Part shown: positions 1-64,000 of the stretch, one piece after another
Numbering within the stretch: position 1 is the first letter of the stretch
Layout: each line of letters starts with the position of its first letter
Source of the DNA: an uncultured Eggerthella sp.
Lineage (GTDB): Bacteria; Actinomycetota; Coriobacteriia; Coriobacteriales; Eggerthellaceae
Reading direction: 5' to 3'
DNA length: 64,000 nt
NCBI GenBank assembly: GCA_900538545.1
Contig: UPYK01000004.1
Location: forward strand, 30,098-94,097
Made by a program: the position numbers and the translations under genes
The notes under the pieces: model-generated
Database searches by the model: none
Seen by the model: the letters and a program-made list of their open reading frames with translations, nothing else
Told to the model about the DNA's origin: nothing

Positions 1-19
1 CCTGCAAATAATACTTTCA

Positions 20-1003
20 TCAGCGCTTCTCCAGTTGATCAATGAGCGAAATGATCTCTCCATCTTCATCGAGACTCCATCGCATGGATGTATTTCCCTG
101 AATAGCATCAAGGAACGCCTCTAGTTCTGCTCGATAAGCGTCTTCCACAATGAAACGCGCATATCCATCAAGTTGGTCTGCGCTCTTACCCTCATAGACA
201 TCAATGTCGATCATCTCACGAGAATTCAAGTCGAGTTGTTTCAGTCCCATCGGTGAGCCATCCCACGTAATGAAACACTCTTCATTGGTGAAAGTAAAAT
301 CACGCACGGCAGTTCGGCATACAACATCGATCAACAACATGCCTATTGCGCCGCTCTTATGTTTAATCGCTATTGCAATCGCATCATTGTATGAAACATC
401 GAGCTTACTTATCTTTTGAGCAACGTGATAAGCCTCTTCGATCGGCCCAAAAGTTTTCACAAGCCAAGGCAATTCGATCGCAAGCAGTTCTCGTATACCA
501 CTTGTCCTCTCTTCTGCAACAAAAAAGCTCTTGTAATCTTCCCAAGGATGCCAATCAGGAAGGTACTGCCCAACGTGATACGTCCAGGCACCTCGCGTAC
601 CACTTTCAGCAACTATCTCCTGAATAGCCTCGATCTCTCGGCGGTACACGAATGTTGAAGAAGGAAACCAGATTAATTCATTTTCTTTCGCTTTGGCTAT
701 ATTCTGGACATAACCGTCATCTACAAGATTCAATTCTGTAAAAACATGCAGTCCATTATCCAAACAATCACTCACTATGCTTGCGTGAGATAGCGGACCT
801 GTGGAGATTACTGCTGCTTCTGGATTCACGGCAGCAACCGCTGCCTCAAGAGATTCATAGGTGGAGATGTCGAGCTCTTTTCGAGCTTGCGTTTGCCGCT
901 CTTCACTAAGATCAACGCCTACCACCTCTTGACCGCCTATTTCCTGTAGAAGTCGCGCGCGACGTCGTCCCATAGAGCCTAATCCGACTATCACTATACG
1001 CAT
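20..1003 (-). CDS. Gfo/Idh/MocA-family NAD(P)-dependent oxidoreductase, probably acting on a sugar or nucleotide-sugar
   Basis: N-terminal Rossmann motif IVGLGSMGRRR. Start taken at the internal ATG at 1003 with a GGGAGGAG RBS; the 352-aa ORF extends further upstream with no RBS. The stop is ~105 nt from rmlB in the same operon orientation. Confidence 0.7.
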   Translation of the reverse strand: MRIVIVGLGSMGRRRARLLQEIGGQEVVGVDLSEERQTQARKELDISTYESLEAAVAAVNPEAAVISTGPLSHASIVSDCLDNGLHVFTELNLVDDGYVQNIAKAKENELIWFPSSTFVYRREIEAIQEIVAESGTRGAWTYHVGQYLPDWHPWEDYKSFFVAEERTSGIRELLAIELPWLVKTFGPIEEAYHVAQKISKLDVSYNDAIAIAIKHKSGAIGMLLIDVVCRTAVRDFTFTNEECFITWDGSPMGLKQLDLNSREMIDIDVYEGKSADQLDGYARFIVEDAYRAELEAFLDAIQGNTSMRWSLDEDGEIISLIDQLEKR

Positions 1004-1126
1004 TTGATCTCCTCCCGAAGCATTCTCGCAAGCACTTTTATGATTGCTCAAAACTATTTCTTTACTAAAGCTGATCACTTAAGAGCATTGTGGGATCAAA
1101 ATGATCGAAGCTAAATTGAGCGAGAA

Positions 1127-2185
<1,059 letters not shown>

Positions 2186-2280
2186 TTATTTGCGACCGCA
2201 ACAAAAGCAGCCGCTCTGCTCCTGTTGCACGCAATTAAGCTCTTCCATTATAAACAAGCGTTCCCGAGCAGCCTTGAAAG

Positions 2281-3360
2281 CTATTTCTTTGCGATCTTTT
2301 TCGCAAGCCAAAAGGCTTTATACATACGTAATCTCAAAAGAGAAACAAGTATTGCCGAATTAGTACATCCAAGATGCGATATCTCAAGCGTCTTTGATGC
2401 ATCGAAATAAGGTGCTGATTTAGCGAGAGAAATGAATTCAGCATAACGATCAGATTCTGAAAGCGGGTTTTGTGGATTGAGGAAATAGGTTTCCATCGAC
2501 TTATTTAAGTAGATGAACTTGCGAAGACTAAGGCCTTTCCTGAAATTCTCCCCTTTGTTGTTCGCATCAATGAACGACTCGATCGCACGGTAAACATTTT
2601 CGTACTTCGAGAATGGCGCGCCACCGAATTTGCGCGTTATCGAATTGGGAACATGCCGATAAAAATAGGTTGGACAGGAGATATATGAAACAGACTCAGC
2701 TTTCTCTAATACATTCAAAATGAAGGTGCCATCATCGAACAAGCCCTGAAGTGAAGGGTCGAATCGTAAGCCGTTCTCCCTGATCAGCGATCGCTTTATA
2801 AGGTAATGCCATGCAGCTCCCACACCGCGAAGCATGACAACGGCATTTCGTTCGATACGCGCAGGACCCATGTTGAACACTGCAAGCTGCACTGCATCGA
2901 TCTCATCTCGCGATTTGGTAGAGAACTCCTGACTCGCAACTTGATAAGTTGTTTTTCGCGCTTCCGAAAATGCAATATAATCGCTCAGAACCACATCGAC
3001 ATGCGTCTCTTGAGCTCGTTCATAAAGAACCTCCATCGCGTTTTCAGCCAAATAGTCATCGGCGTCAAGCAAGAATACATACTCCCCCCGCGCCTTCGCT
3101 AATCCATCGTTTCGGGCAGCGCTTACTCCTTCGTTCTTCTTATGAATAACCGTGAAACGCTCGTCTTTTGCCGCAAAAGAATCTGCAATCGCGCCACTTT
3201 CATCGGGACTACCATCATCAACTAGGACTGCCTCGATGTTTGATAAAGTTTGAGCCTGGACGCTCTCCAAACACTGTTCAAGGTAAGGTTCCACATTATA
3301 GATGGGAACGATAATGCTTATGGCGGGTGTAGATGAGTTCACTGGCGCTATAACTCCCAA
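2281..3360 (-). CDS. family-2 glycosyltransferase
   Basis: N-terminal ISIIVPIYNVEPYLEQCLESVQAQT...VLVDDGSPD GT-A fold signature and a DAD motif (LLDADDY). Confidence 0.8.
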   Translation of the reverse strand: MGVIAPVNSSTPAISIIVPIYNVEPYLEQCLESVQAQTLSNIEAVLVDDGSPDESGAIADSFAAKDERFTVIHKKNEGVSAARNDGLAKARGEYVFLLDADDYLAENAMEVLYERAQETHVDVVLSDYIAFSEARKTTYQVASQEFSTKSRDEIDAVQLAVFNMGPARIERNAVVMLRGVGAAWHYLIKRSLIRENGLRFDPSLQGLFDDGTFILNVLEKAESVSYISCPTYFYRHVPNSITRKFGGAPFSKYENVYRAIESFIDANNKGENFRKGLSLRKFIYLNKSMETYFLNPQNPLSESDRYAEFISLAKSAPYFDASKTLEISHLGCTNSAILVSLLRLRMYKAFWLAKKIAKK

Positions 3361-3464
3361 GACGACGAAAAGCTTTTTAGCAGATTCGTTATAAACATCA
3401 AACGACTTTTCGAGTCTATTCCATTCTAAAGCACCGCTTCCGACAAATCGGAACTTGGCAAATT

Positions 3465-4922
3465 CTATTTATGAAAACGCGCTTTCAAACCATTTGTGAA
3501 TTGCGCCATAAGAGGATTCTTCGTAACGACTCCCCACACGTAGGCAAGTATGCCGAAAACGAACACACCCACCACAATTTCCAAAATCAGGCCCTGAACG
3601 CTCAAGCCCCATAGAGCATCGAATGCCCCCGCTGAAGCACGAACTGCCAAGAACATCAGTGCACCACACACGATAAAAGGTAGTGAATTCTTCAAGTATC
3701 TCAAAAGCGGCAATTCCTTATGCGTCATAACAACTTGTGCTACCAGCACCGATATCTCTGCGCACACCGTCGCAATAGCAGCGCCCATCGCAGCAAAATG
3801 CGGGATCAGCGCGATATTGCAACATATATTCACCACTGCGCCAACACACACCGAAATCGTGAAGAGCTTGTCGCGGTCGGTTGGCAAAAGATATTGCCTC
3901 CCGAGCACGTTGGTCATCGAAACGATGGGGATGATAACAGCCAATACGCTCATCAGACTCCAACAGGAAGCAAATTGATCTCCTAAGAATACCGGAGCGA
4001 ACTCTGGTGCGATTGCAATGATCCCGAACATAAGCGCGAATGCCATAGCGAGCATCGCTCCTATTGACCCTTGCAAAAGATCAAGTGCTTTCTCATGATT
4101 CCCTGCATGCAATTCGGCAGTCATGCGCGGCAACATCACCGTTCCCATTGCCGTGATCACCGCCATAGGCATACGAGATAACTTCTCGGAATACTCGAAG
4201 AAGCCCGTTTGGGTCATATTGGTCATAGCACCCAGCATCACCTTGTCCAATGTCACATAGAAACTGATTGCAATAACTGGGATGAACAAGCGGAGATTGG
4301 GGCCCATGTGCTTACGCACGCCAGCAATCGAGGGTCGTGCGATGTCCACGTAACGCTTCAAGAATGGCCACAGAAGCACCTGGTTCACCAGATAGCTTCC
4401 TGCAATAGCCGCGCAGTAGATCCAAAGATCGTCCGGCGTACGAATGAACACGAAGATAACAACAAGGCTTGCAACTTTAGTAATGATGGAACGAATAGTG
4501 GGTATCTTGAATTCCTCAACGCCGAAGAACAGCCATGTTATATCGAGAACAGCGGAAATAACCCACATGCCCCAAACGCAAGCAAGCAAGAATCCACCTT
4601 GAGGATCGGTAAACATATAGAGGACATACACAGCGACAACGATCGCACTCGCTAGAAGCTGGCAACTGAACATCCCCCAAAACGTCTCTGTTCGCTTTGC
4701 GCGATCTGCACCGCATGCTGCAATCTCGCGCACGCCATACGATGACATACCCAGCACGATGAACATCACGAAATAGTTAGTGATAGAAAACGTGTACGAA
4801 TACACGCCGACCTGCGATGCGCCCAACACGCGAGAAAGAAAAGGTGTCGTAATAAGCGGTGTTAATATGAGCAGCAACTGATACGTTGCTTGATACAGGA
4901 AGTTCTTCTTTATGCTCGCCAT
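3465..4922 (-). CDS. PST/MOP-family oligosaccharide flippase (Wzx-like)
   Basis: 485 aa with about 12-14 predicted TM helices. The N-terminus (QATYQLLLILTPLITTPFLSRVLGASQVGVYS) is typical of polysaccharide biosynthesis protein C / Wzx family. Confidence 0.7.
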   Translation of the reverse strand: MASIKKNFLYQATYQLLLILTPLITTPFLSRVLGASQVGVYSYTFSITNYFVMFIVLGMSSYGVREIAACGADRAKRTETFWGMFSCQLLASAIVVAVYVLYMFTDPQGGFLLACVWGMWVISAVLDITWLFFGVEEFKIPTIRSIITKVASLVVIFVFIRTPDDLWIYCAAIAGSYLVNQVLLWPFLKRYVDIARPSIAGVRKHMGPNLRLFIPVIAISFYVTLDKVMLGAMTNMTQTGFFEYSEKLSRMPMAVITAMGTVMLPRMTAELHAGNHEKALDLLQGSIGAMLAMAFALMFGIIAIAPEFAPVFLGDQFASCWSLMSVLAVIIPIVSMTNVLGRQYLLPTDRDKLFTISVCVGAVVNICCNIALIPHFAAMGAAIATVCAEISVLVAQVVMTHKELPLLRYLKNSLPFIVCGALMFLAVRASAGAFDALWGLSVQGLILEIVVGVFVFGILAYVWGVVTKNPLMAQFTNGLKARFHK

Positions 4923-6262
4923 GAGACGCGCCTATCCGCTATGCTCGCTCTATCCTTGCGACTCGAAACATATTTGATGATCCAGAAGATGATCAAAAGG
5001 TAAATAATTTTATAGATCATGCTTATCGTGAAGATATTCTCATAGAACTTGTTCGAAAAGAAACAGAGAATAAGAGCATAGGCAACCATCGTGTACACGA
5101 TCACCCAAAGCCCCGAATAGCTCCCGCTATTGAGCAACTTGCATTTTCTATAGGCCAGCTGGGAAATCGCTGCCATGAGTCCTGTCAGAACAACACAACC
5201 TACCACACCGAAGTCATACAAAAACGCATAGAACGTCGTGTATACATTTCCTGTACTTACGCCATTCACCGTATTGAATGGCAAATCATACTGATAGATA
5301 AATTCGGGAATAGAGAACTGTAAGCCGATCCATCGAATCGAATTGCGAAATGTCATGTATCCAAAAATGCCACTACTGCCATATTGAGGATCAGACTGAA
5401 TGAACGTATCCAAATTAGGCAATTGAGCACCGATATATGACGATAAGTAGCCCAAACCGTCTGAAGAAGTAGTTCTTCCTTGCAAAACCGCAGCGACCGA
5501 TTGAAACGAAACCAAGAAAAGCACTGCAACACAAACCAGCGCGAAAACTGCTCTTACATCAATAACGGGTCGATCGTTTTCAAGCTTTCGCTTAAGAATG
5601 AAGAAAGCGAGCACAAAACAAAAGATATATCCTGCCGCTACGGTTCGATTCGCACTTGTCAGTTGCAGTGCGCAAGCAAGTAAGAGACCAAGTAATTGGA
5701 TCCAACGGCCCTGGTTTTTCTTCAGAACAAACGATTGCGCAAGATAGAACGCAAAAACATAGCCAAGCATACTCACTATGCTGCGCAACTGGCTCAAAGG
5801 CGTATAGAAAATATTGGCACCTTCATCGGTGAACTTGATCGCCGAATTATACCTGCTGATCGAACCTGGAATCGTCTCTGCTGGAAAAGCTGCTAGGATC
5901 TCCACCATCGACCAATAGAGAACAACCGCTTCAAGTACCACAAAAGCAAGCAACAACCCTTTATTCACAGGAAGTATCCAGCTTCGTTCGTCGCTGCTCG
6001 CAGAGACGGCCTCTTTCTTCTTGCCCGCAACAGAACAGAGATATGAAACTGCAACAAATACCGCAACACCCAGTAAAACGATTCCGAACACTTCAGGCGA
6101 CATCTCATAAGCCCATCGATCGGTAAAGAACACTGCTGAAAGAGCACAAAGCGCGAACCCGATCACGAACAAGAAAGCAGGAGAAAGCATATCTTGACCG
6201 TTCAAGATATAAATAGCCACACAGCTGCAGAGGAGAATGATGAAAAGAAAGAGCTGAATCAT
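4910..6262 (-). CDS. polytopic membrane protein, Wzy/EpsG-like repeat-unit polymerase candidate
   Basis: 450 aa, many TM helices with a large periplasmic-looking loop and no soluble catalytic motifs. It overlaps the wzx-like gene by 13 nt. Confidence 0.45.
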   Translation of the reverse strand: MIQLFLFIILLCSCVAIYILNGQDMLSPAFLFVIGFALCALSAVFFTDRWAYEMSPEVFGIVLLGVAVFVAVSYLCSVAGKKKEAVSASSDERSWILPVNKGLLLAFVVLEAVVLYWSMVEILAAFPAETIPGSISRYNSAIKFTDEGANIFYTPLSQLRSIVSMLGYVFAFYLAQSFVLKKNQGRWIQLLGLLLACALQLTSANRTVAAGYIFCFVLAFFILKRKLENDRPVIDVRAVFALVCVAVLFLVSFQSVAAVLQGRTTSSDGLGYLSSYIGAQLPNLDTFIQSDPQYGSSGIFGYMTFRNSIRWIGLQFSIPEFIYQYDLPFNTVNGVSTGNVYTTFYAFLYDFGVVGCVVLTGLMAAISQLAYRKCKLLNSGSYSGLWVIVYTMVAYALILCFFSNKFYENIFTISMIYKIIYLLIIFWIIKYVSSRKDRASIADRRVSWRA

Positions 6263-6273
6263 AAACCTGAAGA

Positions 6274-7344
6274 CTACATACTCCCAAAGGTCTCATCGAC
6301 AAGGCTTCGTATCCCCTGTCCCTTGGAAATCTGGGGGCCAACAAATTGCCCCCCGCTGTTCCCCTCGACGAGAACCCATCCTTTTGTTTCGGAAAGCGCT
6401 AGATCCCAGCCGACATACTTTTGTTCAGGAAGCACGGTAGGTAGCTCTTTGACGAGCTTGAGCAATTCCTCCCACTCGGGAATCTGAAAGCCCACGAGCG
6501 GGATACCAGTATCAGGGTGCACTTCAATCACTTCGCCATATTCGGTTTTCCCCGGTGTTGTGATCTTACCAGTGGCTTCGTCTATCGCTGCAAGAAAGCC
6601 TCCTGCACCACCATTGTCCACTACGCTCTCGCCACGTCCGATCTTGATAAAGCACGCGATCGTATGCAGCTGTTCACCATTAAGATAGGTAGCATAGCGA
6701 ATCGTGTTGACGCTCTGCGGATGTAGCTGCGCAATCCGCTGATCCTGATCGATCAGCTCCTCGACCACGCAAGCGCCCGCTTCCAAAAGCGCTTTGAATG
6801 CTGCTCGTATCTCTTCTTCTGTTCGGGGCGAAGCCTCTTTCCTGATGCCGTTTCCACGCGATGCTGCAACTGGTTTAGCCATATAGTGGTCATGACGCGA
6901 AACGAATTGTTTGAACGCTTCAAAGTCCGCTTCGCTTTTTACTTGAACCACATCACGCTTGAAGTATTTCTGGAAACTCTCGTAGGTCTTCATCTTATCC
7001 ATGAACACCATGCCTGCAGGATTGCTATTGTAGAGTCGAGCACACAATACCGTACGCTCTAGATCTCCTACAAACTCATGTTTCTCAGCTTCTGTCTTCG
7101 AAGCGAAATCATACAAGAAGTACTCGTCAGGCGTTATAAGGTGATTGCGCATGTCCCTCTGAACTGCTCTTTCCAGTTTGCTGCGCTCGGGAAAAGGAAG
7201 GCTGGTGCCACAAAACACATCAATGACCTGAGCGATCTCTTCGGAGTGGGACGCTTGTCTGCGCGCCACCACTATCCTTCGAAGAAGCGGGGTTGGAAGG
7301 CTCAGCACAGCTCTCTTCAACGCTTGTTTCACGCCTGAACTCAA
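6274..7344 (-). CDS. ATP-grasp-like protein (sugar-transfer-associated ATP-grasp type)
   Basis: 356 aa soluble protein. The central region (AKPVAASRGNGI...) resembles ATP-grasp_ST proteins found in polysaccharide loci. The OCD-like gene stop is 2 nt upstream of its start. Confidence 0.45.
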   Translation of the reverse strand: MSSGVKQALKRAVLSLPTPLLRRIVVARRQASHSEEIAQVIDVFCGTSLPFPERSKLERAVQRDMRNHLITPDEYFLYDFASKTEAEKHEFVGDLERTVLCARLYNSNPAGMVFMDKMKTYESFQKYFKRDVVQVKSEADFEAFKQFVSRHDHYMAKPVAASRGNGIRKEASPRTEEEIRAAFKALLEAGACVVEELIDQDQRIAQLHPQSVNTIRYATYLNGEQLHTIACFIKIGRGESVVDNGGAGGFLAAIDEATGKITTPGKTEYGEVIEVHPDTGIPLVGFQIPEWEELLKLVKELPTVLPEQKYVGWDLALSETKGWVLVEGNSGGQFVGPQISKGQGIRSLVDETFGSM

Positions 7345-7346
7345 GA

Positions 7347-8411
7347 CTACCTCTTCTGAGCGTTCCCGGGCGAATCGTTGACCTTCCCAAGATCAAACAC
7401 ACTGAACGGAACATCTTCTAAGGACTGACCCAGTCCCAACTTCTTGCAGGCATCGATCAGAAATGCTGTCATATACACATCGGTAAAAGCCAGACCGATA
7501 GAATTAAAGTACACGATCTCTTCCGAAGATTCTCTGCCAGGTTTCTTACCTGCAACCACCTCAGCCAGCTCTGCGTAGATATCCTCATCGGCAAGTAGGC
7601 CATCTTGATACATGTGCGAAATGGTGGGAGAACCGCGATGCTTGAGCGCCTCCCATGAATCACACACGATCTTGTCCGCCTTTAAGGCCACCGCATATTC
7701 GTCTTCTATTCCGCCAACATGGCAATAATAAGCGCCTGGTTTTACCCAATCCGCTTTGAGCAAAGGAACTTGACCACTAATAGCAGTTACGATGATATCT
7801 GCCCCACGGGCCGCCTCTTCGTATGACGAATTGCAACACTGAATATCCAGATCAGGAAAGAGAACTGCAGCCGCAGACGCAAAACGCTGCTCATTTTGCG
7901 GATTGCGCGAGGCAACGCGACATTCTTTAAGGCTCGGGAATAGTTTGGCCAGGACAAACAGATGCATAAACGCCTCTTCGCCCGACCCCAACAGCCCAAT
8001 GCTCTTCGGCTCGTGCGGAGCAAAATACTTTGCGCCCAGTGCCCCTACGAGCGCTGTCCTCAGCGCTGTTGGAAAGCCCGCATCAAGCACAGCAAGGGGG
8101 GCTCCGTTTTCCGCACTCAAGGCGAGTATCATTCCCGACACATTAGGCAAACCAGTTTTCGCATTGCCAGGAAAGACCGATACGAGCTTCACGCATGAAT
8201 ATCCTAAGGAAGGCACTGTGCAAGGCATGCAATTCACACGCGACTGGTCAACCTCATTAAGTATTTGCGAAGCCTTTTCAGGAAGAATAACCTGTCCATC
8301 TTCGTACGCCTGAAATCCCTTTTCGAGGCAATCCAGCATAACAGCTACATCTGATGAGAGTGCAGCCTGGGCCAGATCTTCATTATTAAAAAACCGTACG
8401 TTAGCCATCAT
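7347..8411 (-). CDS. ornithine cyclodeaminase / mu-crystallin family NAD(P) enzyme
   Basis: Rossmann segment IGLLGSGEEAFMHL...VASRNP and family-typical length and architecture. Start taken at ATGATG at 8411/8408, 5 nt after the upstream gene stop; the ORF also allows a GTG at 8423. Confidence 0.65.
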   Translation of the reverse strand: MMANVRFFNNEDLAQAALSSDVAVMLDCLEKGFQAYEDGQVILPEKASQILNEVDQSRVNCMPCTVPSLGYSCVKLVSVFPGNAKTGLPNVSGMILALSAENGAPLAVLDAGFPTALRTALVGALGAKYFAPHEPKSIGLLGSGEEAFMHLFVLAKLFPSLKECRVASRNPQNEQRFASAAAVLFPDLDIQCCNSSYEEAARGADIIVTAISGQVPLLKADWVKPGAYYCHVGGIEDEYAVALKADKIVCDSWEALKHRGSPTISHMYQDGLLADEDIYAELAEVVAGKKPGRESSEEIVYFNSIGLAFTDVYMTAFLIDACKKLGLGQSLEDVPFSVFDLGKVNDSPGNAQKR

Positions 8412-8416
8412 GTCCC

Positions 8417-9709
8417 CTAACACGCTGCATCAAGCGGTCGGTCAACAAAGCAAGATAATGCCTCGTTATCCCGCGGGTCGAAGAGCGAGAAGAGCATATC
8501 GTTGCCATCAGAATCGACAACCTGAATACTATCAAGAATCGACCTCATCGAATCAAGCAGTGCAGGTAGATTCTCGCCCTTCAAGTGCACATAAGCGAAC
8601 ACCTGCTGAGCGGAACCCCAATCGGCGATCTCATCGCCAACGTAATGAACTTGGACGAGAGCGATGTATTCCGGTAGATTTGGAAGCTGGTCGATCCCAG
8701 AGATCTGCGCGATCTTACCTGCATGAAGATGCAGCGGCCAAATCGCATATACTCCATCGAAACATGGCTTTACCTGGAGCTCTTCGTCTTTGTTACCCAT
8801 CGCATGGCTAATCTCCAGCTTAAGTTGATCTACACCATAGAGCTCGCGCACAAGATGATAGGTAAGCGATCCGCCAAAACGATATCCGATTTCGTTCACT
8901 ATGAATTTGCCGCCCGCATAGAAGAGCTCGAGCCAGATAGGACCTTCCTTCATGCCGAGCGACGCAAGCAAACATCGCATCTTCTCATCTGTAGTATCGA
9001 GGTATTCCTGGGTGTGAACAGAGGGCGCAATCTGAAGCGACATGATCGGCGCACCTTCCACTCCCATCTTCTGCGAAGCTTTGTCGGTAAGCCCGCAAAA
9101 ATAGATACTCCCCTCATGGGCGGTATATTGAACGATCAACGCATCAGAATCGACGAATTCCTCGATCAGCGCTTCGCCACAGAACGAATGCTCCTTCGCA
9201 AATAAGATAGCCTCGGCAAGCTCTTCGGGCGTTTTGCATTTTGTGAAACCTCTGCTGCCACTTCCATCACGCGGCTTTACTGCAAGAGGATAGGCTGAAA
9301 GAGGCAGGTCGTATGCCTCAGCTTCAGTATATTCATCCGAAACAGCAAGGCCAGCTCCACGGCAAGCTTCCTTAAAACGAGGCTTATCATCGCACAGATC
9401 TTGCTGCGCCTCAGTGCAATAACAAGGCAATTCGAGCATCTCGGACAACGCCGCCATTTTGCGCAAGTTGAATTCATGTACGCCAGAAAGAACGCCATCG
9501 ATCTTTTCCTCGATACAGCGCTGTTTCAATGCACCAAGATCTGCAGTGCTGAGTTCCCAACTTGCATCAGCGATCTGTTTCGCAGGCGAAGCCGCAACGG
9601 GCAGATAGTCTGCTACTACGACATAAAACCCTTGGTCTTGAGCCGCTCGAACAAGCTCGCACGAGCCTATGGGCTTTCCCCCTAAAACAAGAAGTTTTCG
9701 CTTGCTCAT
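8417..9709 (-). CDS. ATP-grasp domain ligase (carboxylate-amine ligase type)
   Basis: N-terminal KLLVLGGKP pre-ATP-grasp fold and a central LAVKPRDGSGSRG ATP-binding region. Start at the ATG at 9709 forms an ATGA overlap with the stop of the upstream sugar transferase gene; the longer ORF to 9742 is less likely. Confidence 0.65.
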   Translation of the reverse strand: MSKRKLLVLGGKPIGSCELVRAAQDQGFYVVVADYLPVAASPAKQIADASWELSTADLGALKQRCIEEKIDGVLSGVHEFNLRKMAALSEMLELPCYCTEAQQDLCDDKPRFKEACRGAGLAVSDEYTEAEAYDLPLSAYPLAVKPRDGSGSRGFTKCKTPEELAEAILFAKEHSFCGEALIEEFVDSDALIVQYTAHEGSIYFCGLTDKASQKMGVEGAPIMSLQIAPSVHTQEYLDTTDEKMRCLLASLGMKEGPIWLELFYAGGKFIVNEIGYRFGGSLTYHLVRELYGVDQLKLEISHAMGNKDEELQVKPCFDGVYAIWPLHLHAGKIAQISGIDQLPNLPEYIALVQVHYVGDEIADWGSAQQVFAYVHLKGENLPALLDSMRSILDSIQVVDSDGNDMLFSLFDPRDNEALSCFVDRPLDAAC

Positions 9710-10515
9710 ATGGCCTTTCCGTCCTGCAATGATCTTACCCATACAAGATATTCTTCAGGGATCTGAGCATCGTTGATCGCGCAGCCATCAAGGTCGTATC
9801 CCATGAAACTTCCTCTCTTGGCAACCGATCGAGCATTCGCGCTCTTGCGATCGAGTGCGAATCGAACAAGATTGATGAACATAGAACAGTCTACCTTAAA
9901 TGAGACGTTCTCCACATACCAGACATCGTTTTCAAGTTGATCATTCCACGTCCATACACCATGAGACAAATCGCGCGGCGGGCATTCTAAGCCAGGACGC
10001 ACATCAAGCCGATGCATATGACGCTTGCTATAACGATCAAGGTACACCTCAGGAAGCGGACGGGGGCCGATCAGGCTCATATCACCCTTCAGGATGCTCC
10101 AAAAATTCAGAAGCTCGTCGAGAGAGGTTTTTCGTACAAATCTCCCCCATTTCGTCACGCGCTGTTCCGGTGGCAGAAGATCGCCGTTTTCTCCGCGCTC
10201 GTTGGTCATATTCCGGAATTTCAAGATAGTGAACGGCTTGCCGTTACGCCCAATACGCTTCTGCCTAAAGAACAGAGGTCGGCCAACATCGAAGAAGGTA
10301 ATGCACCCGATCACAAGATTGATCGGTAAAGTTATGATGAGGGCAATCAAAGAAACAAGGACGTCGAAAAAGCGCTTACCGTACTTCGAATAAAGATTCG
10401 ACGAGGGCGCAATGGGCGCTTGTAGAGCATCGATTCGATCAAGCCGATCATGAGCAAGCTGTTGCCCGATCGCTTTGATCTGTTCTGCAGTTAGATCGGG
10501 TTGGTATGTACTCAA
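9706..10515 (-). CDS. initiating undecaprenyl-phosphate sugar-phosphate transferase (bacterial sugar transferase, small PglC/WbaP-C-terminal type)
   Basis: One N-terminal TM helix, then KRFFDVLVSLIALIITLP...RPLFFRQKRIGRNGKPFTILKFRNM...GPRP, the hallmark of the bacterial sugar transferase family. Confidence 0.85.
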   Translation of the reverse strand: MSTYQPDLTAEQIKAIGQQLAHDRLDRIDALQAPIAPSSNLYSKYGKRFFDVLVSLIALIITLPINLVIGCITFFDVGRPLFFRQKRIGRNGKPFTILKFRNMTNERGENGDLLPPEQRVTKWGRFVRKTSLDELLNFWSILKGDMSLIGPRPLPEVYLDRYSKRHMHRLDVRPGLECPPRDLSHGVWTWNDQLENDVWYVENVSFKVDCSMFINLVRFALDRKSANARSVAKRGSFMGYDLDGCAINDAQIPEEYLVWVRSLQDGKAI

Positions 10516-10555
10516 TCTATTCCCTTACCTGCAACGAGCAGCTCTCCGATCAAAG

Positions 10556-12112
10556 CTACTTCCCTATTGTCTGCGCAAAAAACGAATCGCGGTAATTTGG
10601 CGTTACGAAGTTAGCGTCGAGTCCCTCGCTTAAAGTCTTCACCTTATCGCAAGGTGCAGGGATTTGCTGCATCTCGATCATCTTCACTGGCCCACGCGCA
10701 ATCTCAACCAGCGGTGTTACTGCTCCGACTACCAAACATATTACAAGAATAACTTCAATAGCTTTTGAATGCGCTTTGGCAACCACTGAATCAACAGGTT
10801 TTTTCCGGCGCTCCCTCAGCCACTGGTAGTACGATTGGAGATCCTTATTCAATAAGCGTTTAGTTACCATAACTGCTAGTACCATCAGACCCGGAATCGA
10901 AGCTCGCATCGAAAAATCTGGAGAAGGCCCCATGCGCACCACATTCGCGACCATCAACAAAATAAGCGTACTCCACCAATAGGGGTTTTTTCGCTCACTC
11001 GGTAAAAGCAATAGAAGCAATATACCGCACTCGAGCATAAAGAACACCACAAGCTGTAAAACACGAGTAGGAGTGAAGCCTCCGATGAACGTATGAAAAA
11101 GCAAGGACGATTCTCCCGAATCAGTCAGAGTTGCTCTCTGACTCAGCATCAAGAACAATGCTATGGCGACGAGCGGAATCAGGGCGATCAAGTTCTGCGG
11201 AGAGAAGGCTGCCTTAGCTGTTCTTCGGACACCCTCATCTCTTACTTCACCAACAAGCTTCGCCACTCCAATAAAAAGTAAGCCCATTGTTGGCAGTGGA
11301 CACAAAAATGCACTGAGCGTGCCAACAAAAATATCATTGCTTATCCTTGATGTTGAAAGAACGAGCAACGTAGCTATCCAGGCGGGTATTGCCTGGTTGA
11401 ACACCCAGAACAATTGTGTAGTAAAGCTGCTGAACTGATAGAACCTCGCCCACCATTCTATGTGCACCTTTTCACATAAACGCGTTTCGATAGCTGTAGG
11501 ATTGCCCGTAAGAAGTAACCCGACTATATCCATGCCACTGAAGAAAATGAATATAGCAACAGCTGCAATAATCGCTTTGTGATTAGAGCGCTTGATCAGT
11601 TGCAAGAACAACGTTATTGCAAGAAAAACCCCAAGTGCCACCCAGAACAAAAGCGCAATGTTCGCAACGGTCCATGCAATCTCAAGGCCAAAGTTCATCC
11701 ACAAACACAATTTACCGAACAATGCTGGCAGGAGCCAAAAGCCAAAGTAGTAGCAAAGCGCACTATCATTCCCATACACTACTGGCCAATCGTAGGTTAT
11801 AAGGTCGCGAAAGATCGCATTTCTCGCATTCCAGTCGGAAGACTGATAGAGAAAACCTCCATGGCCTCCTAAAATACACCAGAAAAGAATTGCAACTGCG
11901 ATGCCGACAACCAACGGTATCGAGATATTGATATCGGAAGAACGGAATGCCTCCGTGTTTGTCCTTTTCCAAATGAAGACTAGCCCCACCACAAGCAAAC
12001 CGGCTACCACTAAGAAATAAGGAGCTTTCAACCAGCCAAAAGACCAAATCAATAAAGGCAGCACAAGAAAAGTCAAACCTGCAAAATATGTTTTTCGAAC
12101 AGATAACGTCAT
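10556..12112 (-). CDS. large polytopic membrane protein (GT-C-like or polymerase-like), function unclear
   Basis: 518 aa with at least 12 predicted TM helices. No soluble domain is recognisable. It is embedded in the glycan operon. Confidence 0.4.
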   Translation of the reverse strand: MTLSVRKTYFAGLTFLVLPLLIWSFGWLKAPYFLVVAGLLVVGLVFIWKRTNTEAFRSSDINISIPLVVGIAVAILFWCILGGHGGFLYQSSDWNARNAIFRDLITYDWPVVYGNDSALCYYFGFWLLPALFGKLCLWMNFGLEIAWTVANIALLFWVALGVFLAITLFLQLIKRSNHKAIIAAVAIFIFFSGMDIVGLLLTGNPTAIETRLCEKVHIEWWARFYQFSSFTTQLFWVFNQAIPAWIATLLVLSTSRISNDIFVGTLSAFLCPLPTMGLLFIGVAKLVGEVRDEGVRRTAKAAFSPQNLIALIPLVAIALFLMLSQRATLTDSGESSLLFHTFIGGFTPTRVLQLVVFFMLECGILLLLLLPSERKNPYWWSTLILLMVANVVRMGPSPDFSMRASIPGLMVLAVMVTKRLLNKDLQSYYQWLRERRKKPVDSVVAKAHSKAIEVILVICLVVGAVTPLVEIARGPVKMIEMQQIPAPCDKVKTLSEGLDANFVTPNYRDSFFAQTIGK

Positions 12113-12131
12113 TGCCTTATTGCTCTTCTAC

Positions 12132-13469
12132 CTACTGCTGCCTCTCTTTGGGAACATGCTTCAAGGCTGCCCCTTGCCGATAACTACTATAGAAGATAGC
12201 TGCAAACCAAACAGCAAGAGCAAGCATGCAAAATAAATAGCACCATGACGCACCAGTAATGCCCCATGCCCGCACGCAAGGATTTGCAATGACCAGCGCA
12301 ACTAGAGCAACAGAAACATAGCCCCAAACAAGCTTGCGCTGTTTGCGCATGATAGTGATTCCCATGGTGAACAAGCTTGCCAGTGCTAAGAACCCTCCGC
12401 CTGTCACCAGGATAATGAGCTCGACCAAGAATGGCTGCAAATCCGTCGCGTAAAGCCACTCCAACACAGGAATACCTAAAAAGAACGCAGCGATATCACA
12501 ACCCAGCGTAATCAAAGCCACTATCCCAATCTGCAGACCAAATTCACGAAGAAATGCAGGGCATTCTCCACGCGACCATTTTGCCGAAAGAGGCTCAACT
12601 AGCGGCATATAAACAAATTGGGCAAGTAGGCTCACTATAAAGACCGGCATCGCAATAAAGCCATACTGAGCCTGCGCAATATCATTCATAAGGGAATCAA
12701 TCGCATATTTTGGAGCATTTCCCACGTAGAAAAGAAGGAACGCCGCTAAAAAGAGCGGGAAGCAGTCTTTCAGCAATCGCTTGACCGATGTACTTAAGGC
12801 TTGCTCCTTTCCCCCAAGGACTTTGCCTTCAGCGCGACCAAGTGGAACTCCCGTGTCTTTTACTGGCATTCCGAACAATCGATATATCAATACGAGACCC
12901 ACAATAAGGAACAGTAATGAATAGATAGTGGCTATCGCCAAAGCAGTGATCAAGCTGCCTGATATCAACACGCCTATGCAAAAAACGATGATCGTGGTGC
13001 CGACACGTCCTGTTTGAAGGCGGCCTCCAACATCAAGCCTGCCATGCTGCTGGAAGTTTCCATCGAAAATATCTTCTGCAGTATCGACCATTTTGAAGAG
13101 AGTCATCAAAATAATCGCTGCAATCTTGTCTGCCGAATAGCCGATCGTAAGGGCTGAAAACGCAAGAAAGACAAGAGATCCGACTAGCATTGCAAAGCCC
13201 GTAAAGATGCGGGAACGATAATAGGTCTTGAATGTAAACTGCGGGCGAATATCGGAAGCCTGGAAATTACGCATTCCGTAATTTCCGACGTTTAGAAACA
13301 AATTCGCATTCGCATAAGCGATGGTAAAGATGCCCGCTGTAACTAGATCGCAAACGCGAGTAAGAACCATGAGCATGATAACACTCTGGAAAGCATTAAG
13401 CATACTTCCGGCAGTATTCCAGATGTATGCATTGCGATTTATCTTTTTTGCGTTATACAACGAGACCAA
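12132..13469 (-). CDS. second PST-family membrane protein (flippase-like)
   Basis: 445 aa polytopic protein. The N-terminal block (NAYIWNTAGSMLNAFQSVIMLMVLTRVCDLVTAGIFTIAYANANLF) is typical of lipopolysaccharide/polysaccharide biosynthesis PST proteins. Confidence 0.55.
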   Translation of the reverse strand: MVSLYNAKKINRNAYIWNTAGSMLNAFQSVIMLMVLTRVCDLVTAGIFTIAYANANLFLNVGNYGMRNFQASDIRPQFTFKTYYRSRIFTGFAMLVGSLVFLAFSALTIGYSADKIAAIILMTLFKMVDTAEDIFDGNFQQHGRLDVGGRLQTGRVGTTIIVFCIGVLISGSLITALAIATIYSLLFLIVGLVLIYRLFGMPVKDTGVPLGRAEGKVLGGKEQALSTSVKRLLKDCFPLFLAAFLLFYVGNAPKYAIDSLMNDIAQAQYGFIAMPVFIVSLLAQFVYMPLVEPLSAKWSRGECPAFLREFGLQIGIVALITLGCDIAAFFLGIPVLEWLYATDLQPFLVELIILVTGGGFLALASLFTMGITIMRKQRKLVWGYVSVALVALVIANPCVRAWGITGASWCYLFCMLALAVWFAAIFYSSYRQGAALKHVPKERQQ

Positions 13470-13487
13470 GCTTGAAAAACTGCAATA

Positions 13488-14177
13488 TCAACAGATCTCA
13501 ATATCAAAATAGGACTGAGCAAAGCAATTTTTGCTCTTTCTTTCTCGCACTGTCGGTTTTCCTCCTTGCAGAGTAACCGTGCTATTGTCTGGAAGCGCTG
13601 TATTATACAGGCAAACATTGGCGCCGATCGAGCATCCATTTCCAATAGGCTCTTTGCCGATAATGGAACTACCTGCTGCCATAAACAAGCCTTTGCCGAT
13701 CTTTGGAACCAGTGTTCCTCCCAAATCGTCACCTGTGTTCACTGTAACATTTTGAAAAAAGACAGCAAAATCGCCATAATCGGCATTCCCAATAACAGTA
13801 CCGACTGCATGAGCAAATAGGAAATGTGGCGGCAAGGGGCACTTGTACGATACAAAAGTTCCTGATAAAGCTCTATTCAATATCATCAAACGGCGAGCAA
13901 AGTCTTCATTTTCGGCCGTTTTCCATAGTGAATTCGAGTAAAGATACAAAAACTGCGAATACTGGTCGGAGTGAAGATGCGAGAAAACAGCACCGTTCTC
14001 ATCAGTGTAATTTCGCAATGTTATATGTTGAAAGCATTCTTCGGTACGAAACAGAGCTTCTTCATATGCAATTTCGGTTTTAGAAGCTTCATAGCAGGTA
14101 CTATCATCAGGAAAATAATACTGACATTGACGCTTAACGTATTCCCTTAGACCGTCTGTGGTAAGACTCATTTTCAC
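13488..14177 (-). CDS. hexapeptide-repeat acetyltransferase (serine-acetyltransferase-like), probable sugar O-acetyltransferase
   Basis: The C-terminal half is made of left-handed beta-helix hexapeptide repeats (IGNADYGDFAVF...VNTGDDLGG...IGKEPIGNGCSIGANVCL). ATGA overlap with the upstream gene. Confidence 0.6.
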   Translation of the reverse strand: MKMSLTTDGLREYVKRQCQYYFPDDSTCYEASKTEIAYEEALFRTEECFQHITLRNYTDENGAVFSHLHSDQYSQFLYLYSNSLWKTAENEDFARRLMILNRALSGTFVSYKCPLPPHFLFAHAVGTVIGNADYGDFAVFFQNVTVNTGDDLGGTLVPKIGKGLFMAAGSSIIGKEPIGNGCSIGANVCLYNTALPDNSTVTLQGGKPTVRERKSKNCFAQSYFDIEIC

Positions 14178-15136
14178 TGTATATCACCTATTTCTTTTTC
14201 CCAGTTCAGCCTCTCTTCTTCAATAACAAGAGGCGCAGATCGAGTCCATTCAAAAGTTAAAGCTACATAAGTTCCAACGATGCCGAGCGCCAGCACCGCT
14301 AATGATAGCCCCAAACAAACCAAAGAAGCAGCTAACAAGCCATAGAAAATCGCCGATCCTTGAACTATAGAGAGAACTAGCATCACAATAAACATAACAG
14401 CAAAAAGAACTGCCGAAAATGCTCCCGCAAAAGCAATCATGTAAATAGGCTGGCGAGACACCGTCACAACAGACTCAAGCGCCAGTCCAAAGTATGAGAA
14501 AAAGTTATAGCTTGATTTTCCTGCTGTACGTTCGGGTTTTTTGAAATCAATATACTCGGGCGTATATCCATAGCGCATGAAGGTCAAACGATAATTCGGA
14601 CAGGGGTCTCCGCTTTCCCTCAATCTATCAACTACGCTCTTATCATAAAGCCCAAAACCAGAAACATGCTTATAGCCTTCTGTTCCGCAGAACCCTTCTA
14701 TTAAATCGTAATACCAATTCCTAAAATGCGTTATGATTCCGCGTTCTTCGCTTTCTGGGTTCCGACCTAAAACGATCTTACTGCCGTTTTCCCATCTATC
14801 GATAAACTGAGGAATCAGCTCTGGAGGATCTTGCAGATCGCATGCCATACCTACCACAACATCGCCTTCACACGCAAGAAGCCCATGAGCGCTCGATGGT
14901 CCCGGGCCAAAATTCCCCTGATTGAGAATTACCTTTACCCGCTTATCATTAGCAGCAAGCTTCTTCAATATGTCGCGGCTGTTGTCAGTCGACTTATTAT
15001 CAATGAATACAAACTCATATTCGTACTCAGGCAGAGTTTCCATAACCTTGTTAACACGTCGATAAAGCTCTTCTATATTGCCCTCTTCGTTGTAGCAAGG
15101 CACAGCGACACTGATTGTCTTTGTCTTCAAAATCAT
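14174..15136 (-). CDS. GtrB/ArnC-like polyprenyl-phosphate glycosyltransferase (GT2 with C-terminal TM anchor)
   Basis: ISVAVPCYNEEGNIEELY...FIDNKSTDNS...DLQDPPELIPQF GT2 signature, followed by two C-terminal TM helices. This is the architecture of Und-P-sugar synthases. Confidence 0.8.
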   Translation of the reverse strand: MILKTKTISVAVPCYNEEGNIEELYRRVNKVMETLPEYEYEFVFIDNKSTDNSRDILKKLAANDKRVKVILNQGNFGPGPSSAHGLLACEGDVVVGMACDLQDPPELIPQFIDRWENGSKIVLGRNPESEERGIITHFRNWYYDLIEGFCGTEGYKHVSGFGLYDKSVVDRLRESGDPCPNYRLTFMRYGYTPEYIDFKKPERTAGKSSYNFFSYFGLALESVVTVSRQPIYMIAFAGAFSAVLFAVMFIVMLVLSIVQGSAIFYGLLAASLVCLGLSLAVLALGIVGTYVALTFEWTRSAPLVIEEERLNWEKEIGDIQ

Positions 15137-15221
15137 CTTCTCCTTTGTGCTCGGCTATCTCAAACAGCACGAACCAATTGCAATACATCTGCTTGCGAAC
15201 ATGGCCAATCACAATGAGCCA

Positions 15222-16373
15222 TTATAAGTCATAAAATCCCTTTTGAAGTTTTATTGGGTGTTGCAATGCCTGTACGATTATCGCAGCTGCTTTTTTTGAC
15301 GTATCTCCCAAGCCGTAGGGGTTATCCATCTCTTTTATGCTGCCCTTAAATGCTTGATTGAGAGCCTTGTCCATAGCACGAGAGATCGATCGAGCATCTT
15401 CTGCGCAATCGATTACACTTTTTGTCCTTGTCCTACCTTTTTGGCGCGGTCCAATATTTATGGTTGGAATATAAAATGCTGGCGCTTCAAGAAGCCCACT
15501 CGAAGAATTACCAATAACGAATTCAGCTTGCGCTAGTGCGCTAAGATAGCGAAGCGATCCCAGAGAATCAAAAAGAACGAAATTCTCATTTGAATCAGCA
15601 AACTCCTTGAGCGCATCATTGATCGCGCCACCTCCAGCATCAGCATTTGCTTTAGTTGCAATGAATAGGATATTCTGTCGCTCTTGGATAGCTAACAAAA
15701 GTTGCTGGAGTTTTTCAGTTGGATCTTCATGATCCAGTGTAACCGGATGATAGGTCATAACCGCATAGGGCCGAGAAAGTTCAACACCAAGCGAGTCACT
15801 GAGCTCTGCAACGCTTAACAGAGTGGTGTTTAGAGCGTTTTCAATTCCCACAGCCCCAACATTAAAAACTGTTGAAGGGTCCTCACCAAGCTGAATGACA
15901 CGATTGCGATATTCTTCCGTGCTCGTAAAATGCAAAGAACTGAGCTTGGTTATACAATGTCTTATCGCATCATCGATCGCTCCTTCAGTGACCTCTCCGC
16001 CATGAATATGAAAAATAGGAATACGAGCAAGAAAAGCTGCTTCTGCAACTCCTAGCGTTTCGTAACGATCTCCAAGCAAAAGCAACGCATCAGGTCGTTT
16101 TCTTTCAAAATACTCGCTAAATCCCAGGAGAGCATTGCTCATGGTGCGCGCCTCAGCTTTAGCATCATCTCCTGTTGCAAGTATTGGAATCTCGACATCA
16201 ATCGGCAGCTCGGAGTCTTGGACCTCTCGAATGGTAAGACCGTGCTCTTCTGAAAGATGGGTTCCACTGACAATAACCCTAACTTCGACTCCGGACCTTT
16301 GCAAAGCTTCTCCAAATGGTCGTAAAAGCCCCCATTCTGCTCGCGTTGTAGTTGAGATAGCAATGGAACTCAT
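15222..16373 (-). CDS. neuC: hydrolysing UDP-N-acetylglucosamine 2-epimerase
   Basis: Full-length resemblance to the NeuC/LegG epimerase_2 family (IHGGEVTEGAIDDAIRHCITKLS, GNSSSGLLEAP). Start at the ATG at 16373 (MSSIAIS), overlapping the neuB stop; the longer ORF to 16436 is unlikely. Confidence 0.85.
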   Translation of the reverse strand: MSSIAISTTTRAEWGLLRPFGEALQRSGVEVRVIVSGTHLSEEHGLTIREVQDSELPIDVEIPILATGDDAKAEARTMSNALLGFSEYFERKRPDALLLLGDRYETLGVAEAAFLARIPIFHIHGGEVTEGAIDDAIRHCITKLSSLHFTSTEEYRNRVIQLGEDPSTVFNVGAVGIENALNTTLLSVAELSDSLGVELSRPYAVMTYHPVTLDHEDPTEKLQQLLLAIQERQNILFIATKANADAGGGAINDALKEFADSNENFVLFDSLGSLRYLSALAQAEFVIGNSSSGLLEAPAFYIPTINIGPRQKGRTRTKSVIDCAEDARSISRAMDKALNQAFKGSIKEMDNPYGLGDTSKKAAAIIVQALQHPIKLQKGFYDL

Positions 16374-17386
16374 AGGAATATCTTTTCCTCCGCTTCGTAG
16401 GAATACGGAGCAACCGTACCTATTAGCGTAGGCCATAGCATAGGATCAAGACCATCACCTGGGCGTTTTGTTGTAAGGTTCTCTTCAGTAAACTCTTCTC
16501 CAGCTTGTATATCCCTCTTTGCAACAATGCTTCGTCTTGCAACGCTGCGATTGGCTAACTCCGAATCCGTAACCCTCTTCTCGGCACAACCGAGTGCCTT
16601 TTCGATATGCCTAATCGAAGAAATCATTTCACGGAGCTCATTGGGATCAAGGCTTGCCAAATGGTCAGGCCCCTCCATAGTCTTATCAAGCGTAAAATGT
16701 TTCTCGATAACACGCGCGCCGAGCGCAACTGCAGCTATTGGAACCTCAATACCAGACGTATGATCAGAATAACCAACATCAACACCTAATTCATAGTGTA
16801 GTTCGTTTAGAACAAGAAGATTCACGTCTTCATAAGGCGTTGGATATTGCGTGTTGCAATGAAGAAGTGTTATGGAATCGCCGCCATGTTCTTTGAGAAC
16901 ACCCAATGCGGCCTTGATCTCTGGAAGAGTAGCCATACCGCACGACATGATTATCGGAAGACCATAAGAAGCTGATTGTACTAAGTATGGATAATTATTC
17001 AATTCTCCTGAGGGTATCTTGATAAAAGAAATACCGATATCCTCAACAAGAAATCGCGAACTATCTTCGTCGAATGCGGTTGCTGAAAACTCAATACCTA
17101 TCAAGTCGCAGTAATGCTTGAGCTCAGCAAAATCCTCATAGCTCAATTCGAGCCTTTTTAACATATCCAATTGGCTCTCATCGCCACCAGTTGTCTTTTT
17201 CTGATAATCAGCTTTCTCAGCCTGTCTTGAAACAAGTGCTTCAGATTTAAATGCTTGAAATTTAACTACATCGGCACCGGCTTCTTTGGCAGCCATCGCG
17301 AGCTGTTTCGCCAGACTAAGACTACCGTTGTGATTTACGCCAGCTTCCGCAATCACCAATGTATGGCGAGCATTCGTATCAGCCAT
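16370..17386 (-). CDS. neuB: N-acylneuraminate-9-phosphate / nonulosonic acid synthase
   Basis: VIAEAGVNHNGSLSLAKQL...VKFQ, the NeuB TIM-barrel signature, plus a C-terminal SAF/antifreeze-like domain. Confidence 0.9.
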   Translation of the reverse strand: MADTNARHTLVIAEAGVNHNGSLSLAKQLAMAAKEAGADVVKFQAFKSEALVSRQAEKADYQKKTTGGDESQLDMLKRLELSYEDFAELKHYCDLIGIEFSATAFDEDSSRFLVEDIGISFIKIPSGELNNYPYLVQSASYGLPIIMSCGMATLPEIKAALGVLKEHGGDSITLLHCNTQYPTPYEDVNLLVLNELHYELGVDVGYSDHTSGIEVPIAAVALGARVIEKHFTLDKTMEGPDHLASLDPNELREMISSIRHIEKALGCAEKRVTDSELANRSVARRSIVAKRDIQAGEEFTEENLTTKRPGDGLDPMLWPTLIGTVAPYSYEAEEKIFL

Positions 17387-18008
17387 AAATCCCCACTACC
17401 TTTTGGTTCTCTTTAACATCACCCAAAACAACAGCTCCTGCTCCAACGAGCGCTGAATCGCCGAGTGTCACGCCTTGGATAACAACCGCGTTGGCCCCAA
17501 CAAAAGTGAATTTTCCTGCCTGTACGTTCCCACATAATGTTGCATTGACTGCCACATGGGAAAAATCGCCTAAACAGCAGTCATGCTCGATGACTGCACC
17601 CGAATTAACAATGGTCATAGCACCTATGTTCGTATTTGAATTGACGACCGCAAGCTTGCCGATGAAAGAGCCTTCCTCAATAATCGCATCATTCGCAACA
17701 ACGGCCGATGGATCTATGATAGGGGGAAATGCGAAACCAAGGCTTTTAGCACGGCTAAACAACGTCTCTCTTAATCTTGACTTGCCCAAGTAACCAACAG
17801 TGACCGCAGCGAGCGTGATTCCGCTCTTGAATATCGCATCTAAATCATCATCGGAGCCAATCGTTGTATACTCTTTGTAACTTGTAGTAGGTTCCTGATC
17901 GATAAACCCCGCAATTTCATACTGCCCCATTCGTTCGATAGCGTCGACCACTGAGTGGGCATGTCCCCCGCCGCCAATAAGTACTATCTTTTCTTTTCCT
18001 GTACTCAT
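17379..18008 (-). CDS. NeuD/PglD-family sugar N/O-acetyltransferase
   Basis: N-terminal IVLIGGGGHAHSV Rossmann-like part followed by hexapeptide repeats. Typical size of about 209 aa. Confidence 0.8.
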   Translation of the reverse strand: MSTGKEKIVLIGGGGHAHSVVDAIERMGQYEIAGFIDQEPTTSYKEYTTIGSDDDLDAIFKSGITLAAVTVGYLGKSRLRETLFSRAKSLGFAFPPIIDPSAVVANDAIIEEGSFIGKLAVVNSNTNIGAMTIVNSGAVIEHDCCLGDFSHVAVNATLCGNVQAGKFTFVGANAVVIQGVTLGDSALVGAGAVVLGDVKENQKVVGIYG

Positions 18009-18076
18009 ATTTTTCCTAGTTCAATATTGTGCCTCTATTGCATAAATTAAATAGATTCCTCACGGCTGCTCTACTG

Positions 18077-19249
18077 CTATTGCTGAGAGCTGATCTCTTT
18101 GAGAACTTGCACAACACGATCGATCTCTTTTGCAGTCAAATTCGTACTACAAGGAACATTGACAATTTGTGTGCGATACTTTCTTGCTTGTTCAACGCAA
18201 TACTCTAAAGAACCCGCATATGGTTTTTGATCTGGAATGATACCCCAGATAGGGCGCGATTGGATGTTGTTCGAACTTAGCTGCTCGATAATGTCATCTC
18301 GGGAAAAATCGTCCCCTTCGCAAACAATGCTATAGAACCATTTATTACTCCGGATATCTGGGCGGAATCCTAGAACAGCTAGATTCTCTAGAGGAGCAAT
18401 TTCGTGGACATAGTATTCATGATTCTTGTTTTTGGTCTCAATAAATGATTCCAGCTGTTCAAGCTGCGCGATGCCCAATGCCGCCTGCAAATTGGTCATA
18501 CGGTAGTTATAGCCGATCTCATCATGCTCAAAATATACAACATCGCTTTTCGCTTGCGTAGTAAGATGCCTGGCATGATCAAGAAGTTCTTGATCATCGG
18601 AGACGATCATTCCACCACCCCCCGTGGTGATGATCTTATTCCCATTGAACGAATAAACCCCTATAGTTCCTATCGTTCCTGCATATTTTCCTTCGTATTG
18701 ACCTGTTGTGTAGTACGAACCTAGCGCTTCTGTTGCATCTTCTATTACCTTGATATTGTACCTATCGGCAATCGCCATGATCGCTTCCATATCAGCCATG
18801 TTCCCAAAAACATGCACCACCACCAGCACGCGCACTGGCCGATCAGTTTGATCGTGGATCAGCACTCCATCTGTGAACGTGCATTCTTCTTCGCAGAATC
18901 GCTCAAGCTTAATAGGATCTATACACAAGGAAGAATCGCAATCGAGAAACATCGGTTCAGCATTCATATACCGAATTGGATTTGCTGCAGCGATGAATGT
19001 TAGAGCTGGCACAAGAACTAAATCGTCAGATGTAACGCCAAGGACCATGAGAGCTATATGAAGACCTGCGGTGCCGCTTTGACAAGCGACGGCCCCTTTC
19101 GCATTGACATATTCAGAGATATTCTCTTCAAACTGGCTCACATAAGGTCCTCCAGTCGATACCCATTCAGTTTCAACAGCCGTTGTTACCAGTTCAAGCT
19201 CTCTGCCCTTCAGATTAGGAACTGATAAAGGAATGAAGTCGGTAGTCAT
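18077..19249 (-). CDS. DegT/DnrJ/EryC1/StrS-family PLP-dependent nucleotide-sugar aminotransferase
   Basis: Family-typical sequence throughout, including the conserved lysine region (SFNGNKIITTGGGGMIVS). Confidence 0.85.
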   Translation of the reverse strand: MTTDFIPLSVPNLKGRELELVTTAVETEWVSTGGPYVSQFEENISEYVNAKGAVACQSGTAGLHIALMVLGVTSDDLVLVPALTFIAAANPIRYMNAEPMFLDCDSSLCIDPIKLERFCEEECTFTDGVLIHDQTDRPVRVLVVVHVFGNMADMEAIMAIADRYNIKVIEDATEALGSYYTTGQYEGKYAGTIGTIGVYSFNGNKIITTGGGGMIVSDDQELLDHARHLTTQAKSDVVYFEHDEIGYNYRMTNLQAALGIAQLEQLESFIETKNKNHEYYVHEIAPLENLAVLGFRPDIRSNKWFYSIVCEGDDFSRDDIIEQLSSNNIQSRPIWGIIPDQKPYAGSLEYCVEQARKYRTQIVNVPCSTNLTAKEIDRVVQVLKEISSQQ

Positions 19250-19290
19250 ACTGGTCTCCTTGCGCTCGATTACAAATCGGCAAGCCGTGA

Positions 19291-20280
19291 TTAGATATTG
19301 TAGATGTCTGTTTTGTAGCGATCGATATTGTCCCTAAGAAAGTCAATCGTTTCAGCAAGACCCTGCGTAAAAGAATACTTTGGCTGCCAATCAGTCAGCT
19401 TCAAAATCTTTTCATTTGACCCGAGCAAACGGTTGACCTCGCTTTTTTCAGGACGAAGGCGCTCCTCATCACATACGATGCACGCATTTGGATTAATCTG
19501 CCTGATCAACTCTTCCGCAAGCTCGCCAATGGATATTTCCTGTTGAGTAGCAATGTTGATCTCTTCGCCTATGGTCTTCGGTGATTCGTATATATCGATA
19601 AACCCATTTGCAGTGTCTTTGACGTAATTAAAATCTCTTGTTGGAGTCAATGACCCTAGTTCGATCTCCTCTTTCCCTGCAAGCAATTGCGTGATGATCG
19701 TTGGAATAACAGCACGTGCCGACTGTCTTGGACCATAAGTGTTGAACGGTCGAACAATGGTCACAGGCAGATCAAAGGAACGGTAAAACGATTCAGCCAA
19801 TCTATCTGCACCGATCTTGGTCGCAGAATAAGGCGATTGCCCCTGGTAAGGATGATTCTCATCAATAGGGACGTATTGTGCTGTTCCATATACTTCCGAA
19901 GTTGACGTTACTAACACTCTGTCTAAATCAAGCTTTCTTGCTGCTTGAAGGACATTCAAAGTGCCTTTGATATTCGTGTCCACGTATGTATCTGGAGAAT
20001 GGTAACTAAACGGAATCGCAATAAGAGCCGCAAGATGGAAAACCGCATCGCAGCCCTTCATCGCCTCCAAAACGCCATTAGGGTCACGCACGTCACCAGC
20101 AAAGACTTCCACATGCTCCATAATGTCGTTTGGCAGATCCTCAAGCCATCCCCAATTATTGAACGAGTTATACAGAATGAAAGCTCTGACATCATAACCA
20201 CGCTTGACTAGCTCTTCAGTCAAATGGCTTCCGATAAATCCTTCTGCTCCTGTAACAAGAATCTTTTTTGGCATGTTCAT
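19291..20280 (-). CDS. NAD-dependent nucleotide-sugar 4,6-dehydratase/epimerase (extended SDR)
   Basis: ILVTGAEGFIGSHL, TSTSEVYG, YSATK motifs. Sits immediately upstream of the aminotransferase, as in LegB/PseB-like or CDP-sugar dehydratase arrangements. Confidence 0.8.
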   Translation of the reverse strand: MNMPKKILVTGAEGFIGSHLTEELVKRGYDVRAFILYNSFNNWGWLEDLPNDIMEHVEVFAGDVRDPNGVLEAMKGCDAVFHLAALIAIPFSYHSPDTYVDTNIKGTLNVLQAARKLDLDRVLVTSTSEVYGTAQYVPIDENHPYQGQSPYSATKIGADRLAESFYRSFDLPVTIVRPFNTYGPRQSARAVIPTIITQLLAGKEEIELGSLTPTRDFNYVKDTANGFIDIYESPKTIGEEINIATQQEISIGELAEELIRQINPNACIVCDEERLRPEKSEVNRLLGSNEKILKLTDWQPKYSFTQGLAETIDFLRDNIDRYKTDIYNI

Positions 20281-20317
20281 CTCCTTGCTCTACTTCATTG
20301 AGTCGAAAATATTTGCT

Positions 20318-22135
20318 TTATTCGTCGAGCTCATAAAGGGAAACGCTGCGTTTTTTTCCAAAGGTTTGATAAGCCCTTTCAAACTGCTCAACTTCCCTGA
20401 TCTGCTGGTAGATACTTTCTGGATCTTTGCTAAAAGACCTCGCATTCGAATAATCGAAATACAACAGATCAGGGTTATCTTTTAAATATTGCGCTAAGGT
20501 CTCAGAAGTATTCAAGAGAGGAAGGATATCGTTATAAAGCGTAAACCCATTCTCATATTCTCCTGCGACAATCTTCCCATCTGCAATTTCTCCAAGCTCA
20601 ATCATAGCCTCTTTCTCAGTATAAGTCTGATTAAGAACGTTGTAATTCAAAACTAGACCAGTATTAATAGCAATACAGATCAAAACCGAAGCAAAGAGCG
20701 AACAAACTTGAATCTTGTATTTCTTCGTTAACACACCGCCCGCAAACACCACAACGATTATGCTCGAAAGTATGCAATTGATCAGCAACAACACAACATC
20801 AAAATCAGAATAGTCAAGTCGCGAAAAAGTCGGACTGTTCGCACGGAACAGACGATAATACGTCACATAGATCATTACCACGAGCGAAACAGCCGTCATC
20901 AAGCAGACAGCGATCTTACCAACTGGACTACTTTTGCTGGTTTTGTTCATTTTCGTAAGACCCAAATAGCAACAATAGAACAATAATAGTAGCGTTGGAA
21001 GAATCACAACTGCTTTCCGAAGAACAAAATCATCACTTACAACCGTCTGAGCAAAAAACCCGACCATGGTCATCAGCAACACTAAAATCGGCCCACCTGT
21101 GGCTTTAAAAGCCTGTCTAAACAGAGGGATGAGGCAAACGAATACTATGCCCATTATTGGGAGAAGATAGAATAACGCATTCGACAGGAAAAACGCACGA
21201 ATGTTCCTCAGCAGATTCTCTGCCCCCATTGCATATGCTCCTGCACTTTGTCCCGAGGATTCAAAAATAAGAACGCTGTTTATCGCATTAGCTATCGGCG
21301 TAGTATCCCAGACGCACCAGTAGTAAATACTTGCCAAAAATAAAGCTAGACCAGCACCGATAAGACCAAAAAGGACCAACGACCCGCCTGCACGCTTACC
21401 TTGAGTTGCAAAAACATAAGCAGCATAAGCCAAAACAGGTATGCCGATGAATAGATTCGTCACATAGACGAAAAGAATCGAGGCAAAAGCAAGGAATCCT
21501 ACTAATAGACCCTTCATACGGATCGAAATGCTTGGCTTAATCAAGCAATAGATGATCAGTTGAACCAACAAAAGCCGAGAAATACTTGGCTCAACAGCCT
21601 TGGTTGCATTGAAAAAGACAAAGCTTGCTAGCAAAGCAACGACCAGAAGAAGCGCCATTATTGCGGCATTCTTATCTTCTCTACCATAAGCTTTTCGTAA
21701 CTCATTGATGGTCAAGCAGAAGAGAATCAAGATAAGATAGCCAATAAAGACAACGCCTATTCTCAATCCGAAATAATTATCTCCGAAGATCAATAAAGAT
21801 AACGCTGTGAAAAAATTCCCCACCACATTGCAGATAACATGAGACTGCATAAGGAATTCATATTGCCCGGCATAATAATCATTAGGATTGATCGAGCCAA
21901 AATTGATCAGATTCAATGCAAGGTTCGCATAGGTACCTTCATCTATTGGTTGATAGGCTGCAACACCCCAAGGTGGCAAATCCGATTCGAGAAATAGAAC
22001 ACGAGAAAAATATACCAGAGTTATCAGTGTATAAAACGCAATGCTCTTCCAGTTCTTCTTCATGCTGCCAACCAAACCAGCAGAAGACGACCTAGCATGT
22101 TTCCCATGAGTCTTATGTATCGAAAAGCTATTCAA
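20318..22135 (-). CDS. GT-C-fold membrane glycosyltransferase (PMT/ArnT/GT39-like) with C-terminal soluble domain
   Basis: 605 aa. The N-terminal ~450 aa are polytopic with loop features of dolichyl/undecaprenyl-phosphate-sugar-dependent GT-C enzymes, and the C-terminal ~150 aa are soluble. The start is uncertain: TTG at 22135 or ATG at 22063. Confidence 0.5.
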   Translation of the reverse strand: MNSFSIHKTHGKHARSSSAGLVGSMKKNWKSIAFYTLITLVYFSRVLFLESDLPPWGVAAYQPIDEGTYANLALNLINFGSINPNDYYAGQYEFLMQSHVICNVVGNFFTALSLLIFGDNYFGLRIGVVFIGYLILILFCLTINELRKAYGREDKNAAIMALLLVVALLASFVFFNATKAVEPSISRLLLVQLIIYCLIKPSISIRMKGLLVGFLAFASILFVYVTNLFIGIPVLAYAAYVFATQGKRAGGSLVLFGLIGAGLALFLASIYYWCVWDTTPIANAINSVLIFESSGQSAGAYAMGAENLLRNIRAFFLSNALFYLLPIMGIVFVCLIPLFRQAFKATGGPILVLLMTMVGFFAQTVVSDDFVLRKAVVILPTLLLLFYCCYLGLTKMNKTSKSSPVGKIAVCLMTAVSLVVMIYVTYYRLFRANSPTFSRLDYSDFDVVLLLINCILSSIIVVVFAGGVLTKKYKIQVCSLFASVLICIAINTGLVLNYNVLNQTYTEKEAMIELGEIADGKIVAGEYENGFTLYNDILPLLNTSETLAQYLKDNPDLLYFDYSNARSFSKDPESIYQQIREVEQFERAYQTFGKKRSVSLYELDE

Positions 22136-22176
22136 ATATAAGTTCTACCGATGCCGGCACTACGACTCCAGCTTTA

Positions 22177-23958
22177 TCACCATTCTGGCATAAATGCTTT
22201 CTGTTGTTCGTCTGGCAAGAAGGGATACATCTCTTCCAGCGCTGGGGTTGAAAACGATCCATCTTCTAGCATTTTGCTCATTAGTTTGGGTACGAGCGGA
22301 TCATTGATGCGCTGATCGATCTCCAACAGCACTCTTCCATTGTATTTGGCAAAATCAGCAAGTGTGCTATTAAGTTCCATATTCGTTCGGCAATGCAAAT
22401 ATCCAAACCCGAACAACTCAGCTACAGATTTAAACGATGGAAAGCTCACTCCTGTTTCCTTAGTACATCCGATAAAGAGCCCATCAAAATAATTTAAACT
22501 TGTCTGACGAATTGCACTGTACCCCTCGTTTGCAAAAATAACGATCTTGATGGGCAGATTATAATGGCGAATAGTCTGTAGCTCTTGAAGGTTCATCATT
22601 ATTGTGCCATCACCTGTGACACATATCACTTCACGACCTGATGCAACACAGGCACCAATAGCCGAAGGCAAATCGAAGCCCATCGCCCCTGCGCCGTAAT
22701 TTGTAATGACGCGCTGATCTTTTTTCTCTTTTCCAACTTGAACCTTCACAGAACAAGCAGTGTTCATGCCCAAGCAGACAATTGCATCATCGGACATAAC
22801 ATCATTGAGCTCCTGCCAAAACCGATAGGCGCCAACACGCTCATCATCCTCAGTATTCTTGATTCCCTCGAACGGATCGAGCGCATCATAGACCGTCTGA
22901 CAATAATCCAACCATTGCGAAGGAGCCTCCAGCCTTTGATCGAGATCGTTCATGTTCTGCAGGAATTGTTTAACATCTGTGCATACTACATGGTCAACAC
23001 TAAGGCCTGGCTTCTTCGACTCTGTTTCATCGACATCTACCATGATGATCTTTGCATTTGGTGCAAATTTTTCTTGCACGAACCCTGTCTGCTTAAAACC
23101 AAGACTGTTCCCAACAGCTATTATCAAATCAGCATTCTGAAGAATATAGTTTCCTGCACGAGGTCCAATATTGCCCGATAAGCCAAAGAATAGAGGATGC
23201 TCGTTATAGTAAATATCTGCCACATGTGCCCCGCCCACAATAGGGACATTATTGGCATTGATGAACGCATCGAGCTCATCTAGTGCATCTCCCGCAATTA
23301 CACCCGATCCCACAAGAACGCAAGGGCGTTCCGCGTTCAGAATCTCTTCAACAACATAATCCAACTCTTTATCTGAAAGCGAACTAGGCTCATTGGAGGG
23401 AACGTATTCGACAAGATCGTCAGTTTCGACAAGGGCGCTTTGCACATTAAGCGGAATATCAAGCCAAACAGGCCCTCTGCGACCCTCCATCGCAATCGCA
23501 TACGCTTTCTCGACTTCTGCCTTAATCGTGAGTGGGTCGATTATGGTTTTGGCATATTTTGTCATATTGCGAACAGAAGATACGATATCGCACTCTTGGA
23601 CCCCACGATACCTTAACGGTAAACCCGAACTGTATACTGAGATGTCATATCTGACCTGCCCTGACAGCACAATCATTGGAATACTATCGGTCCAGGCACC
23701 CAATACCCCAGTGATAGCATTCGTAGCGCCAGGACCACTCGTGACACATACAAGTGCAGGCCTTCCACCTATACGTGCGTAGGCATCAGCCGCCATGGAG
23801 CAAGACTGCTCATGATGCATGAAATACTTATTTATGTCATCGTTAAGAGCCAAAGCATTATCAAGATGCATGGCTCCGCCACCGACGACAGCGAAGCAAT
23901 CCGTGACCCCCAAATCGGACAAGGTACTCATCACGATATCGGCTGCACGTTTTTTCAT
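22177..23958 (-). CDS. thiamine-pyrophosphate-dependent enzyme, acetolactate-synthase-large-subunit-like
   Basis: N-terminal TPP_enzyme_N (GVTDCFAVVGGGAMHLDNAL...CVTSGPGATNAITGV), a central domain and a C-terminal TPP-binding domain (GDGTIMMNLQEL). 593 aa. Confidence 0.8.
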   Translation of the reverse strand: MKKRAADIVMSTLSDLGVTDCFAVVGGGAMHLDNALALNDDINKYFMHHEQSCSMAADAYARIGGRPALVCVTSGPGATNAITGVLGAWTDSIPMIVLSGQVRYDISVYSSGLPLRYRGVQECDIVSSVRNMTKYAKTIIDPLTIKAEVEKAYAIAMEGRRGPVWLDIPLNVQSALVETDDLVEYVPSNEPSSLSDKELDYVVEEILNAERPCVLVGSGVIAGDALDELDAFINANNVPIVGGAHVADIYYNEHPLFFGLSGNIGPRAGNYILQNADLIIAVGNSLGFKQTGFVQEKFAPNAKIIMVDVDETESKKPGLSVDHVVCTDVKQFLQNMNDLDQRLEAPSQWLDYCQTVYDALDPFEGIKNTEDDERVGAYRFWQELNDVMSDDAIVCLGMNTACSVKVQVGKEKKDQRVITNYGAGAMGFDLPSAIGACVASGREVICVTGDGTIMMNLQELQTIRHYNLPIKIVIFANEGYSAIRQTSLNYFDGLFIGCTKETGVSFPSFKSVAELFGFGYLHCRTNMELNSTLADFAKYNGRVLLEIDQRINDPLVPKLMSKMLEDGSFSTPALEEMYPFLPDEQQKAFMPEW

Positions 23959-23988
23959 AAGTGATACCCCTGTTCAGTATTAGTCATC

Positions 23989-24900
23989 TTATTGATATCT
24001 TTGTACCCATTCGGGCATCGTCTCTTTTTCAAACTCAATCTGCCGTTTGATACCCTCATTTAATGAGGCAAATTCTGCAGGTAAACCAGTTTCGTCGTTT
24101 AGTCGATTCACTGACGCAGTATATTCTTTGTTCAGGCCTGGACTAGAGACTTGCACGCTCAAATCCGAGTTCATGGCATCTATAACCGTTTGCGCTATCT
24201 CACTCAAGAGCACTGGGGATCCTGATGCCACGTTATAATCACGGTATTGAGGCTTATTGTGAATAAAATAGCCTATGATCTTGGCAAGATCATAGACATG
24301 AAGATAATCGAATTTGCAGTCTTGCCTGATCGTTATATCTCTCCCCAGCAAGATGCTCCGAATACAATGGGTTATGAATTTTGAATCGTGATCATAAGGA
24401 CCAAAGCAAGCAAACAATCGCAAGTTGGTCACGTTATCGCTGCTCTGAGCCAAGGAATTCATGATGAATTTTGCTTCGCCATACGCATCAACAGGAACCG
24501 AATTCGCTACTTCTTCTTCTTCAATCTGTTGAATATCACGACGCTTGTCATATTCCGCGCCTGAGCCCAGATATAAGATATGCGAGCAAGAATTTCGTTG
24601 TCGAAAGATATTCATGAAGCTCTTCAGCGAGGCTTCGAACATATCTTTATCGCCGTCGGCTTCAGGATTCTTAACAGGATTCGGATTTGCTAAATGCACT
24701 ATCACATCTACCTGATGATCATCAACATAACGAGCTATCGCATCTGCGTCGAGTAAATCAAGCTCAGCTCGAGGTGGAGTCAAAAGATTGCAATTCTCGC
24801 CGATAAGGGGTGCAATATTGCGTCCAACAAATCCTGAACCGCCGGTTAGTAATACGACTGGCCGATCTAGAAACTGCCTCTCCTCGGCTTCTTGAATCAT
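23989..24900 (-). CDS. NAD-dependent epimerase/reductase (SDR family)
   Basis: LLTGGSGFVGRNI Rossmann motif. ~300 aa, typical of nucleotide-sugar 4-ketoreductases and epimerases. ATGA overlap with the upstream gene. Confidence 0.7.
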   Translation of the reverse strand: MIQEAEERQFLDRPVVLLTGGSGFVGRNIAPLIGENCNLLTPPRAELDLLDADAIARYVDDHQVDVIVHLANPNPVKNPEADGDKDMFEASLKSFMNIFRQRNSCSHILYLGSGAEYDKRRDIQQIEEEEVANSVPVDAYGEAKFIMNSLAQSSDNVTNLRLFACFGPYDHDSKFITHCIRSILLGRDITIRQDCKFDYLHVYDLAKIIGYFIHNKPQYRDYNVASGSPVLLSEIAQTVIDAMNSDLSVQVSSPGLNKEYTASVNRLNDETGLPAEFASLNEGIKRQIEFEKETMPEWVQRYQ

Positions 24901-25982
24901 AACTTGCCCTCCAAGCGCTGGGTTGCGACCTGCATCTTATTAAGCTCACCAATGTCTATCCAAGAGTTCTCAGGGATGGGGAATACTCCCACTTTTCCGC
25001 CCCCTTGCATACAGCGTTTTACGATATCGGGGAAATCAATCGCCTCTTCTTCCCCAATGCAATCCAAGACATGGGGCTCCACAATATAAACTCCCGTACT
25101 AACGAGGAATGAGAACTCAGGTTTTTCTTTCAAACCTGTTACATATCCATCGTCATCTGTCTCGATAACCCCATAAGGAATAGAAGTGTTGACCATGGCG
25201 CTCACATAAGTGATATCGTCTCCAAGTTCTTTATGGGTCTGATAAGCGCACGCCAGATCATCGTCGATCAAGATGTCACAGTTCGAAACGATAAACGTTG
25301 AGTCTATATGCCCTTTAAGCAAAGCCAGTCCGCCACCCGTACCTCTAAACTCTTTTTCAGTGAGGAAATGTACGGAGTAATCCGTATCGGCCCCTTCAAA
25401 ATACGACTTGACCATGTCGGCCTTATGATTCAGGATGAACCAAACTTCTCTGCACCCTCGAGAATAGAACTGTTCGATGATGCGCTCAGCAATGCTTGTG
25501 TCTCCAATAGGCACCAAAGCTTTAGGCAGGATCTTCGTATAAGGATAAAGACGCGTGCCTTTACCTCCTGCCATAATCACTAGAGGAACGCCAGCTAGAG
25601 CTTCCTCCAACATCATCAAATCGTCTTCACTATTGAATGCCAGCATGAGAAGCTTTTTTGCTTCATCAACAAGAGGATAAACAATATAGGGATGGGTCTT
25701 TTTTGCTGAATTGATCTCAGCTTCAGATTTAAAACAGACTGGGTTTGGGTTCATCGCTTGAACAACAGGACTTGCCAAATCGCCATCTTCTAAGAAAAAA
25801 TGACGCATGTCGCCGTTGGTAAACAGACCCAAAAGACTATTGTCTGAATCAATAACAGCAACAGCAGGAGCATGATTTTTGCTCATAAGCTCTATCGCGT
25901 CACGAACACTTGCGTCTTTGCCAACCGTATTATCTAACCCATTTTGCATAATCTTAATCCTCGAACTTACAGCACTTGCCAA
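24897..25982 (-). CDS. CBS-domain-containing sugar-phosphate nucleotidyltransferase (PtmE-like)
   Basis: Two N-terminal CBS repeats (VRDAIELMSKNHAPAVAVID...) fused to an NTP-transferase domain (LVIMAGGKGTRLYPYTKILPKALVPI). Confidence 0.75.
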   Translation of the reverse strand: MASAVSSRIKIMQNGLDNTVGKDASVRDAIELMSKNHAPAVAVIDSDNSLLGLFTNGDMRHFFLEDGDLASPVVQAMNPNPVCFKSEAEINSAKKTHPYIVYPLVDEAKKLLMLAFNSEDDLMMLEEALAGVPLVIMAGGKGTRLYPYTKILPKALVPIGDTSIAERIIEQFYSRGCREVWFILNHKADMVKSYFEGADTDYSVHFLTEKEFRGTGGGLALLKGHIDSTFIVSNCDILIDDDLACAYQTHKELGDDITYVSAMVNTSIPYGVIETDDDGYVTGLKEKPEFSFLVSTGVYIVEPHVLDCIGEEEAIDFPDIVKRCMQGGGKVGVFPIPENSWIDIGELNKMQVATQRLEGKL

Positions 25983-25991
25983 GCGCGGTTA

Positions 25992-26768
25992 TTACCACAC
26001 TTTCCAAGGAGCACGGCGGCCGGTCCAAAGTTCCTGAAGCTGCTCGCGCTCGCGCTGCGTATCCATGCACTTCCAGAAACCAGGATGACGATAGCAAGAC
26101 AGCTTGCCTTCGTCGGCAAGAACAGCAAGGACATCCTCTTCAAAGACTGAATCATCGCCGCCAATATAGTCGAACACTGCTGGCTCGCAAACCATGAAAC
26201 CGCCGTTGATCACCGAGCCATCAACATTCTTCTTCTCTCTGAAGGTCGATATCTTTCCATTGTCGTCGATATCAAGAATGCCTTTGCTCTGCCCAATCGA
26301 TACACCACTCAGCGTAACGATCGAATCAGATTTCTCGTGCGTCTCGAGCAGTTTCGCTAAATCGATATCTGCAACGCCATCACCGTAAGTGAGCATGAAC
26401 GGCTCATCGTTCACGTACTGCTTGATGCGTTTGATGCGCCCACCGGTCATGGTGCTATAGCCCGTATCAGCCACGGTTACACGCCATGGTTCAGCCTGGG
26501 AGGAATGTACGGTAACTTCTTTTGATCCGCCGCGATAATCGAAGGTGACATCGGTATGCTGCAAGTAATAATCATCGAAGTACTCTTTGATCTTGTGCTG
26601 CTTATAACCTGCACAGATGATGAAGTCAGTAAAACCCTGTGCTGCGTAGATCTTCATGATGTGCCAAAGAATAGGCCTGCTTCCGATTTCGATCATCGGC
26701 TTAGGGCGCAGGTGGCTCTCTTCTGAGATCCTTGTTCCAAATCCGCCTGCTAAGATTACTACCTTCAT
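25992..26768 (-). CDS. rfbF: glucose-1-phosphate cytidylyltransferase
   Basis: VVILAGGFGTRISEESHLRPKPMIEIGSRPILWHIMKIY is near-identical in pattern to enterobacterial RfbF/DdhA. 258 aa. Confidence 0.85.
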   Translation of the reverse strand: MKVVILAGGFGTRISEESHLRPKPMIEIGSRPILWHIMKIYAAQGFTDFIICAGYKQHKIKEYFDDYYLQHTDVTFDYRGGSKEVTVHSSQAEPWRVTVADTGYSTMTGGRIKRIKQYVNDEPFMLTYGDGVADIDLAKLLETHEKSDSIVTLSGVSIGQSKGILDIDDNGKISTFREKKNVDGSVINGGFMVCEPAVFDYIGGDDSVFEEDVLAVLADEGKLSCYRHPGFWKCMDTQREREQLQELWTGRRAPWKVW

Positions 26769-26789
26769 GTGTTTTCCTTTAGCTCCGTT

Positions 26790-27995
26790 TCATCGAACCA
26801 AAACGTGAATATGTTCGTTGATACCTGCCATATTATCGTTCATCTGCTGTAATGAATCAAATCTCATGAATATGATTCCGAGTGCTTTATTCGCACCATC
26901 AAAGGATTCGATCTGCTCGCCTTCTTGTTCATAAAGAACCGTACGATAGACGCTTGGCGAAAGAACCTCATCGATCTCTATACCATCGAAAATGCCGTCT
27001 TGAAGAGAATGCAAGACATGGGTCGCATAGGCGTCATGCGACAGATCGTAATCGAGGTTTTCGGGCGTTTCTCCCATTGCGCAGAGAACGTTAGCTTCAA
27101 CAAGGTCGATTCCCGATGCGTCGCTCAATTGCACGGGAATCATATTGCCCCCTGCACGTGAACCTAGCTCGATGATATAGGGAGTATTCTCTTTTCCCAG
27201 TATCACTTCCACATTCATCTCACCAAAACGTATACCAAGCGTCCTCACGAGACGCTGAAGAGCATCTTTTATGCTCTTCTTTTGCTCAGCAGAAAGGTTC
27301 GTGGGTGTTTTCTTACCTGTCGGAACTAATTCCACAGCCGCATCACGCACGCAATCCATAAGTCCCCAGAAACGAACCTCTCCATCAATAACGAAGATAT
27401 CGCCCCCGATTACGCAAGGGTACTCCTTCTCGATATACTCTTCAGCAATAAGAACACCGTTATTGTTGATCTTATCGGCAGCTTCTACCGCCAAGACGAA
27501 CGATGCCTGGTCTTCAACAATGGAAACGCCTTTGCTTCCTGATGAATCGGTAGGCTTCACCACGATCGGAAGAGTGAAGCTCTGGAGCGATTCCCATGTC
27601 TTTTCTAGGTCGTCTTTTGCCGAGAACGCCATCGAAGCGGGGCAAGGGAAGCCCTGTTGCTTTAGGTGTTCGCGAAAAAGATGCTTCTGAGACATCGTTT
27701 CGACCGCTGAGAGCGGATTGGTCGGCAAGCCCAATTCTTCGGCAACAGCAGCCGCGATAGGACTTGCGGGGTCAGTCGCATACGCCAGAACGCCTTCGAC
27801 GCGCTCCTTACGAGCAACTTCAAGAACAGCATCTCTATCGGTAGTGCTTACCGGATAATAAACATCTGCGATGAATTGCCCTGGATTATCAGGCAGATAA
27901 TCGCAGAGAACCGTACGATAGCCGAGACGCTTCGCCGTCTCGATCGCAATAAGCTGATGAGGCGATCCTCCGAGCATGAGCAAAGATCTAGTCAT
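26790..27995 (-). CDS. ATP-grasp domain ligase
   Basis: LLMLGGSP pre-ATP-grasp region and a PIVVKPTDSSGSKGV ATP-binding block. Start at the ATG at 27995 with a GGAGG RBS 6 nt upstream, 4 nt after the aminotransferase stop; the longer ORF to 28055 is unlikely. Confidence 0.65.
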   Translation of the reverse strand: MTRSLLMLGGSPHQLIAIETAKRLGYRTVLCDYLPDNPGQFIADVYYPVSTTDRDAVLEVARKERVEGVLAYATDPASPIAAAVAEELGLPTNPLSAVETMSQKHLFREHLKQQGFPCPASMAFSAKDDLEKTWESLQSFTLPIVVKPTDSSGSKGVSIVEDQASFVLAVEAADKINNNGVLIAEEYIEKEYPCVIGGDIFVIDGEVRFWGLMDCVRDAAVELVPTGKKTPTNLSAEQKKSIKDALQRLVRTLGIRFGEMNVEVILGKENTPYIIELGSRAGGNMIPVQLSDASGIDLVEANVLCAMGETPENLDYDLSHDAYATHVLHSLQDGIFDGIEIDEVLSPSVYRTVLYEQEGEQIESFDGANKALGIIFMRFDSLQQMNDNMAGINEHIHVLVR

Positions 27996-29130
27996 GCGCT
28001 GCCTCCAACAGGATCTCGCATATCCGGTCAACGTCTTCGAGGGAAAGATCGGCATACAGAGGCAAGGTTATGACCTTAGAAGCTACTCGCTTGGCGATTG
28101 GCGTAGTATCGCTCGAGTACATCTCTCGATAACAGGCAAAATCAGTAACGAGAGGATAGAAATACTTGCGTGCTCCTATGCCCTGTTCGGCCAACTTATC
28201 GAATATCTCATCGCGCGAGGCTCCAAAGGCGTCGGAATCCACCACAACAGGAAGGTAGGCGTAATTGTGTTCCACATTCGCTGGAGGGATACACAAAGAC
28301 AGTCCCGGCACATCTGAAAGAAGTTCGTAATACCTTTCGGCGACCTGTTTGCGTTTCGCTATCTCACTTGCCACGTGGTGCAGATTGCAAAGCCCCATTG
28401 CAGCAGCAAATTCGTTCATCTTCGCATTGCCACCCACAAAATCACACGACTCAGAGTCTTTCATGCCAAAGTTCGCATGACTTACCAGCTCTACTGCAAG
28501 CTGGGGATCCTTAAAAGAAGCTGCTCCACCTTCAATGGTGTTGAACACCTTCGTAGCATGGAAGCTGAACATGCTCGCGTCGCCAAAACGCGCTACCGAA
28601 ACACCATCTTCCTTCACGCCAAAGGCATGCGCCGCATCATAGATGACTTTCAAATCGTATTTTTTTGCAATGCGCTCGATCTGTTCATGATCGCAAAGAT
28701 TCCCGTATACATGGACGGGCACGATCGCGCAGGTGTTCTCCGTAATAAGCGACTCGATCTTCTCAGGGTCGATCGTATAATCGCTCGAACGAATATCGCA
28801 AAAAACCGGCTTGAGACCTTTGCGAGCCAATGCATTGGTCGTGCTCACAAAGGTAAAAGGAGTGGTGATAACTTCATTACGCCCATCATGCCCCAATTCA
28901 AGGGCTTCAACAATGTTTTCGAGCGCCAAATGCCCATTGGTGAAAAGCGCAAGATTTGACGTGTCCAAAAAACCTTGCAAGGCAGTTTCGAGTTCGCGAT
29001 GTTTTTCCCCTCGGTTAGTAAGCCATCTGCTCTCCCAAAGCGACGCTATTTCAGCGCAATACTCTTCATAAGGAGGCATCGAAGGGCGTGTTACTACTAT
29101 CTGCGAACTAGAAATCGGTATCATCCTCAT
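27988..29130 (-). CDS. DegT-family PLP-dependent aminotransferase, probably dTDP-4-keto-6-deoxyhexose 4-aminotransferase
   Basis: DegT/DnrJ family sequence. Positioned between rfbA and the ATP-grasp gene. Start uncertain: ATG at 29130 or 29124. Confidence 0.8.
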
Positions 29131-30025
29131 AAGAATCGGAAAGAAGGCTTCCGCGCACCCTGCGCTCATATACCGCATAGAGATATTGGCCGTAGGGAGA
29201 TTTCGCATATTTGTCGGCTGCGGCTTTCAGGGTATCGCCGTCGATCCAGCTGTTGTTGTAAGCGATCTCTTCTAGCGATGCGATCTGAATGCCCTGGTTC
29301 TTTTCTACAACACGTACGTATTCCGTTGCCGCATAGAGGCTTTCCATGGTGCCAGCATCGAACCAAGCAGAACCGCGATGCAGCAGCTCTACCGACAACG
29401 AGCCATCTTCCAAATACATGCGATTCAGGTCAGTGATCTCAAGCTCCCCACGAGAAGAAGGAAGGATCTGTTTCGCCCATTCAACTGCGCGGCTATCGTA
29501 AAAATAGAGCCCTGTCACTGCATAATTACTTTTAGGATTCTCCGGCTTTTCCTCAAGAGACACAGCCATGCCATCCTCATCGAACTCAACGATGCCAAAA
29601 CGCTGCGGATCAGGGACATAATAGCCGAATATCGTTGCGCCATAGTCTTTTGTTGCAGCTCTCCTCAAGCGAGAAGTTAAGCCGCCACCGTAGAAAATGT
29701 TATCGCCAAGAGTAAGCGCAACAGAGTCATCTCCGATGAAATCCTCGCCGATGAGCAAAGCCTGTGCTAAGCCCTCAGGATCCAGCTGTTCTTTATATGA
29801 CAGACTCACCCCATATTGGGAGCCATCGCCGAGCAAGCGATGGAATTTTGGAAGATCGCGTGGCGAACTGATCACGAGAATATCTCGAATACCCGCCAAC
29901 ATAAGAATCGACAACGGATAGAAGATCATCGGCTTATCGTATACCGGTAGCAGTTGTTTTGAAGTGACCGAAGTGAGCGGATAGAGACGCGTTCCACTGC
30001 CACCCGCAAGAATAATGCCCTTCAT
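29108..30025 (-). CDS. rfbA: glucose-1-phosphate thymidylyltransferase
   Basis: [18 protein letters not shown]...[16 protein letters not shown]-type sequence. Full-length RmlA. Confidence 0.9.
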
Positions 30026-30092
30026 CGCGTTCCGCCTAAGTATTTTGCCTGTTTGTATAGCATTTTGTTTCTCTAACCCTGTTGCACACTGG

Positions 30093-31043
30093 CTATTTTG
30101 TCGCGAGGTACACCACGCCGATTATATTAGCTTTTGCCAAATGAAGCTCGTCGATCATATTCGAAAGGGCACTGCGCGAATCAAGCCATTCGCGCACGCA
30201 GAGAATCGTTATATCTGCTTCTTTTGCGATATAGACCGAACCTATGCCTTCCGAAAGAGAAGGACATTCAACGATCGTGAGGATTCCCGGAAGGGCGGCG
30301 CTCTTGAACCCTTCTGCATGCGGATTTCCCTTGGTGCGGCTTACTGCCACGCCAGAATGTTCGAAAACACTGGTGAGCTCCGCGCAAGTAAGGGTTGCAC
30401 CCGTAAGACCTGCGGGAATAACCGCTATGGTGCTGAGCGGCTCTTCGCTTAGGAAGCGGATGTTGGCAAGAAGCTTTTCGCCTCTATCACGATTAGGAAT
30501 TCTCCCGATGATAGGGAGATCGAAGAGCGTAACAATATCGTTCTCTGATTTGATCGGCTTCTTTATCGCATCGATCACGATAAGCGCACAGATCGAAAGG
30601 AATACTCCAAGAACAAGAGCTATCGCAATGAGCTTCAAAAGGCCAGGAGAAATGCGTTCGGCATAGGTCGCTTCATTTGTAGTGATCGTGAACGCGGCAT
30701 TGACTTTGCGTATTTCGTCAGCCGTAGCATTGATGGCTGAATTTGCAGCGGAGATACATCCGTTGTAGTCGGATCCTTCAGCAAATATAGTGATCGTGCG
30801 ATAAGCCGTATCGGCTTTGGAGGTTACGGTGATGCCATTTTGAGAGAAGAGCTCTGCTTCACTTTGGGCAAAACCGCCAGTTAAGGCAATGTCTGCATCA
30901 GTAATAAGGGTAGCTTTTGCTTCGTATGTTGAAGGTGCGAGCAGGGTTACGACAACCGTGATCACCGCACAAGCAATAGGGATGGCGATCGCTATCTTCA
31001 GATAATGACGAAGGAGTCTCAACAGATCAGAAAAGGTCATCAA
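30093..31043 (-). CDS. Wzz/CpsC-like polysaccharide co-polymerase fused to a degenerate CpsD/BY-kinase-like domain
   Basis: Two TM helices flank a periplasmic-type segment. The C-terminal ~120 aa resemble a P-loop kinase fold but the Walker A position reads [13 protein letters not shown] (no GK[ST]) and there is no C-terminal Tyr cluster. Confidence 0.55.
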
Positions 31044-31124
31044 TAGCTCCTGTCTGTTGCCAGATATTTTGTTTAGTTGCGTTCATTCTGCATTTCTCTA
31101 TCTTGTGTAGTACGAATAAGCTTG

Positions 31125-31643
31125 TCAATTATTTTTATGAACCACTTCGAGGCCAATCGTTGCGGTTGTAGTTCTACCGAACATAGTCATTTCGATCAAT
31201 GCTCGCCTTTTATGTCGGTCGATCTTCTTGATGATCGCTTCCTGCCCGAATAACGGCCCTTGGGTAACCGTGATGGTCTCTCCTTCGATATAGCCCTCGC
31301 TCATGCGCACACAATAGGCATCATCAGTGAAGGCAACGATCCAGTCTTTCTCCTCTTCAGAAAGAGGCGTGATCTCATTCTTCTGGCCGTTCTGTCCCAA
31401 AAGGCGTGTAGTTGCTGGGACTTTCTTGAGTTCGCTCAGAAGCGCGAGGATCGAATCGGTGACCATGAACAGATACCCTGGAAAAAGCATGCGACGCACA
31501 CGCTTCCATTCTCCTTGGATCTTGCGCATCGTTTCGTATTCCGGAAGGAAAGCATCCTGCAGAATAGCAGGATCGATCATCTGTTTACACATATCTCGCA
31601 CGGCTACTTCTTGTCCGCTATTGACTTGAGCGACATACCACAT
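31125..31643 (-). CDS. NusG-paralog transcription antiterminator (UpxY/LoaP-like)
   Basis: NGN domain (MWYVAQVNSGQE..., LFPGYLFMV) and a C-terminal KOW motif (GETITVTQGPLFGQEAIIKKID). It is the first gene of the minus-strand glycan operon. Confidence 0.75.
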   Translation of the reverse strand: MWYVAQVNSGQEVAVRDMCKQMIDPAILQDAFLPEYETMRKIQGEWKRVRRMLFPGYLFMVTDSILALLSELKKVPATTRLLGQNGQKNEITPLSEEEKDWIVAFTDDAYCVRMSEGYIEGETITVTQGPLFGQEAIIKKIDRHKRRALIEMTMFGRTTTATIGLEVVHKNN

Positions 31644-32172
31644 GTCTGTTCCTATCCTCGGGCCAAAGCACCGTGTTTGCCGAGAGTCTTGCGTGCATAG
31701 CTTCGCCCTTTTCAGGGGTCTGAATCTTTCAACACGCTCTTCAAACTCTCACGGCTCACGAAACGCGCTTGGCGACGATTTCGATTCCTTAAGATATGTG
31801 CGCGCATCTTGCGAAATACTGCATCCTATATCTGGGCGCAGTTCGAGCAAGATACAACAATATATGGTATCAGTTCATAGGTTTTCGGTAAACAAATTAG
31901 GGCTTCTACCAGCCAAACGGCATGCTTAGCTGCGTTAGTTTCACAGCTTGATGCGCAAGTGCTCCATCTTACGAAAATGCGCATGTAAAAGAAGCAGGAT
32001 TGGCGTAGCTGTAGCATGAAAACGGCAGCTCGGAGGCCGCCGTTTGAAGGATAAATAATGCGAGGTCCACGGTTGATGCACCACTTCGTTGCTTTGGTTG
32101 CGCGATTACAGCGCCATCCTGCGTCGAACGAAACCGATCTTTTCTAGCTTCTTAAAGGTGAAGACTGGATAC
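31644..32172 (-). promoter_or_regulatory. promoter and ~0.5 kb 5' leader of the glycan operon
   Basis: Non-coding stretch between the upstream terminator and the NusG-paralog start. The composition change between the two halves of the window falls here. Confidence 0.3.
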
Positions 32173-32210
32173 AAAAAAAGCGGCCAGGGTTTTGCTTTAC
32201 CCTGACCGCT
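32173..32210 (-). terminator. rho-independent terminator of the SNF transporter gene
   Basis: 11-bp stem (AGCGGCCAGGG / CCCTGACCGCT, one mismatch), followed on the minus strand by a U7 tract. Confidence 0.55.
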
Positions 32211-32251
32211 CTGCGCATGCGTTGCTACGTTGAATCCGCTCTTTCGCTCGG

Positions 32252-33634
32252 CTAGATCGTCATGAAGCCGAGGAATTGGGCGAGGAACGAGATGAACACG
32301 ATCGCGATCAGGATGGGCGCGATGTACTTGATCATGATGCGCCACGCTGCACGCCAACGGAACTTCGATGAGGCCATGATTTCTTCCTCGATGATCTTCG
32401 GCTTGATGCACCAACCAACGAAGATGCAGGTCAGGAATGCTACGATCGGCATCATGATGGTGTTCGAGACAAAGTCGAAGAAGTCGAGCAGCGAAGTGCC
32501 CGCACCCAACGGCTCGATGAACGAAAGACCGTTGTAGCCCAGGTTCACGAACACAGCCGCAACACCGATGATCACGAACGTGAGCACAGTTGCCTTCTTG
32601 CGCGAGCATTTCGCGCCGTCATGCATGATCGAAACGCAGGTCTCCATGAGCGAGATCGCCGAGGTGAGCGCTGCGAAGATAACGAGCAAGAAGAACAGCA
32701 CGCCGATAACGGGTGCGAAATCGCCAAACGATGCGAACATCTGCGGCAACACGATGAACATGAGACCGGGGCCGGAATTTTCGGTAACCGCCTCAGGCGA
32801 ACCCAGCGCAACGAATGCCGCTGGCACGATCATGAGGCCCGCCAAGAACGAAACACCGATATCGAAGCCCGCAACACGGATCGCGCTCGAAGTGAGCGAG
32901 TCGCGCTGCTTCATGTAGGAGCCATAGGTGACCATGATGCCCATCGCGATGGACAGCGAGAAGAACATCTGTCCCAGCGCCGCAACCACGAGCTCTATCG
33001 AGAACGCAGAGAAATCGGGCACCAGATAATAGGCAGCGCCATCGAGCGCGCCAGGCTGGCAGAGCGTGTAGACAACCAGGATGACCGTCATGATGATAAG
33101 CGCTGGCATCATGATCAGGTTAGCCTTCTCAATACCGCCCTTGATGCCGCGCGACACGACGAAGAACACGATAGCCATGAAGATGAAGAGCCAGATATAC
33201 GACTCAAAACTGCTGGTGATGAAGCTAGAGAAGTACGTACCGCCATCGCCGATCATGGTTGCGGGATCGAAGAAATACGCACCGACGTACTTCGCCACCC
33301 AGCCACCGATCACGCAATAGTACGGCGTGATGATGAACGGAACGAGCGAAGCCAGGATGCCAATGAAGGCATACTTCTTGCCGAACAGCTTGAACGCGCC
33401 GATGGTAGACTGGCGCGTCTTACGACCGAGCGCGATCTCGACAAGCAGAAGCGACAGACCAAAGGTGAACACGAGCACCAAGTAGGTGAGCAAGAACATA
33501 CCGCCACCATACTTCGCCGCCAGATACGGGAAGCGCCACAGATTACCCAAGCCGACCGCAGAAGCGGCTGCAGCCAAGATGAATGCCCATTTGCTTGACC
33601 AGGTGTCACGAGCAGCATGTGCAAGTTGAGACAT
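32252..33634 (-). CDS. sodium-dependent transporter, SNF (neurotransmitter:sodium symporter) family
   Basis: WSSKWAFILAAAASAVGLGNLWRFPY signature and 11-12 TM helices. Start at the ATG at 33634 with a GGGGGA RBS; the longer ORF to 33688 is unlikely. Confidence 0.85.
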   Translation of the reverse strand: MSQLAHAARDTWSSKWAFILAAAASAVGLGNLWRFPYLAAKYGGGMFLLTYLVLVFTFGLSLLLVEIALGRKTRQSTIGAFKLFGKKYAFIGILASLVPFIITPYYCVIGGWVAKYVGAYFFDPATMIGDGGTYFSSFITSSFESYIWLFIFMAIVFFVVSRGIKGGIEKANLIMMPALIIMTVILVVYTLCQPGALDGAAYYLVPDFSAFSIELVVAALGQMFFSLSIAMGIMVTYGSYMKQRDSLTSSAIRVAGFDIGVSFLAGLMIVPAAFVALGSPEAVTENSGPGLMFIVLPQMFASFGDFAPVIGVLFFLLVIFAALTSAISLMETCVSIMHDGAKCSRKKATVLTFVIIGVAAVFVNLGYNGLSFIEPLGAGTSLLDFFDFVSNTIMMPIVAFLTCIFVGWCIKPKIIEEEIMASSKFRWRAAWRIMIKYIAPILIAIVFISFLAQFLGFMTI

Positions 33635-33824
33635 AGATCCCCCATTCAGGTTCAATTCGTTCGCTCGCTGATCCAGTTCGATTCGCACTGGATCGGTTCG
33701 CGATATTGCTAGACACGTTGATTTGTATTGCTACGAAGAATAGCAAAAGAACCTTAAAATCTTCACAAGAATGACCGCGCAGGAGCAAGCGGCGAACGTG
33801 AACGGGCTGCGAACATTCCCAGCG

Positions 33825-35468
33825 CTACAGATTGCGCGCGCGGCGACGAGCACGCGCGGCGGCCGCAGAAAGCACCGTGGCAGAAGGCAGCGGCTCGGTA
33901 TTCTGCTCAGGCTGCTTCTTGCTATGCTTGCCTTCAGGTTGAGGGTCCTGTGCTGCGGCTTCGCTAGTGCCGCTCACGGCGGCAGCATGTCGGGCTCTTC
34001 GCTCCGATGAAGCCCGCGCCCCAGCATAGACTTGCGAGAAATCGAACTTGGTGGCTTCACTCGAGTCAGAAGTCTCGGCTGAAGCGCTCGATTCCCTTTG
34101 GCCAGTAGACTCATCAGCCAAAACCCGCTCTTCTGCAACCGGCTTCACAGGTTCAACTTTTGGCAATTCACGCTCGAGCGCTGCATGCGAAGCTGAAGGA
34201 GTTGCTTGGCTTTCTGCAAATGAAGAAGATTGGTCCGCTCCTGAAGAGCTTGCAGGGGCAGCCTCTGCGGTTTGGGTTTCTGCCGCGCTGGATGCCTCCA
34301 GCGAAGAGGCTGGCATCGTTGCCGCAGGCGCACTTATCGAATCGACCACAACAGCTTGAGCATCGCTCGTCATGAAAGCGCTGACAGCAGAGGCCTCTTC
34401 AGAAGAGCAGGCATCGAGATTCGGGCCACGAGGGATCACGATCTCGCGGTCTTGCTCTTTTTCCTGGCGCCACCGCGCCCAGCGCGCAGCAGGTGATGAA
34501 TCCGCTGCACCAGTGCGTTTCTTGGCCTTCTTCGAAGACTTCTTCCCCTTCTCCGTACTGGCCTTAGGAGTTTCTTCGACCACCTTAGGAGCAGGCTCTT
34601 CGAGCGTTGAAACCGGCGGAATATCCTCGATCGCATCGGAAAGGTGCTGATCAGGAGCAAGTTCACCGCGCAGCCCACTCGGGCGAGGATCGTAGTAGAA
34701 GTGCTGCTCAGCGTAGGTCACATGCCAGAGCACAAGTCCTTCAGCAGGCGCGTTCTGTCCTGCTGCCTGTCGGTTGCGCGCCGCGAGCACCTCGCCCACC
34801 CACTCGGGCGTGCGTTTCCCGCGACCAACCAACACGAGCGTACCCACCATCGTGCGCACCATAGAATGCAAGAACGCGTTCCCGATGACCGTGATCACGA
34901 TGAAGTTCGAATTCCAGATCTGCTCTTGCTTGAACGAGATATCGGCAACATAGCGATGCGTGGGCTTATCCTTCGCTGAAACCGCCATGCAGAAGCTCTT
35001 GAAATCGTGCTCGCCCAGCAGATGCGTAGAAGCCTGCTTCATCGCCTCAACATCGAGCGGCTTGCCCAGATGCCAGCAGAACTTCTCCATGAGCAGGGGC
35101 GCAGCCACATCGGTACAGATGTAGTAACGATATTCGCGCATAACGGCCGAGAACCGTGCCGAAAAATCCTCTGGCATAGGGCGCACTGAGCGGAACGAGA
35201 TCTCTTCATGCGTAAGCGCGTTGAGCGATTTCAGAAGTGAATCGGGCTTGCGGCGAAACCACTCATCGGGGAGCAGATCGAAGCTGATCACCTGGCAAAG
35301 CGCATGAACGCCAGCGTCGGTCCTGCCAGCGCACGTGGTATCGATGCGCCGACGAAACAGCAGCTCAAGGGCATCTTCGATATTTCCCTGAACCGTAAGC
35401 TGCCCATTCTGCCGCGCGAAGCCCGAAAAAGGCTCTCCGTTGTACGAAAACCACGCTGCGACCCTCAT
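33825..35468 (-). CDS. truA: tRNA pseudouridine(38-40) synthase with ~280-aa low-complexity C-terminal extension
   Basis: TruA core: MRVAAWFSYNGEPFSGFARQNG...RTDAGVHALCQV with the catalytic Asp. Start at the ATG at 35468; the 725-aa ORF 5' part is discounted. The frame then stays open through an Ala/Ser/Glu/Pro-rich tail to 33825. Confidence 0.75.
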   Translation of the reverse strand: MRVAAWFSYNGEPFSGFARQNGQLTVQGNIEDALELLFRRRIDTTCAGRTDAGVHALCQVISFDLLPDEWFRRKPDSLLKSLNALTHEEISFRSVRPMPEDFSARFSAVMREYRYYICTDVAAPLLMEKFCWHLGKPLDVEAMKQASTHLLGEHDFKSFCMAVSAKDKPTHRYVADISFKQEQIWNSNFIVITVIGNAFLHSMVRTMVGTLVLVGRGKRTPEWVGEVLAARNRQAAGQNAPAEGLVLWHVTYAEQHFYYDPRPSGLRGELAPDQHLSDAIEDIPPVSTLEEPAPKVVEETPKASTEKGKKSSKKAKKRTGAADSSPAARWARWRQEKEQDREIVIPRGPNLDACSSEEASAVSAFMTSDAQAVVVDSISAPAATMPASSLEASSAAETQTAEAAPASSSGADQSSSFAESQATPSASHAALERELPKVEPVKPVAEERVLADESTGQRESSASAETSDSSEATKFDFSQVYAGARASSERRARHAAAVSGTSEAAAQDPQPEGKHSKKQPEQNTEPLPSATVLSAAAARARRRARNL

Positions 35469-35515
35469 GAACGCCGCCCCGTTCTGTGGTTGTGCCTGCT
35501 TGCCATGATGCGCCT

Positions 35516-38500
35516 CTACGATGCTTTCCAGATCTCGCGTCCGAACAGATCGTGCAAGTCTGCCTTGAGCATATGATCGCGCGCATTGATGGTGAGCGGC
35601 AGCTCTGCGCGCATGCGGCTGCCGTCGGTCTGCGCCACGAAGAGCACGATCGGGTCGTTGCCGGGATGGGTCTTCAGGATGTCCAGCAGGCGCGAAGAAG
35701 AAAGCGCGTTCAGCTCGTTGGATTGCACCTGCAGCTCCATGCACACCGGCTTCACGTTCTGCTGCTCTTCGGTAAGTTCGAGCTTTTCGATCTCGTAGCC
35801 GATAAGCTGGTTCGCGCGGTCGCTCACCTCGAACTTGCCGCGCACGGTTACCACTGCATCTTCCTCGAGCACGCTGGAGACCTTCTCGTAGTCGAAGCAG
35901 ATGCACTCGATGCTGCCCGCCAGATCTTCCAGATTGAAGGTGGCCATGAGGGTGTTGCGCTTCGTGCGCTTCACGTTCACGTCGGAGACCATGCCCGCAC
36001 ATTTGATGTTCTTGATGCTCTCTTCGCGCTCGTTCAACTCCGTCATCGAGTATTTGTTCGTGCGCGAAAGATAGTTCTCGTACGGGCTTAAGGGATGATC
36101 GGAGACATACATCTTCAGGATCTCTTTTTCGAAGGTAAGCTTCGTGCGCTTATCCCATTCCACCCCATCGGGCTCAGGGATATCCTCGACGAAGCCCGCA
36201 TCCGGATCGTCCGCGAACATGTCGAACATGCTCACCTGACCAGCGGATTTATCCTTCTGGCGCTTGGCTGCATCGTCGAGCAGCGATGTTTCATCCACGA
36301 AATACATGAGCTGCTTGCGCGTGTAGCCGGTCGAATCGAACGCACCGGACTTGATGAGCGCTTCGAGCGTCTTGCGGTTATAGCATGAGGAATCCACGCG
36401 GTTCACGAAATCGTGAAGCGAAGTGAACGGACCGTTGGCCTCGCGCTCTGCGATGATGGCCTGCACCACCTTCTCGCCCACGCCACGCACGCCAGCAAGA
36501 CCGAAGCGGATGCCGCCATCAACCGGGGTGAATTCCAAGCTCGAAGAGTTGATATCGGGCGGAAGCACGGGGGTGCCGTTGTGGTTCGCGCTAGCAATAT
36601 AGCGAATGAGCTTGTCGTTGCTGCCCATGTAGCTGGTGAGCACCGCTGCCATGAATTCGTTGGGGTAATGCGCCTTCAGGTAAGCCGTGCGCATGACCAA
36701 GATGGCGTATGCTGCAGAATGCGACTTGTTGAACGCGTACTTCGCGAACTTCTCGGCATCTTGCCAGATCTGCTGGGCAACTTCGAGAGAATAGCCGTTC
36801 TCGACCGCACCTGAATCCCAGTCAGCCTGAAGGCCGCGCATCACGTCGATCTTCTTCTTACCCATCGCCTTACGCAGCTTGTCGGATTTGCCTGCCGAAA
36901 AACCGCTCATGACCATGGAGATCTGCATGATCTGCTCCTGGTAGACCATGGTGCCATGGGTCTCTTCCAAGATGCCGCGCAGACGGTCGTCGTAATAATG
37001 AACCGCTTCGGGATTCTTCGCCGCCTTGATGTAGTCTTCGACCATGCCTGACTCAAGCGGACCGGGGCGGTTGAGCGCGATAGATGCGACAACATCCGAG
37101 AATTGCTTTGGGGGGAGGCGCTTGAACAGGCTCACATAGAGCGCGCCTTCCACCTGGAAAAGACCATCCATGTTGCCCGATTGCATGAGCTCGAAGGCTT
37201 TTTCATCGTCGGTGGGGATCTCTTCAGGAACGATCTTCGTGCCGTAGCGCTCTTCGATGTTGCGACAAGCGATCGAAAGCACGTCGAGCGTACGAAGACC
37301 GAGGAAGTCCATCTTGAGAAGGCCCAGGTCGGGTGTGTAGTGGCCGTCGTATTGGGTGATGATGCCGCCGCCCTTGGTATCGCGCTTCATGGGCACATGG
37401 TCGGCCATGGGGTCGCGGCAGATGATGGTCGCGCAGGCATGCACGCCTTCACCGCGCACGTGGCCTTCGATGGATTTCGCCGCATCGATCACCGCATGCA
37501 CATCGGGCTCGTCTTCGTAAGCCTTAGCCAGATCAGGATTGGTTTCGAGCGCTTGGTCGATCGTGATGCCAAGCTCGTTGCCGATCATCTTGCAGATGCG
37601 GTCGCCCGTGCTGTAAGGATAGTCGAGCACGCGCGCAGCATCGCGTACGGCGTTCTTCGCCTGAAGCGTGCCGAAGGTGATCACCTGCGAAACGTGGTCT
37701 TCGCCATACACATCCTTGATGTGGTTGATAACCTCTTCACGCCTACCCTGCTCGAAGTCGACGTCGATATCGGGCATCTCCACACGCTCGGGAGAAAGGA
37801 AACGTTCGAACATGAGACCGTTGGGCAGCGGATCGAGGTCGGTGATACCCATGGCGTATGCCACGATCGCACCTGCCGCCGAGCCACGGCCCGGACCAAC
37901 GCCGATACCTTGGCTGCGCGCCCATTCGATGTATTCCTGCACGATCAAGAAGTACGCGGGGAAGCCTTGATCGATGATGACCTGCATCTCGTAGTCGGCC
38001 TGCTTCTGCACGTGCTCGGGAACGGGATCGCCGTAGCGCTTGATCAGGCCTTCCTGCACGCGCTTGCGGAACCATGATTCCTCGGTCTCCCCTTCGGGCA
38101 GCGGGAACTTCGGCAAAATGGGATCGCGCTCGAGCTCGACGTTGCACTTTTCCGCAACCTCGATGGTGTTATCGCAGGCCTCGGGGAAGTCCTTCAACGC
38201 CGCGCGCATTTCCTCTTCGGTCTTCATGTAGAACTGATCGTTGGGGAACTTGAAGCGCTTTTCCTGGTTGATGGTCTGGTTGGTGCCGATGCACAGCATC
38301 ACGTCCTGCGCCTGCGCATCCTCTTGCACGAGGTAGTGGAAGTCGTTCGTTGCGATGGTCTTGAGCCCCAGGTGGTTCGCAATTTCCGTGAGCTGTTGGT
38401 TGAGCTCGCGCTGCGTCTTGCCCGCATCGGAGGTGATACCCTGGTCTTGGAGCTCGATGTAGAAATCGCCCGGCTCATAGAGCGCGGAGAGCTTCTTCGC

Positions 38501-38983
38501 CCACTCAATGGCTTCGTCGATCTTGCCCGCGTCCACGCAGCGTGGGATGATACCCGCGATACAGGCGCTCGTGGCGATCACGCCTTCGGAATACTTCTCG
38601 AGCATCTCGAAGGTCGTGCGCGGGCGATAGTAGAAATTGTCCACATGCGATTCGCTCACGAGCTTCACGATGTTGTGATAGCCCGTGTTGTTCTTCGCGA
38701 GCAGGATCATATGATGAAGCTTCTGCTTACCTTCCTTCTTCAAGGAAGAATCCGTGGTGAAATAGATCTCGCATCCGAAGATGGGTTTTACCCACTTGCC
38801 CGTTTCTGCCTTCACCTTGTCGCATGCGTCCGCTAACTCTGGCACACCCGACATAACGCCATGGTCCGTAATGGCCACCGCCGGCATACCCAGGTCAGCC
38901 GCGCGCTTCACCATGTCGTAGACTTTGGTAGCGCCATCGAGCAGCGAGTATTCCGTATGGTTATGAAGGTGGACAAAAGCCAT
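35516..38983 (-). CDS. dnaE: DNA polymerase III alpha subunit
   Basis: PHP domain (HLHNHTEYSLLDGA), polymerase core and OB fold. ~1155 aa. Start at the ATG at 38983 with a GAAGGA RBS. Confidence 0.95.
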   Translation of the reverse strand: MAFVHLHNHTEYSLLDGATKVYDMVKRAADLGMPAVAITDHGVMSGVPELADACDKVKAETGKWVKPIFGCEIYFTTDSSLKKEGKQKLHHMILLAKNNTGYHNIVKLVSESHVDNFYYRPRTTFEMLEKYSEGVIATSACIAGIIPRCVDAGKIDEAIEWAKKLSALYEPGDFYIELQDQGITSDAGKTQRELNQQLTEIANHLGLKTIATNDFHYLVQEDAQAQDVMLCIGTNQTINQEKRFKFPNDQFYMKTEEEMRAALKDFPEACDNTIEVAEKCNVELERDPILPKFPLPEGETEESWFRKRVQEGLIKRYGDPVPEHVQKQADYEMQVIIDQGFPAYFLIVQEYIEWARSQGIGVGPGRGSAAGAIVAYAMGITDLDPLPNGLMFERFLSPERVEMPDIDVDFEQGRREEVINHIKDVYGEDHVSQVITFGTLQAKNAVRDAARVLDYPYSTGDRICKMIGNELGITIDQALETNPDLAKAYEDEPDVHAVIDAAKSIEGHVRGEGVHACATIICRDPMADHVPMKRDTKGGGIITQYDGHYTPDLGLLKMDFLGLRTLDVLSIACRNIEERYGTKIVPEEIPTDDEKAFELMQSGNMDGLFQVEGALYVSLFKRLPPKQFSDVVASIALNRPGPLESGMVEDYIKAAKNPEAVHYYDDRLRGILEETHGTMVYQEQIMQISMVMSGFSAGKSDKLRKAMGKKKIDVMRGLQADWDSGAVENGYSLEVAQQIWQDAEKFAKYAFNKSHSAAYAILVMRTAYLKAHYPNEFMAAVLTSYMGSNDKLIRYIASANHNGTPVLPPDINSSSLEFTPVDGGIRFGLAGVRGVGEKVVQAIIAEREANGPFTSLHDFVNRVDSSCYNRKTLEALIKSGAFDSTGYTRKQLMYFVDETSLLDDAAKRQKDKSAGQVSMFDMFADDPDAGFVEDIPEPDGVEWDKRTKLTFEKEILKMYVSDHPLSPYENYLSRTNKYSMTELNEREESIKNIKCAGMVSDVNVKRTKRNTLMATFNLEDLAGSIECICFDYEKVSSVLEEDAVVTVRGKFEVSDRANQLIGYEIEKLELTEEQQNVKPVCMELQVQSNELNALSSSRLLDILKTHPGNDPIVLFVAQTDGSRMRAELPLTINARDHMLKADLHDLFGREIWKAS

Positions 38984-39272
38984 GAGCAACATCCTTCTAT
39001 CGTGTGCGCGAAAGCTGGTTCTTCACCGCAAGATCGCGCGAAGAGCAATGCAGAAATCGAGGCGTTCAAGGACTTTCATTGTGCCATCTTCAGCCGTGAC
39101 TTGCTAGGGCAAAATGGGCGGTTTCGCATCGAAATCACGAACGGTTCGGGTTTGAAGGTGGAAGGAAGTCGTTTTAGAATCTCCATAACCCCAGTTCGGC
39201 TGTATACAAGATGTTGTGTTTTCCCAGGTTACAAATTGGATTTCGCCACAAAATATTGGTTTTTTCGGTTTA

Positions 39273-39301
39273 CACCAAATTGCGCATGGAGTAGCATGAG
39301 A
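39273..39301 (+). promoter_or_regulatory. candidate sigma70-type promoter
   Basis: TTTACA - 17 nt - TAGCAT, ~85 nt upstream of the 39388 start. Confidence 0.25.
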
Positions 39302-39387
39302 GAGGTAAGGTAATTGATACTAAGTTAGTAACAATTACAGGAGCACCAGCAGTACCGAATAAGGTTATGAATAACGGAGGGGGTATT

Positions 39388-39825
39388 ATGACCACGCTTG
39401 AAGCACCTGCATTCGCAGCACAAAACACAACATGGGATGCTAAAGCAAATCAAAGCCACGGAGCCGCAGAAGAAACACAGAAGCACACGCACCAGCCTGC
39501 CGCTTCATCCGAACATATGCATCTGCAAAATGTTTCGGTTTCTATCTCTTATTCTTCGCCTGACGACTTCCGCGTCACTAACGAAGAGATCGAACAGTAC
39601 ATCGCTCGAGGTCGCGAACTTGAGCCAAGCAAGGATCTTGCCTGGATCGATCTTGCCGTTGAAGCGGAAGATGTCGCAATTCACTATGGGTACCACGCTC
39701 AGCCGTTCGAGCGCATCCGTCGCATCACCGGCTACCTGGTTGGCACCCTCGATCGTTTCAACGACGCAAAGCGCGCCGAAGAGCACGATCGTGTGAAGCA
39801 CGACATCCCGTGCACCTGTCGCTAA
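39388..39825 (+). CDS. hypothetical protein (145 aa)
   Basis: Strong RBS (GGAGGGGG) 8 nt upstream of the ATG, followed by a clear terminator. It is the only plus-strand gene in ~25 kb. No recognisable domain. Confidence 0.5.
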   Translation: MTTLEAPAFAAQNTTWDAKANQSHGAAEETQKHTHQPAASSEHMHLQNVSVSISYSSPDDFRVTNEEIEQYIARGRELEPSKDLAWIDLAVEAEDVAIHYGYHAQPFERIRRITGYLVGTLDRFNDAKRAEEHDRVKHDIPCTCR

Positions 39826-39846
39826 ATAACGCTGCCTTGCCTAAAG

Positions 39847-39888
39847 AAAAGCCGCTCGCCTCTTGTTGGGTGAGCGGCTTTTTTGTTT
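39847..39888. terminator. bidirectional rho-independent terminator (hypothetical gene / cysS)
   Basis: Perfect 11-bp stem (AAAAGCCGCTC...GAGCGGCTTTT) with A-tract and T-tract flanks, between convergent genes. Confidence 0.55.
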
Positions 39889-39944
39889 CTCTGGTTTGTG
39901 GGAGTCGGTTAAGTGTTAGGGGTCGGGTAGTTTGTCACCTGCGC

Positions 39945-41546
39945 CTAAGCTTTTACGATGCGAGCGCCTTGCGGCGTGTCTTCGATGCGGAAACCGAGCT
40001 CGGCAAGTCCGTCACGGATCGCATCGGCAACCGCGTAGTTCTTGTTAGCGCGCGCGTTGGCACGGGCATCGAGCAACGCTGCCATCGCTGCTTTCACCGT
40101 TGCGGGATCCGCCCCATCGCCTGGCGCGAAGCCAGCGAACTCCATCGCGAGCACCATTACCTCAGCGGCGCTCTCCTCATCATCGAGCACGGTTGCTCCC
40201 GCTTCAGCTGCATCGTTTATCTCGATCGAAATGCCGAGCACATCCATGAGCTCGACCACTGCCTGTGCAGCCTTCTCGAACGTCTGAACATCCGCTTCTG
40301 TAACAGAAGCGCTTTGCTGGACATCGTTTAAGAGCGTGTTCGCATCGCTCACGAAGCTGAAGATGGCACCGAGTGCGGCAGCGGTATTGAAATCGTCGTC
40401 CATCGCTTCAGTGAACGAGTCTTTCATGTCCGCAATGAGCGTTGCGACCGCGATCGAAGTTGCAAGCGAGCCCGCATGAGCATCAGAGGCGTCGGGCGTA
40501 TGGCCGTCTCCTGCCTTCGCCTGCGATTGCTGTGCTGAACGCGCGAGCCAAAGCGCATTCGTGACGAAATTCTCCAAGCGCTCGAGCGCCGCCGCCGATT
40601 CCTGCAGACGCGCATCCGAGAAGTCGAGCGGGCTGCGGTAGTGCGTCTGCAACATGAGCATACGAAGCACTGCCGGATCGGTGGTCTCTAAGATGTCGCG
40701 CAACAGCAAGAAGTTGCCGAGCGATTTGCTCATCTTCTCGGAGTTAATCTGGAGCATGCCACCATGCATCCAGTAGTTCGCGAATGTGGTTTCAAACGCC
40801 GCTTCAGATTGCGCGCGTTCGTTCTCGTGGTGCGGGAAACACAGATCCGCGCCGCCGCCATGGATGTCGAAGGGCAGATGAAGATACTTCTCAGACATGG
40901 CCGAGCATTCGATGTGCCAACCAGGACGGCCTTCGCCCCACGGAGAAGACCAGCTCGGCTCACCCGGCTTCGCTGTCTTCCAAAGCGCGAAATCGAGCGG
41001 ATCGCGCTTGCGGTCTTCCAAGCCTTGGCCATCGGCGCGCAGTTCGCGATGACCCGATTCCATCTCGTCCACATTGCGATTCGAGAGTTCGCCATACGCT
41101 GAATAGGAACGCACGGCGAAGTACACATCGCCATCGACCTCATACGCATGGCCTTTGTCGATCAGGCGTTGCACGAGCTTGATCATCGTGTCGATCTCTT
41201 CGGTAGCCTTCGGACGGATATCGGGGTCCTGCACGCCGGCTGCATGCATGTCGGCGATGAAAGCGTCGGTATATTCTTCGGCGACCTCGGCAGCCGTTCG
41301 ACCTTCCTCGAGCGCCTTGTTGATGATCTTGTCGTCCACGTCGGTCACATTCTGCACAAAGGTAACTTCGAACCCGCGCCACGTGAGGTAGCGCCGGATG
41401 GTGTCGAACGAGATGAACGTGCGCGCATTGCCGATATGGATGTAGTTGTACACGGTCGGGCCGCACACATACATGCCCACTTTGCCCTCGTTCACGGGAA
41501 CGAACTCGCGCTTGGTGCGCGTTTTAGTGTCGTAGATCTTGATCAT
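39945..41546 (-). CDS. cysS: cysteine--tRNA ligase
   Basis: Class I HIGH motif ([17 protein letters not shown]) and KMSKS. Start at the ATG at 41546 (MIKIYDT). Ala-rich C-terminal tail. Confidence 0.9.
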
Positions 41547-41642
41547 GGTGTTCCTATCTTGATGGTATCGGTGGTACTGGTCGTGATGATCGGCTTCAAC
41601 GGGACCCATCGTCAGCTTCGATGATAAGCGCGGTATGAAGCG

Positions 41643-42515
41643 TTACTGGTCTTGATCGATCTGATCGGCTTCTTGTTGCGCCGCACGCTCTGCCTGCTTG
41701 TCGAGCGCTTGCTGTTTCACCGCGAAGGCTTCGAGCTCATCGACGCGCTTGTAGAGATTGCGGATCGCACGTTCTACGGGATCAGGCAGGTCTTCGAGGC
41801 GTTCGCCCTGACAATCCCCGTTGTTGAGGAAGTAATCCTTGTGATCGGCGCGAATGGGAGGCAGCGTTGCTTCTCGCTGAGCATCAGGTGAACTTACGCT
41901 TGGCTCTTCAGCAGGAGACGATGGAATCTTCGCCGCCGCTGCTTTCTGCAGGTCGATCTCCTTGTCCTTCGCTGCACTCTTTGATGTTGAAACGCCATCG
42001 CGCACAACGATATGCCCGGGAACGCCTACCACGGTACAATTCGGCGGTACGTCCTTCACCACTACCGAGCCACCGCCGATCTTCGAGTTATCGCCGATGG
42101 TGATCGAACCGAGCACCGCAGCGCCCACACCCACCATCACGTTGTTGCCAAGGGTCGGATGGCGCTTGCCGGTTTCCTTGCCAGTGCCGCCCAGCGTGAC
42201 ATTCTGGTAGAGCACGCAATCATCGCCGATGATGGTGGTCTCGCCGATGATCACGCCCATCGCATGGTCAATGAAGAAACGGCGGCCGATCTGCGCGCCC
42301 GGGTGAATCTCAACACCCGTCCAAAAACGTGCGCACTGCGAAAGATAGCGCGCCAATCCGCGCAGGCCCTTCTTCCAGAGCCAGTGGTTGATCACGTGCG
42401 CCCAGCGTGCTTGAAGGCCGGGATAGGTGAGCCATATGAGGAACTTCGAAGGCGCCGCTGGGTCGGTTGCCTGAACGGTGCGAATGTCTTCTGCCATTGT
42501 TGAGAATATATTCAT
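41643..42515 (-). CDS. cysE: serine O-acetyltransferase with C-terminal coiled-coil/low-complexity extension
   Basis: SAT N-terminal region and hexapeptide repeats ([26 protein letters not shown]). Start at the ATG at 42515 with a GAAGGA RBS. ~100 aa Ala/Glu/Gln-rich tail. Confidence 0.85.
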
Positions 42516-42524
42516 GGGATTCAA

Positions 42525-42751
42525 TCCTTCTTGTCTTGCGAAATAGTACCATGTTTAGCTTGCATGGTGCGGGTAACGTTAAGAGCGTTACTCAGAAGCG
42601 AGATGGGCAGGTTGTGTAGGACGAGCCGACATCGAGCCAAAGCACTCCGAGAAATCCACTTTTGCAATCATTGTCTTTGCAAAAGTTAGTTCGAGGGCGC
42701 GACGCTATGAGGCGAGCCTGCACAATGTGCCCGTCTCGCTTCGTAGCAGCC
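42525..42751 (-). promoter_or_regulatory. ~230-nt leader between ispF and cysE, possible regulatory RNA
   Basis: Intergenic region in the ispD-ispF-cysE-cysS co-oriented cluster. No canonical T-box sequence was found by eye. Confidence 0.2.
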
Positions 42752-43306
42752 CTAACAACATCGACAGACAAGAGCGACGGCCTCAGCCGAGATGCCTTCT
42801 TCGCGGCCTTCGAAGCCGAGACGTTCGGTGGTGGTGGCTTTTACGCCGATATTTTCCGTTGCAATGCCGCATGCACGTGCGATGTTCTCGCGCATCGCCT
42901 CGCGATACGGAGAAAGCTTCGGGGCTTGCGCAGCGATAACGCAATCAATATCGAGGATCTCGAAGCCTTCTTCACGAAGCAGATTAGCAGCTGCTTCGAG
43001 CAGCTTGAGCGAATCGGCATCTTTATAGGCTGGATCGGTGTCGGGAAAATGCTTGCCGATATCCCCCAGGCGCGCAGCACCCAAAAGAGCATCGGCTATT
43101 GCATGGAGCAGCACATCGGCATCCGAATGGCCATCGAGGCCTTGGTGATGCGGAATATCCACTCCACCCAAAATAAGCTTGCGGTTGGGGGCAAAGGCGT
43201 GAACATCCATGCCGAACCCTACGCGCAGCTTGCGCAGCGCAGCCATCTCGGGGCTTGGGTTGGGAATGTTCGCCATGTCGGGAGCGTTCATATTCATCAG
43301 CGACAC
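42752..43306 (-). CDS. ispF: 2-C-methyl-D-erythritol 2,4-cyclodiphosphate synthase
   Basis: GFGMDVHAF...[18 protein letters not shown] IspF signature. The start is uncertain (GTG at 43306 or a nearby ATG) and is likely translationally coupled to ispD. Confidence 0.85.
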
Positions 43307-44149
43307 CTACTCGACACCTTCGCGCAGCGCCTGGCGCACCGCCGCTGAGATGATGAGATAGTCTTCGGGCACCGTGAGCTTGATGTTGTCGCGCTTGCCT
43401 TCGACCACCATCACGCGACCGCCCAAACGTTCGATGAGCGATGAATCATCCGTGCCCACGAAGCCATCGGAAAGCGCCGCCGCATGCGCACGACGATAGA
43501 TGCCCGCACGGAAGATCTGCGGAGTTTGCGCGTTCCAAAACACCGAACGATCGGGCGTTCCTTGGATGATGCCGTTCTCGACGATCTTGAGCGTGTCGAT
43601 GGAAGGATGGCCGACCACTGCGCCATCGCAATCGATGTTGCCCTTGAGCACGCTGATCGTATGGTCGACCAATTCACGCGAGATGAGCGGACGCGCACCG
43701 TCGTGCAGCATGACGTACTCGAAGTCATCTGGCACGAGCTCCAAGCCGGAAAATGCCGATTCCTGACGCGTGGCACCTGCAGGGGCCATGACGATAGGGG
43801 TAGCGAACGGAAAGGGATCGATCGCTTTCAAGAGGTATTCGCTCGTACGCTCTTCGGGGCAAACGACCACGATGAGCCCCACATCACCCACACTGTCGAA
43901 CACTTCAGCTGAGCGCGTGAGAATAGGCTTGCCTGCAATCTCAACGAGCTGCTTGCCGCCTTCGTGACCGAATCGCTCGCCGCTGCCGCCCGCCAAGATG
44001 ATGACCGCGGTCTGCGCGCCTTCATTCACCTTTCCCTGCAACTGCATCTGCTCACGCAAGGAACCGAAGGTGTCATCGTCGCGCATCTTGCTCAAGATAC
44101 CGTTGAGAGCCGAAGGGGCGAAGATGGGATCGATCGTTTGCTCTGGCAT
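43307..44149 (-). CDS. ispD: 2-C-methyl-D-erythritol 4-phosphate cytidylyltransferase
   Basis: [14 protein letters not shown] and the IspD fold. ~45-aa N-terminal extension. Start supported by an AAGAGG RBS. Confidence 0.85.
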   Translation of the reverse strand: MPEQTIDPIFAPSALNGILSKMRDDDTFGSLREQMQLQGKVNEGAQTAVIILAGGSGERFGHEGGKQLVEIAGKPILTRSAEVFDSVGDVGLIVVVCPEERTSEYLLKAIDPFPFATPIVMAPAGATRQESAFSGLELVPDDFEYVMLHDGARPLISRELVDHTISVLKGNIDCDGAVVGHPSIDTLKIVENGIIQGTPDRSVFWNAQTPQIFRAGIYRRAHAAALSDGFVGTDDSSLIERLGGRVMVVEGKRDNIKLTVPEDYLIISAAVRQALREGVE

Positions 44150-44176
44150 AGAGAACCTCTTATCAAGAAAGCTGCC

Positions 44177-44217
44177 TTATGCAGCAATAATTCAACAAAA
44201 TTGATTTTACTGCATAA
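44177..44217. promoter_or_regulatory. inverted repeat TTATGCAGCAA-N19-TTACTGCATAA upstream of ispD
   Basis: 11-bp arms with one mismatch, centred ~50 nt upstream of the ispD start. Candidate operator. Confidence 0.3.
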
Positions 44218-44249
44218 ACGCTCTTCATTGAAGCAAACGAATGATCCCA

Positions 44250-44288
44250 TAGGGAAAGAAAGAGGCTTGCCCGCAAGGACAAGCCTCT
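44250..44288 (-). terminator. candidate terminator downstream of clpC
   Basis: Perfect 9-bp stem (AGAGGCTTG...CAAGCCTCT) followed on the minus strand by a short U-rich run. Confidence 0.4.
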
Positions 44289-44312
44289 TGTCAGCGGTCT
44301 TGAACGACTGGA

Positions 44313-46889
44313 TTAGTCGGCAGCGGAATCTCCTGACGAGCCTCCGCGACCTGAGCCGCTGTAGGTGAGCCCTGCGCGCCCAAGATCGTAGTTGCTCAAG
44401 ATGAGCTCCGCTTCTTGCGCGATAGTATCACGCTTGCGCGGTGCCGGAATCGAACCCGTACCCTGGTTGAACACGAGCTTCTCGTCTTCCACATCGACAT
44501 CGATGACCGAGCCACTCGTCCATTTGCCTTCCAGGATCTGCTCGGAGATCGGATCCTCGAGCAGGCGCTGGATCGCGCGGCGCAACGGACGGGCACCGAA
44601 GGAAAGGTCGGTTCCTTCCTTGGCAATGAGACGATTCGCAGCATCGGACATATTGATGGTCATGTTCTGCTCGATCAGGCGATCGCGAAGATCAGCCACC
44701 ATGAGGTTCACGATCTCGACGATCTCGTCTTCCGTGAGCGACTTGAACACGATGATCTCATCGATACGGTTCAAGAACTCAGGACGGAACAAGCGCTTGA
44801 CCTCGCTCATGACGCGGGTCTTGATCTCGTCATCGTTAAGGCCGGTTGCTCCACTGGAAGAGAATCCGAGCGGTGCCGTAGTGGTGATCTCACGTGCGCC
44901 CACATTCGAAGTCATGATGATGACCGTATTGCGGAAGTCGACCATGCGTCCTTGCGCATCGGTCAAGCGACCTTCCTCCAAGATCTGGAGCAAGATGTTG
45001 AAGACATCAGGATGCGCCTTCTCGATCTCATCGAAGAGCACGACCGAATAGGGACGCTGGCGCACCGCGGTGGTAAGCTGGCCACCCTCGTCGTAGCCTA
45101 CGTATCCCGGAGGCGAACCGATCAGGCGCGACACCGTATGCTTCTCCATGTATTCCGACATGTCGAAGGAGATGAGCGCATCCTGCGAATTGAACAGGAA
45201 TTCTGCAAGCGTTTTCGAGAGCTCGGTCTTACCCACGCCCGAAGGGCCGAGGAAGATGAACGAGCCTGCCGGGCGCTTTGGATCCTTGAGCCCGGAACGG
45301 CTGCGACGAATAGCCTTCGAAAGCGCCGTTACTGCCTCTTCTTGGCCGATCACGCGCTCATGCAGCACGGATTCCATGCGCAAAAGCTTTTCGGTCTCGG
45401 CTTCGGTGAGGTTGGAAACGGGCACGCCGGTAGTCATCGAAACCACATCGGCAATATCTTCCACGCCGATCTCGTTAACGATCTTCTCCGTCTTGTCTTC
45501 CCACTCTACCTGGGCCTTCTTGCGCTCTTCGCGCACCTTGGCCTCGCGATCGCGCACCTCGGCGGCGCGTTCGAAATCCTGGTCGGCGATAGCGGCGTCC
45601 TTTTCCGCCCGTAACGCACGAAGTTTGTCATCGAGCTCCTGGATCTCGTCGGGCAGCACCATATTGCGAATGCGCATGCGTGCGCCCGCTTCGTCGATCA
45701 CGTCGATGGCCTTATCAGGCAAGAAACGATCTTGGATATAGCGATCGGAAAGCGAAACTGCCGCCTGCAGCGCCTCATCGGAGAAGTGCACGTGATGATG
45801 CTCTTCATACTTATCGCGCAAGCCTTCCATGATGCGAACGGCCTGCTCTTCATTGGGCTCTTTGACAACGAGCGTTTGGAACCTGCGCTCGAGCGCCGAA
45901 TCCTTTTCCAGATGCTTGCGATATTCATCGAGCGTGGTAGCCCCGATAATCTGGATCTCGCCACGCGACAGAGGCGGCTTCAGGATCGCAGCCGCGTCCA
46001 TCGAACCTTCGGCTGCACCCGCACCAATGATGGTGTGAAGCTCGTCGATGAACAGGATGATATCGTCCGCCTGCTCAACTTCCTTGATGCACTTCTTCAA
46101 GCGCTCCTCGAATTCGCCGCGATACTTCGAACCAGCAACGAGCGCCGAAACATCCAGCGTGACCAAACGCCTATTACGCAAGATATCGGGCACTTGATCG
46201 GCCACGATGAGCTGCGCAAGCCCCTCGACCACTGCCGTTTTGCCCACACCCGGCTCGCCCAAGAGCAGCGGATTGTTCTTCTGGCGACGGCACAGGATCT
46301 GCATCATGCGCTCGATCTCGCCTGCACGCCCGATAACCGGGTCGAGCTTCCCATCGGCTGCTTTCTTCGTAAGGTCAACGCTGAATTCCTTCAGCACGCT
46401 ATCCGAAGAGGATGCCTGCGGATCGAACTGCTGGCCAGCGAAGACCGAAGACTGCCCCACCAGATCGTTGAGCGCCGCACGCAGGTCATCCCCTGAAACG
46501 CCCATGCGCTCGAGCACCTCTATTGCGGTGCCTTCGTTTTCGCGGATGATACCGAGCAGAAGATGCTCAGTGGAAATATAGCTTTGCCCCATCTGCATGG
46601 CCTCACGCAGAGAATTCTCCAACACCCGCTTAACGCGTGGCGTGAAGCTCAAATGCCCGGACACATCGGTGGATTCATCGATCGTAACGATACGACGGAT
46701 GGCCGCCACCGTGGCCTCGTAATGCACCCCCAGGCGCTCCAGGGCCTGAGCTGCCAGACCATCTTCTTCCTTGAGTAAAGCCAAGAGCACGTGCTCAGTG
46801 CCAACGTAGGGCTGATGAAGCCCGCGGGCTTCCTCCTGCGCCAAAACCAGCACTTTGCGCGCCTTGTCAGTGAACTTGTCGAACGACAT
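44313..46889 (-). CDS. clpC: ATP-dependent Clp protease ATP-binding subunit ClpC
   Basis: Clp N-terminal repeats, two AAA+ modules with Walker A GEPGVGKT and GPSGVGKT, and a UVR-like linker. AAGGAGG RBS. Confidence 0.9.
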
Positions 46890-46909
46890 TTACGCGCCAC
46901 CTCCTTTTG

Positions 46910-48421
46910 TTACTTGGCTTCGTCGCGCATATGGGGGAACAGTAATACATCGCGGATCGTTGCTGAATTCGTAAGAAGCATGGTGAGGCGATCTATTCCA
47001 ATGCCCACACCGCCAGCGGGAGGCATTCCGTATTCCAAAGCGCGCACGTAGTCATCGTCGAATCCCATTGCCTCATCGTCGCCCATGTCCTTAGCAGCAA
47101 GCTGCGCTCGGAATCGCTCCGCTTGATCAACGGGATCATTTAGTTCATTAAAAGCATTAGCATATTCATGGCCGGAAATAAACAGTTCGAAGCGGTCAGC
47201 TACTTCATCTTCACCAATTTTCCTTTTTGCGAGCGGCGAAACCTCGATCGGATGGTCGGTGACGAAGATGGGCTGAATGAGCGTCTCTTCGACGCATTCC
47301 TCGAAGAGTTCGGAAATGATCTTGCCCGTGCCCCACCCTTCTTCGACATGAACGCCGTGCTTGTCTGCCACGGTGGCAGCTTCTTCGCGCGTCATGGCGA
47401 AGCTGATGTTCTCGCCCGTGACCTCATTCACGAGCTCGACCATGCTCGCCCGTCTCCATTCGCCACCAAGATGAATGGTCGTGCCCTGATATTCCACATC
47501 GAGCGTGCCGCAAGCCGCCATAGCCGCTGCTTGCACGAAGCCTTGCGTGAGCTCCATCATGCCCTCAAGATCGGAGAAAGCCTGGTAGGCTTCCATCGTG
47601 GTGAACTCGGGGTTGTGATACGGGTCCATGCCCTCGTTGCGGAACTGGCGGCCGATCTCGAAGACCTTCTCGAAACCGCCCACGAGCAAGCGCTTCAGAG
47701 GAAGCTCGGTTGCGATGCGCAGGAAGTAATCGCGATCGAGCGCGTTGAAATGCGTGGTGAAGGGCTTCGCGTTCGCGCCGCCCATGATCGAATGCAGGAA
47801 GGGCGTTTCGACCTCGTAGAAGCCCTGCTCTTCCATGTAATGGCGAATAGCCGAGATGATCTTCGAGCGCTTCACGAAGGTCTCGTGTACCTCGGGGTTC
47901 ACGATCAGATCGACATAACGCTGGCGATAACGCAGTTCCTTGTCGGCAAGGCCGTGGAACTTCTCCGGCAGGGGGCGCAGCGATTTCGAGAGCAGTTCGT
48001 AGGAATCGACCGCCACGGAAAGCTGGCCGCGACGCGTACGCATCATAAGGCCGGACACGCCGATCCAATCGCCCACGTCCAGATCCTTCATAGCCGCGAA
48101 GGCTTCTTCACCCAGCGCATTGATGCGGCAGAACAACTGGATCGAGCCGGTGGAATCGCGCAGCTCCATGAAGATGATCTTGCCCTGATCGCGCTTGGCC
48201 ATCACGCGACCAGCCACCTCTACGCGATCTTCGGTGTTCTCGCCATCTTCAAGACCAGCGTATTTTTCGTCGAGGTCGATGATGTGATGCGAATAGGCAA
48301 ACGCATGACCGTAGGGGTTCTCACCCGCCGCAATGAGCGCCTCGCGCTTGGCATGTCGCACCAGGATCGGATCGTCTTCGGGTGTTTCAGGTGTTGCGTT
48401 TTGAGTGGTGTTCTCGCTCAT
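46910..48421 (-). CDS. lysS: lysine--tRNA ligase
   Basis: Class II aaRS with an N-terminal OB fold and motifs 1-3. ~503 aa. Confidence 0.95.
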   Translation of the reverse strand: MSENTTQNATPETPEDDPILVRHAKREALIAAGENPYGHAFAYSHHIIDLDEKYAGLEDGENTEDRVEVAGRVMAKRDQGKIIFMELRDSTGSIQLFCRINALGEEAFAAMKDLDVGDWIGVSGLMMRTRRGQLSVAVDSYELLSKSLRPLPEKFHGLADKELRYRQRYVDLIVNPEVHETFVKRSKIISAIRHYMEEQGFYEVETPFLHSIMGGANAKPFTTHFNALDRDYFLRIATELPLKRLLVGGFEKVFEIGRQFRNEGMDPYHNPEFTTMEAYQAFSDLEGMMELTQGFVQAAAMAACGTLDVEYQGTTIHLGGEWRRASMVELVNEVTGENISFAMTREEAATVADKHGVHVEEGWGTGKIISELFEECVEETLIQPIFVTDHPIEVSPLAKRKIGEDEVADRFELFISGHEYANAFNELNDPVDQAERFRAQLAAKDMGDDEAMGFDDDYVRALEYGMPPAGGVGIGIDRLTMLLTNSATIRDVLLFPHMRDEAK

Positions 48422-48442
48422 CGATTGCCTTTCATTTTCTAG

Positions 48443-48472
48443 GAAAAACGCTGGTACGAAGGGTACCAGCGT
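48443..48472 (-). terminator. rho-independent terminator downstream of greA
   Basis: Perfect 10-bp stem (ACGCTGGTAC...GTACCAGCGT), followed on the minus strand by a U5 tract. Confidence 0.55.
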
Positions 48473-48534
48473 CTCGATTACAGCTGTTTCTTATGGTAGT
48501 TGAAGTTCGCCTGGCTTACAGCAGGTATGCACGC

Positions 48535-49002
48535 TTACTGCTCGATCTTCAAGACCTTGATATGGATATCGCGGCCAGTAGGACCTTGCAGGTCGATCTC
48601 GTCGCCCTTCTTGGTGCCAAGGAGCGCCGCGCCAACGGGAGACTCATTGGAGATCTTGCCAGCAGTAGAATCGCTCTCTGCCGCACCGACAATGGTGAAG
48701 ACGCGTTCGTTGCCACCCATGTCGACCGTGACCTTGCTGCCGATGTGGACCTTAGAAGATTTGGTGGGGGCGTCGACCACGGTTGCTTCGCCCAAGATGC
48801 GGGTGATCTCGGCGATGCGGCCTTCCATCATGGCCTGCTCGTTCTTTGCGTCATCATATTCGGAGTTTTCCGAGATGTCGCCAAATTCGCGGGCTACACG
48901 GATGCGCTCACCGATCTCGGCGCGCTTTTCGGTTTCGAGATAATGCAGCTCTTCTTCGAGCTTCGCTTTGCCTTCTTGGGTTAAGATGTAGTCCTTTTCC
49001 AT
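48535..49002 (-). CDS. greA: transcription elongation factor GreA
   Basis: N-terminal coiled coil (LTQEGKAKLEEELHYLE) and a C-terminal FKBP-like domain. 155 aa. Confidence 0.9.
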   Translation of the reverse strand: MEKDYILTQEGKAKLEEELHYLETEKRAEIGERIRVAREFGDISENSEYDDAKNEQAMMEGRIAEITRILGEATVVDAPTKSSKVHIGSKVTVDMGGNERVFTIVGAAESDSTAGKISNESPVGAALLGTKKGDEIDLQGPTGRDIHIKVLKIEQ

Positions 49003-49057
49003 GGAACTCCCCTTGTATTCGTTCGTTCGGTCGTTTTATGCGAGCATCGCCCGCGCA

Positions 49058-49087
49058 GAAGAAACGCGCTTGATCTGGCGCGTTTCT
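49058..49087. terminator. stem-loop between tatA and greA
   Basis: Perfect 10-bp stem (AGAAACGCGC...GCGCGTTTCT). The U-tract is weak, so this may be an attenuator or processing hairpin rather than a terminator. Confidence 0.3.
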
Positions 49088-49096
49088 CGTAAGTGT

Positions 49097-49438
49097 TTAT
49101 TCAGCCTTGTCCTTTTCCGGTTCGGTCTCTTCGAAAACGGCATCGGAAGTGGTGGTGTTCTGTTCGGCTTCTGCTTCGGCTGCAGCAACATCGGCCTTCT
49201 TCTGGCCCGGCTCAGGCTTGTCTACTACTTCAAGCTCTTCAGGCTCTTTGCCTTCAGCCTGCTTAGCAGCCTCTTCGGCTTCTTTCTTCTTCTTGCCGCC
49301 GCCGAGGCCCTCGCGCAAGTTCTTGACCGTCTTACCGATAGCGGTTCCGAGCTTGGGAAGATTTTTGGGGCCGAAGATGATAAGGATGACCACCAAGATG
49401 ATGATGATCTCGACAATACCGAAAGGTCCGATCTTCAT
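49097..49438 (-). CDS. tatA: twin-arginine translocase subunit TatA/E
   Basis: N-terminal TM helix plus amphipathic helix (FGIVEIIIILVVILIIFGPKNLPKLG), then an acidic/lysine-rich tail. Confidence 0.85.
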   Translation of the reverse strand: MKIGPFGIVEIIIILVVILIIFGPKNLPKLGTAIGKTVKNLREGLGGGKKKKEAEEAAKQAEGKEPEELEVVDKPEPGQKKADVAAAEAEAEQNTTTSDAVFEETEPEKDKAE

Positions 49439-49639
49439 GTTGTATGCACCTCCGCAGGGATTGCACGTACGTTGAGCGCGACACAGGGTGAAGCGCGGTT
49501 TATTCAGTATGAACCAAGGTATGAACTACCCTAGTGATACGCGCAGAAATTGTACCAAAAAACACATGCAGCGCTCGTACAATCCCTTTAAGCGGTTCAT
49601 GTTAGGTGGGGGTGGAGTTGCAGCCTGCGCCTGCTGCGC

Positions 49640-49900
49640 AGGCTGTCATCCCTAGGAAATAAAACGAGCCCCGTAGGGCTCGTTTGAATTTCTGGTCGGG
49701 GACAGAAGTTCATGCGCGTCAAGGCCGAGCCACTGCGTGGTTGCTTCGCAAGCCTTGACCCGCATGGCTGAAGTGCTTGAAATAGCACTTCGGTGAACCT
49801 TACGGTTCAAATCCTTGCAGGCATAGCCTGCACCAGCTGTGCTGGTGGTCATCCCTCACAAATAAAACGAGAGAGCGAATTGCTCTCTCGTTTAAATTTC
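49640..49900. repeat. hairpin-dense segment with a duplicated tRNA-Pro 3'-end and terminator unit
   Basis: Two similar ~60-nt units (49646..49710 and 49845..49913): CATCCCT, then AAATAAAACGAG-hairpin-CGTTT, then AATTTCTGGTCGGG(G/A). At least four further perfect 7-10-bp hairpins lie between them. Confidence 0.4.
49862..49895 (-). terminator. rho-independent terminator of tRNA-Pro
   Basis: Perfect 10-bp stem (ACGAGAGAGC...GCTCTCTCGT), followed on the minus strand by UUUUAUU. Confidence 0.55.
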
Positions 49901-49977
<77 letters not shown>

Positions 49978-50098
49978 ACATATGATGTGCCGTAAACGGC
50001 GTTGCCTATGGTATCACAGCCTGGTAGTGCACGGCAATAAAGCAAATCGCTCACGTACAAAGAATCCATCTGAGTGAGACTGGCACACCGGCAATCAC

Positions 50099-50128
50099 AA
50101 AAAAGGAACGGCCCTTGCGAGCCGTTCC
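50099..50128 (-). terminator. rho-independent terminator of the NlpC/P60 gene
   Basis: Perfect 8-bp stem (GGAACGGC...GCCGTTCC), followed on the minus strand by U6. Confidence 0.55.
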
Positions 50129-50157
50129 TTGATCATTTCGTATCTGCGCGGTGCGAA

Positions 50158-51240
50158 TTAGTAGCGGACATACCACATGTCGGAATGGACACCACTCACC
50201 TTCACCACATCACCCGTACGTGGAGCATGGATCATCTGGCCACCTCCGATATAGATGCCGGTGTGATGCGAGTTGATGCAAATATCACCGGGCTGCGGAT
50301 TGCTCACGCGCGTCCATCCTTGGATGGTGCCCGTGGTGCACCAGTGGCTGCCCATTTTGCCCGTGAGGCAGTAACCGACCAAGCCGGAGCAGTCGAAGCT
50401 GTTCGGACCTGCTGCACCCCAACCATAAGGCTTGCCCAACTGAGCATACGCGCGGTCAACGACAACGTTGCCCGTTACCGTCTGGGGCTTAGAGTTGTTC
50501 GCTGGCTTTGAGCTGCTTCCAGAATTGCCGCTATTGGAGCTGCCACCGTTGTTGTTATTAGCGATCGCTTGCTCAGCCGCAGCTGCTGCAGCAGCACTGC
50601 GCGCCTCTTCTTCTTGGCGCATGAGCTCTTGAACTTCAGCGTTCAGATTGTCGTAAGTTTCCTGCATCTGAGCGGTAGTAGCTTCAGCCTCGTCCTTGAT
50701 AGCCTTGGCTTCGCTCGCCTTCTGCGCTGCTACCTGCTCTTGCTGCTCGTATTCAGCCTTAGCAGCCTCTACCTTTTCGCGGGATTCCTTGGTCTTAGCA
50801 ACGAGCTCAGCATCATTCTCATTCATGGTGTTGAGGATGTTCCAGTTCGTTGCGAACTCTTCGAAGGTGGAAGCGCCCAAGATAACATCAAGGAAGGTGT
50901 TACCGCCGGTACGATACATGCTGCGCGCACGTGTTCCCAGCTCTTCCTGATAGCCCTTGATCTTCTCGGTTTCTTCCTGAATCTGGGCTTCAGCTTCAGT
51001 TACTTTTTTCTCAGCTTCGGCACGCTCTTCCTCCGCTTCGTAATAATTACTTGAAGCGGCATCAAGTGTTGCCTGCATATCGTTGAGTTTGTCGAGCGCT
51101 GCTTGTGCCTCAGCCTGTTTCGAAGACGAAGACGGCACTGCGGATGCAAGGGAGACGGGCAAAGAGAGCCCCACGGCCAGAACGACCGCCATAAATGCAA
51201 TGAGCAGCGTACGCTTCGGTGCTACATTTATATGCTTCAT
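50158..51240 (-). CDS. secreted NlpC/P60 (C40) peptidoglycan endopeptidase with N-terminal coiled-coil region
   Basis: Signal peptide, a long Ala/Glu/Gln coiled coil, a Gly/Ser/Asn linker, and a C-terminal NlpC/P60 domain (SFDCSGLVGY...H...). Confidence 0.85.
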   Translation of the reverse strand: MKHINVAPKRTLLIAFMAVVLAVGLSLPVSLASAVPSSSSKQAEAQAALDKLNDMQATLDAASSNYYEAEEERAEAEKKVTEAEAQIQEETEKIKGYQEELGTRARSMYRTGGNTFLDVILGASTFEEFATNWNILNTMNENDAELVAKTKESREKVEAAKAEYEQQEQVAAQKASEAKAIKDEAEATTAQMQETYDNLNAEVQELMRQEEEARSAAAAAAAEQAIANNNNGGSSNSGNSGSSSKPANNSKPQTVTGNVVVDRAYAQLGKPYGWGAAGPNSFDCSGLVGYCLTGKMGSHWCTTGTIQGWTRVSNPQPGDICINSHHTGIYIGGGQMIHAPRTGDVVKVSGVHSDMWYVRY

Positions 51241-51571
51241 ACTGTTTGAAAACCTCCCAATAGTGGCATAGGGTTCGTGTCTCAGCGTAAGCTGTAGTTG
51301 ATACTAGCAGAAAACGGGGCATTTATACAGAACTTCAAGCCTTTAAGCCCTGATAAACTGCCCTTCACGCGCTTTACCATGCGCAAGTGAAGCCCCTAAA
51401 TCCCATGTTCAACGCCTTATTGCTCGTATATACGCGCAATTGTGAAGAATGTGCGCTTTCTGTATGTAGAAGGGTCCTGCGCGCGAACAAAAGCGGTCGA
51501 ATCTTGCGAGAGATCACACCCATCCAAATCGCGCGATACCGACACGAATGATCCTTCAGCTTGCTCATGCC
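51241..51571 (-). promoter_or_regulatory. ~330-nt 5' leader of the NlpC/P60 gene, candidate riboswitch or attenuator
   Basis: Long non-coding stretch with several G-rich blocks (AGGGGC, GAAGGGC, TCAGGGC, GCCCCG) and a GGGAGG RBS 12 nt before the start. The only ORF in it is a weak 64-aa frame. Confidence 0.3.
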
Positions 51572-53275
51572 TCACGCATCTTTGCGAGATGAAGCTACCT
51601 GCCTATCCTCATCCGTTGGCACCGCCCTATGGGGAGACACCGTACGCACAGAAGCCTTTTGCCCGCTTTCGCCCGCCGAAGCTTCCTCGTGCTTATCATG
51701 CTTGCGACGTTTCACCTCATGAGCGGCATGGGCCTGCAAGTTCGCATTATCCAGAATAGGCTCTTCATAGGTAACGCCCTTGCGCATCGCGATGTTCGCC
51801 TGGAAGAGCAAAAAGAGGAAGCCGATGATGCCCGCAAGAAGCGAAGCAGACAGGATCGCAACCTTCGCCACCAGAATCTGCCCTGGATCGGCATACGCGA
51901 GATTCGCCACGAAGATAGCCATGGTGAAACCAACACCACCGAGCAGCGCTGCGCCGAAGATGTGCGCCCAATTCACGTTATTGGGAAGCGAAGAGATCTT
52001 GAGCTTCACGATGAGGAAGCTGAAGAGGAAGATGCCGATAGGCTTGCCCAAGAGTAGGCCAGCAAAAACGCCTAAGAACACCGGGTCGGCCACGATGGCA
52101 CCAAAGCTCGTTCCGCCCAGTGCCACATCGGCATTCGTCAGGGCGAACAGCGGCAAGATCGCGAAATAGACCCAAGGGTAGAGCATGCGCTCCAAGCGCG
52201 TTGCAGGTGGCACCACTTCTTTCGCCACGCGCGCAAGGTGCGAAACCTCTTTCAGGTAGTCGGACTGACCGAGCACAGGAGCATCGGGCTGGAAGTTCGC
52301 GCGTATCTCTTTGAGCTGCTTGTTCGACCAACGTCCGAATGAGAGCAGGTCAACACGCGAGCCAGAGGGGATCGTGAAAGCGAGCAGCACGCCGGCGATA
52401 GTGGCATGCACGCCCGACATGAACACGCAATACCAAAGCACCACGCCCAACAGCACATAGGGCCAGAGCGAGTAGAAGTGCAGGCGATTGAGCGCGGTGA
52501 GCGCGCCCGACACGACAGGCGAAGCCAAAAGCCACAGCACCGAAGGCGCATGGCCGTAGAAGACCGCGATGACCACGATCGCGATGATGTCATCGGCTAC
52601 CGCGAGCGTTGAGAGGAACACGCGCACGCCCGCCGGCACGCGCGAACCGAGCAGCGCTAGGATGCCGAGCGCGAACGCGATATCGGTCGCTGTCGGGACG
52701 CCCCAACCGCCCAACGTTTCAGGGCTTCCCTGGTTGAACGCCACATAGAAGATAATCGGCACCGCAACGCCACCGATGGCAGCTCCCACCGGTAGGATGG
52801 CCTGGCGGATATTCGTGAGCTCGCCGACGGTCATCTCGTATTTGATCTCGAGGCCCACCAGCAAGAAGAACAAGCACATGAAGATATCGTTGATGATGTG
52901 CGCGAGCGACATCGAAGTGTTCGTGCTGCCGAACCCCAACGTTATCTCGGTATGCCAGAATTCCAAGAACGAGCCATATGCGGGCGAATTCGCTATAACG
53001 AGCGAGAGAATGGCGCCGAGCAGCATGAAACCCGCCGCTTTGGTCGTGGAGTGCGTGAATTCAAGCAGCTTCAAATAGCGGCGATGATGCCCAGAAACTT
53101 CCGAGATGAACGGGGTCTTGTTTCCTTGAGAGTTCTCCACGGTACATGCAGCGCCTGTGGCATGCGCGCCTTCTTCGCCAGTCGGCGATGCATTGACGCT
53201 TTCCTCAACAGAGGCACCGGTTTGCTGCTTCTCTGCCGCATCTGGGTTCTGTGCTGAAGCTTTATCGGTTGCCAT
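51572..53275 (-). CDS. nhaA: Na+/H+ antiporter NhaA with N- and C-terminal extensions
   Basis: NhaA core (FLLVGLEIKYEMTVGEL...) with ~12 TM helices, an ~80-aa N-terminal low-complexity segment and a ~70-aa C-terminal charged tail. Confidence 0.8.
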   Translation of the reverse strand: MATDKASAQNPDAAEKQQTGASVEESVNASPTGEEGAHATGAACTVENSQGNKTPFISEVSGHHRRYLKLLEFTHSTTKAAGFMLLGAILSLVIANSPAYGSFLEFWHTEITLGFGSTNTSMSLAHIINDIFMCLFFLLVGLEIKYEMTVGELTNIRQAILPVGAAIGGVAVPIIFYVAFNQGSPETLGGWGVPTATDIAFALGILALLGSRVPAGVRVFLSTLAVADDIIAIVVIAVFYGHAPSVLWLLASPVVSGALTALNRLHFYSLWPYVLLGVVLWYCVFMSGVHATIAGVLLAFTIPSGSRVDLLSFGRWSNKQLKEIRANFQPDAPVLGQSDYLKEVSHLARVAKEVVPPATRLERMLYPWVYFAILPLFALTNADVALGGTSFGAIVADPVFLGVFAGLLLGKPIGIFLFSFLIVKLKISSLPNNVNWAHIFGAALLGGVGFTMAIFVANLAYADPGQILVAKVAILSASLLAGIIGFLFLLFQANIAMRKGVTYEEPILDNANLQAHAAHEVKRRKHDKHEEASAGESGQKASVRTVSPHRAVPTDEDRQVASSRKDA

Positions 53276-53446
53276 CTTGTCCTTCTTTCATTTACCGTGC
53301 ACACAATTGTAAACCACCTAACAACCTGTCAACTTTTCGGTTGGGTTTCAATAATCGTTCACACAAGCCTTAAAAGATGCGTTAGACTAGCTAGTTGTAA
53401 AAGTGCATTTGAACGTGCGCTCTTTAGTAACGAAGGGAAAATGACT

Positions 53447-54010
53447 ATGGATATCACCGTCACCGGTCGCCGTATGAACGTCTCCGACGCTCTGCGCGAT
53501 TATGCGGAAGAAAAGATCGGCAATTCGATGAAAGCGATGGATATCGCACCGCTTTCCGCAGAAGTCGTTCTGCAAGTTGAAAAGAACCCCGCGAACCCCA
53601 CCCCGTGCACCTGCGAAGTTACCATGCACGCTAAGGGTCATATCATTCGCGTCGAAGAGAACGAAGAGAGCCTCTTCGCCGCCATCGACGTTGCAGCCGC
53701 TAAAGTGCTTCGTCAGCTGCGTAAATACAAGACGCGCGTGCTCAACAAGCGCCTGAACGCCGAACCGGTCAACAAGCAGGCGACCGACGTCGACTATGAT
53801 GCGCTCATGCAGGAACTGTCCGGTGAGGATGAAGAGATCGTACGCGTGAAGGAGCTGGAGCTCCTGCCGCTCACGGAAGAAGAAGCGCTCATCGAGATCG
53901 ACCTTTTAGGTCACGACTTCTTCGCCTATATCGACCGCGACACCAGCGCGGTGCACATTCTCTATCGTCGTTCGAATGGCGGTTACGGCCTGCTCAAGCA
54001 CCAGGCATAA
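53447..54010 (+). CDS. hpf: ribosome hibernation promoting factor (long HPF)
   Basis: N-terminal RaiA/HPF fold (DITVTGRRMNVSDALRDYAEEKI) plus a C-terminal dimerisation domain. Start taken at the second ATG (53447), which has better GAAGGG spacing than 53441. Confidence 0.85.
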   Translation: MDITVTGRRMNVSDALRDYAEEKIGNSMKAMDIAPLSAEVVLQVEKNPANPTPCTCEVTMHAKGHIIRVEENEESLFAAIDVAAAKVLRQLRKYKTRVLNKRLNAEPVNKQATDVDYDALMQELSGEDEEIVRVKELELLPLTEEEALIEIDLLGHDFFAYIDRDTSAVHILYRRSNGGYGLLKHQA

Positions 54011-54030
54011 GCGCTCGCGAACATACCTTA

Positions 54031-54071
54031 GAATAGAAAACGGCCCGGATCACCCGGGTCGTTTTCTATTC
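54031..54071. terminator. bidirectional terminator between hpf and the ABC ATPase gene
   Basis: 18-bp stem (GAATAGAAAACGGCCCGG...CCGGGTCGTTTTCTATTC, one G-T) flanked by A- and T-runs, between convergent genes. Confidence 0.5.
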
Positions 54072-54099
54072 TCTCCCTGTGATCGGCGAAGAGGGCTCG

Positions 54100-54933
54100 C
54101 TAGTCGGTCACAGCGTCGGATTCGTAGCGGGAGAGGAAGGCCTTGGTGCGGTTGTGCTGCGGGTGGTTGATCACTTGGTCAGGCGTGCCCTCTTCGACGA
54201 TCACACCCTTGTCCATGAAGATGATCTTGTCGGACACATCGCGCGCGAATGCCATCTCGTGCGTCACGATCACCATGGTCATATGCTCTTCGGCAAGCGC
54301 TCGGATGACCTTCAACACCTCTTGCGTGAGCTCAGGGTCGAGCGCAGAAGTGGGCTCGTCGAAGAAGAGGATATCGGGCTGAAGGCAAAGGGCGCGTGCG
54401 ATAGCCACACGCTGCTGCTGACCGCCAGAAAGCTCACACGGATACGCATCCTCACGGCCTTCAAGACCCATCTGCTTCAAAAGCGTACGGGCAAGCTTTT
54501 CGATCTCCGCCTTATCCTTCCCCTCGACGATAACGGGCGCTTCCATCACATTACGCAGTACTGAATAGTGCGGGAAGAGATTGAAATTCTGGAACACGAG
54601 GCCAAAGCGTTTGCGCGCTTCCTTGGCAACGTCCTTACCGCTATATACCGTTTTGCCAGATGCATTGTTTTCTGCAACCGTTAGATCGCCATAGCGCAGC
54701 GCGCCCGACTCGAACGTCTCGAGCAAGGTGCAGCAACGCAGAAGCGTAGACTTCCCTGAACCAGAAGGCCCGATGATCGAGACCACTTCACCCGGATGAA
54801 CCCCAAAAGAGATATCCTTGAGCACCATCGCATCGCCGAAGCTCTTCTCAAGGCTCTCAACAAGAAGCACCGCTTTTTCCTGCTCGCTCGCTAATTCCGT
54901 TACCTGCGGGGTCGCTTGATTCGTGTCAGTCAT
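54100..54933 (-). CDS. polar amino acid ABC transporter, ATP-binding protein
   Basis: Walker [13 protein letters not shown] signature [15 protein letters not shown], Walker [13 protein letters not shown]. Confidence 0.9.
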
Positions 54934-54951
54934 ACCATGTCCCCTTTTCGC

Positions 54952-55605
54952 TTAATCGTGATAGTAGGCCAGGCGCTTTTCGATGCGCGAAATGGCGAAC
55001 TCGACCACGAAGGTGAACACCCAATAGAACAGTGCCGCCACCACGAAAGCCGTGAGCGTACCTTGCGCTGAAACGATGGCGCGCGCCGTGGTGAACATCT
55101 CCGCTACACCGATCGTGAACGCCAACGACGTATCTTTAACGAGCACGATCACTTCATTGCCAAGCGCGGGCACGATACGCTTGAAGACCTGCGGGAAGAT
55201 GATGCGCAGAAACGTTTGCGCTTTGCTGTAACCCAAGATCTCGGCAGCTTCATATTGACCACGCGGAATGGACTGGATGCCACTACGGTAGATCTCAGCG
55301 AAATAGGCCGAATAGTTCATGATGAAGGCGACCGCGCAAGCACCGAACTTCCAATCCATCGAGAGCTGCACGCCGAAGATGTAATACGGCGCGAAGAAGA
55401 TGAACATGAGCTGCAGCATGAGCGGCGTACCGCGCATGATCGAGATGTAGAGACGGAACAGATACGAGATCGGGCGAAAACGGCTCATGCGCCCCAGCGC
55501 CACGAGCACGCCGAGCGGAAGTGCGCCGATCAGCGTGACGAAGAAGAGCTGCAACGTAACGAGAAAGCCCTCGCCCAGCATTCCAAGCATTGTGGTGAAT
55601 TCCAT
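54952..55605 (-). CDS. polar amino acid ABC transporter permease
   Basis: HisM/GlnP-type five-TM permease with an EAA-like loop (EAAEILGYSKAQTFLRIIFPQ). Confidence 0.85.
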   Translation of the reverse strand: MEFTTMLGMLGEGFLVTLQLFFVTLIGALPLGVLVALGRMSRFRPISYLFRLYISIMRGTPLMLQLMFIFFAPYYIFGVQLSMDWKFGACAVAFIMNYSAYFAEIYRSGIQSIPRGQYEAAEILGYSKAQTFLRIIFPQVFKRIVPALGNEVIVLVKDTSLAFTIGVAEMFTTARAIVSAQGTLTAFVVAALFYWVFTFVVEFAISRIEKRLAYYHD

Positions 55606-55742
55606 ATGCGAACCTTATCGAAAACGGACCGTTAAAAACAAAGAGCAAAGAGAAAAGCCCTGGAACTTCGATGGTCTCGCTACGAGGAGCATCGGGGCAT
55701 CCAGGGCTTTACATTCAGCGTGCCGCCACTAGGGGCGCAAGA

Positions 55743-56597
55743 TTATTTGAGCACCCACTTATCGATGGAGATCTCTTCAGGATAGTGAGAGACGATCTCT
55801 TCAACCTTGCCATCGTTGTAGAGTTCGATGAGCGCGGACTGGATCTTCTCGATCAGTTCGGTGTTGCCCTTCTTCGCGCCAACGCCATAGTTCTCAGAAG
55901 AAACTACTTCGTCGAGGATAACGTAGCCGTCTTTACCTGCGATCAGAGACTGTGCGGTGGGATAGTCGATCGCAACTGCGTCGCATGCGCCGCTTTCGAG
56001 CTGCATGAGCGCGGTCTGATATTCAGGAGCGGTTTCGAGCTTACCGAGCGTAGAACCGATGGTGTCGTAGTAATCGCCACCCTCAGCGAGGTTGTCGTAA
56101 GCAGGTGAGTTGACCTGTGCGACTACGGTCTTGCCCGCAAGATCGGAAAGGCCCTTGATGTCGGAACCTTCACGAACAAGAATGACCTGGTCGTTCAGGT
56201 AGTACGGATCGGTGAACTCATAGGTGTCCTCGCGGCCTTCGATGGTGAAGCCATTCCAGATGACGTCGATCGTGCCGGAATCGATCTGAGCATCCTTGGT
56301 GTCCCAATCGATGGGGGTAAGCTCGATCTCCCAGCCGTTCTTTTCAGCAACTGCCTTGGCGAGCTCCAGGTCGAAGCCAGTGTATTCACCGTTATCGTCC
56401 TTATAGCCGAAGGGCTTGAAGGTCTCGTCGAAACCGACCACGAACTTGCCGTCTTCACCCAAGTACTCCGGAGCTTCGCTCGAAGACTTAGACTCGTTGG
56501 ACGAGCAACCTGTCATGAGACCAGCCGACAGGCAGATCGCAAACACTGCTGCGAAAAAACACAGTAATAGCTTTTTCATGTTTACCGCTTTGCTCAT
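55743..56597 (-). CDS. amino acid ABC transporter substrate-binding lipoprotein
   Basis: Lipobox (LSAGLMTGC) and a type-2 periplasmic binding fold (family 3 SBP). Start at 56597 supported by an AAGAGG RBS. Confidence 0.8.
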   Translation of the reverse strand: MSKAVNMKKLLLCFFAAVFAICLSAGLMTGCSSNESKSSSEAPEYLGEDGKFVVGFDETFKPFGYKDDNGEYTGFDLELAKAVAEKNGWEIELTPIDWDTKDAQIDSGTIDVIWNGFTIEGREDTYEFTDPYYLNDQVILVREGSDIKGLSDLAGKTVVAQVNSPAYDNLAEGGDYYDTIGSTLGKLETAPEYQTALMQLESGACDAVAIDYPTAQSLIAGKDGYVILDEVVSSENYGVGAKKGNTELIEKIQSALIELYNDGKVEEIVSHYPEEISIDKWVLK

Positions 56598-56694
56598 ATT
56601 TACCTCTTTGCTATAGATTTTCTACACTTATATCTGAAGGGTCGCACGATGCGCCCATCGGATATGCCACTTTAGCACTATGGAGCGTTAAAGC

Positions 56695-57378
56695 ATGACT
56701 ACTATAGCACGGAACACCGCGCGGGAAACGAGAATTCGACTGGCCTGCCCAGCTGATGCGGCGGCGGTTTGTGCTATCTATGCTCCCTATGTGCGCGATA
56801 CCGCAACCACCTTCGATCTCGAACCGCCCACCGTCGAAGAAATGGAGCAGAAGATCGCCACCATCTTGGAAGAGCGCCCGTTCTTGGTGGCGGAGATCGA
56901 ACGCGCCGATGCCAACACTGCGTCCACTACTTCTCGCGTTGAGACCTGCGATGACGAAACCTTCGCGGTTATCGGCTACTCCTATGCTTCGGCATTCAGG
57001 CCGCGCAAAGCCTACCTTCATTCGATCGAGACTTCGGTCTATCTTGCGCCTGAAGCGAAAGGCCACGGTCTGGGAACCAGGCTCTACGGCGCACTTGAGA
57101 GCATCCTGCGCCTTCAGAATGTGTACAACGCGAACGCTTGCGTCACCTATACCGAACCTGCCGATGAAACGTGCCCTTCCACGAGCCGCATCTTCCACGA
57201 ACGAAGGGGCTACGTTCAGTGTGCGCACATCCCGAACTGCGGGCACAAGTTCGGTCGCTGGTACGATATTCTCTGGCTGCAAAAGCAGCTCATCCCGCTC
57301 TCGCAAGAACCTGAAGAATTCATTCCGTTGCCGCAGGTGGACAAAGAGGCGATCACAGCGATCCTTGAGAAGGCCTGA
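56695..57378 (+). CDS. GNAT-family N-acetyltransferase
   Basis: Acetyl-CoA binding motif region (LAPEAKGHGLGTRLYGALE) and the GNAT fold size. Confidence 0.7.
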   Translation: MTTIARNTARETRIRLACPADAAAVCAIYAPYVRDTATTFDLEPPTVEEMEQKIATILEERPFLVAEIERADANTASTTSRVETCDDETFAVIGYSYASAFRPRKAYLHSIETSVYLAPEAKGHGLGTRLYGALESILRLQNVYNANACVTYTEPADETCPSTSRIFHERRGYVQCAHIPNCGHKFGRWYDILWLQKQLIPLSQEPEEFIPLPQVDKEAITAILEKA

Positions 57379-57444
57379 TTTTCGCATGATCTTCCTGTTG
57401 CGCAGGCGCTGCGGGTGCGAGTTATTGAGCGTGCCCACCCTGGG

Positions 57445-58833
57445 CTAGCGCACGCGCACGAGCGCGATAACGAACAGGGCAAGCGCAAACACGCCCGAAA
57501 GACCGAGCGCCAGCTGGAAGCCAAACAGAAGCGAGCCGAACGTCTGCGTGCCCAGCGTGATCGAAAACACCATGAGCGCTGTTCCCATTGAAGCGACCGC
57601 TTGGCGCACCGCCGTAGAAAACGATGATGCGTCGGTCATCCTGTTAGGCGCAAGCTCTTCCATGCTCCAAGAAGTAAGCGGGCTCACCAGACCCGATACG
57701 CCGCACGCGCGAATCCCCTGCAGCAGCAAGATGAGCCAAAACGGCGTTGAGGCGTCCATGAACGCCATCGCCACCGAGCCAAGCGCAAGACAAGCTCCGA
57801 AGAACACGATGACCGGACGCGCATGAAAGCGGTCGGTAAGATAGCCGGCAAGCGGATTGATGAAGAGCGCCGCGATGGTGCCCGGCAACAGCACCAAACC
57901 TGCTTCGAGCGCTGTTCCTCCCCATATGTTCTCGATGAACAGCGGCACGATGAGCGTGATGCCCATGAAGCTCGCGTAAAGGAAGTTCGACGCCCAGAAT
58001 CCCACCACGAATTGCTTTGATGCGAATATATCCATGTTGATGAGCGGATCGTCGATGCGTTTTTGTCTCCTGATGAAGAAAACGAGCGCAACCACGCCAA
58101 TAAGGATCGGTGCCCAGATCGACAGCAGCGCTGCGCCTGCATCTGAAGCGTTCGAAAAGCCGAGCAGCAAGAAGCCAAATCCAAGTGCCGAAAGGATAAC
58201 TGAGACCATGTCGAGCGTAGCCGTGCGCTTGATGCGCGGCGATCGCACGATGAAGACACATGCACAAACTATGAGCACGATCATGCAGATGGCAAGGATC
58301 ACGAACAAACTGCGCCAGCCCGACGCGGTGACAAGGTAGCCACCTATGGTCGGACCGATGTTCGGCGCAAAGCCCATGGCGATGCCTGCAACGCCCATGA
58401 CCGTTGCGCGCTTGTTCGGCGGAAACGAGGTCATGATGATGCTCATCATCATCGGCATGAGAATACCCGCAGAAACAGCCTGGAGCGCACGCCCTATTAG
58501 CAGCAAGACAAACGACGGCGCGAACATATCAACGATGCAGCCAAAGGCAAAAAGGCAAAGGGAGAAGATCGTGAGCCTTTTGAGCGCGAAACGTCGCATG
58601 AGATAGGTGACCACAGGGACCGTGATGCCGATCACGAGCATGTAGAGTGTGGTGACCCACTGGCCGAGCGCCATATCGACCTTGAAGTCTGCCGCGATGC
58701 CGCCGAACATCGCGTTCATTGCGGTTTGGGAAAGGTTGCCCAGCGCCGAACCCAAGATGATGATAACGACCGGAATGACAACCTGAGCACTCACGTGCTC
58801 TCTTGGTGCCTTGATAGGTGTGTCGGTCATCAT
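57445..58833 (-). CDS. MFS transporter (DHA2-like, 14-TM drug/H+ antiporter type)
   Basis: 462 aa with ~14 TM helices. The MFS motif A region reads GRALQAVSAG. Confidence 0.8.
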   Translation of the reverse strand: MMTDTPIKAPREHVSAQVVIPVVIIILGSALGNLSQTAMNAMFGGIAADFKVDMALGQWVTTLYMLVIGITVPVVTYLMRRFALKRLTIFSLCLFAFGCIVDMFAPSFVLLLIGRALQAVSAGILMPMMMSIIMTSFPPNKRATVMGVAGIAMGFAPNIGPTIGGYLVTASGWRSLFVILAICMIVLIVCACVFIVRSPRIKRTATLDMVSVILSALGFGFLLLGFSNASDAGAALLSIWAPILIGVVALVFFIRRQKRIDDPLINMDIFASKQFVVGFWASNFLYASFMGITLIVPLFIENIWGGTALEAGLVLLPGTIAALFINPLAGYLTDRFHARPVIVFFGACLALGSVAMAFMDASTPFWLILLLQGIRACGVSGLVSPLTSWSMEELAPNRMTDASSFSTAVRQAVASMGTALMVFSITLGTQTFGSLLFGFQLALGLSGVFALALFVIALVRVR

Positions 58834-58869
58834 ATCTCCCTGTGTTCGCTTCTTCCCCTTCTATCTTAG

Positions 58870-58960
58870 CGCATTGAAAAAATGCCTGTTCAATAGGGTA
58901 TTGAAGAAGATGAGCGCATTTCACGCCCTTGAGGAAATGCAACTATAATTCCTGTTCAAT
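58870..58960. promoter_or_regulatory. divergent promoter region with palindromic operator candidates
   Basis: Perfect palindrome TTCAATAgggTATTGAA at 58889..58905, extra ATTGAA/TTCAAT half-sites at 58873 and 58935, and a second palindrome CTTTTTgtagAAAAAG at 58944..58959. Confidence 0.35.
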
Positions 58961-59123
58961 GGGCTTTTTGTAGAAAAAGCTACGAAATCATTACAAAATT
59001 TCTCTCATTGTTTTCAAGCTGATACATAACCTTACACTGGACACTCCTGACAATCATAGAAACTCCTAAAATAGGTGTGTCCTGCGCGCGGAGGCGCATC
59101 GTTTTAACGAGCTGCTCCTACTA

Positions 59124-59552
59124 ATGAAAGCTGCATCCATGCTCTATCGCGAACGCATGAGTCAAGCGAACAAAGAAGCGAAGGTCACGCTTTTGGGCGT
59201 GGCTATCGTGATCGTATGCTGGCTTCTCTTCGGCTTCGGCTTATACGGCGTCGATATCAAGATATTCTCCACGCCGCTATGGATCGTGATGGGCTGCTTG
59301 GGCACATGGATCGTAGCGATGATCGTGAGCATCATCCTGGCAACGAAGGTTATCGAAGACTGCCCGCTCGACGAAGACGACTTTGGCAGAAAATACCAGA
59401 TCAGCGATGAAACCCCTGTACAGGTCACCCCTATGACGATTGATCAGGATCTTATCAAGACCATCGAGAAGACCTCGGTCACCCCACGAAAACCCATCAG
59501 CAATACCCCACATCGCTCGGGCGAACGCCGTAACGAAAAAGAGGCGCGATGA
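59124..59552 (+). CDS. small membrane protein, DUF997/YhdT-like
   Basis: Two TM helices. Stop overlaps the downstream SSS transporter start (ATGA), mirroring yhdT-panF arrangements. Confidence 0.5.
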   Translation: MKAASMLYRERMSQANKEAKVTLLGVAIVIVCWLLFGFGLYGVDIKIFSTPLWIVMGCLGTWIVAMIVSIILATKVIEDCPLDEDDFGRKYQISDETPVQVTPMTIDQDLIKTIEKTSVTPRKPISNTPHRSGERRNEKEAR

Positions 59553-61138
59553 CCTCGTTAACGCTGATCCCTCTTCTTGTCTTTCTTTTTGCCTGCCTTA
59601 TCGTCGCCTTCCTCATCAGGAAGCACACGCCAGGGGAAAACTTCGAACGCGAATATTTCGTAGCAGGGCGCAGGCTCGGCCCGATTGTGCTCGTCATGAC
59701 CACGATCGCCACGTTCGGCTCTATCACCGCTTTCGTAGGCATGCCTGGTCAAGCCTGGGAATACGGCTTTGGATGGGTATATTTGGCCGGTGCGCAGGTC
59801 GTTTCGCTCATACTGCTCTTCGGTGTGATGGGTAAGAAGCTCGCGCTCATCGCACGCCGCATCCACGCCGTCTCCATTATCGACATCATCAATGCGCGTT
59901 TCCGTTCGAGCATCCTCACGCTCATCCTTTCCTGCGCACTCGTCGTCTTCTTCACCGCGCTCATCGTTGCACAGCTCGTTGGGGCCGCAAAGATACTCGT
60001 TGCGGTAACGAATTACGACTACAGCGTTGGGCTCATCCTCATCACCGCAACTACCGCTATCTATACCGTCATCGGAGGTTTTCGCGGGGTGGCGATCACG
60101 GATACCATCTGCGGCATCGTCATGATCGTGAGTGCGTTGTTCTTAGGGTTCGGCATCATGAACACTGGTGGCGGATATGAGAACATCATGCAGACCATCG
60201 CCGTACAAAAGCCTGAGATGTTCGATATCTTCGCAGGCGGGGAAATGCCCATTGGGCTCTTCGTTACGCAATGGCTCATCTTGGGACTGCTCGTATTCGC
60301 GATGCCCCAGGTAGCGGTTCGCTGCTTGAGCTACAAAAGCACGAGAAGCCTCCGTCACGCACTCTGGATCGGCACCCTTATCGTAGGGCTCTTGCTAGTG
60401 GGGCTCACTGCGCTTGGCGCGCTTTCATATGGTGTTTTCCCTGATCTGCTGAACGAACATGGCGGCACCATCGATGACGTAGTTCCGCTCATGCTCGCCC
60501 AGGCGTTCCCCTCTTGGGCGGTGGATATCATCATCCTCGGTCCTATTGCTGCTGCGATCTCGACCGTTTCCACCCTCCTGATCAGCTCTTCGGTCAATAT
60601 CATCCAGGGCATCTACGCCAATTCTGCGCTTCGCCAGCGCAAGGCTCCCGAGCACGATCGCGTCCGTTTCGTTTCGCAGGCGTCTTCGATCCTCCTTTCG
60701 GTCGTTGCGCTCATCGTTGCTCTCACGCCACCTGACCTCATCTGGCGCATGAGCATGTATGTGTTCGGCGGCATCGAGGTAGCTAGCTGCTGGATCTTGG
60801 TGCTGGGATTGTTCTGGCATCGTGCGAATAAAGTCGGAGCCGTTGCTGGCCTCGCATCGGGCCTTGCCACCTATTTTCTTCTCGGCATCTTCGAAGTGAA
60901 CATCTTCAGCGAATTCGATGCCGTTATCTTCGCGCTCATCGTTTCGCTCGTGTTCATGGTTGCTGGCTCGCTCTTCTTCTATGTAAAACGTGATGCTCGC
61001 ATGCTCGAAGTGTTCTTCCCTGAACGCACGCCCTCAACTACGGCAGCAGTCTATGAGTTCGAAAGCGACACGCCTTCTTCGGGCAGGCCTCTCACGAACG
61101 AACGCGTTGGTTCCTCTTCTTCGAAGCGAGCCAGGTGA
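59549..61138 (+). CDS. sodium:solute symporter (SSS family, PanF/PutP-like)
   Basis: 529 aa with ~13 TM helices and SSS-family conserved blocks (GRRLGPIVLVMTTIATFGS, YTVIGGFRGVAITD). Confidence 0.85.
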   Translation: MTSLTLIPLLVFLFACLIVAFLIRKHTPGENFEREYFVAGRRLGPIVLVMTTIATFGSITAFVGMPGQAWEYGFGWVYLAGAQVVSLILLFGVMGKKLALIARRIHAVSIIDIINARFRSSILTLILSCALVVFFTALIVAQLVGAAKILVAVTNYDYSVGLILITATTAIYTVIGGFRGVAITDTICGIVMIVSALFLGFGIMNTGGGYENIMQTIAVQKPEMFDIFAGGEMPIGLFVTQWLILGLLVFAMPQVAVRCLSYKSTRSLRHALWIGTLIVGLLLVGLTALGALSYGVFPDLLNEHGGTIDDVVPLMLAQAFPSWAVDIIILGPIAAAISTVSTLLISSSVNIIQGIYANSALRQRKAPEHDRVRFVSQASSILLSVVALIVALTPPDLIWRMSMYVFGGIEVASCWILVLGLFWHRANKVGAVAGLASGLATYFLLGIFEVNIFSEFDAVIFALIVSLVFMVAGSLFFYVKRDARMLEVFFPERTPSTTAAVYEFESDTPSSGRPLTNERVGSSSSKRAR

Positions 61139-61620
61139 TGAAGCGCGCCCCTTCTACAAAATTCACGGTCTTGAGCTGGGCATGCGTTGCGGCAGTTGCA
61201 ATTCTCATCTTTTGTATGAGCGCCAAAACAGGCGATGCGCTCGATCATGATTCTGGCATCATCAGCTTCCTGCTCGAAGCCCTTCGCTCAGCAGCGAACG
61301 CGCTCTTTGGCCATCCGATCGATGTGTCGCCCGTGGGGCATTTCGCCGAGTTCTTTCTGCTGGGGCTCGCACTCATGAACGCCCTGCGCCTGCGCTTCAC
61401 CCTGCCTAAGGCGTGCGTGTTCTCCACGATCATCGCAAGTCTCTACGGAGCGAGCGACGAATTTCACCAGATCTTCGTCCCTGCTCGCACGTGCGATCCC
61501 GCTGATTGGCTCGTGGACACCGTCGCTGCACTTCTCGGCGCGTTGCTCTTTTGGGTGATCTTCACAATATGGCAAAAGCACCGCGATTCGCAGGCCAACC
61601 ACTCTGCGCATTCCCTATAA
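61138..61620 (+). CDS. VanZ-family membrane protein
   Basis: 4 TM helices and ~160 aa. Start overlaps the stop of the upstream symporter gene. Confidence 0.55.
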   Translation: MKRAPSTKFTVLSWACVAAVAILIFCMSAKTGDALDHDSGIISFLLEALRSAANALFGHPIDVSPVGHFAEFFLLGLALMNALRLRFTLPKACVFSTIIASLYGASDEFHQIFVPARTCDPADWLVDTVAALLGALLFWVIFTIWQKHRDSQANHSAHSL

Positions 61621-61677
61621 TGAAACAAGGCGAACACATTCGCCGCATTCATGTGCTTATTCGTTTGAGGAGTTATC

Positions 61678-62151
61678 ATGGCTTACCACTGCATCATCGT
61701 TCCCTTCGATGGATCCGATCACGCCCAAAGCGCGCTCAACGCGGCATGCGGGATTGCCAAAGGCCACGACACGCAGGTGCATGTGGTGAACGTGGTGCCC
61801 ATCAACATCTTCCCTGAAGTTGCCGCTTCCGATCCAGCAGCGGTCGTGAGCCCTTCCTACGTAACGCAGAAGACCTATTCGGAGCTTTTCGATGACACGC
61901 TCCTCGAGATCCACGCTGAAATGGTGAGCACCATCGGCGATGCGCTTTCTGAGCTCGATCCCAGCCAGGTTACTTACGAGGTGATCGCGCATCCTTCTGC
62001 CGTCGATGGCATCATCGACTATGCTTCCGATCATAGCTGCGATCTTATCGTGATGGGCAGGCGTGGCCTCGGGGCGATCCGCGGTCTGCTCGGCAGCGTG
62101 AGCTATGGCGTGATCCGCGCAACCACCACCCCAGTCCTTACCGTGAAATAA
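61678..62151 (+). CDS. universal stress protein (UspA family)
   Basis: ATP-binding motif GRRGLGAIRGLLGSVS and the Usp fold length. Confidence 0.85.
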   Translation: MAYHCIIVPFDGSDHAQSALNAACGIAKGHDTQVHVVNVVPINIFPEVAASDPAAVVSPSYVTQKTYSELFDDTLLEIHAEMVSTIGDALSELDPSQVTYEVIAHPSAVDGIIDYASDHSCDLIVMGRRGLGAIRGLLGSVSYGVIRATTTPVLTVK

Positions 62152-62158
62152 ATAGCGT

Positions 62159-63271
62159 TTAGCGGTTCGCTTTCAGGCGGGCGAAGAGATTGGTCGAATG
62201 CTGCTTCACGAAGGAGATGAAGCGGCTTTCCCACAGGGTAAGCGTTGCATTCTGCGCTCGATACGGCACGTAGAGCACCTTCATCATGAAGCTTCCCGGC
62301 ACCGCTTTTGCAAGCGCATCCTTCGCTTGTGGGGTCGAGATCATGCGGGCTATCTCGGCACGCTTCTCGCGCGCAGTAAGCGTGCAATTCTTATTGGTGA
62401 TATTCTCCACGCAGCCCACCAAGCGCTCAGCATAGCGACGCGCAAGAAATTCCTGGATAGCAGGGGAATCGATGCCCCATGCGGCGTAAAGCTCCTGCAG
62501 CCATCGATGCTCTTCTTCGCGCTTCTCATACATATCAGCACGGTAGCGCGTGTTCTCGCTTTCGGCGCGCGCACGCAAAAAATGGTAGAAATGCCCGTCT
62601 AGGGTGCCTACTCGTTCGATGTCGCGCACCACATCGAGATTGAACGGGAGATCGTCCCAGAACGTTTCAGGGAAACGAATGTTCTTCTCGTTCAAGTAAC
62701 TACGGCGGTAGAGCTTGTTCCAAGGTGCATAGAGCAATTGCGCATCGAAGAGTTCATGAGCGTGCTCTCGGAATTCCTCTTGCGAGGTAAAGATACGATC
62801 AGGAGCATTGCGCGCTTCACGGTAGAACTTCTCGGCGCTGTAATAGGTGTCGATGAAGAACCCGGTCACCAGCAGGTCAAGCTCGTTTTCGTGCGCAACA
62901 GCATGCATGCGCGCAAGCATATCCGGTTCGCACCAGTCATCGCCGTCCATGAAGTAAAGGAATTCTCCGCGCGCCACTTCGATGGCGGTATTGCGCGCCG
63001 CGGCAGCTCCGGCGTTGTTCTGATGGATGACCCGAATGCGACCGTCGGATAAGGCCAGCTTATCGGCAAGTTCGGCTGAACCATCGGTACTGCCGTCGTC
63101 CACCAGAAGTATCTCGAAATCGGAAAAGGTCTGAGCGGTAAGCGAGTCGACCGCACGTGCCAACCACGCAACAACGTTGTATACGGGAATGATGATGCTG
63201 ATAGCGACCTGTTCGCCGGTCAGAGCGCCTTGAGCTTCAGGAGAAAGATTCTGTTCGTGTGCTGTATTCAT
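62159..63271 (-). CDS. family-2 glycosyltransferase
   Basis: ISIIIPVYNVVAWLARAVDSLTAQT...LLVDDGSTDGS and a DGDD motif. Start at the ATG at 63271 with an AGGGAG RBS. Confidence 0.8.
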   Translation of the reverse strand: MNTAHEQNLSPEAQGALTGEQVAISIIIPVYNVVAWLARAVDSLTAQTFSDFEILLVDDGSTDGSAELADKLALSDGRIRVIHQNNAGAAAARNTAIEVARGEFLYFMDGDDWCEPDMLARMHAVAHENELDLLVTGFFIDTYYSAEKFYREARNAPDRIFTSQEEFREHAHELFDAQLLYAPWNKLYRRSYLNEKNIRFPETFWDDLPFNLDVVRDIERVGTLDGHFYHFLRARAESENTRYRADMYEKREEEHRWLQELYAAWGIDSPAIQEFLARRYAERLVGCVENITNKNCTLTAREKRAEIARMISTPQAKDALAKAVPGSFMMKVLYVPYRAQNATLTLWESRFISFVKQHSTNLFARLKANR

Positions 63272-63457
63272 AAACTCCCTGCGCGCCCGTATGCTGTTGT
63301 TCACACCTGTTTTCAGCACGGAGTCCGCGAAGATTCATTATAGCAGGATGGCTTATCTGTCGAAGATTTATAATAGTTGGTTGCGGATCGTGTCTTTTTT
63401 AAGCGCTGAATTCGCGCCCTCGACTATCGATACGCGAACAAGGAGCGTTTCTCCAAC

Positions 63458-64000
63458 TTGAATTGGATCGAATGCATCATTCTCTTTGCGGTTGCGCTCG
63501 GCGTTACCATTGTGCTCACGCCTCTTGCGCGCCGGCTTGCTATTGCGCTCGATGCGATCGACTATCCTAGCGCGCGCCGTGTGAACATGCAGCCCATCCC
63601 CCGTATGGGCGGTGTTGCGATCTTCGGCGGCATGGTTGCTGCTCTTGCGCTCGCACTGGTAGGTGCGCACTTTTGGGGGTGGACCACACCTCTGCAAGGA
63701 GGGCTCGGCAACAAGGTCAACTGGATCGGCGTTGCGGTTGGCGTCCTCATCATGTTCGGCGTGGGTATCGTCGACGATATCTACAATCTAAGGCCGAAGA
63801 CCAAGCTGCTCGGCCAGATCGTTGCCGCTTGCGTCGTAGCTTTTTCGGGATTGCTCTTCTCGAGCATCCACAACTTCATCAACGACGGCTATTTTGAATT
63901 TGGCTGGCTATCGTATCCCCTTACGGTCTTCTACCTGGTGGCCTTCGCGAACATCATCAACCTTATTGATGGCCTTGATGGACTTGCGGCGGGCATTACC
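63458..64000 (+). CDS. undecaprenyl-phosphate GlcNAc-1-phosphate transferase (WecA/TagO, MraY family), 5' partial
   Basis: TTG start with an AAGGAGCG RBS. MraY/WecA motifs IDDIYNL and NLIDGLDGLAAG. The ORF runs off the window end. Confidence 0.75.
   Translation, partial: MNWIECIILFAVALGVTIVLTPLARRLAIALDAIDYPSARRVNMQPIPRMGGVAIFGGMVAALALALVGAHFWGWTTPLQGGLGNKVNWIGVAVGVLIMFGVGIVDDIYNLRPKTKLLGQIVAACVVAFSGLLFSSIHNFINDGYFEFGWLSYPLTVFYLVAFANIINLIDGLDGLAAGIT

Follow-up and report, generated by a model that had tools for sequence, protein, structure and literature searches.

LoaP of B. velezensis and its dfn and mln targets form the comparison system for the locus described here (Goodson 2017; Elghondakly 2021, 2024; Jermain 2025, PMC12691694). 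LoaP proteins bind an RNA element of the kind experimentally defined as the dfn leader hairpin; this hairpin is essential, a downstream pause helps, and LoaP acts at a NusA-dependent leader terminator by antagonizing NusA (PMC12691694). A contribution of non-template DNA to LoaP handover was left explicitly open in the same study (Jermain 2025, PMC12691694). In the capsule operons of B. fragilis, UpxY recognizes its opsX sites through upstream duplex DNA and non-template DNA, not RNA, and the ops region of the leader comprises a pause hairpin and, after it, a hairpin of non-template DNA, YGCGNAGCR (PMC11685472). RfaH serves long, horizontally acquired, low-GC surface-polysaccharide operons, as the paralog described here would, but it is encoded by a stand-alone gene, is recruited by DNA only, and acts mainly by opposing Rho and by coupling transcription to the ribosome. 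Lambda N/nut is alike in that a protein on a nascent RNA hairpin (boxB) rides with RNA polymerase, although the protein itself is unrelated.

We examined a 64-kb stretch of Eggerthella DNA (the window) that contains a capsule/exopolysaccharide-type operon. This operon is probably headed by a LoaP-type processive antitermination module acting in cis, and we infer that LoaP exerts processive antitermination over the glycan genes.

A loaP gene and its glycan operon

The ORF at 31125..31643 on the minus strand encodes a protein of 172 aa, within the ~165-185 aa expected for NGN+KOW LoaP proteins, with an ATG start and AGGA 8 nt 5' of it. Residues 2-99 form an NGN domain (PF02357, E 6e-11) and residues 121-151 a KOW motif (PF00467, E 2e-5). 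The protein scores 178.1 bits against the NCBIfam model for 'antiterminator LoaP' (NF033641), passing its cut-off of 125, and fails the models for core NusG (TIGR00922, 72.5 bits, cut-off 135.7), UpxY (NF033644, 51.8 bits, cut-off 100) and RfaH (TIGR01955, 33.3 bits, cut-off 144.5). The LoaP model is also the best match for all 27 aligned homologs. The closest relative of solved structure is PDB entry 8f5g (E 2.6e-18, as against ~5e-10 for the E. coli NusG chains), whose aligned portion itself scores 185 bits on the LoaP model. In an indirect mapping through the 8f5g alignment, R40 and K41 of the window protein occupy the positions aligned to the RNA-binding residues E40 and R41 of B. velezensis LoaP. 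Judged by its sequence, the protein is a LoaP-family NusG paralog and not UpxY.

Starting with loaP, approximately 30 minus-strand ORFs run unbroken from 31643 to position 20, with intergenic gaps of at most ~135 nt. Their Pfam matches point to glycan synthesis of the Wzx/Wzy type, the operon is at least 31 kb long, and its GC content is 42-50% against 53-58% in the flanks. The second gene (30093..31043, minus strand) is a Wzz/CpsC-like chain-length determinant by a weak Pfam Wzz match, with no assignment for its C-terminal half; its scores against NCBIfam chain-length determinant models are all under cut-off, and the Pfam and NCBIfam comparisons give Wzz likeness and no likeness to UpxZ. It adjoins loaP in relatives too. 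The remainder of the operon (20..30025, minus strand) includes RmlA, DegT, ATP-grasp, NTP-transferases, epimerases, a TPP enzyme, NeuB, UDP-GlcNAc 2-epimerase, a PglD-like protein, GT2s, Bac_transf and a Wzx-like flippase. The order TruA-SNF-leader-loaP-Wzz-like gene, followed by variable glycan genes, recurs in eight metagenomic relatives.

The original prediction thus had the right gene in the right place: a small NGN+KOW protein is encoded first in the 31-kb operon, with co-directional glycan ORFs behind it, and it is distinct from housekeeping NusG in its scores and in its neighbors, an SNF-family transporter gene and the Wzz-like gene in place of a secE-nusG-rplKA context. Its description as UpxY/LoaP-like holds for LoaP and not for UpxY.

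The SNF-family transporter gene upstream (32252..33688, minus strand) ends in an intrinsic terminator (32173..32212, minus strand) with a 14-bp stem, 8 GC pairs and a T7 run, and this strong terminator is predicted to insulate the loaP operon from outside read-through. Within the operon, intrinsic terminators occur at chance level (21 vs 16.4 expected, and 15 vs 14.6), and the single notable candidate is a 12-bp stem at 24297..24271. We saw no sign of invertible promoters in the 64-kb window.

The predicted loaP promoter and a LoaP-type hairpin

The non-coding stretch between the SNF transporter terminator and the loaP ATG is 529 nt, and conservation in relatives is limited to its proximal ~300 nt. 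A promoter is predicted at 31864..31892 (minus strand), with a -35-like TTTACC (31892..31887), a 14-nt gap and the extended -10 sequence TGATACCAT (31872..31864), such that TTTACC and the TACCAT hexamer are separated by a 17-nt spacer. The pattern TGnTAnnAT is invariant in 10 leaders from loci with 73-99% identical LoaP proteins, and it is from this conservation that the promoter is called; it was not among the results of a stringent consensus promoter scan. Given this promoter, the 5' UTR of loaP and the operon is predicted to span 31644..31858 (minus strand), giving a transcribed leader of ~215 nt and not ~525 nt. The earlier claim of a ~0.5-kb leader therefore applies to the non-coding stretch and not to the untranslated RNA. 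On the 5' side of the promoter, a block of conserved alignment columns at 31909..31945 (minus strand), with the core GCCGTTTGGCTGG at about -51 to -63, is possibly a regulator site. The distal ~230 nt (31946..32172, minus strand) form a non-conserved spacer outside the functional leader, with a terminator-like hairpin, AAACGGCGGCCUCCGAGCUGCCGUUUUC, at 32045..32018; they are missing from locus L001, from the same species and with a 99% identical LoaP, and from more distant relatives.

The leader begins with a stem-loop, SL1 (31801..31858, minus strand, MFE fold), which starts ~6 nt past the extended -10 box in all 10 close relatives and in these is a long hairpin formed from differing sequences (z about -1.3 to -5). 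It is followed by the conserved CACAUAUCUU (31800..31791, minus strand), in which UCUU, by pairing with AAGA/GAGA, forms the base of the adjoining hairpin. This second hairpin, SL2 (31748..31793, minus strand), is an extended LoaP-type hairpin with the core CGAAA-U-CG-U-CGC[CAA]GCG-CG-UUUCG at 31783..31759, of which AUCGUCGC (31779..31772) and GCGCGUU (31768..31762) are invariant. In an alignment of 72 sequences, assessed by RNAalifold and pair counts, SL2 is 92% paired, with a covariation of 0.394 as against 0.126 in shuffles, and none of 500 shuffles reaches the observed score. The core AUCG-U-CGC/GCG-CG is invariant across two phyla and the base covaries, with six covarying pairs; the basal stem is also recovered in the clade-level fold. 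SL2 does not form when the whole UTR is folded as a single sequence (MFE, z -1.65), and the hairpin is seen in comparative folding only. The MFE fold pairs the SL2 core with downstream sequence, and since this partner is not conserved we judged the single-sequence fold to be uninformative. SL2 occurs once in the 64-kb window (E 1e-11). The hairpin is present 5' of loaP in 62 of 80 species-level genomes, and once per locus, on the same strand and 5' of loaP, in 77 of 90 LoaP loci. The leader architecture is without an Rfam family: a search of the whole window at the gathering threshold returned one tRNA only, and a search of 29000-34000 with E up to 10 gave only a chance snoRNA match.

The likeness to dfn extends to the leader as a whole, in that both have a conserved 10 nt, a hairpin, a downstream pause region, presumed in the window, and a terminator-type helix in that order. 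The hairpins share the lower stem AAUCG/CGUU, a bulged U, a flanking basal stem and their position, and Firmicute versions of the present hairpin have the UUCG loop; the window hairpin differs in having a CAA triloop where dfn has a UNCG-type tetraloop, and an upper stem of UCGC/GCG where dfn has CUGU/GGCA. HMMs of the leader modules gave no match to the published dfn leader in nhmmer searches, so the link to the dfn hairpin and pause depends on short motifs and position. At the level of the locus, both proteins belong to the LoaP family by the curated model and both target a very long biosynthetic operon, but here loaP opens the operon directly after its own leader, whereas in B. velezensis it is a separate gene adjoining dfn; moreover, the cargo is polysaccharide, not polyketide, and the host belongs to the Eggerthellaceae, an actinobacterial family. 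The small hairpin CCCUGAAAAGGG resembles the boxB consensus, of which the boxB control oligonucleotide is a slightly different variant. In relatives this hairpin carries other loops, and the likeness to boxB is therefore coincidental.

The GCGAAGC element downstream of SL2

An ops-like element lies at 31696..31708 (minus strand), in which the invariant 8-mer GGCGAAGC (31707..31700) is contained in GGGCGAAGCUAUG. The element could form a d(GCGAAGC) mini-hairpin, and its G-10/Y-1/G+1 context is like that of a pause. Forty-five leaders, drawn from two phyla, all contain GGCG.AGC unchanged, and its distance from the LoaP hairpin is fixed, with a mode of 54-57 nt. GCGAAGC is present within 400 nt 5' of loaP in 57 of 80 loci, where 0.03 per locus are expected (binomial P 2e-66), and hairpin and GCGAAGC occur together 5' of loaP in ~70% of the 80 species, again in two phyla. 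A variable GC hairpin, CCCCUGAAAAGGG (31706..31718, minus strand), abuts the 8-mer and is a candidate pause hairpin. In 53 of 62 distinct leaders the end of this hairpin falls at -5..+1 of G1 of GCGNAGC, even though the stem sequences are unrelated. These observations agree with the original prediction, which had proposed that aligned homologous loci be searched for conserved hairpins or ops-like elements: the covarying SL2 with its invariant core and a strictly conserved 8-mer are both present, and leader conservation is strong and modular.

The same heptamer, GCGAAGC, forms part of the B. fragilis PSE ops site (opsE, CTGCGAAGCATA), and GCGAAGCATA is found in 24 of 55 LoaP leaders. The arrangement in the window, with a hairpin abutting GGCGAAGCU (31718..31699), likewise resembles the UpxY leaders at the sequence level, where a hairpin is followed directly by a GCGNAGC element and a capsule-type operon opens with the gene for the NusG paralog. 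The hairpin abutting the heptamer in LoaP leaders ends ~9-13 nt before the presumed pause, which is close to class 1 opsX (-12 to -9). Differences are that the present system is without UpxZ and has an extra invariant RNA hairpin ~55 nt upstream. With the RfaH ops GGCGGUAGCGUG, the corresponding 12-mer GGCGAAGCUAUG shares the GGCG start, the AGC stem half and the UG end, as well as the GCG..AGC stem and GCG(N)NAGC mini-hairpin potential; matches to canonical ops (GGCGGTAGnnTG) with at most one mismatch are at chance level in the window, with none in the leader. By sequence comparison, then, GGCGAAGC appears to have the same GCG(N)NAGC mini-hairpin core as the sites of RfaH (GCGGTAGC) and Bacteroides UpxY (YGCGNAGCR; opsE = GCGAAGC). 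It differs from dfn, which has a mapped pause (AUGGC...GCAUA) where the invariant GGCGAAGC stands here. We tentatively suggest that LoaP leaders of Actinobacteria and Firmicutes may be bipartite, combining the RNA hairpin with an ops-like element made up of a variable pause hairpin and the invariant GGCGAAGC, a proposal to which we give somewhat less than an even chance. Full-text literature searches, in which the earlier LoaP papers were covered partly, returned no description of a GCGAAGC-type signal in LoaP leaders, and as far as could be found an ops-like pause/loading element in these leaders is undescribed.

A long-range helix closes the third domain of the leader. Its 5' arm (31732..31750, minus strand; GAGAGU at 31750..31745 and AGCGUGU at 31738..31732) is the counterpart of the 5' terminator arm in the leaders of relatives, and its 3' arm (31682..31698, minus strand) consists of AUGCACGC (31698..31691) and ACUCUC (31687..31682). 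MFE folds contain this helix in 51 of 66 distinct leaders, and there is a double change from C:G to U:A between the window and L001. A U-tract is present in 39 of the 66, mostly 5-8 nt past the heptamer. UUUUCUUUU follows the equivalent 3' arm of the Gordonibacter and E. sinensis leaders, forming clear terminators, which are seen also in many Firmicute leaders. The terminator stem of some leaders takes in the heptamer by base pairing. The window's own clade has no U-tract after the closing helix, such that a leader terminator is not evident there, and in this it differs from dfn.

Several further roles for these sequences were considered and rejected. The 8-mer GGCGAAGC has 11 copies in the window against 4.4 expected, but internal copies are attributable to chance or codon effects and do not support re-loading sites; there is no meaningful sense-strand excess within the operon (4 vs 2; heptamer 5 vs 7), and internal copies in the 80 loci show no excess above upstream background. 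A pseudoknot or switch in which GCGAAGC pairs with an apical GCUUYGC of the hairpin is not supported, as their complementarity, which is common in Firmicutes, does not extend to Actinobacteria, and no covariation was seen. Pairing of CAUAUCUU with GAAGCUAUG was rejected after inspection of the alignment by eye, which revealed no covariation.

Among the 120 matches listed in a motif-first metagenome scan, most are chance matches in GC-rich soil contigs; 36 pass the module-1 HMM, and these are followed by loaP (26-27 of the 36) or directly by glycan genes. The same leader occurs directly before glycan genes without loaP, and it is also found right after loaP in loci L080 and L103, which indicates that it marks the operon and not the loaP gene.

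Alternative explanations and a proposed mechanism

The NGN+KOW architecture, which the protein shares with NusG, and its 72.5 bits on the NusG model would fit housekeeping NusG or a recent duplicate with an ordinary intergenic spacer upstream. This reading can be virtually dismissed, because that score is under the cut-off of 135.7, whereas the LoaP cut-off is exceeded and all 27 homologs score best on LoaP; the context is a transporter and glycan operon and not secE-nusG-rplKA, and family-specific leader elements are tied to loaP in 77 of 90 loci. The ops-like GCGAAGC with its adjacent hairpin and the upxY-like first-gene placement would also be expected of an UpxY- or RfaH-like system, in which the paralog is recruited solely through a DNA ops at a pause, with the hairpin serving RNA stability or pausing. 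We consider this very unlikely, as the protein is under the cut-offs for both UpxY and RfaH, a Wzz-like gene and not a UpxZ-like one comes second, canonical ops is not above chance, and the strongest leader signal is an invariant-core hairpin with a covarying base that matches the RNA element bound by LoaP. Similarly improbable is a leader that functions as an independent cis-regulator of loaP only, such as a riboswitch or protein-binding attenuator, with LoaP acting on other loci. A long, structured UTR that has several conserved modules and no Rfam match would fit this reading, but the leader precedes glycan genes without loaP and can follow loaP, the 64-kb window has a single copy of it, and there is no conserved multi-helix junction resembling a ligand pocket.

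A further alternative concerns the role of GGCGAAGC, which could function purely at the RNA level, as a 3' arm of the terminator or domain helix or as a GAA-triloop mini-hairpin that tunes terminator folding, with no pause or loading. This is possible, if rather less than probable. It is consistent with the U-tract that follows the heptamer in 39 of 66 leaders, with the location of the heptamer in or beside the 3' arm of the closing helix, with its perfect pairing to an upstream GCUUCGC in one subclass (L138, L166, L121), with the GGC-GAA-GCY mini-hairpin given by RNAalifold, and with the complementarity of GCGAAGC to the hairpin-apical GCUUYGC of Firmicutes. However, a plain stem arm is expected to covary, and the 8-mer is invariant in Actinobacteria and Firmicutes even though its partners differ or are absent; the window's clade retains it although it lacks a U-tract and its CAA loop is not complementary, and by eye the N of GCGNAGC does not covary with the hairpin loop. 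Furthermore, the same heptamer with an adjacent upstream hairpin is the experimentally defined non-template-DNA pause and recruitment site of UpxY (PMC11685472).

In the LoaP-dependent mechanism that we favor, sequence comparison suggests that transcription would start from the extended -10 promoter near 31858, with the upstream terminator stopping outside read-through, and that the ~215-nt leader would fold a 5' stem-loop and then a long hairpin. LoaP translated from the same transcript would bind SL2 sequence-specifically, by analogy with B. velezensis dfn. About 55 nt downstream, RNA polymerase would meet the variable hairpin abutting GGCGAAGC(UAUG), and we propose that the LoaP-hairpin complex passes to the elongation complex during a hairpin-stabilized pause at GGCGAAGC. 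An exposed non-template GCGAAGC mini-hairpin could perhaps help, as at RfaH ops and UpxY opsX, although this non-template-DNA role is suggested purely by analogy. The LoaP-modified complex would then resist termination through NusA antagonism, as in the published mechanism, the points of termination being the leader terminator in relatives and presumably weak or cryptic sites within the 31-kb operon here. Because loaP sits behind its own leader, the circuit would be subject to positive autoregulation.

The promoter, UTR and cis elements of a LoaP-headed operon are now delimited, as predictions, and the leader architecture recurs in two phyla, at ~70% of the 80 species-level LoaP loci. In gut metagenomes, the pair of hairpin and GGCGAAGC provides a practical marker for glycan operons that depend on LoaP, even where no loaP gene adjoins them. 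For this gut Eggerthella, these findings imply that its large low-GC surface-glycan locus would be under elongation-level control by a dedicated, self-amplifying LoaP module. Since GGCGAAGC lies a fixed ~55 nt past the hairpin, adjoins a hairpin that is conserved in position, and is identical to the core of a Bacteroides UpxY ops site, the question of LoaP handover is directly testable, and there is a hint that RfaH, UpxY and LoaP follow a shared recruitment logic. If GGCGAAGC is a true pause/loading site, an ancestral DNA recruitment signal would be common to all three major families of specialized NusG paralogs, and LoaP would have added RNA recognition on top of DNA recognition, whereas the current proposal is that RNA recognition replaced it.

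A LoaP gene at the head of a variable glycan operon

The ORF at 31125..31643 (-) encodes a 172 aa protein with an ATG start and AGGA 8 nt upstream, and its Pfam matches are NGN (PF02357, E 6e-11) and KOW (PF00467, E 2e-5), bearing out the original prediction of an NGN+KOW protein encoded by the first gene. Compared with the NCBI curated models, the product scores 178.1 bits with 'antiterminator LoaP' (NF033641, cut-off 125), and is below the cut-offs for core NusG (TIGR00922; 72.5 bits, cut-off 135.7), UpxY (NF033644; 51.8 bits, cut-off 100) and RfaH (TIGR01955; 33.3 bits, cut-off 144.5). It is thus a NusG paralog that does not group with core NusG, as had been proposed, although only the LoaP half of the suggested 'UpxY/LoaP-like' character holds. 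The nearest solved structure is 8f5g (E 2.6e-18, versus ~5e-10 for E. coli NusG chains), the aligned portion of which scores 185 bits on the LoaP model. We recovered 50 homologs with identities falling from 99% to 35%, and LoaP is the best-matching model for all 27 of those aligned. Relatives found by genome scanning are in the Eggerthellaceae, Lachnospiraceae, Clostridium and Erysipelotrichaceae, and LoaP genes are known in the literature from Bacillota, Actinomycetota and Spirochaetota.

Upstream of loaP is an SNF-family transporter gene (32252..33688, (-)) followed by an intrinsic terminator (32212..32173, (-)) with a 14-bp stem and T7 run; 529 non-coding nt separate this terminator from the loaP ATG, and the loaP operon is insulated from the transporter gene. 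The TruA (tRNA pseudouridine synthase) ORF at 33825..36002 (-) is listed at 725 aa, with its best Pfam stretch only at residues ~324–430 and a C-terminal tail that is long and rich in Ala, Ser, Glu and Pro. Its first ~200 aa may reflect a start called too far upstream, and the genes of relatives are called at 458–553 aa. Downstream of loaP, some 30 ORFs run on the same strand as far as position 20, none more than ~135 nt from the next, and the GC content of 42–50%, compared to 53–58% in the flanks, begins its fall at the leader. Their Pfam matches are to enzymes of nucleotide-sugar and glycan synthesis (RmlA, two DegT aminotransferases, ATP-grasp enzymes, NTP-transferases, epimerases/dehydratases, NeuB, UDP-GlcNAc 2-epimerase, a PglD-like acetyltransferase, GT2 glycosyltransferases, a Bac_transf initiating transferase and a Wzx-type flippase); LoaP genes reportedly also adjoin polysaccharide operons.

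In all eight metagenomic relatives (LoaP 73–93% identical) the order is TruA, SNF (or an MFS gene), a 339–650 nt gap, loaP and a Wzz-like gene. The last of these, a Wzz/CpsC-like gene encoding ~315 aa (30093..31043, (-)), forms a conserved 5' module with loaP, and its C-terminal half has no family match. The glycan genes behind this module differ completely from one relative to the next (loci L081–L090), resembling the serotype-type cassette variation of capsule loci.

Predicted promoter and extent of the leader

The leader had been described as ~0.5 kb long, and this fits the 529 nt of non-coding DNA, but alignment of ten upstream regions limits conservation to the ~300 nt proximal to loaP. 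The ~228 nt separating the transporter terminator from the conserved leader (31946..32172, (-)) are present in the window and two relatives (L083 and L090), and are missing from L001, a locus of the same species with a 99% identical LoaP, and from more distant relatives. Within them is another terminator-like hairpin, AAACGGCGGCCUCCGAGCUGCCGUUUUC (32045..32018), of which the relative L088 has a version with compensatory changes; the stretch could be left over from a small transcript or an inserted element.

An extended -10 box, TGnTAnnAT (31872..31864, (-); TGATACCAT in the window), is invariant, with a 17-nt spacer between the upstream, -35-like TTTACC and the TACCAT hexamer. A long 5' stem-loop begins ~6 nt past the -10 box in every close relative even as its sequence differs (z ~ -1.3 to -5), and fits a predicted transcript 5' end near 31858; the predicted 5' UTR is therefore ~215 nt, well short of the leader length first proposed. 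A block further upstream, TGTGAAA...GCCGTTTGGCTGG (31945..31909, (-); ~ -51 to -87 from the predicted start), is kept in all ten close leaders, with only its 3' half in L001, and may be bound by a transcription activator. In Gordonibacter and Eggerthella sinensis (L003, L005, L006 and L010), repeated palindromic TGTTGTAT...ATACAACA sequences ~60–170 nt upstream of the LoaP-type hairpin flank the presumed promoter region. They could act as operators, or as inverted repeats around an invertible promoter; in the window TTGTTGTAT occurs once, at 31860..31852.

A covarying hairpin and an invariant 8-mer

A search of the leader for conserved hairpins and ops-like elements yielded both. A close-leader HMM finds the same element directly upstream of loaP and on the same strand in distant Eggerthellaceae (E 1e-13 to 1e-3), with weak matches upstream of loaP in Firmicutes, and 62 of 80 species genomes have the pattern ATCGTCGC, 3–6 nt, GCGTT in the 400 nt ahead of loaP. 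There is one copy in the window (E 1e-11) and one per locus. Across a 72-sequence alignment, AUCGUCGC and CGCG are invariant, and RNAalifold with explicit pair counting gives an 11 bp helix with two bulged U's, in which 92% of cells are paired and double changes occur at six pairs. Covariation is 0.394, compared to 0.126 in shuffles (none of 500 reaches the observed value) and at most 0.126 with the partners slid. Four upper pairs are invariant, the base covaries freely, and the loop differs in both length and sequence, a pattern that sequence-specific reading of the helix would produce. The Eggerthella clade has the helix lengthened to a ~46-nt hairpin (31793..31748), and its basal UCUU/AAGA pairing accounts for part of a conserved CACAUAUCUU block.

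The second element, GCGAAGC, lies ~55 nt past the hairpin (mode 54–57, range 49–109). Of 80 genomes, 57 carry it in the 400 nt ahead of loaP (65 carry GCGNAGC), where the background of 0.08 per kb per strand predicts 0.03 per locus (binomial P 2e-66). In a 45-sequence alignment spanning both phyla GGCG.AGC is invariant while all of its surroundings vary, and in 53 of 62 distinct leaders a hairpin of unrelated sequence ends at -5 to +1 from the first G of the heptamer. In the window this small hairpin is CCCCUGAAAAGGG (31718..31706, (-)), adjacent to the 8-mer GGCGAAGC (31707..31700, (-)), which is followed by UAUG. The pause consensus is G-10/Y-1/G+1, and GGCGAAGCUAUG in the window fits it if the U just ahead of the last G is the pause position. 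The lambda boxB consensus is GCCCUGAAAAAGGGC, nearly identical to the small hairpin as CCCUGAAAAGGG; relatives have other loops (UGGCA, UGGUA), and this likeness therefore looks coincidental.

The whole window has 11 copies of GGCGAAGC against 4.4 +/- 1.9 in shuffles. Within the operon the copies do not favour the sense strand, the 8-mer is not enriched downstream in 80 other loci, and the surplus probably comes from codon or composition effects. One copy (24480..24473) is ~180 nt upstream of a perfect 12-bp hairpin followed by UAUUUUAUUC (24297..24271, (-)), inside an epimerase gene (23989..24900). This is the sole notable intragenic terminator candidate in the operon, where terminator-like sites are no more frequent than expected by chance.

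Possible recruitment signal and LoaP target operons

Saba et al. 2024 (PMC11685472) place the recruitment of UpxY paralogs at pauses in the leader, made up of a pause hairpin whose end is at -12 to -9 and, at -11..+1, the non-template-DNA hairpin 5'-YGCGNAGCR; the ops hairpin of RfaH reads GCGGTAGC and the PSE ops of B. fragilis reads CTGCGAAGCATA (PMC11685472), to be compared with GCGAAGCATA in 24 of 55 LoaP leaders. By analogy, RNA polymerase may pause and LoaP may be loaded at the 8-mer and its adjacent hairpin, possibly through recognition of non-template DNA, although we regard an ops-like DNA role for the 8-mer as tentative and somewhat improbable. The main rival to a loading site is that the 8-mer works in RNA only, as part of a terminator arm. 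Among 66 distinct leaders folded, 51 have a long-range helix in which the block right after the LoaP hairpin pairs with the sequence right after the heptamer, enclosing the small hairpin and heptamer, and 39 have four or more consecutive U's, mostly 5–8 nt past the heptamer. Gordonibacter and Eggerthella sinensis have an obvious leader terminator, AAGAGGAUGAAUAG ... CUAUUCAUCCUCUU with UUCUUUU. The window's clade keeps the helix (GAGAGU/ACUCUC and AGCGUGU/AUGCACGC), in which L001 has a double change from C:G to U:A, and has no U-tract after it; the canonical terminator appears to have been lost in this clade.

The frequencies of the helix and U-run indicate that the hairpin-pause-terminator order of the B. 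velezensis dfn leader is a general plan. There, LoaP requires a small hairpin, the 10 nt directly 5' of it are essential, a pause between hairpin and terminator enhances antitermination, and LoaP antagonises NusA at a NusA-dependent terminator (Jermain et al. 2025, PMC12691694). The dfn hairpin, uuucAAUCGcuguUUCGggcaCGUUgaaga preceded by caccuauuaa(a) (PMC12691694 supplement), shares with the family here an AAUCG/CGUU lower stem with a bulged U, a basal stem, overall length (as judged from the published oligo) and, with many Firmicute members, a UUCG loop; an A/U-rich conserved block just upstream has the counterpart CACAUAUCUUAA. The upper stem is unlike that of the family, and the window has a CAA triloop. 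Our leader HMMs do not detect the dfn leader, and the likeness is therefore at the level of motifs rather than demonstrated homology. The AUGGC...GCAUA flanks of the dfn pause site, ccgucAUGGCuguuuucggGCAUAuu (PMC12691694 supplement), are those of the Firmicute consensus AUGGCGAAGCAUA, which is a lead and not a test.

A motif-first metagenome scan gave 36 sequences passing the hairpin HMM among 120 matches listed; a loaP ORF follows the motif in 26–27 of these, and glycan genes follow it directly in the remaining ten. In five loci (L150, L129, L170, L121 and L166) a true leader motif directly precedes glycan genes with loaP absent within 1.3 kb, and in L103, one of the ten, and the genome locus L080, loaP comes just before the leader. 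The leader is therefore a mark of LoaP target operons with or without loaP, and these arrangements suggest trans-regulated targets and alternative gene orders. The order leader-loaP-operon in the window would provide positive autoregulation.

The leader has a conserved promoter-like box and a conserved structured UTR, and hairpin and 8-mer co-occur with loaP in two phyla; that a LoaP module heads the window's glycan operon is, as a whole reading, probable. Extrapolating from B. velezensis, LoaP would bind the hairpin, then join the elongation complex and suppress termination through NusA antagonism, with weak intragenic terminators, Rho or NusA-dependent sites as candidate targets. The locus itself is a LoaP system of already known type. 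The bipartite leader corresponds to no Rfam family, and we found no description of a GCGAAGC-type element in LoaP leaders in that part of the LoaP literature that could be searched. The bipartite cross-phylum architecture and the ops-like 8-mer may be new, and they bear directly on how LoaP is recruited.
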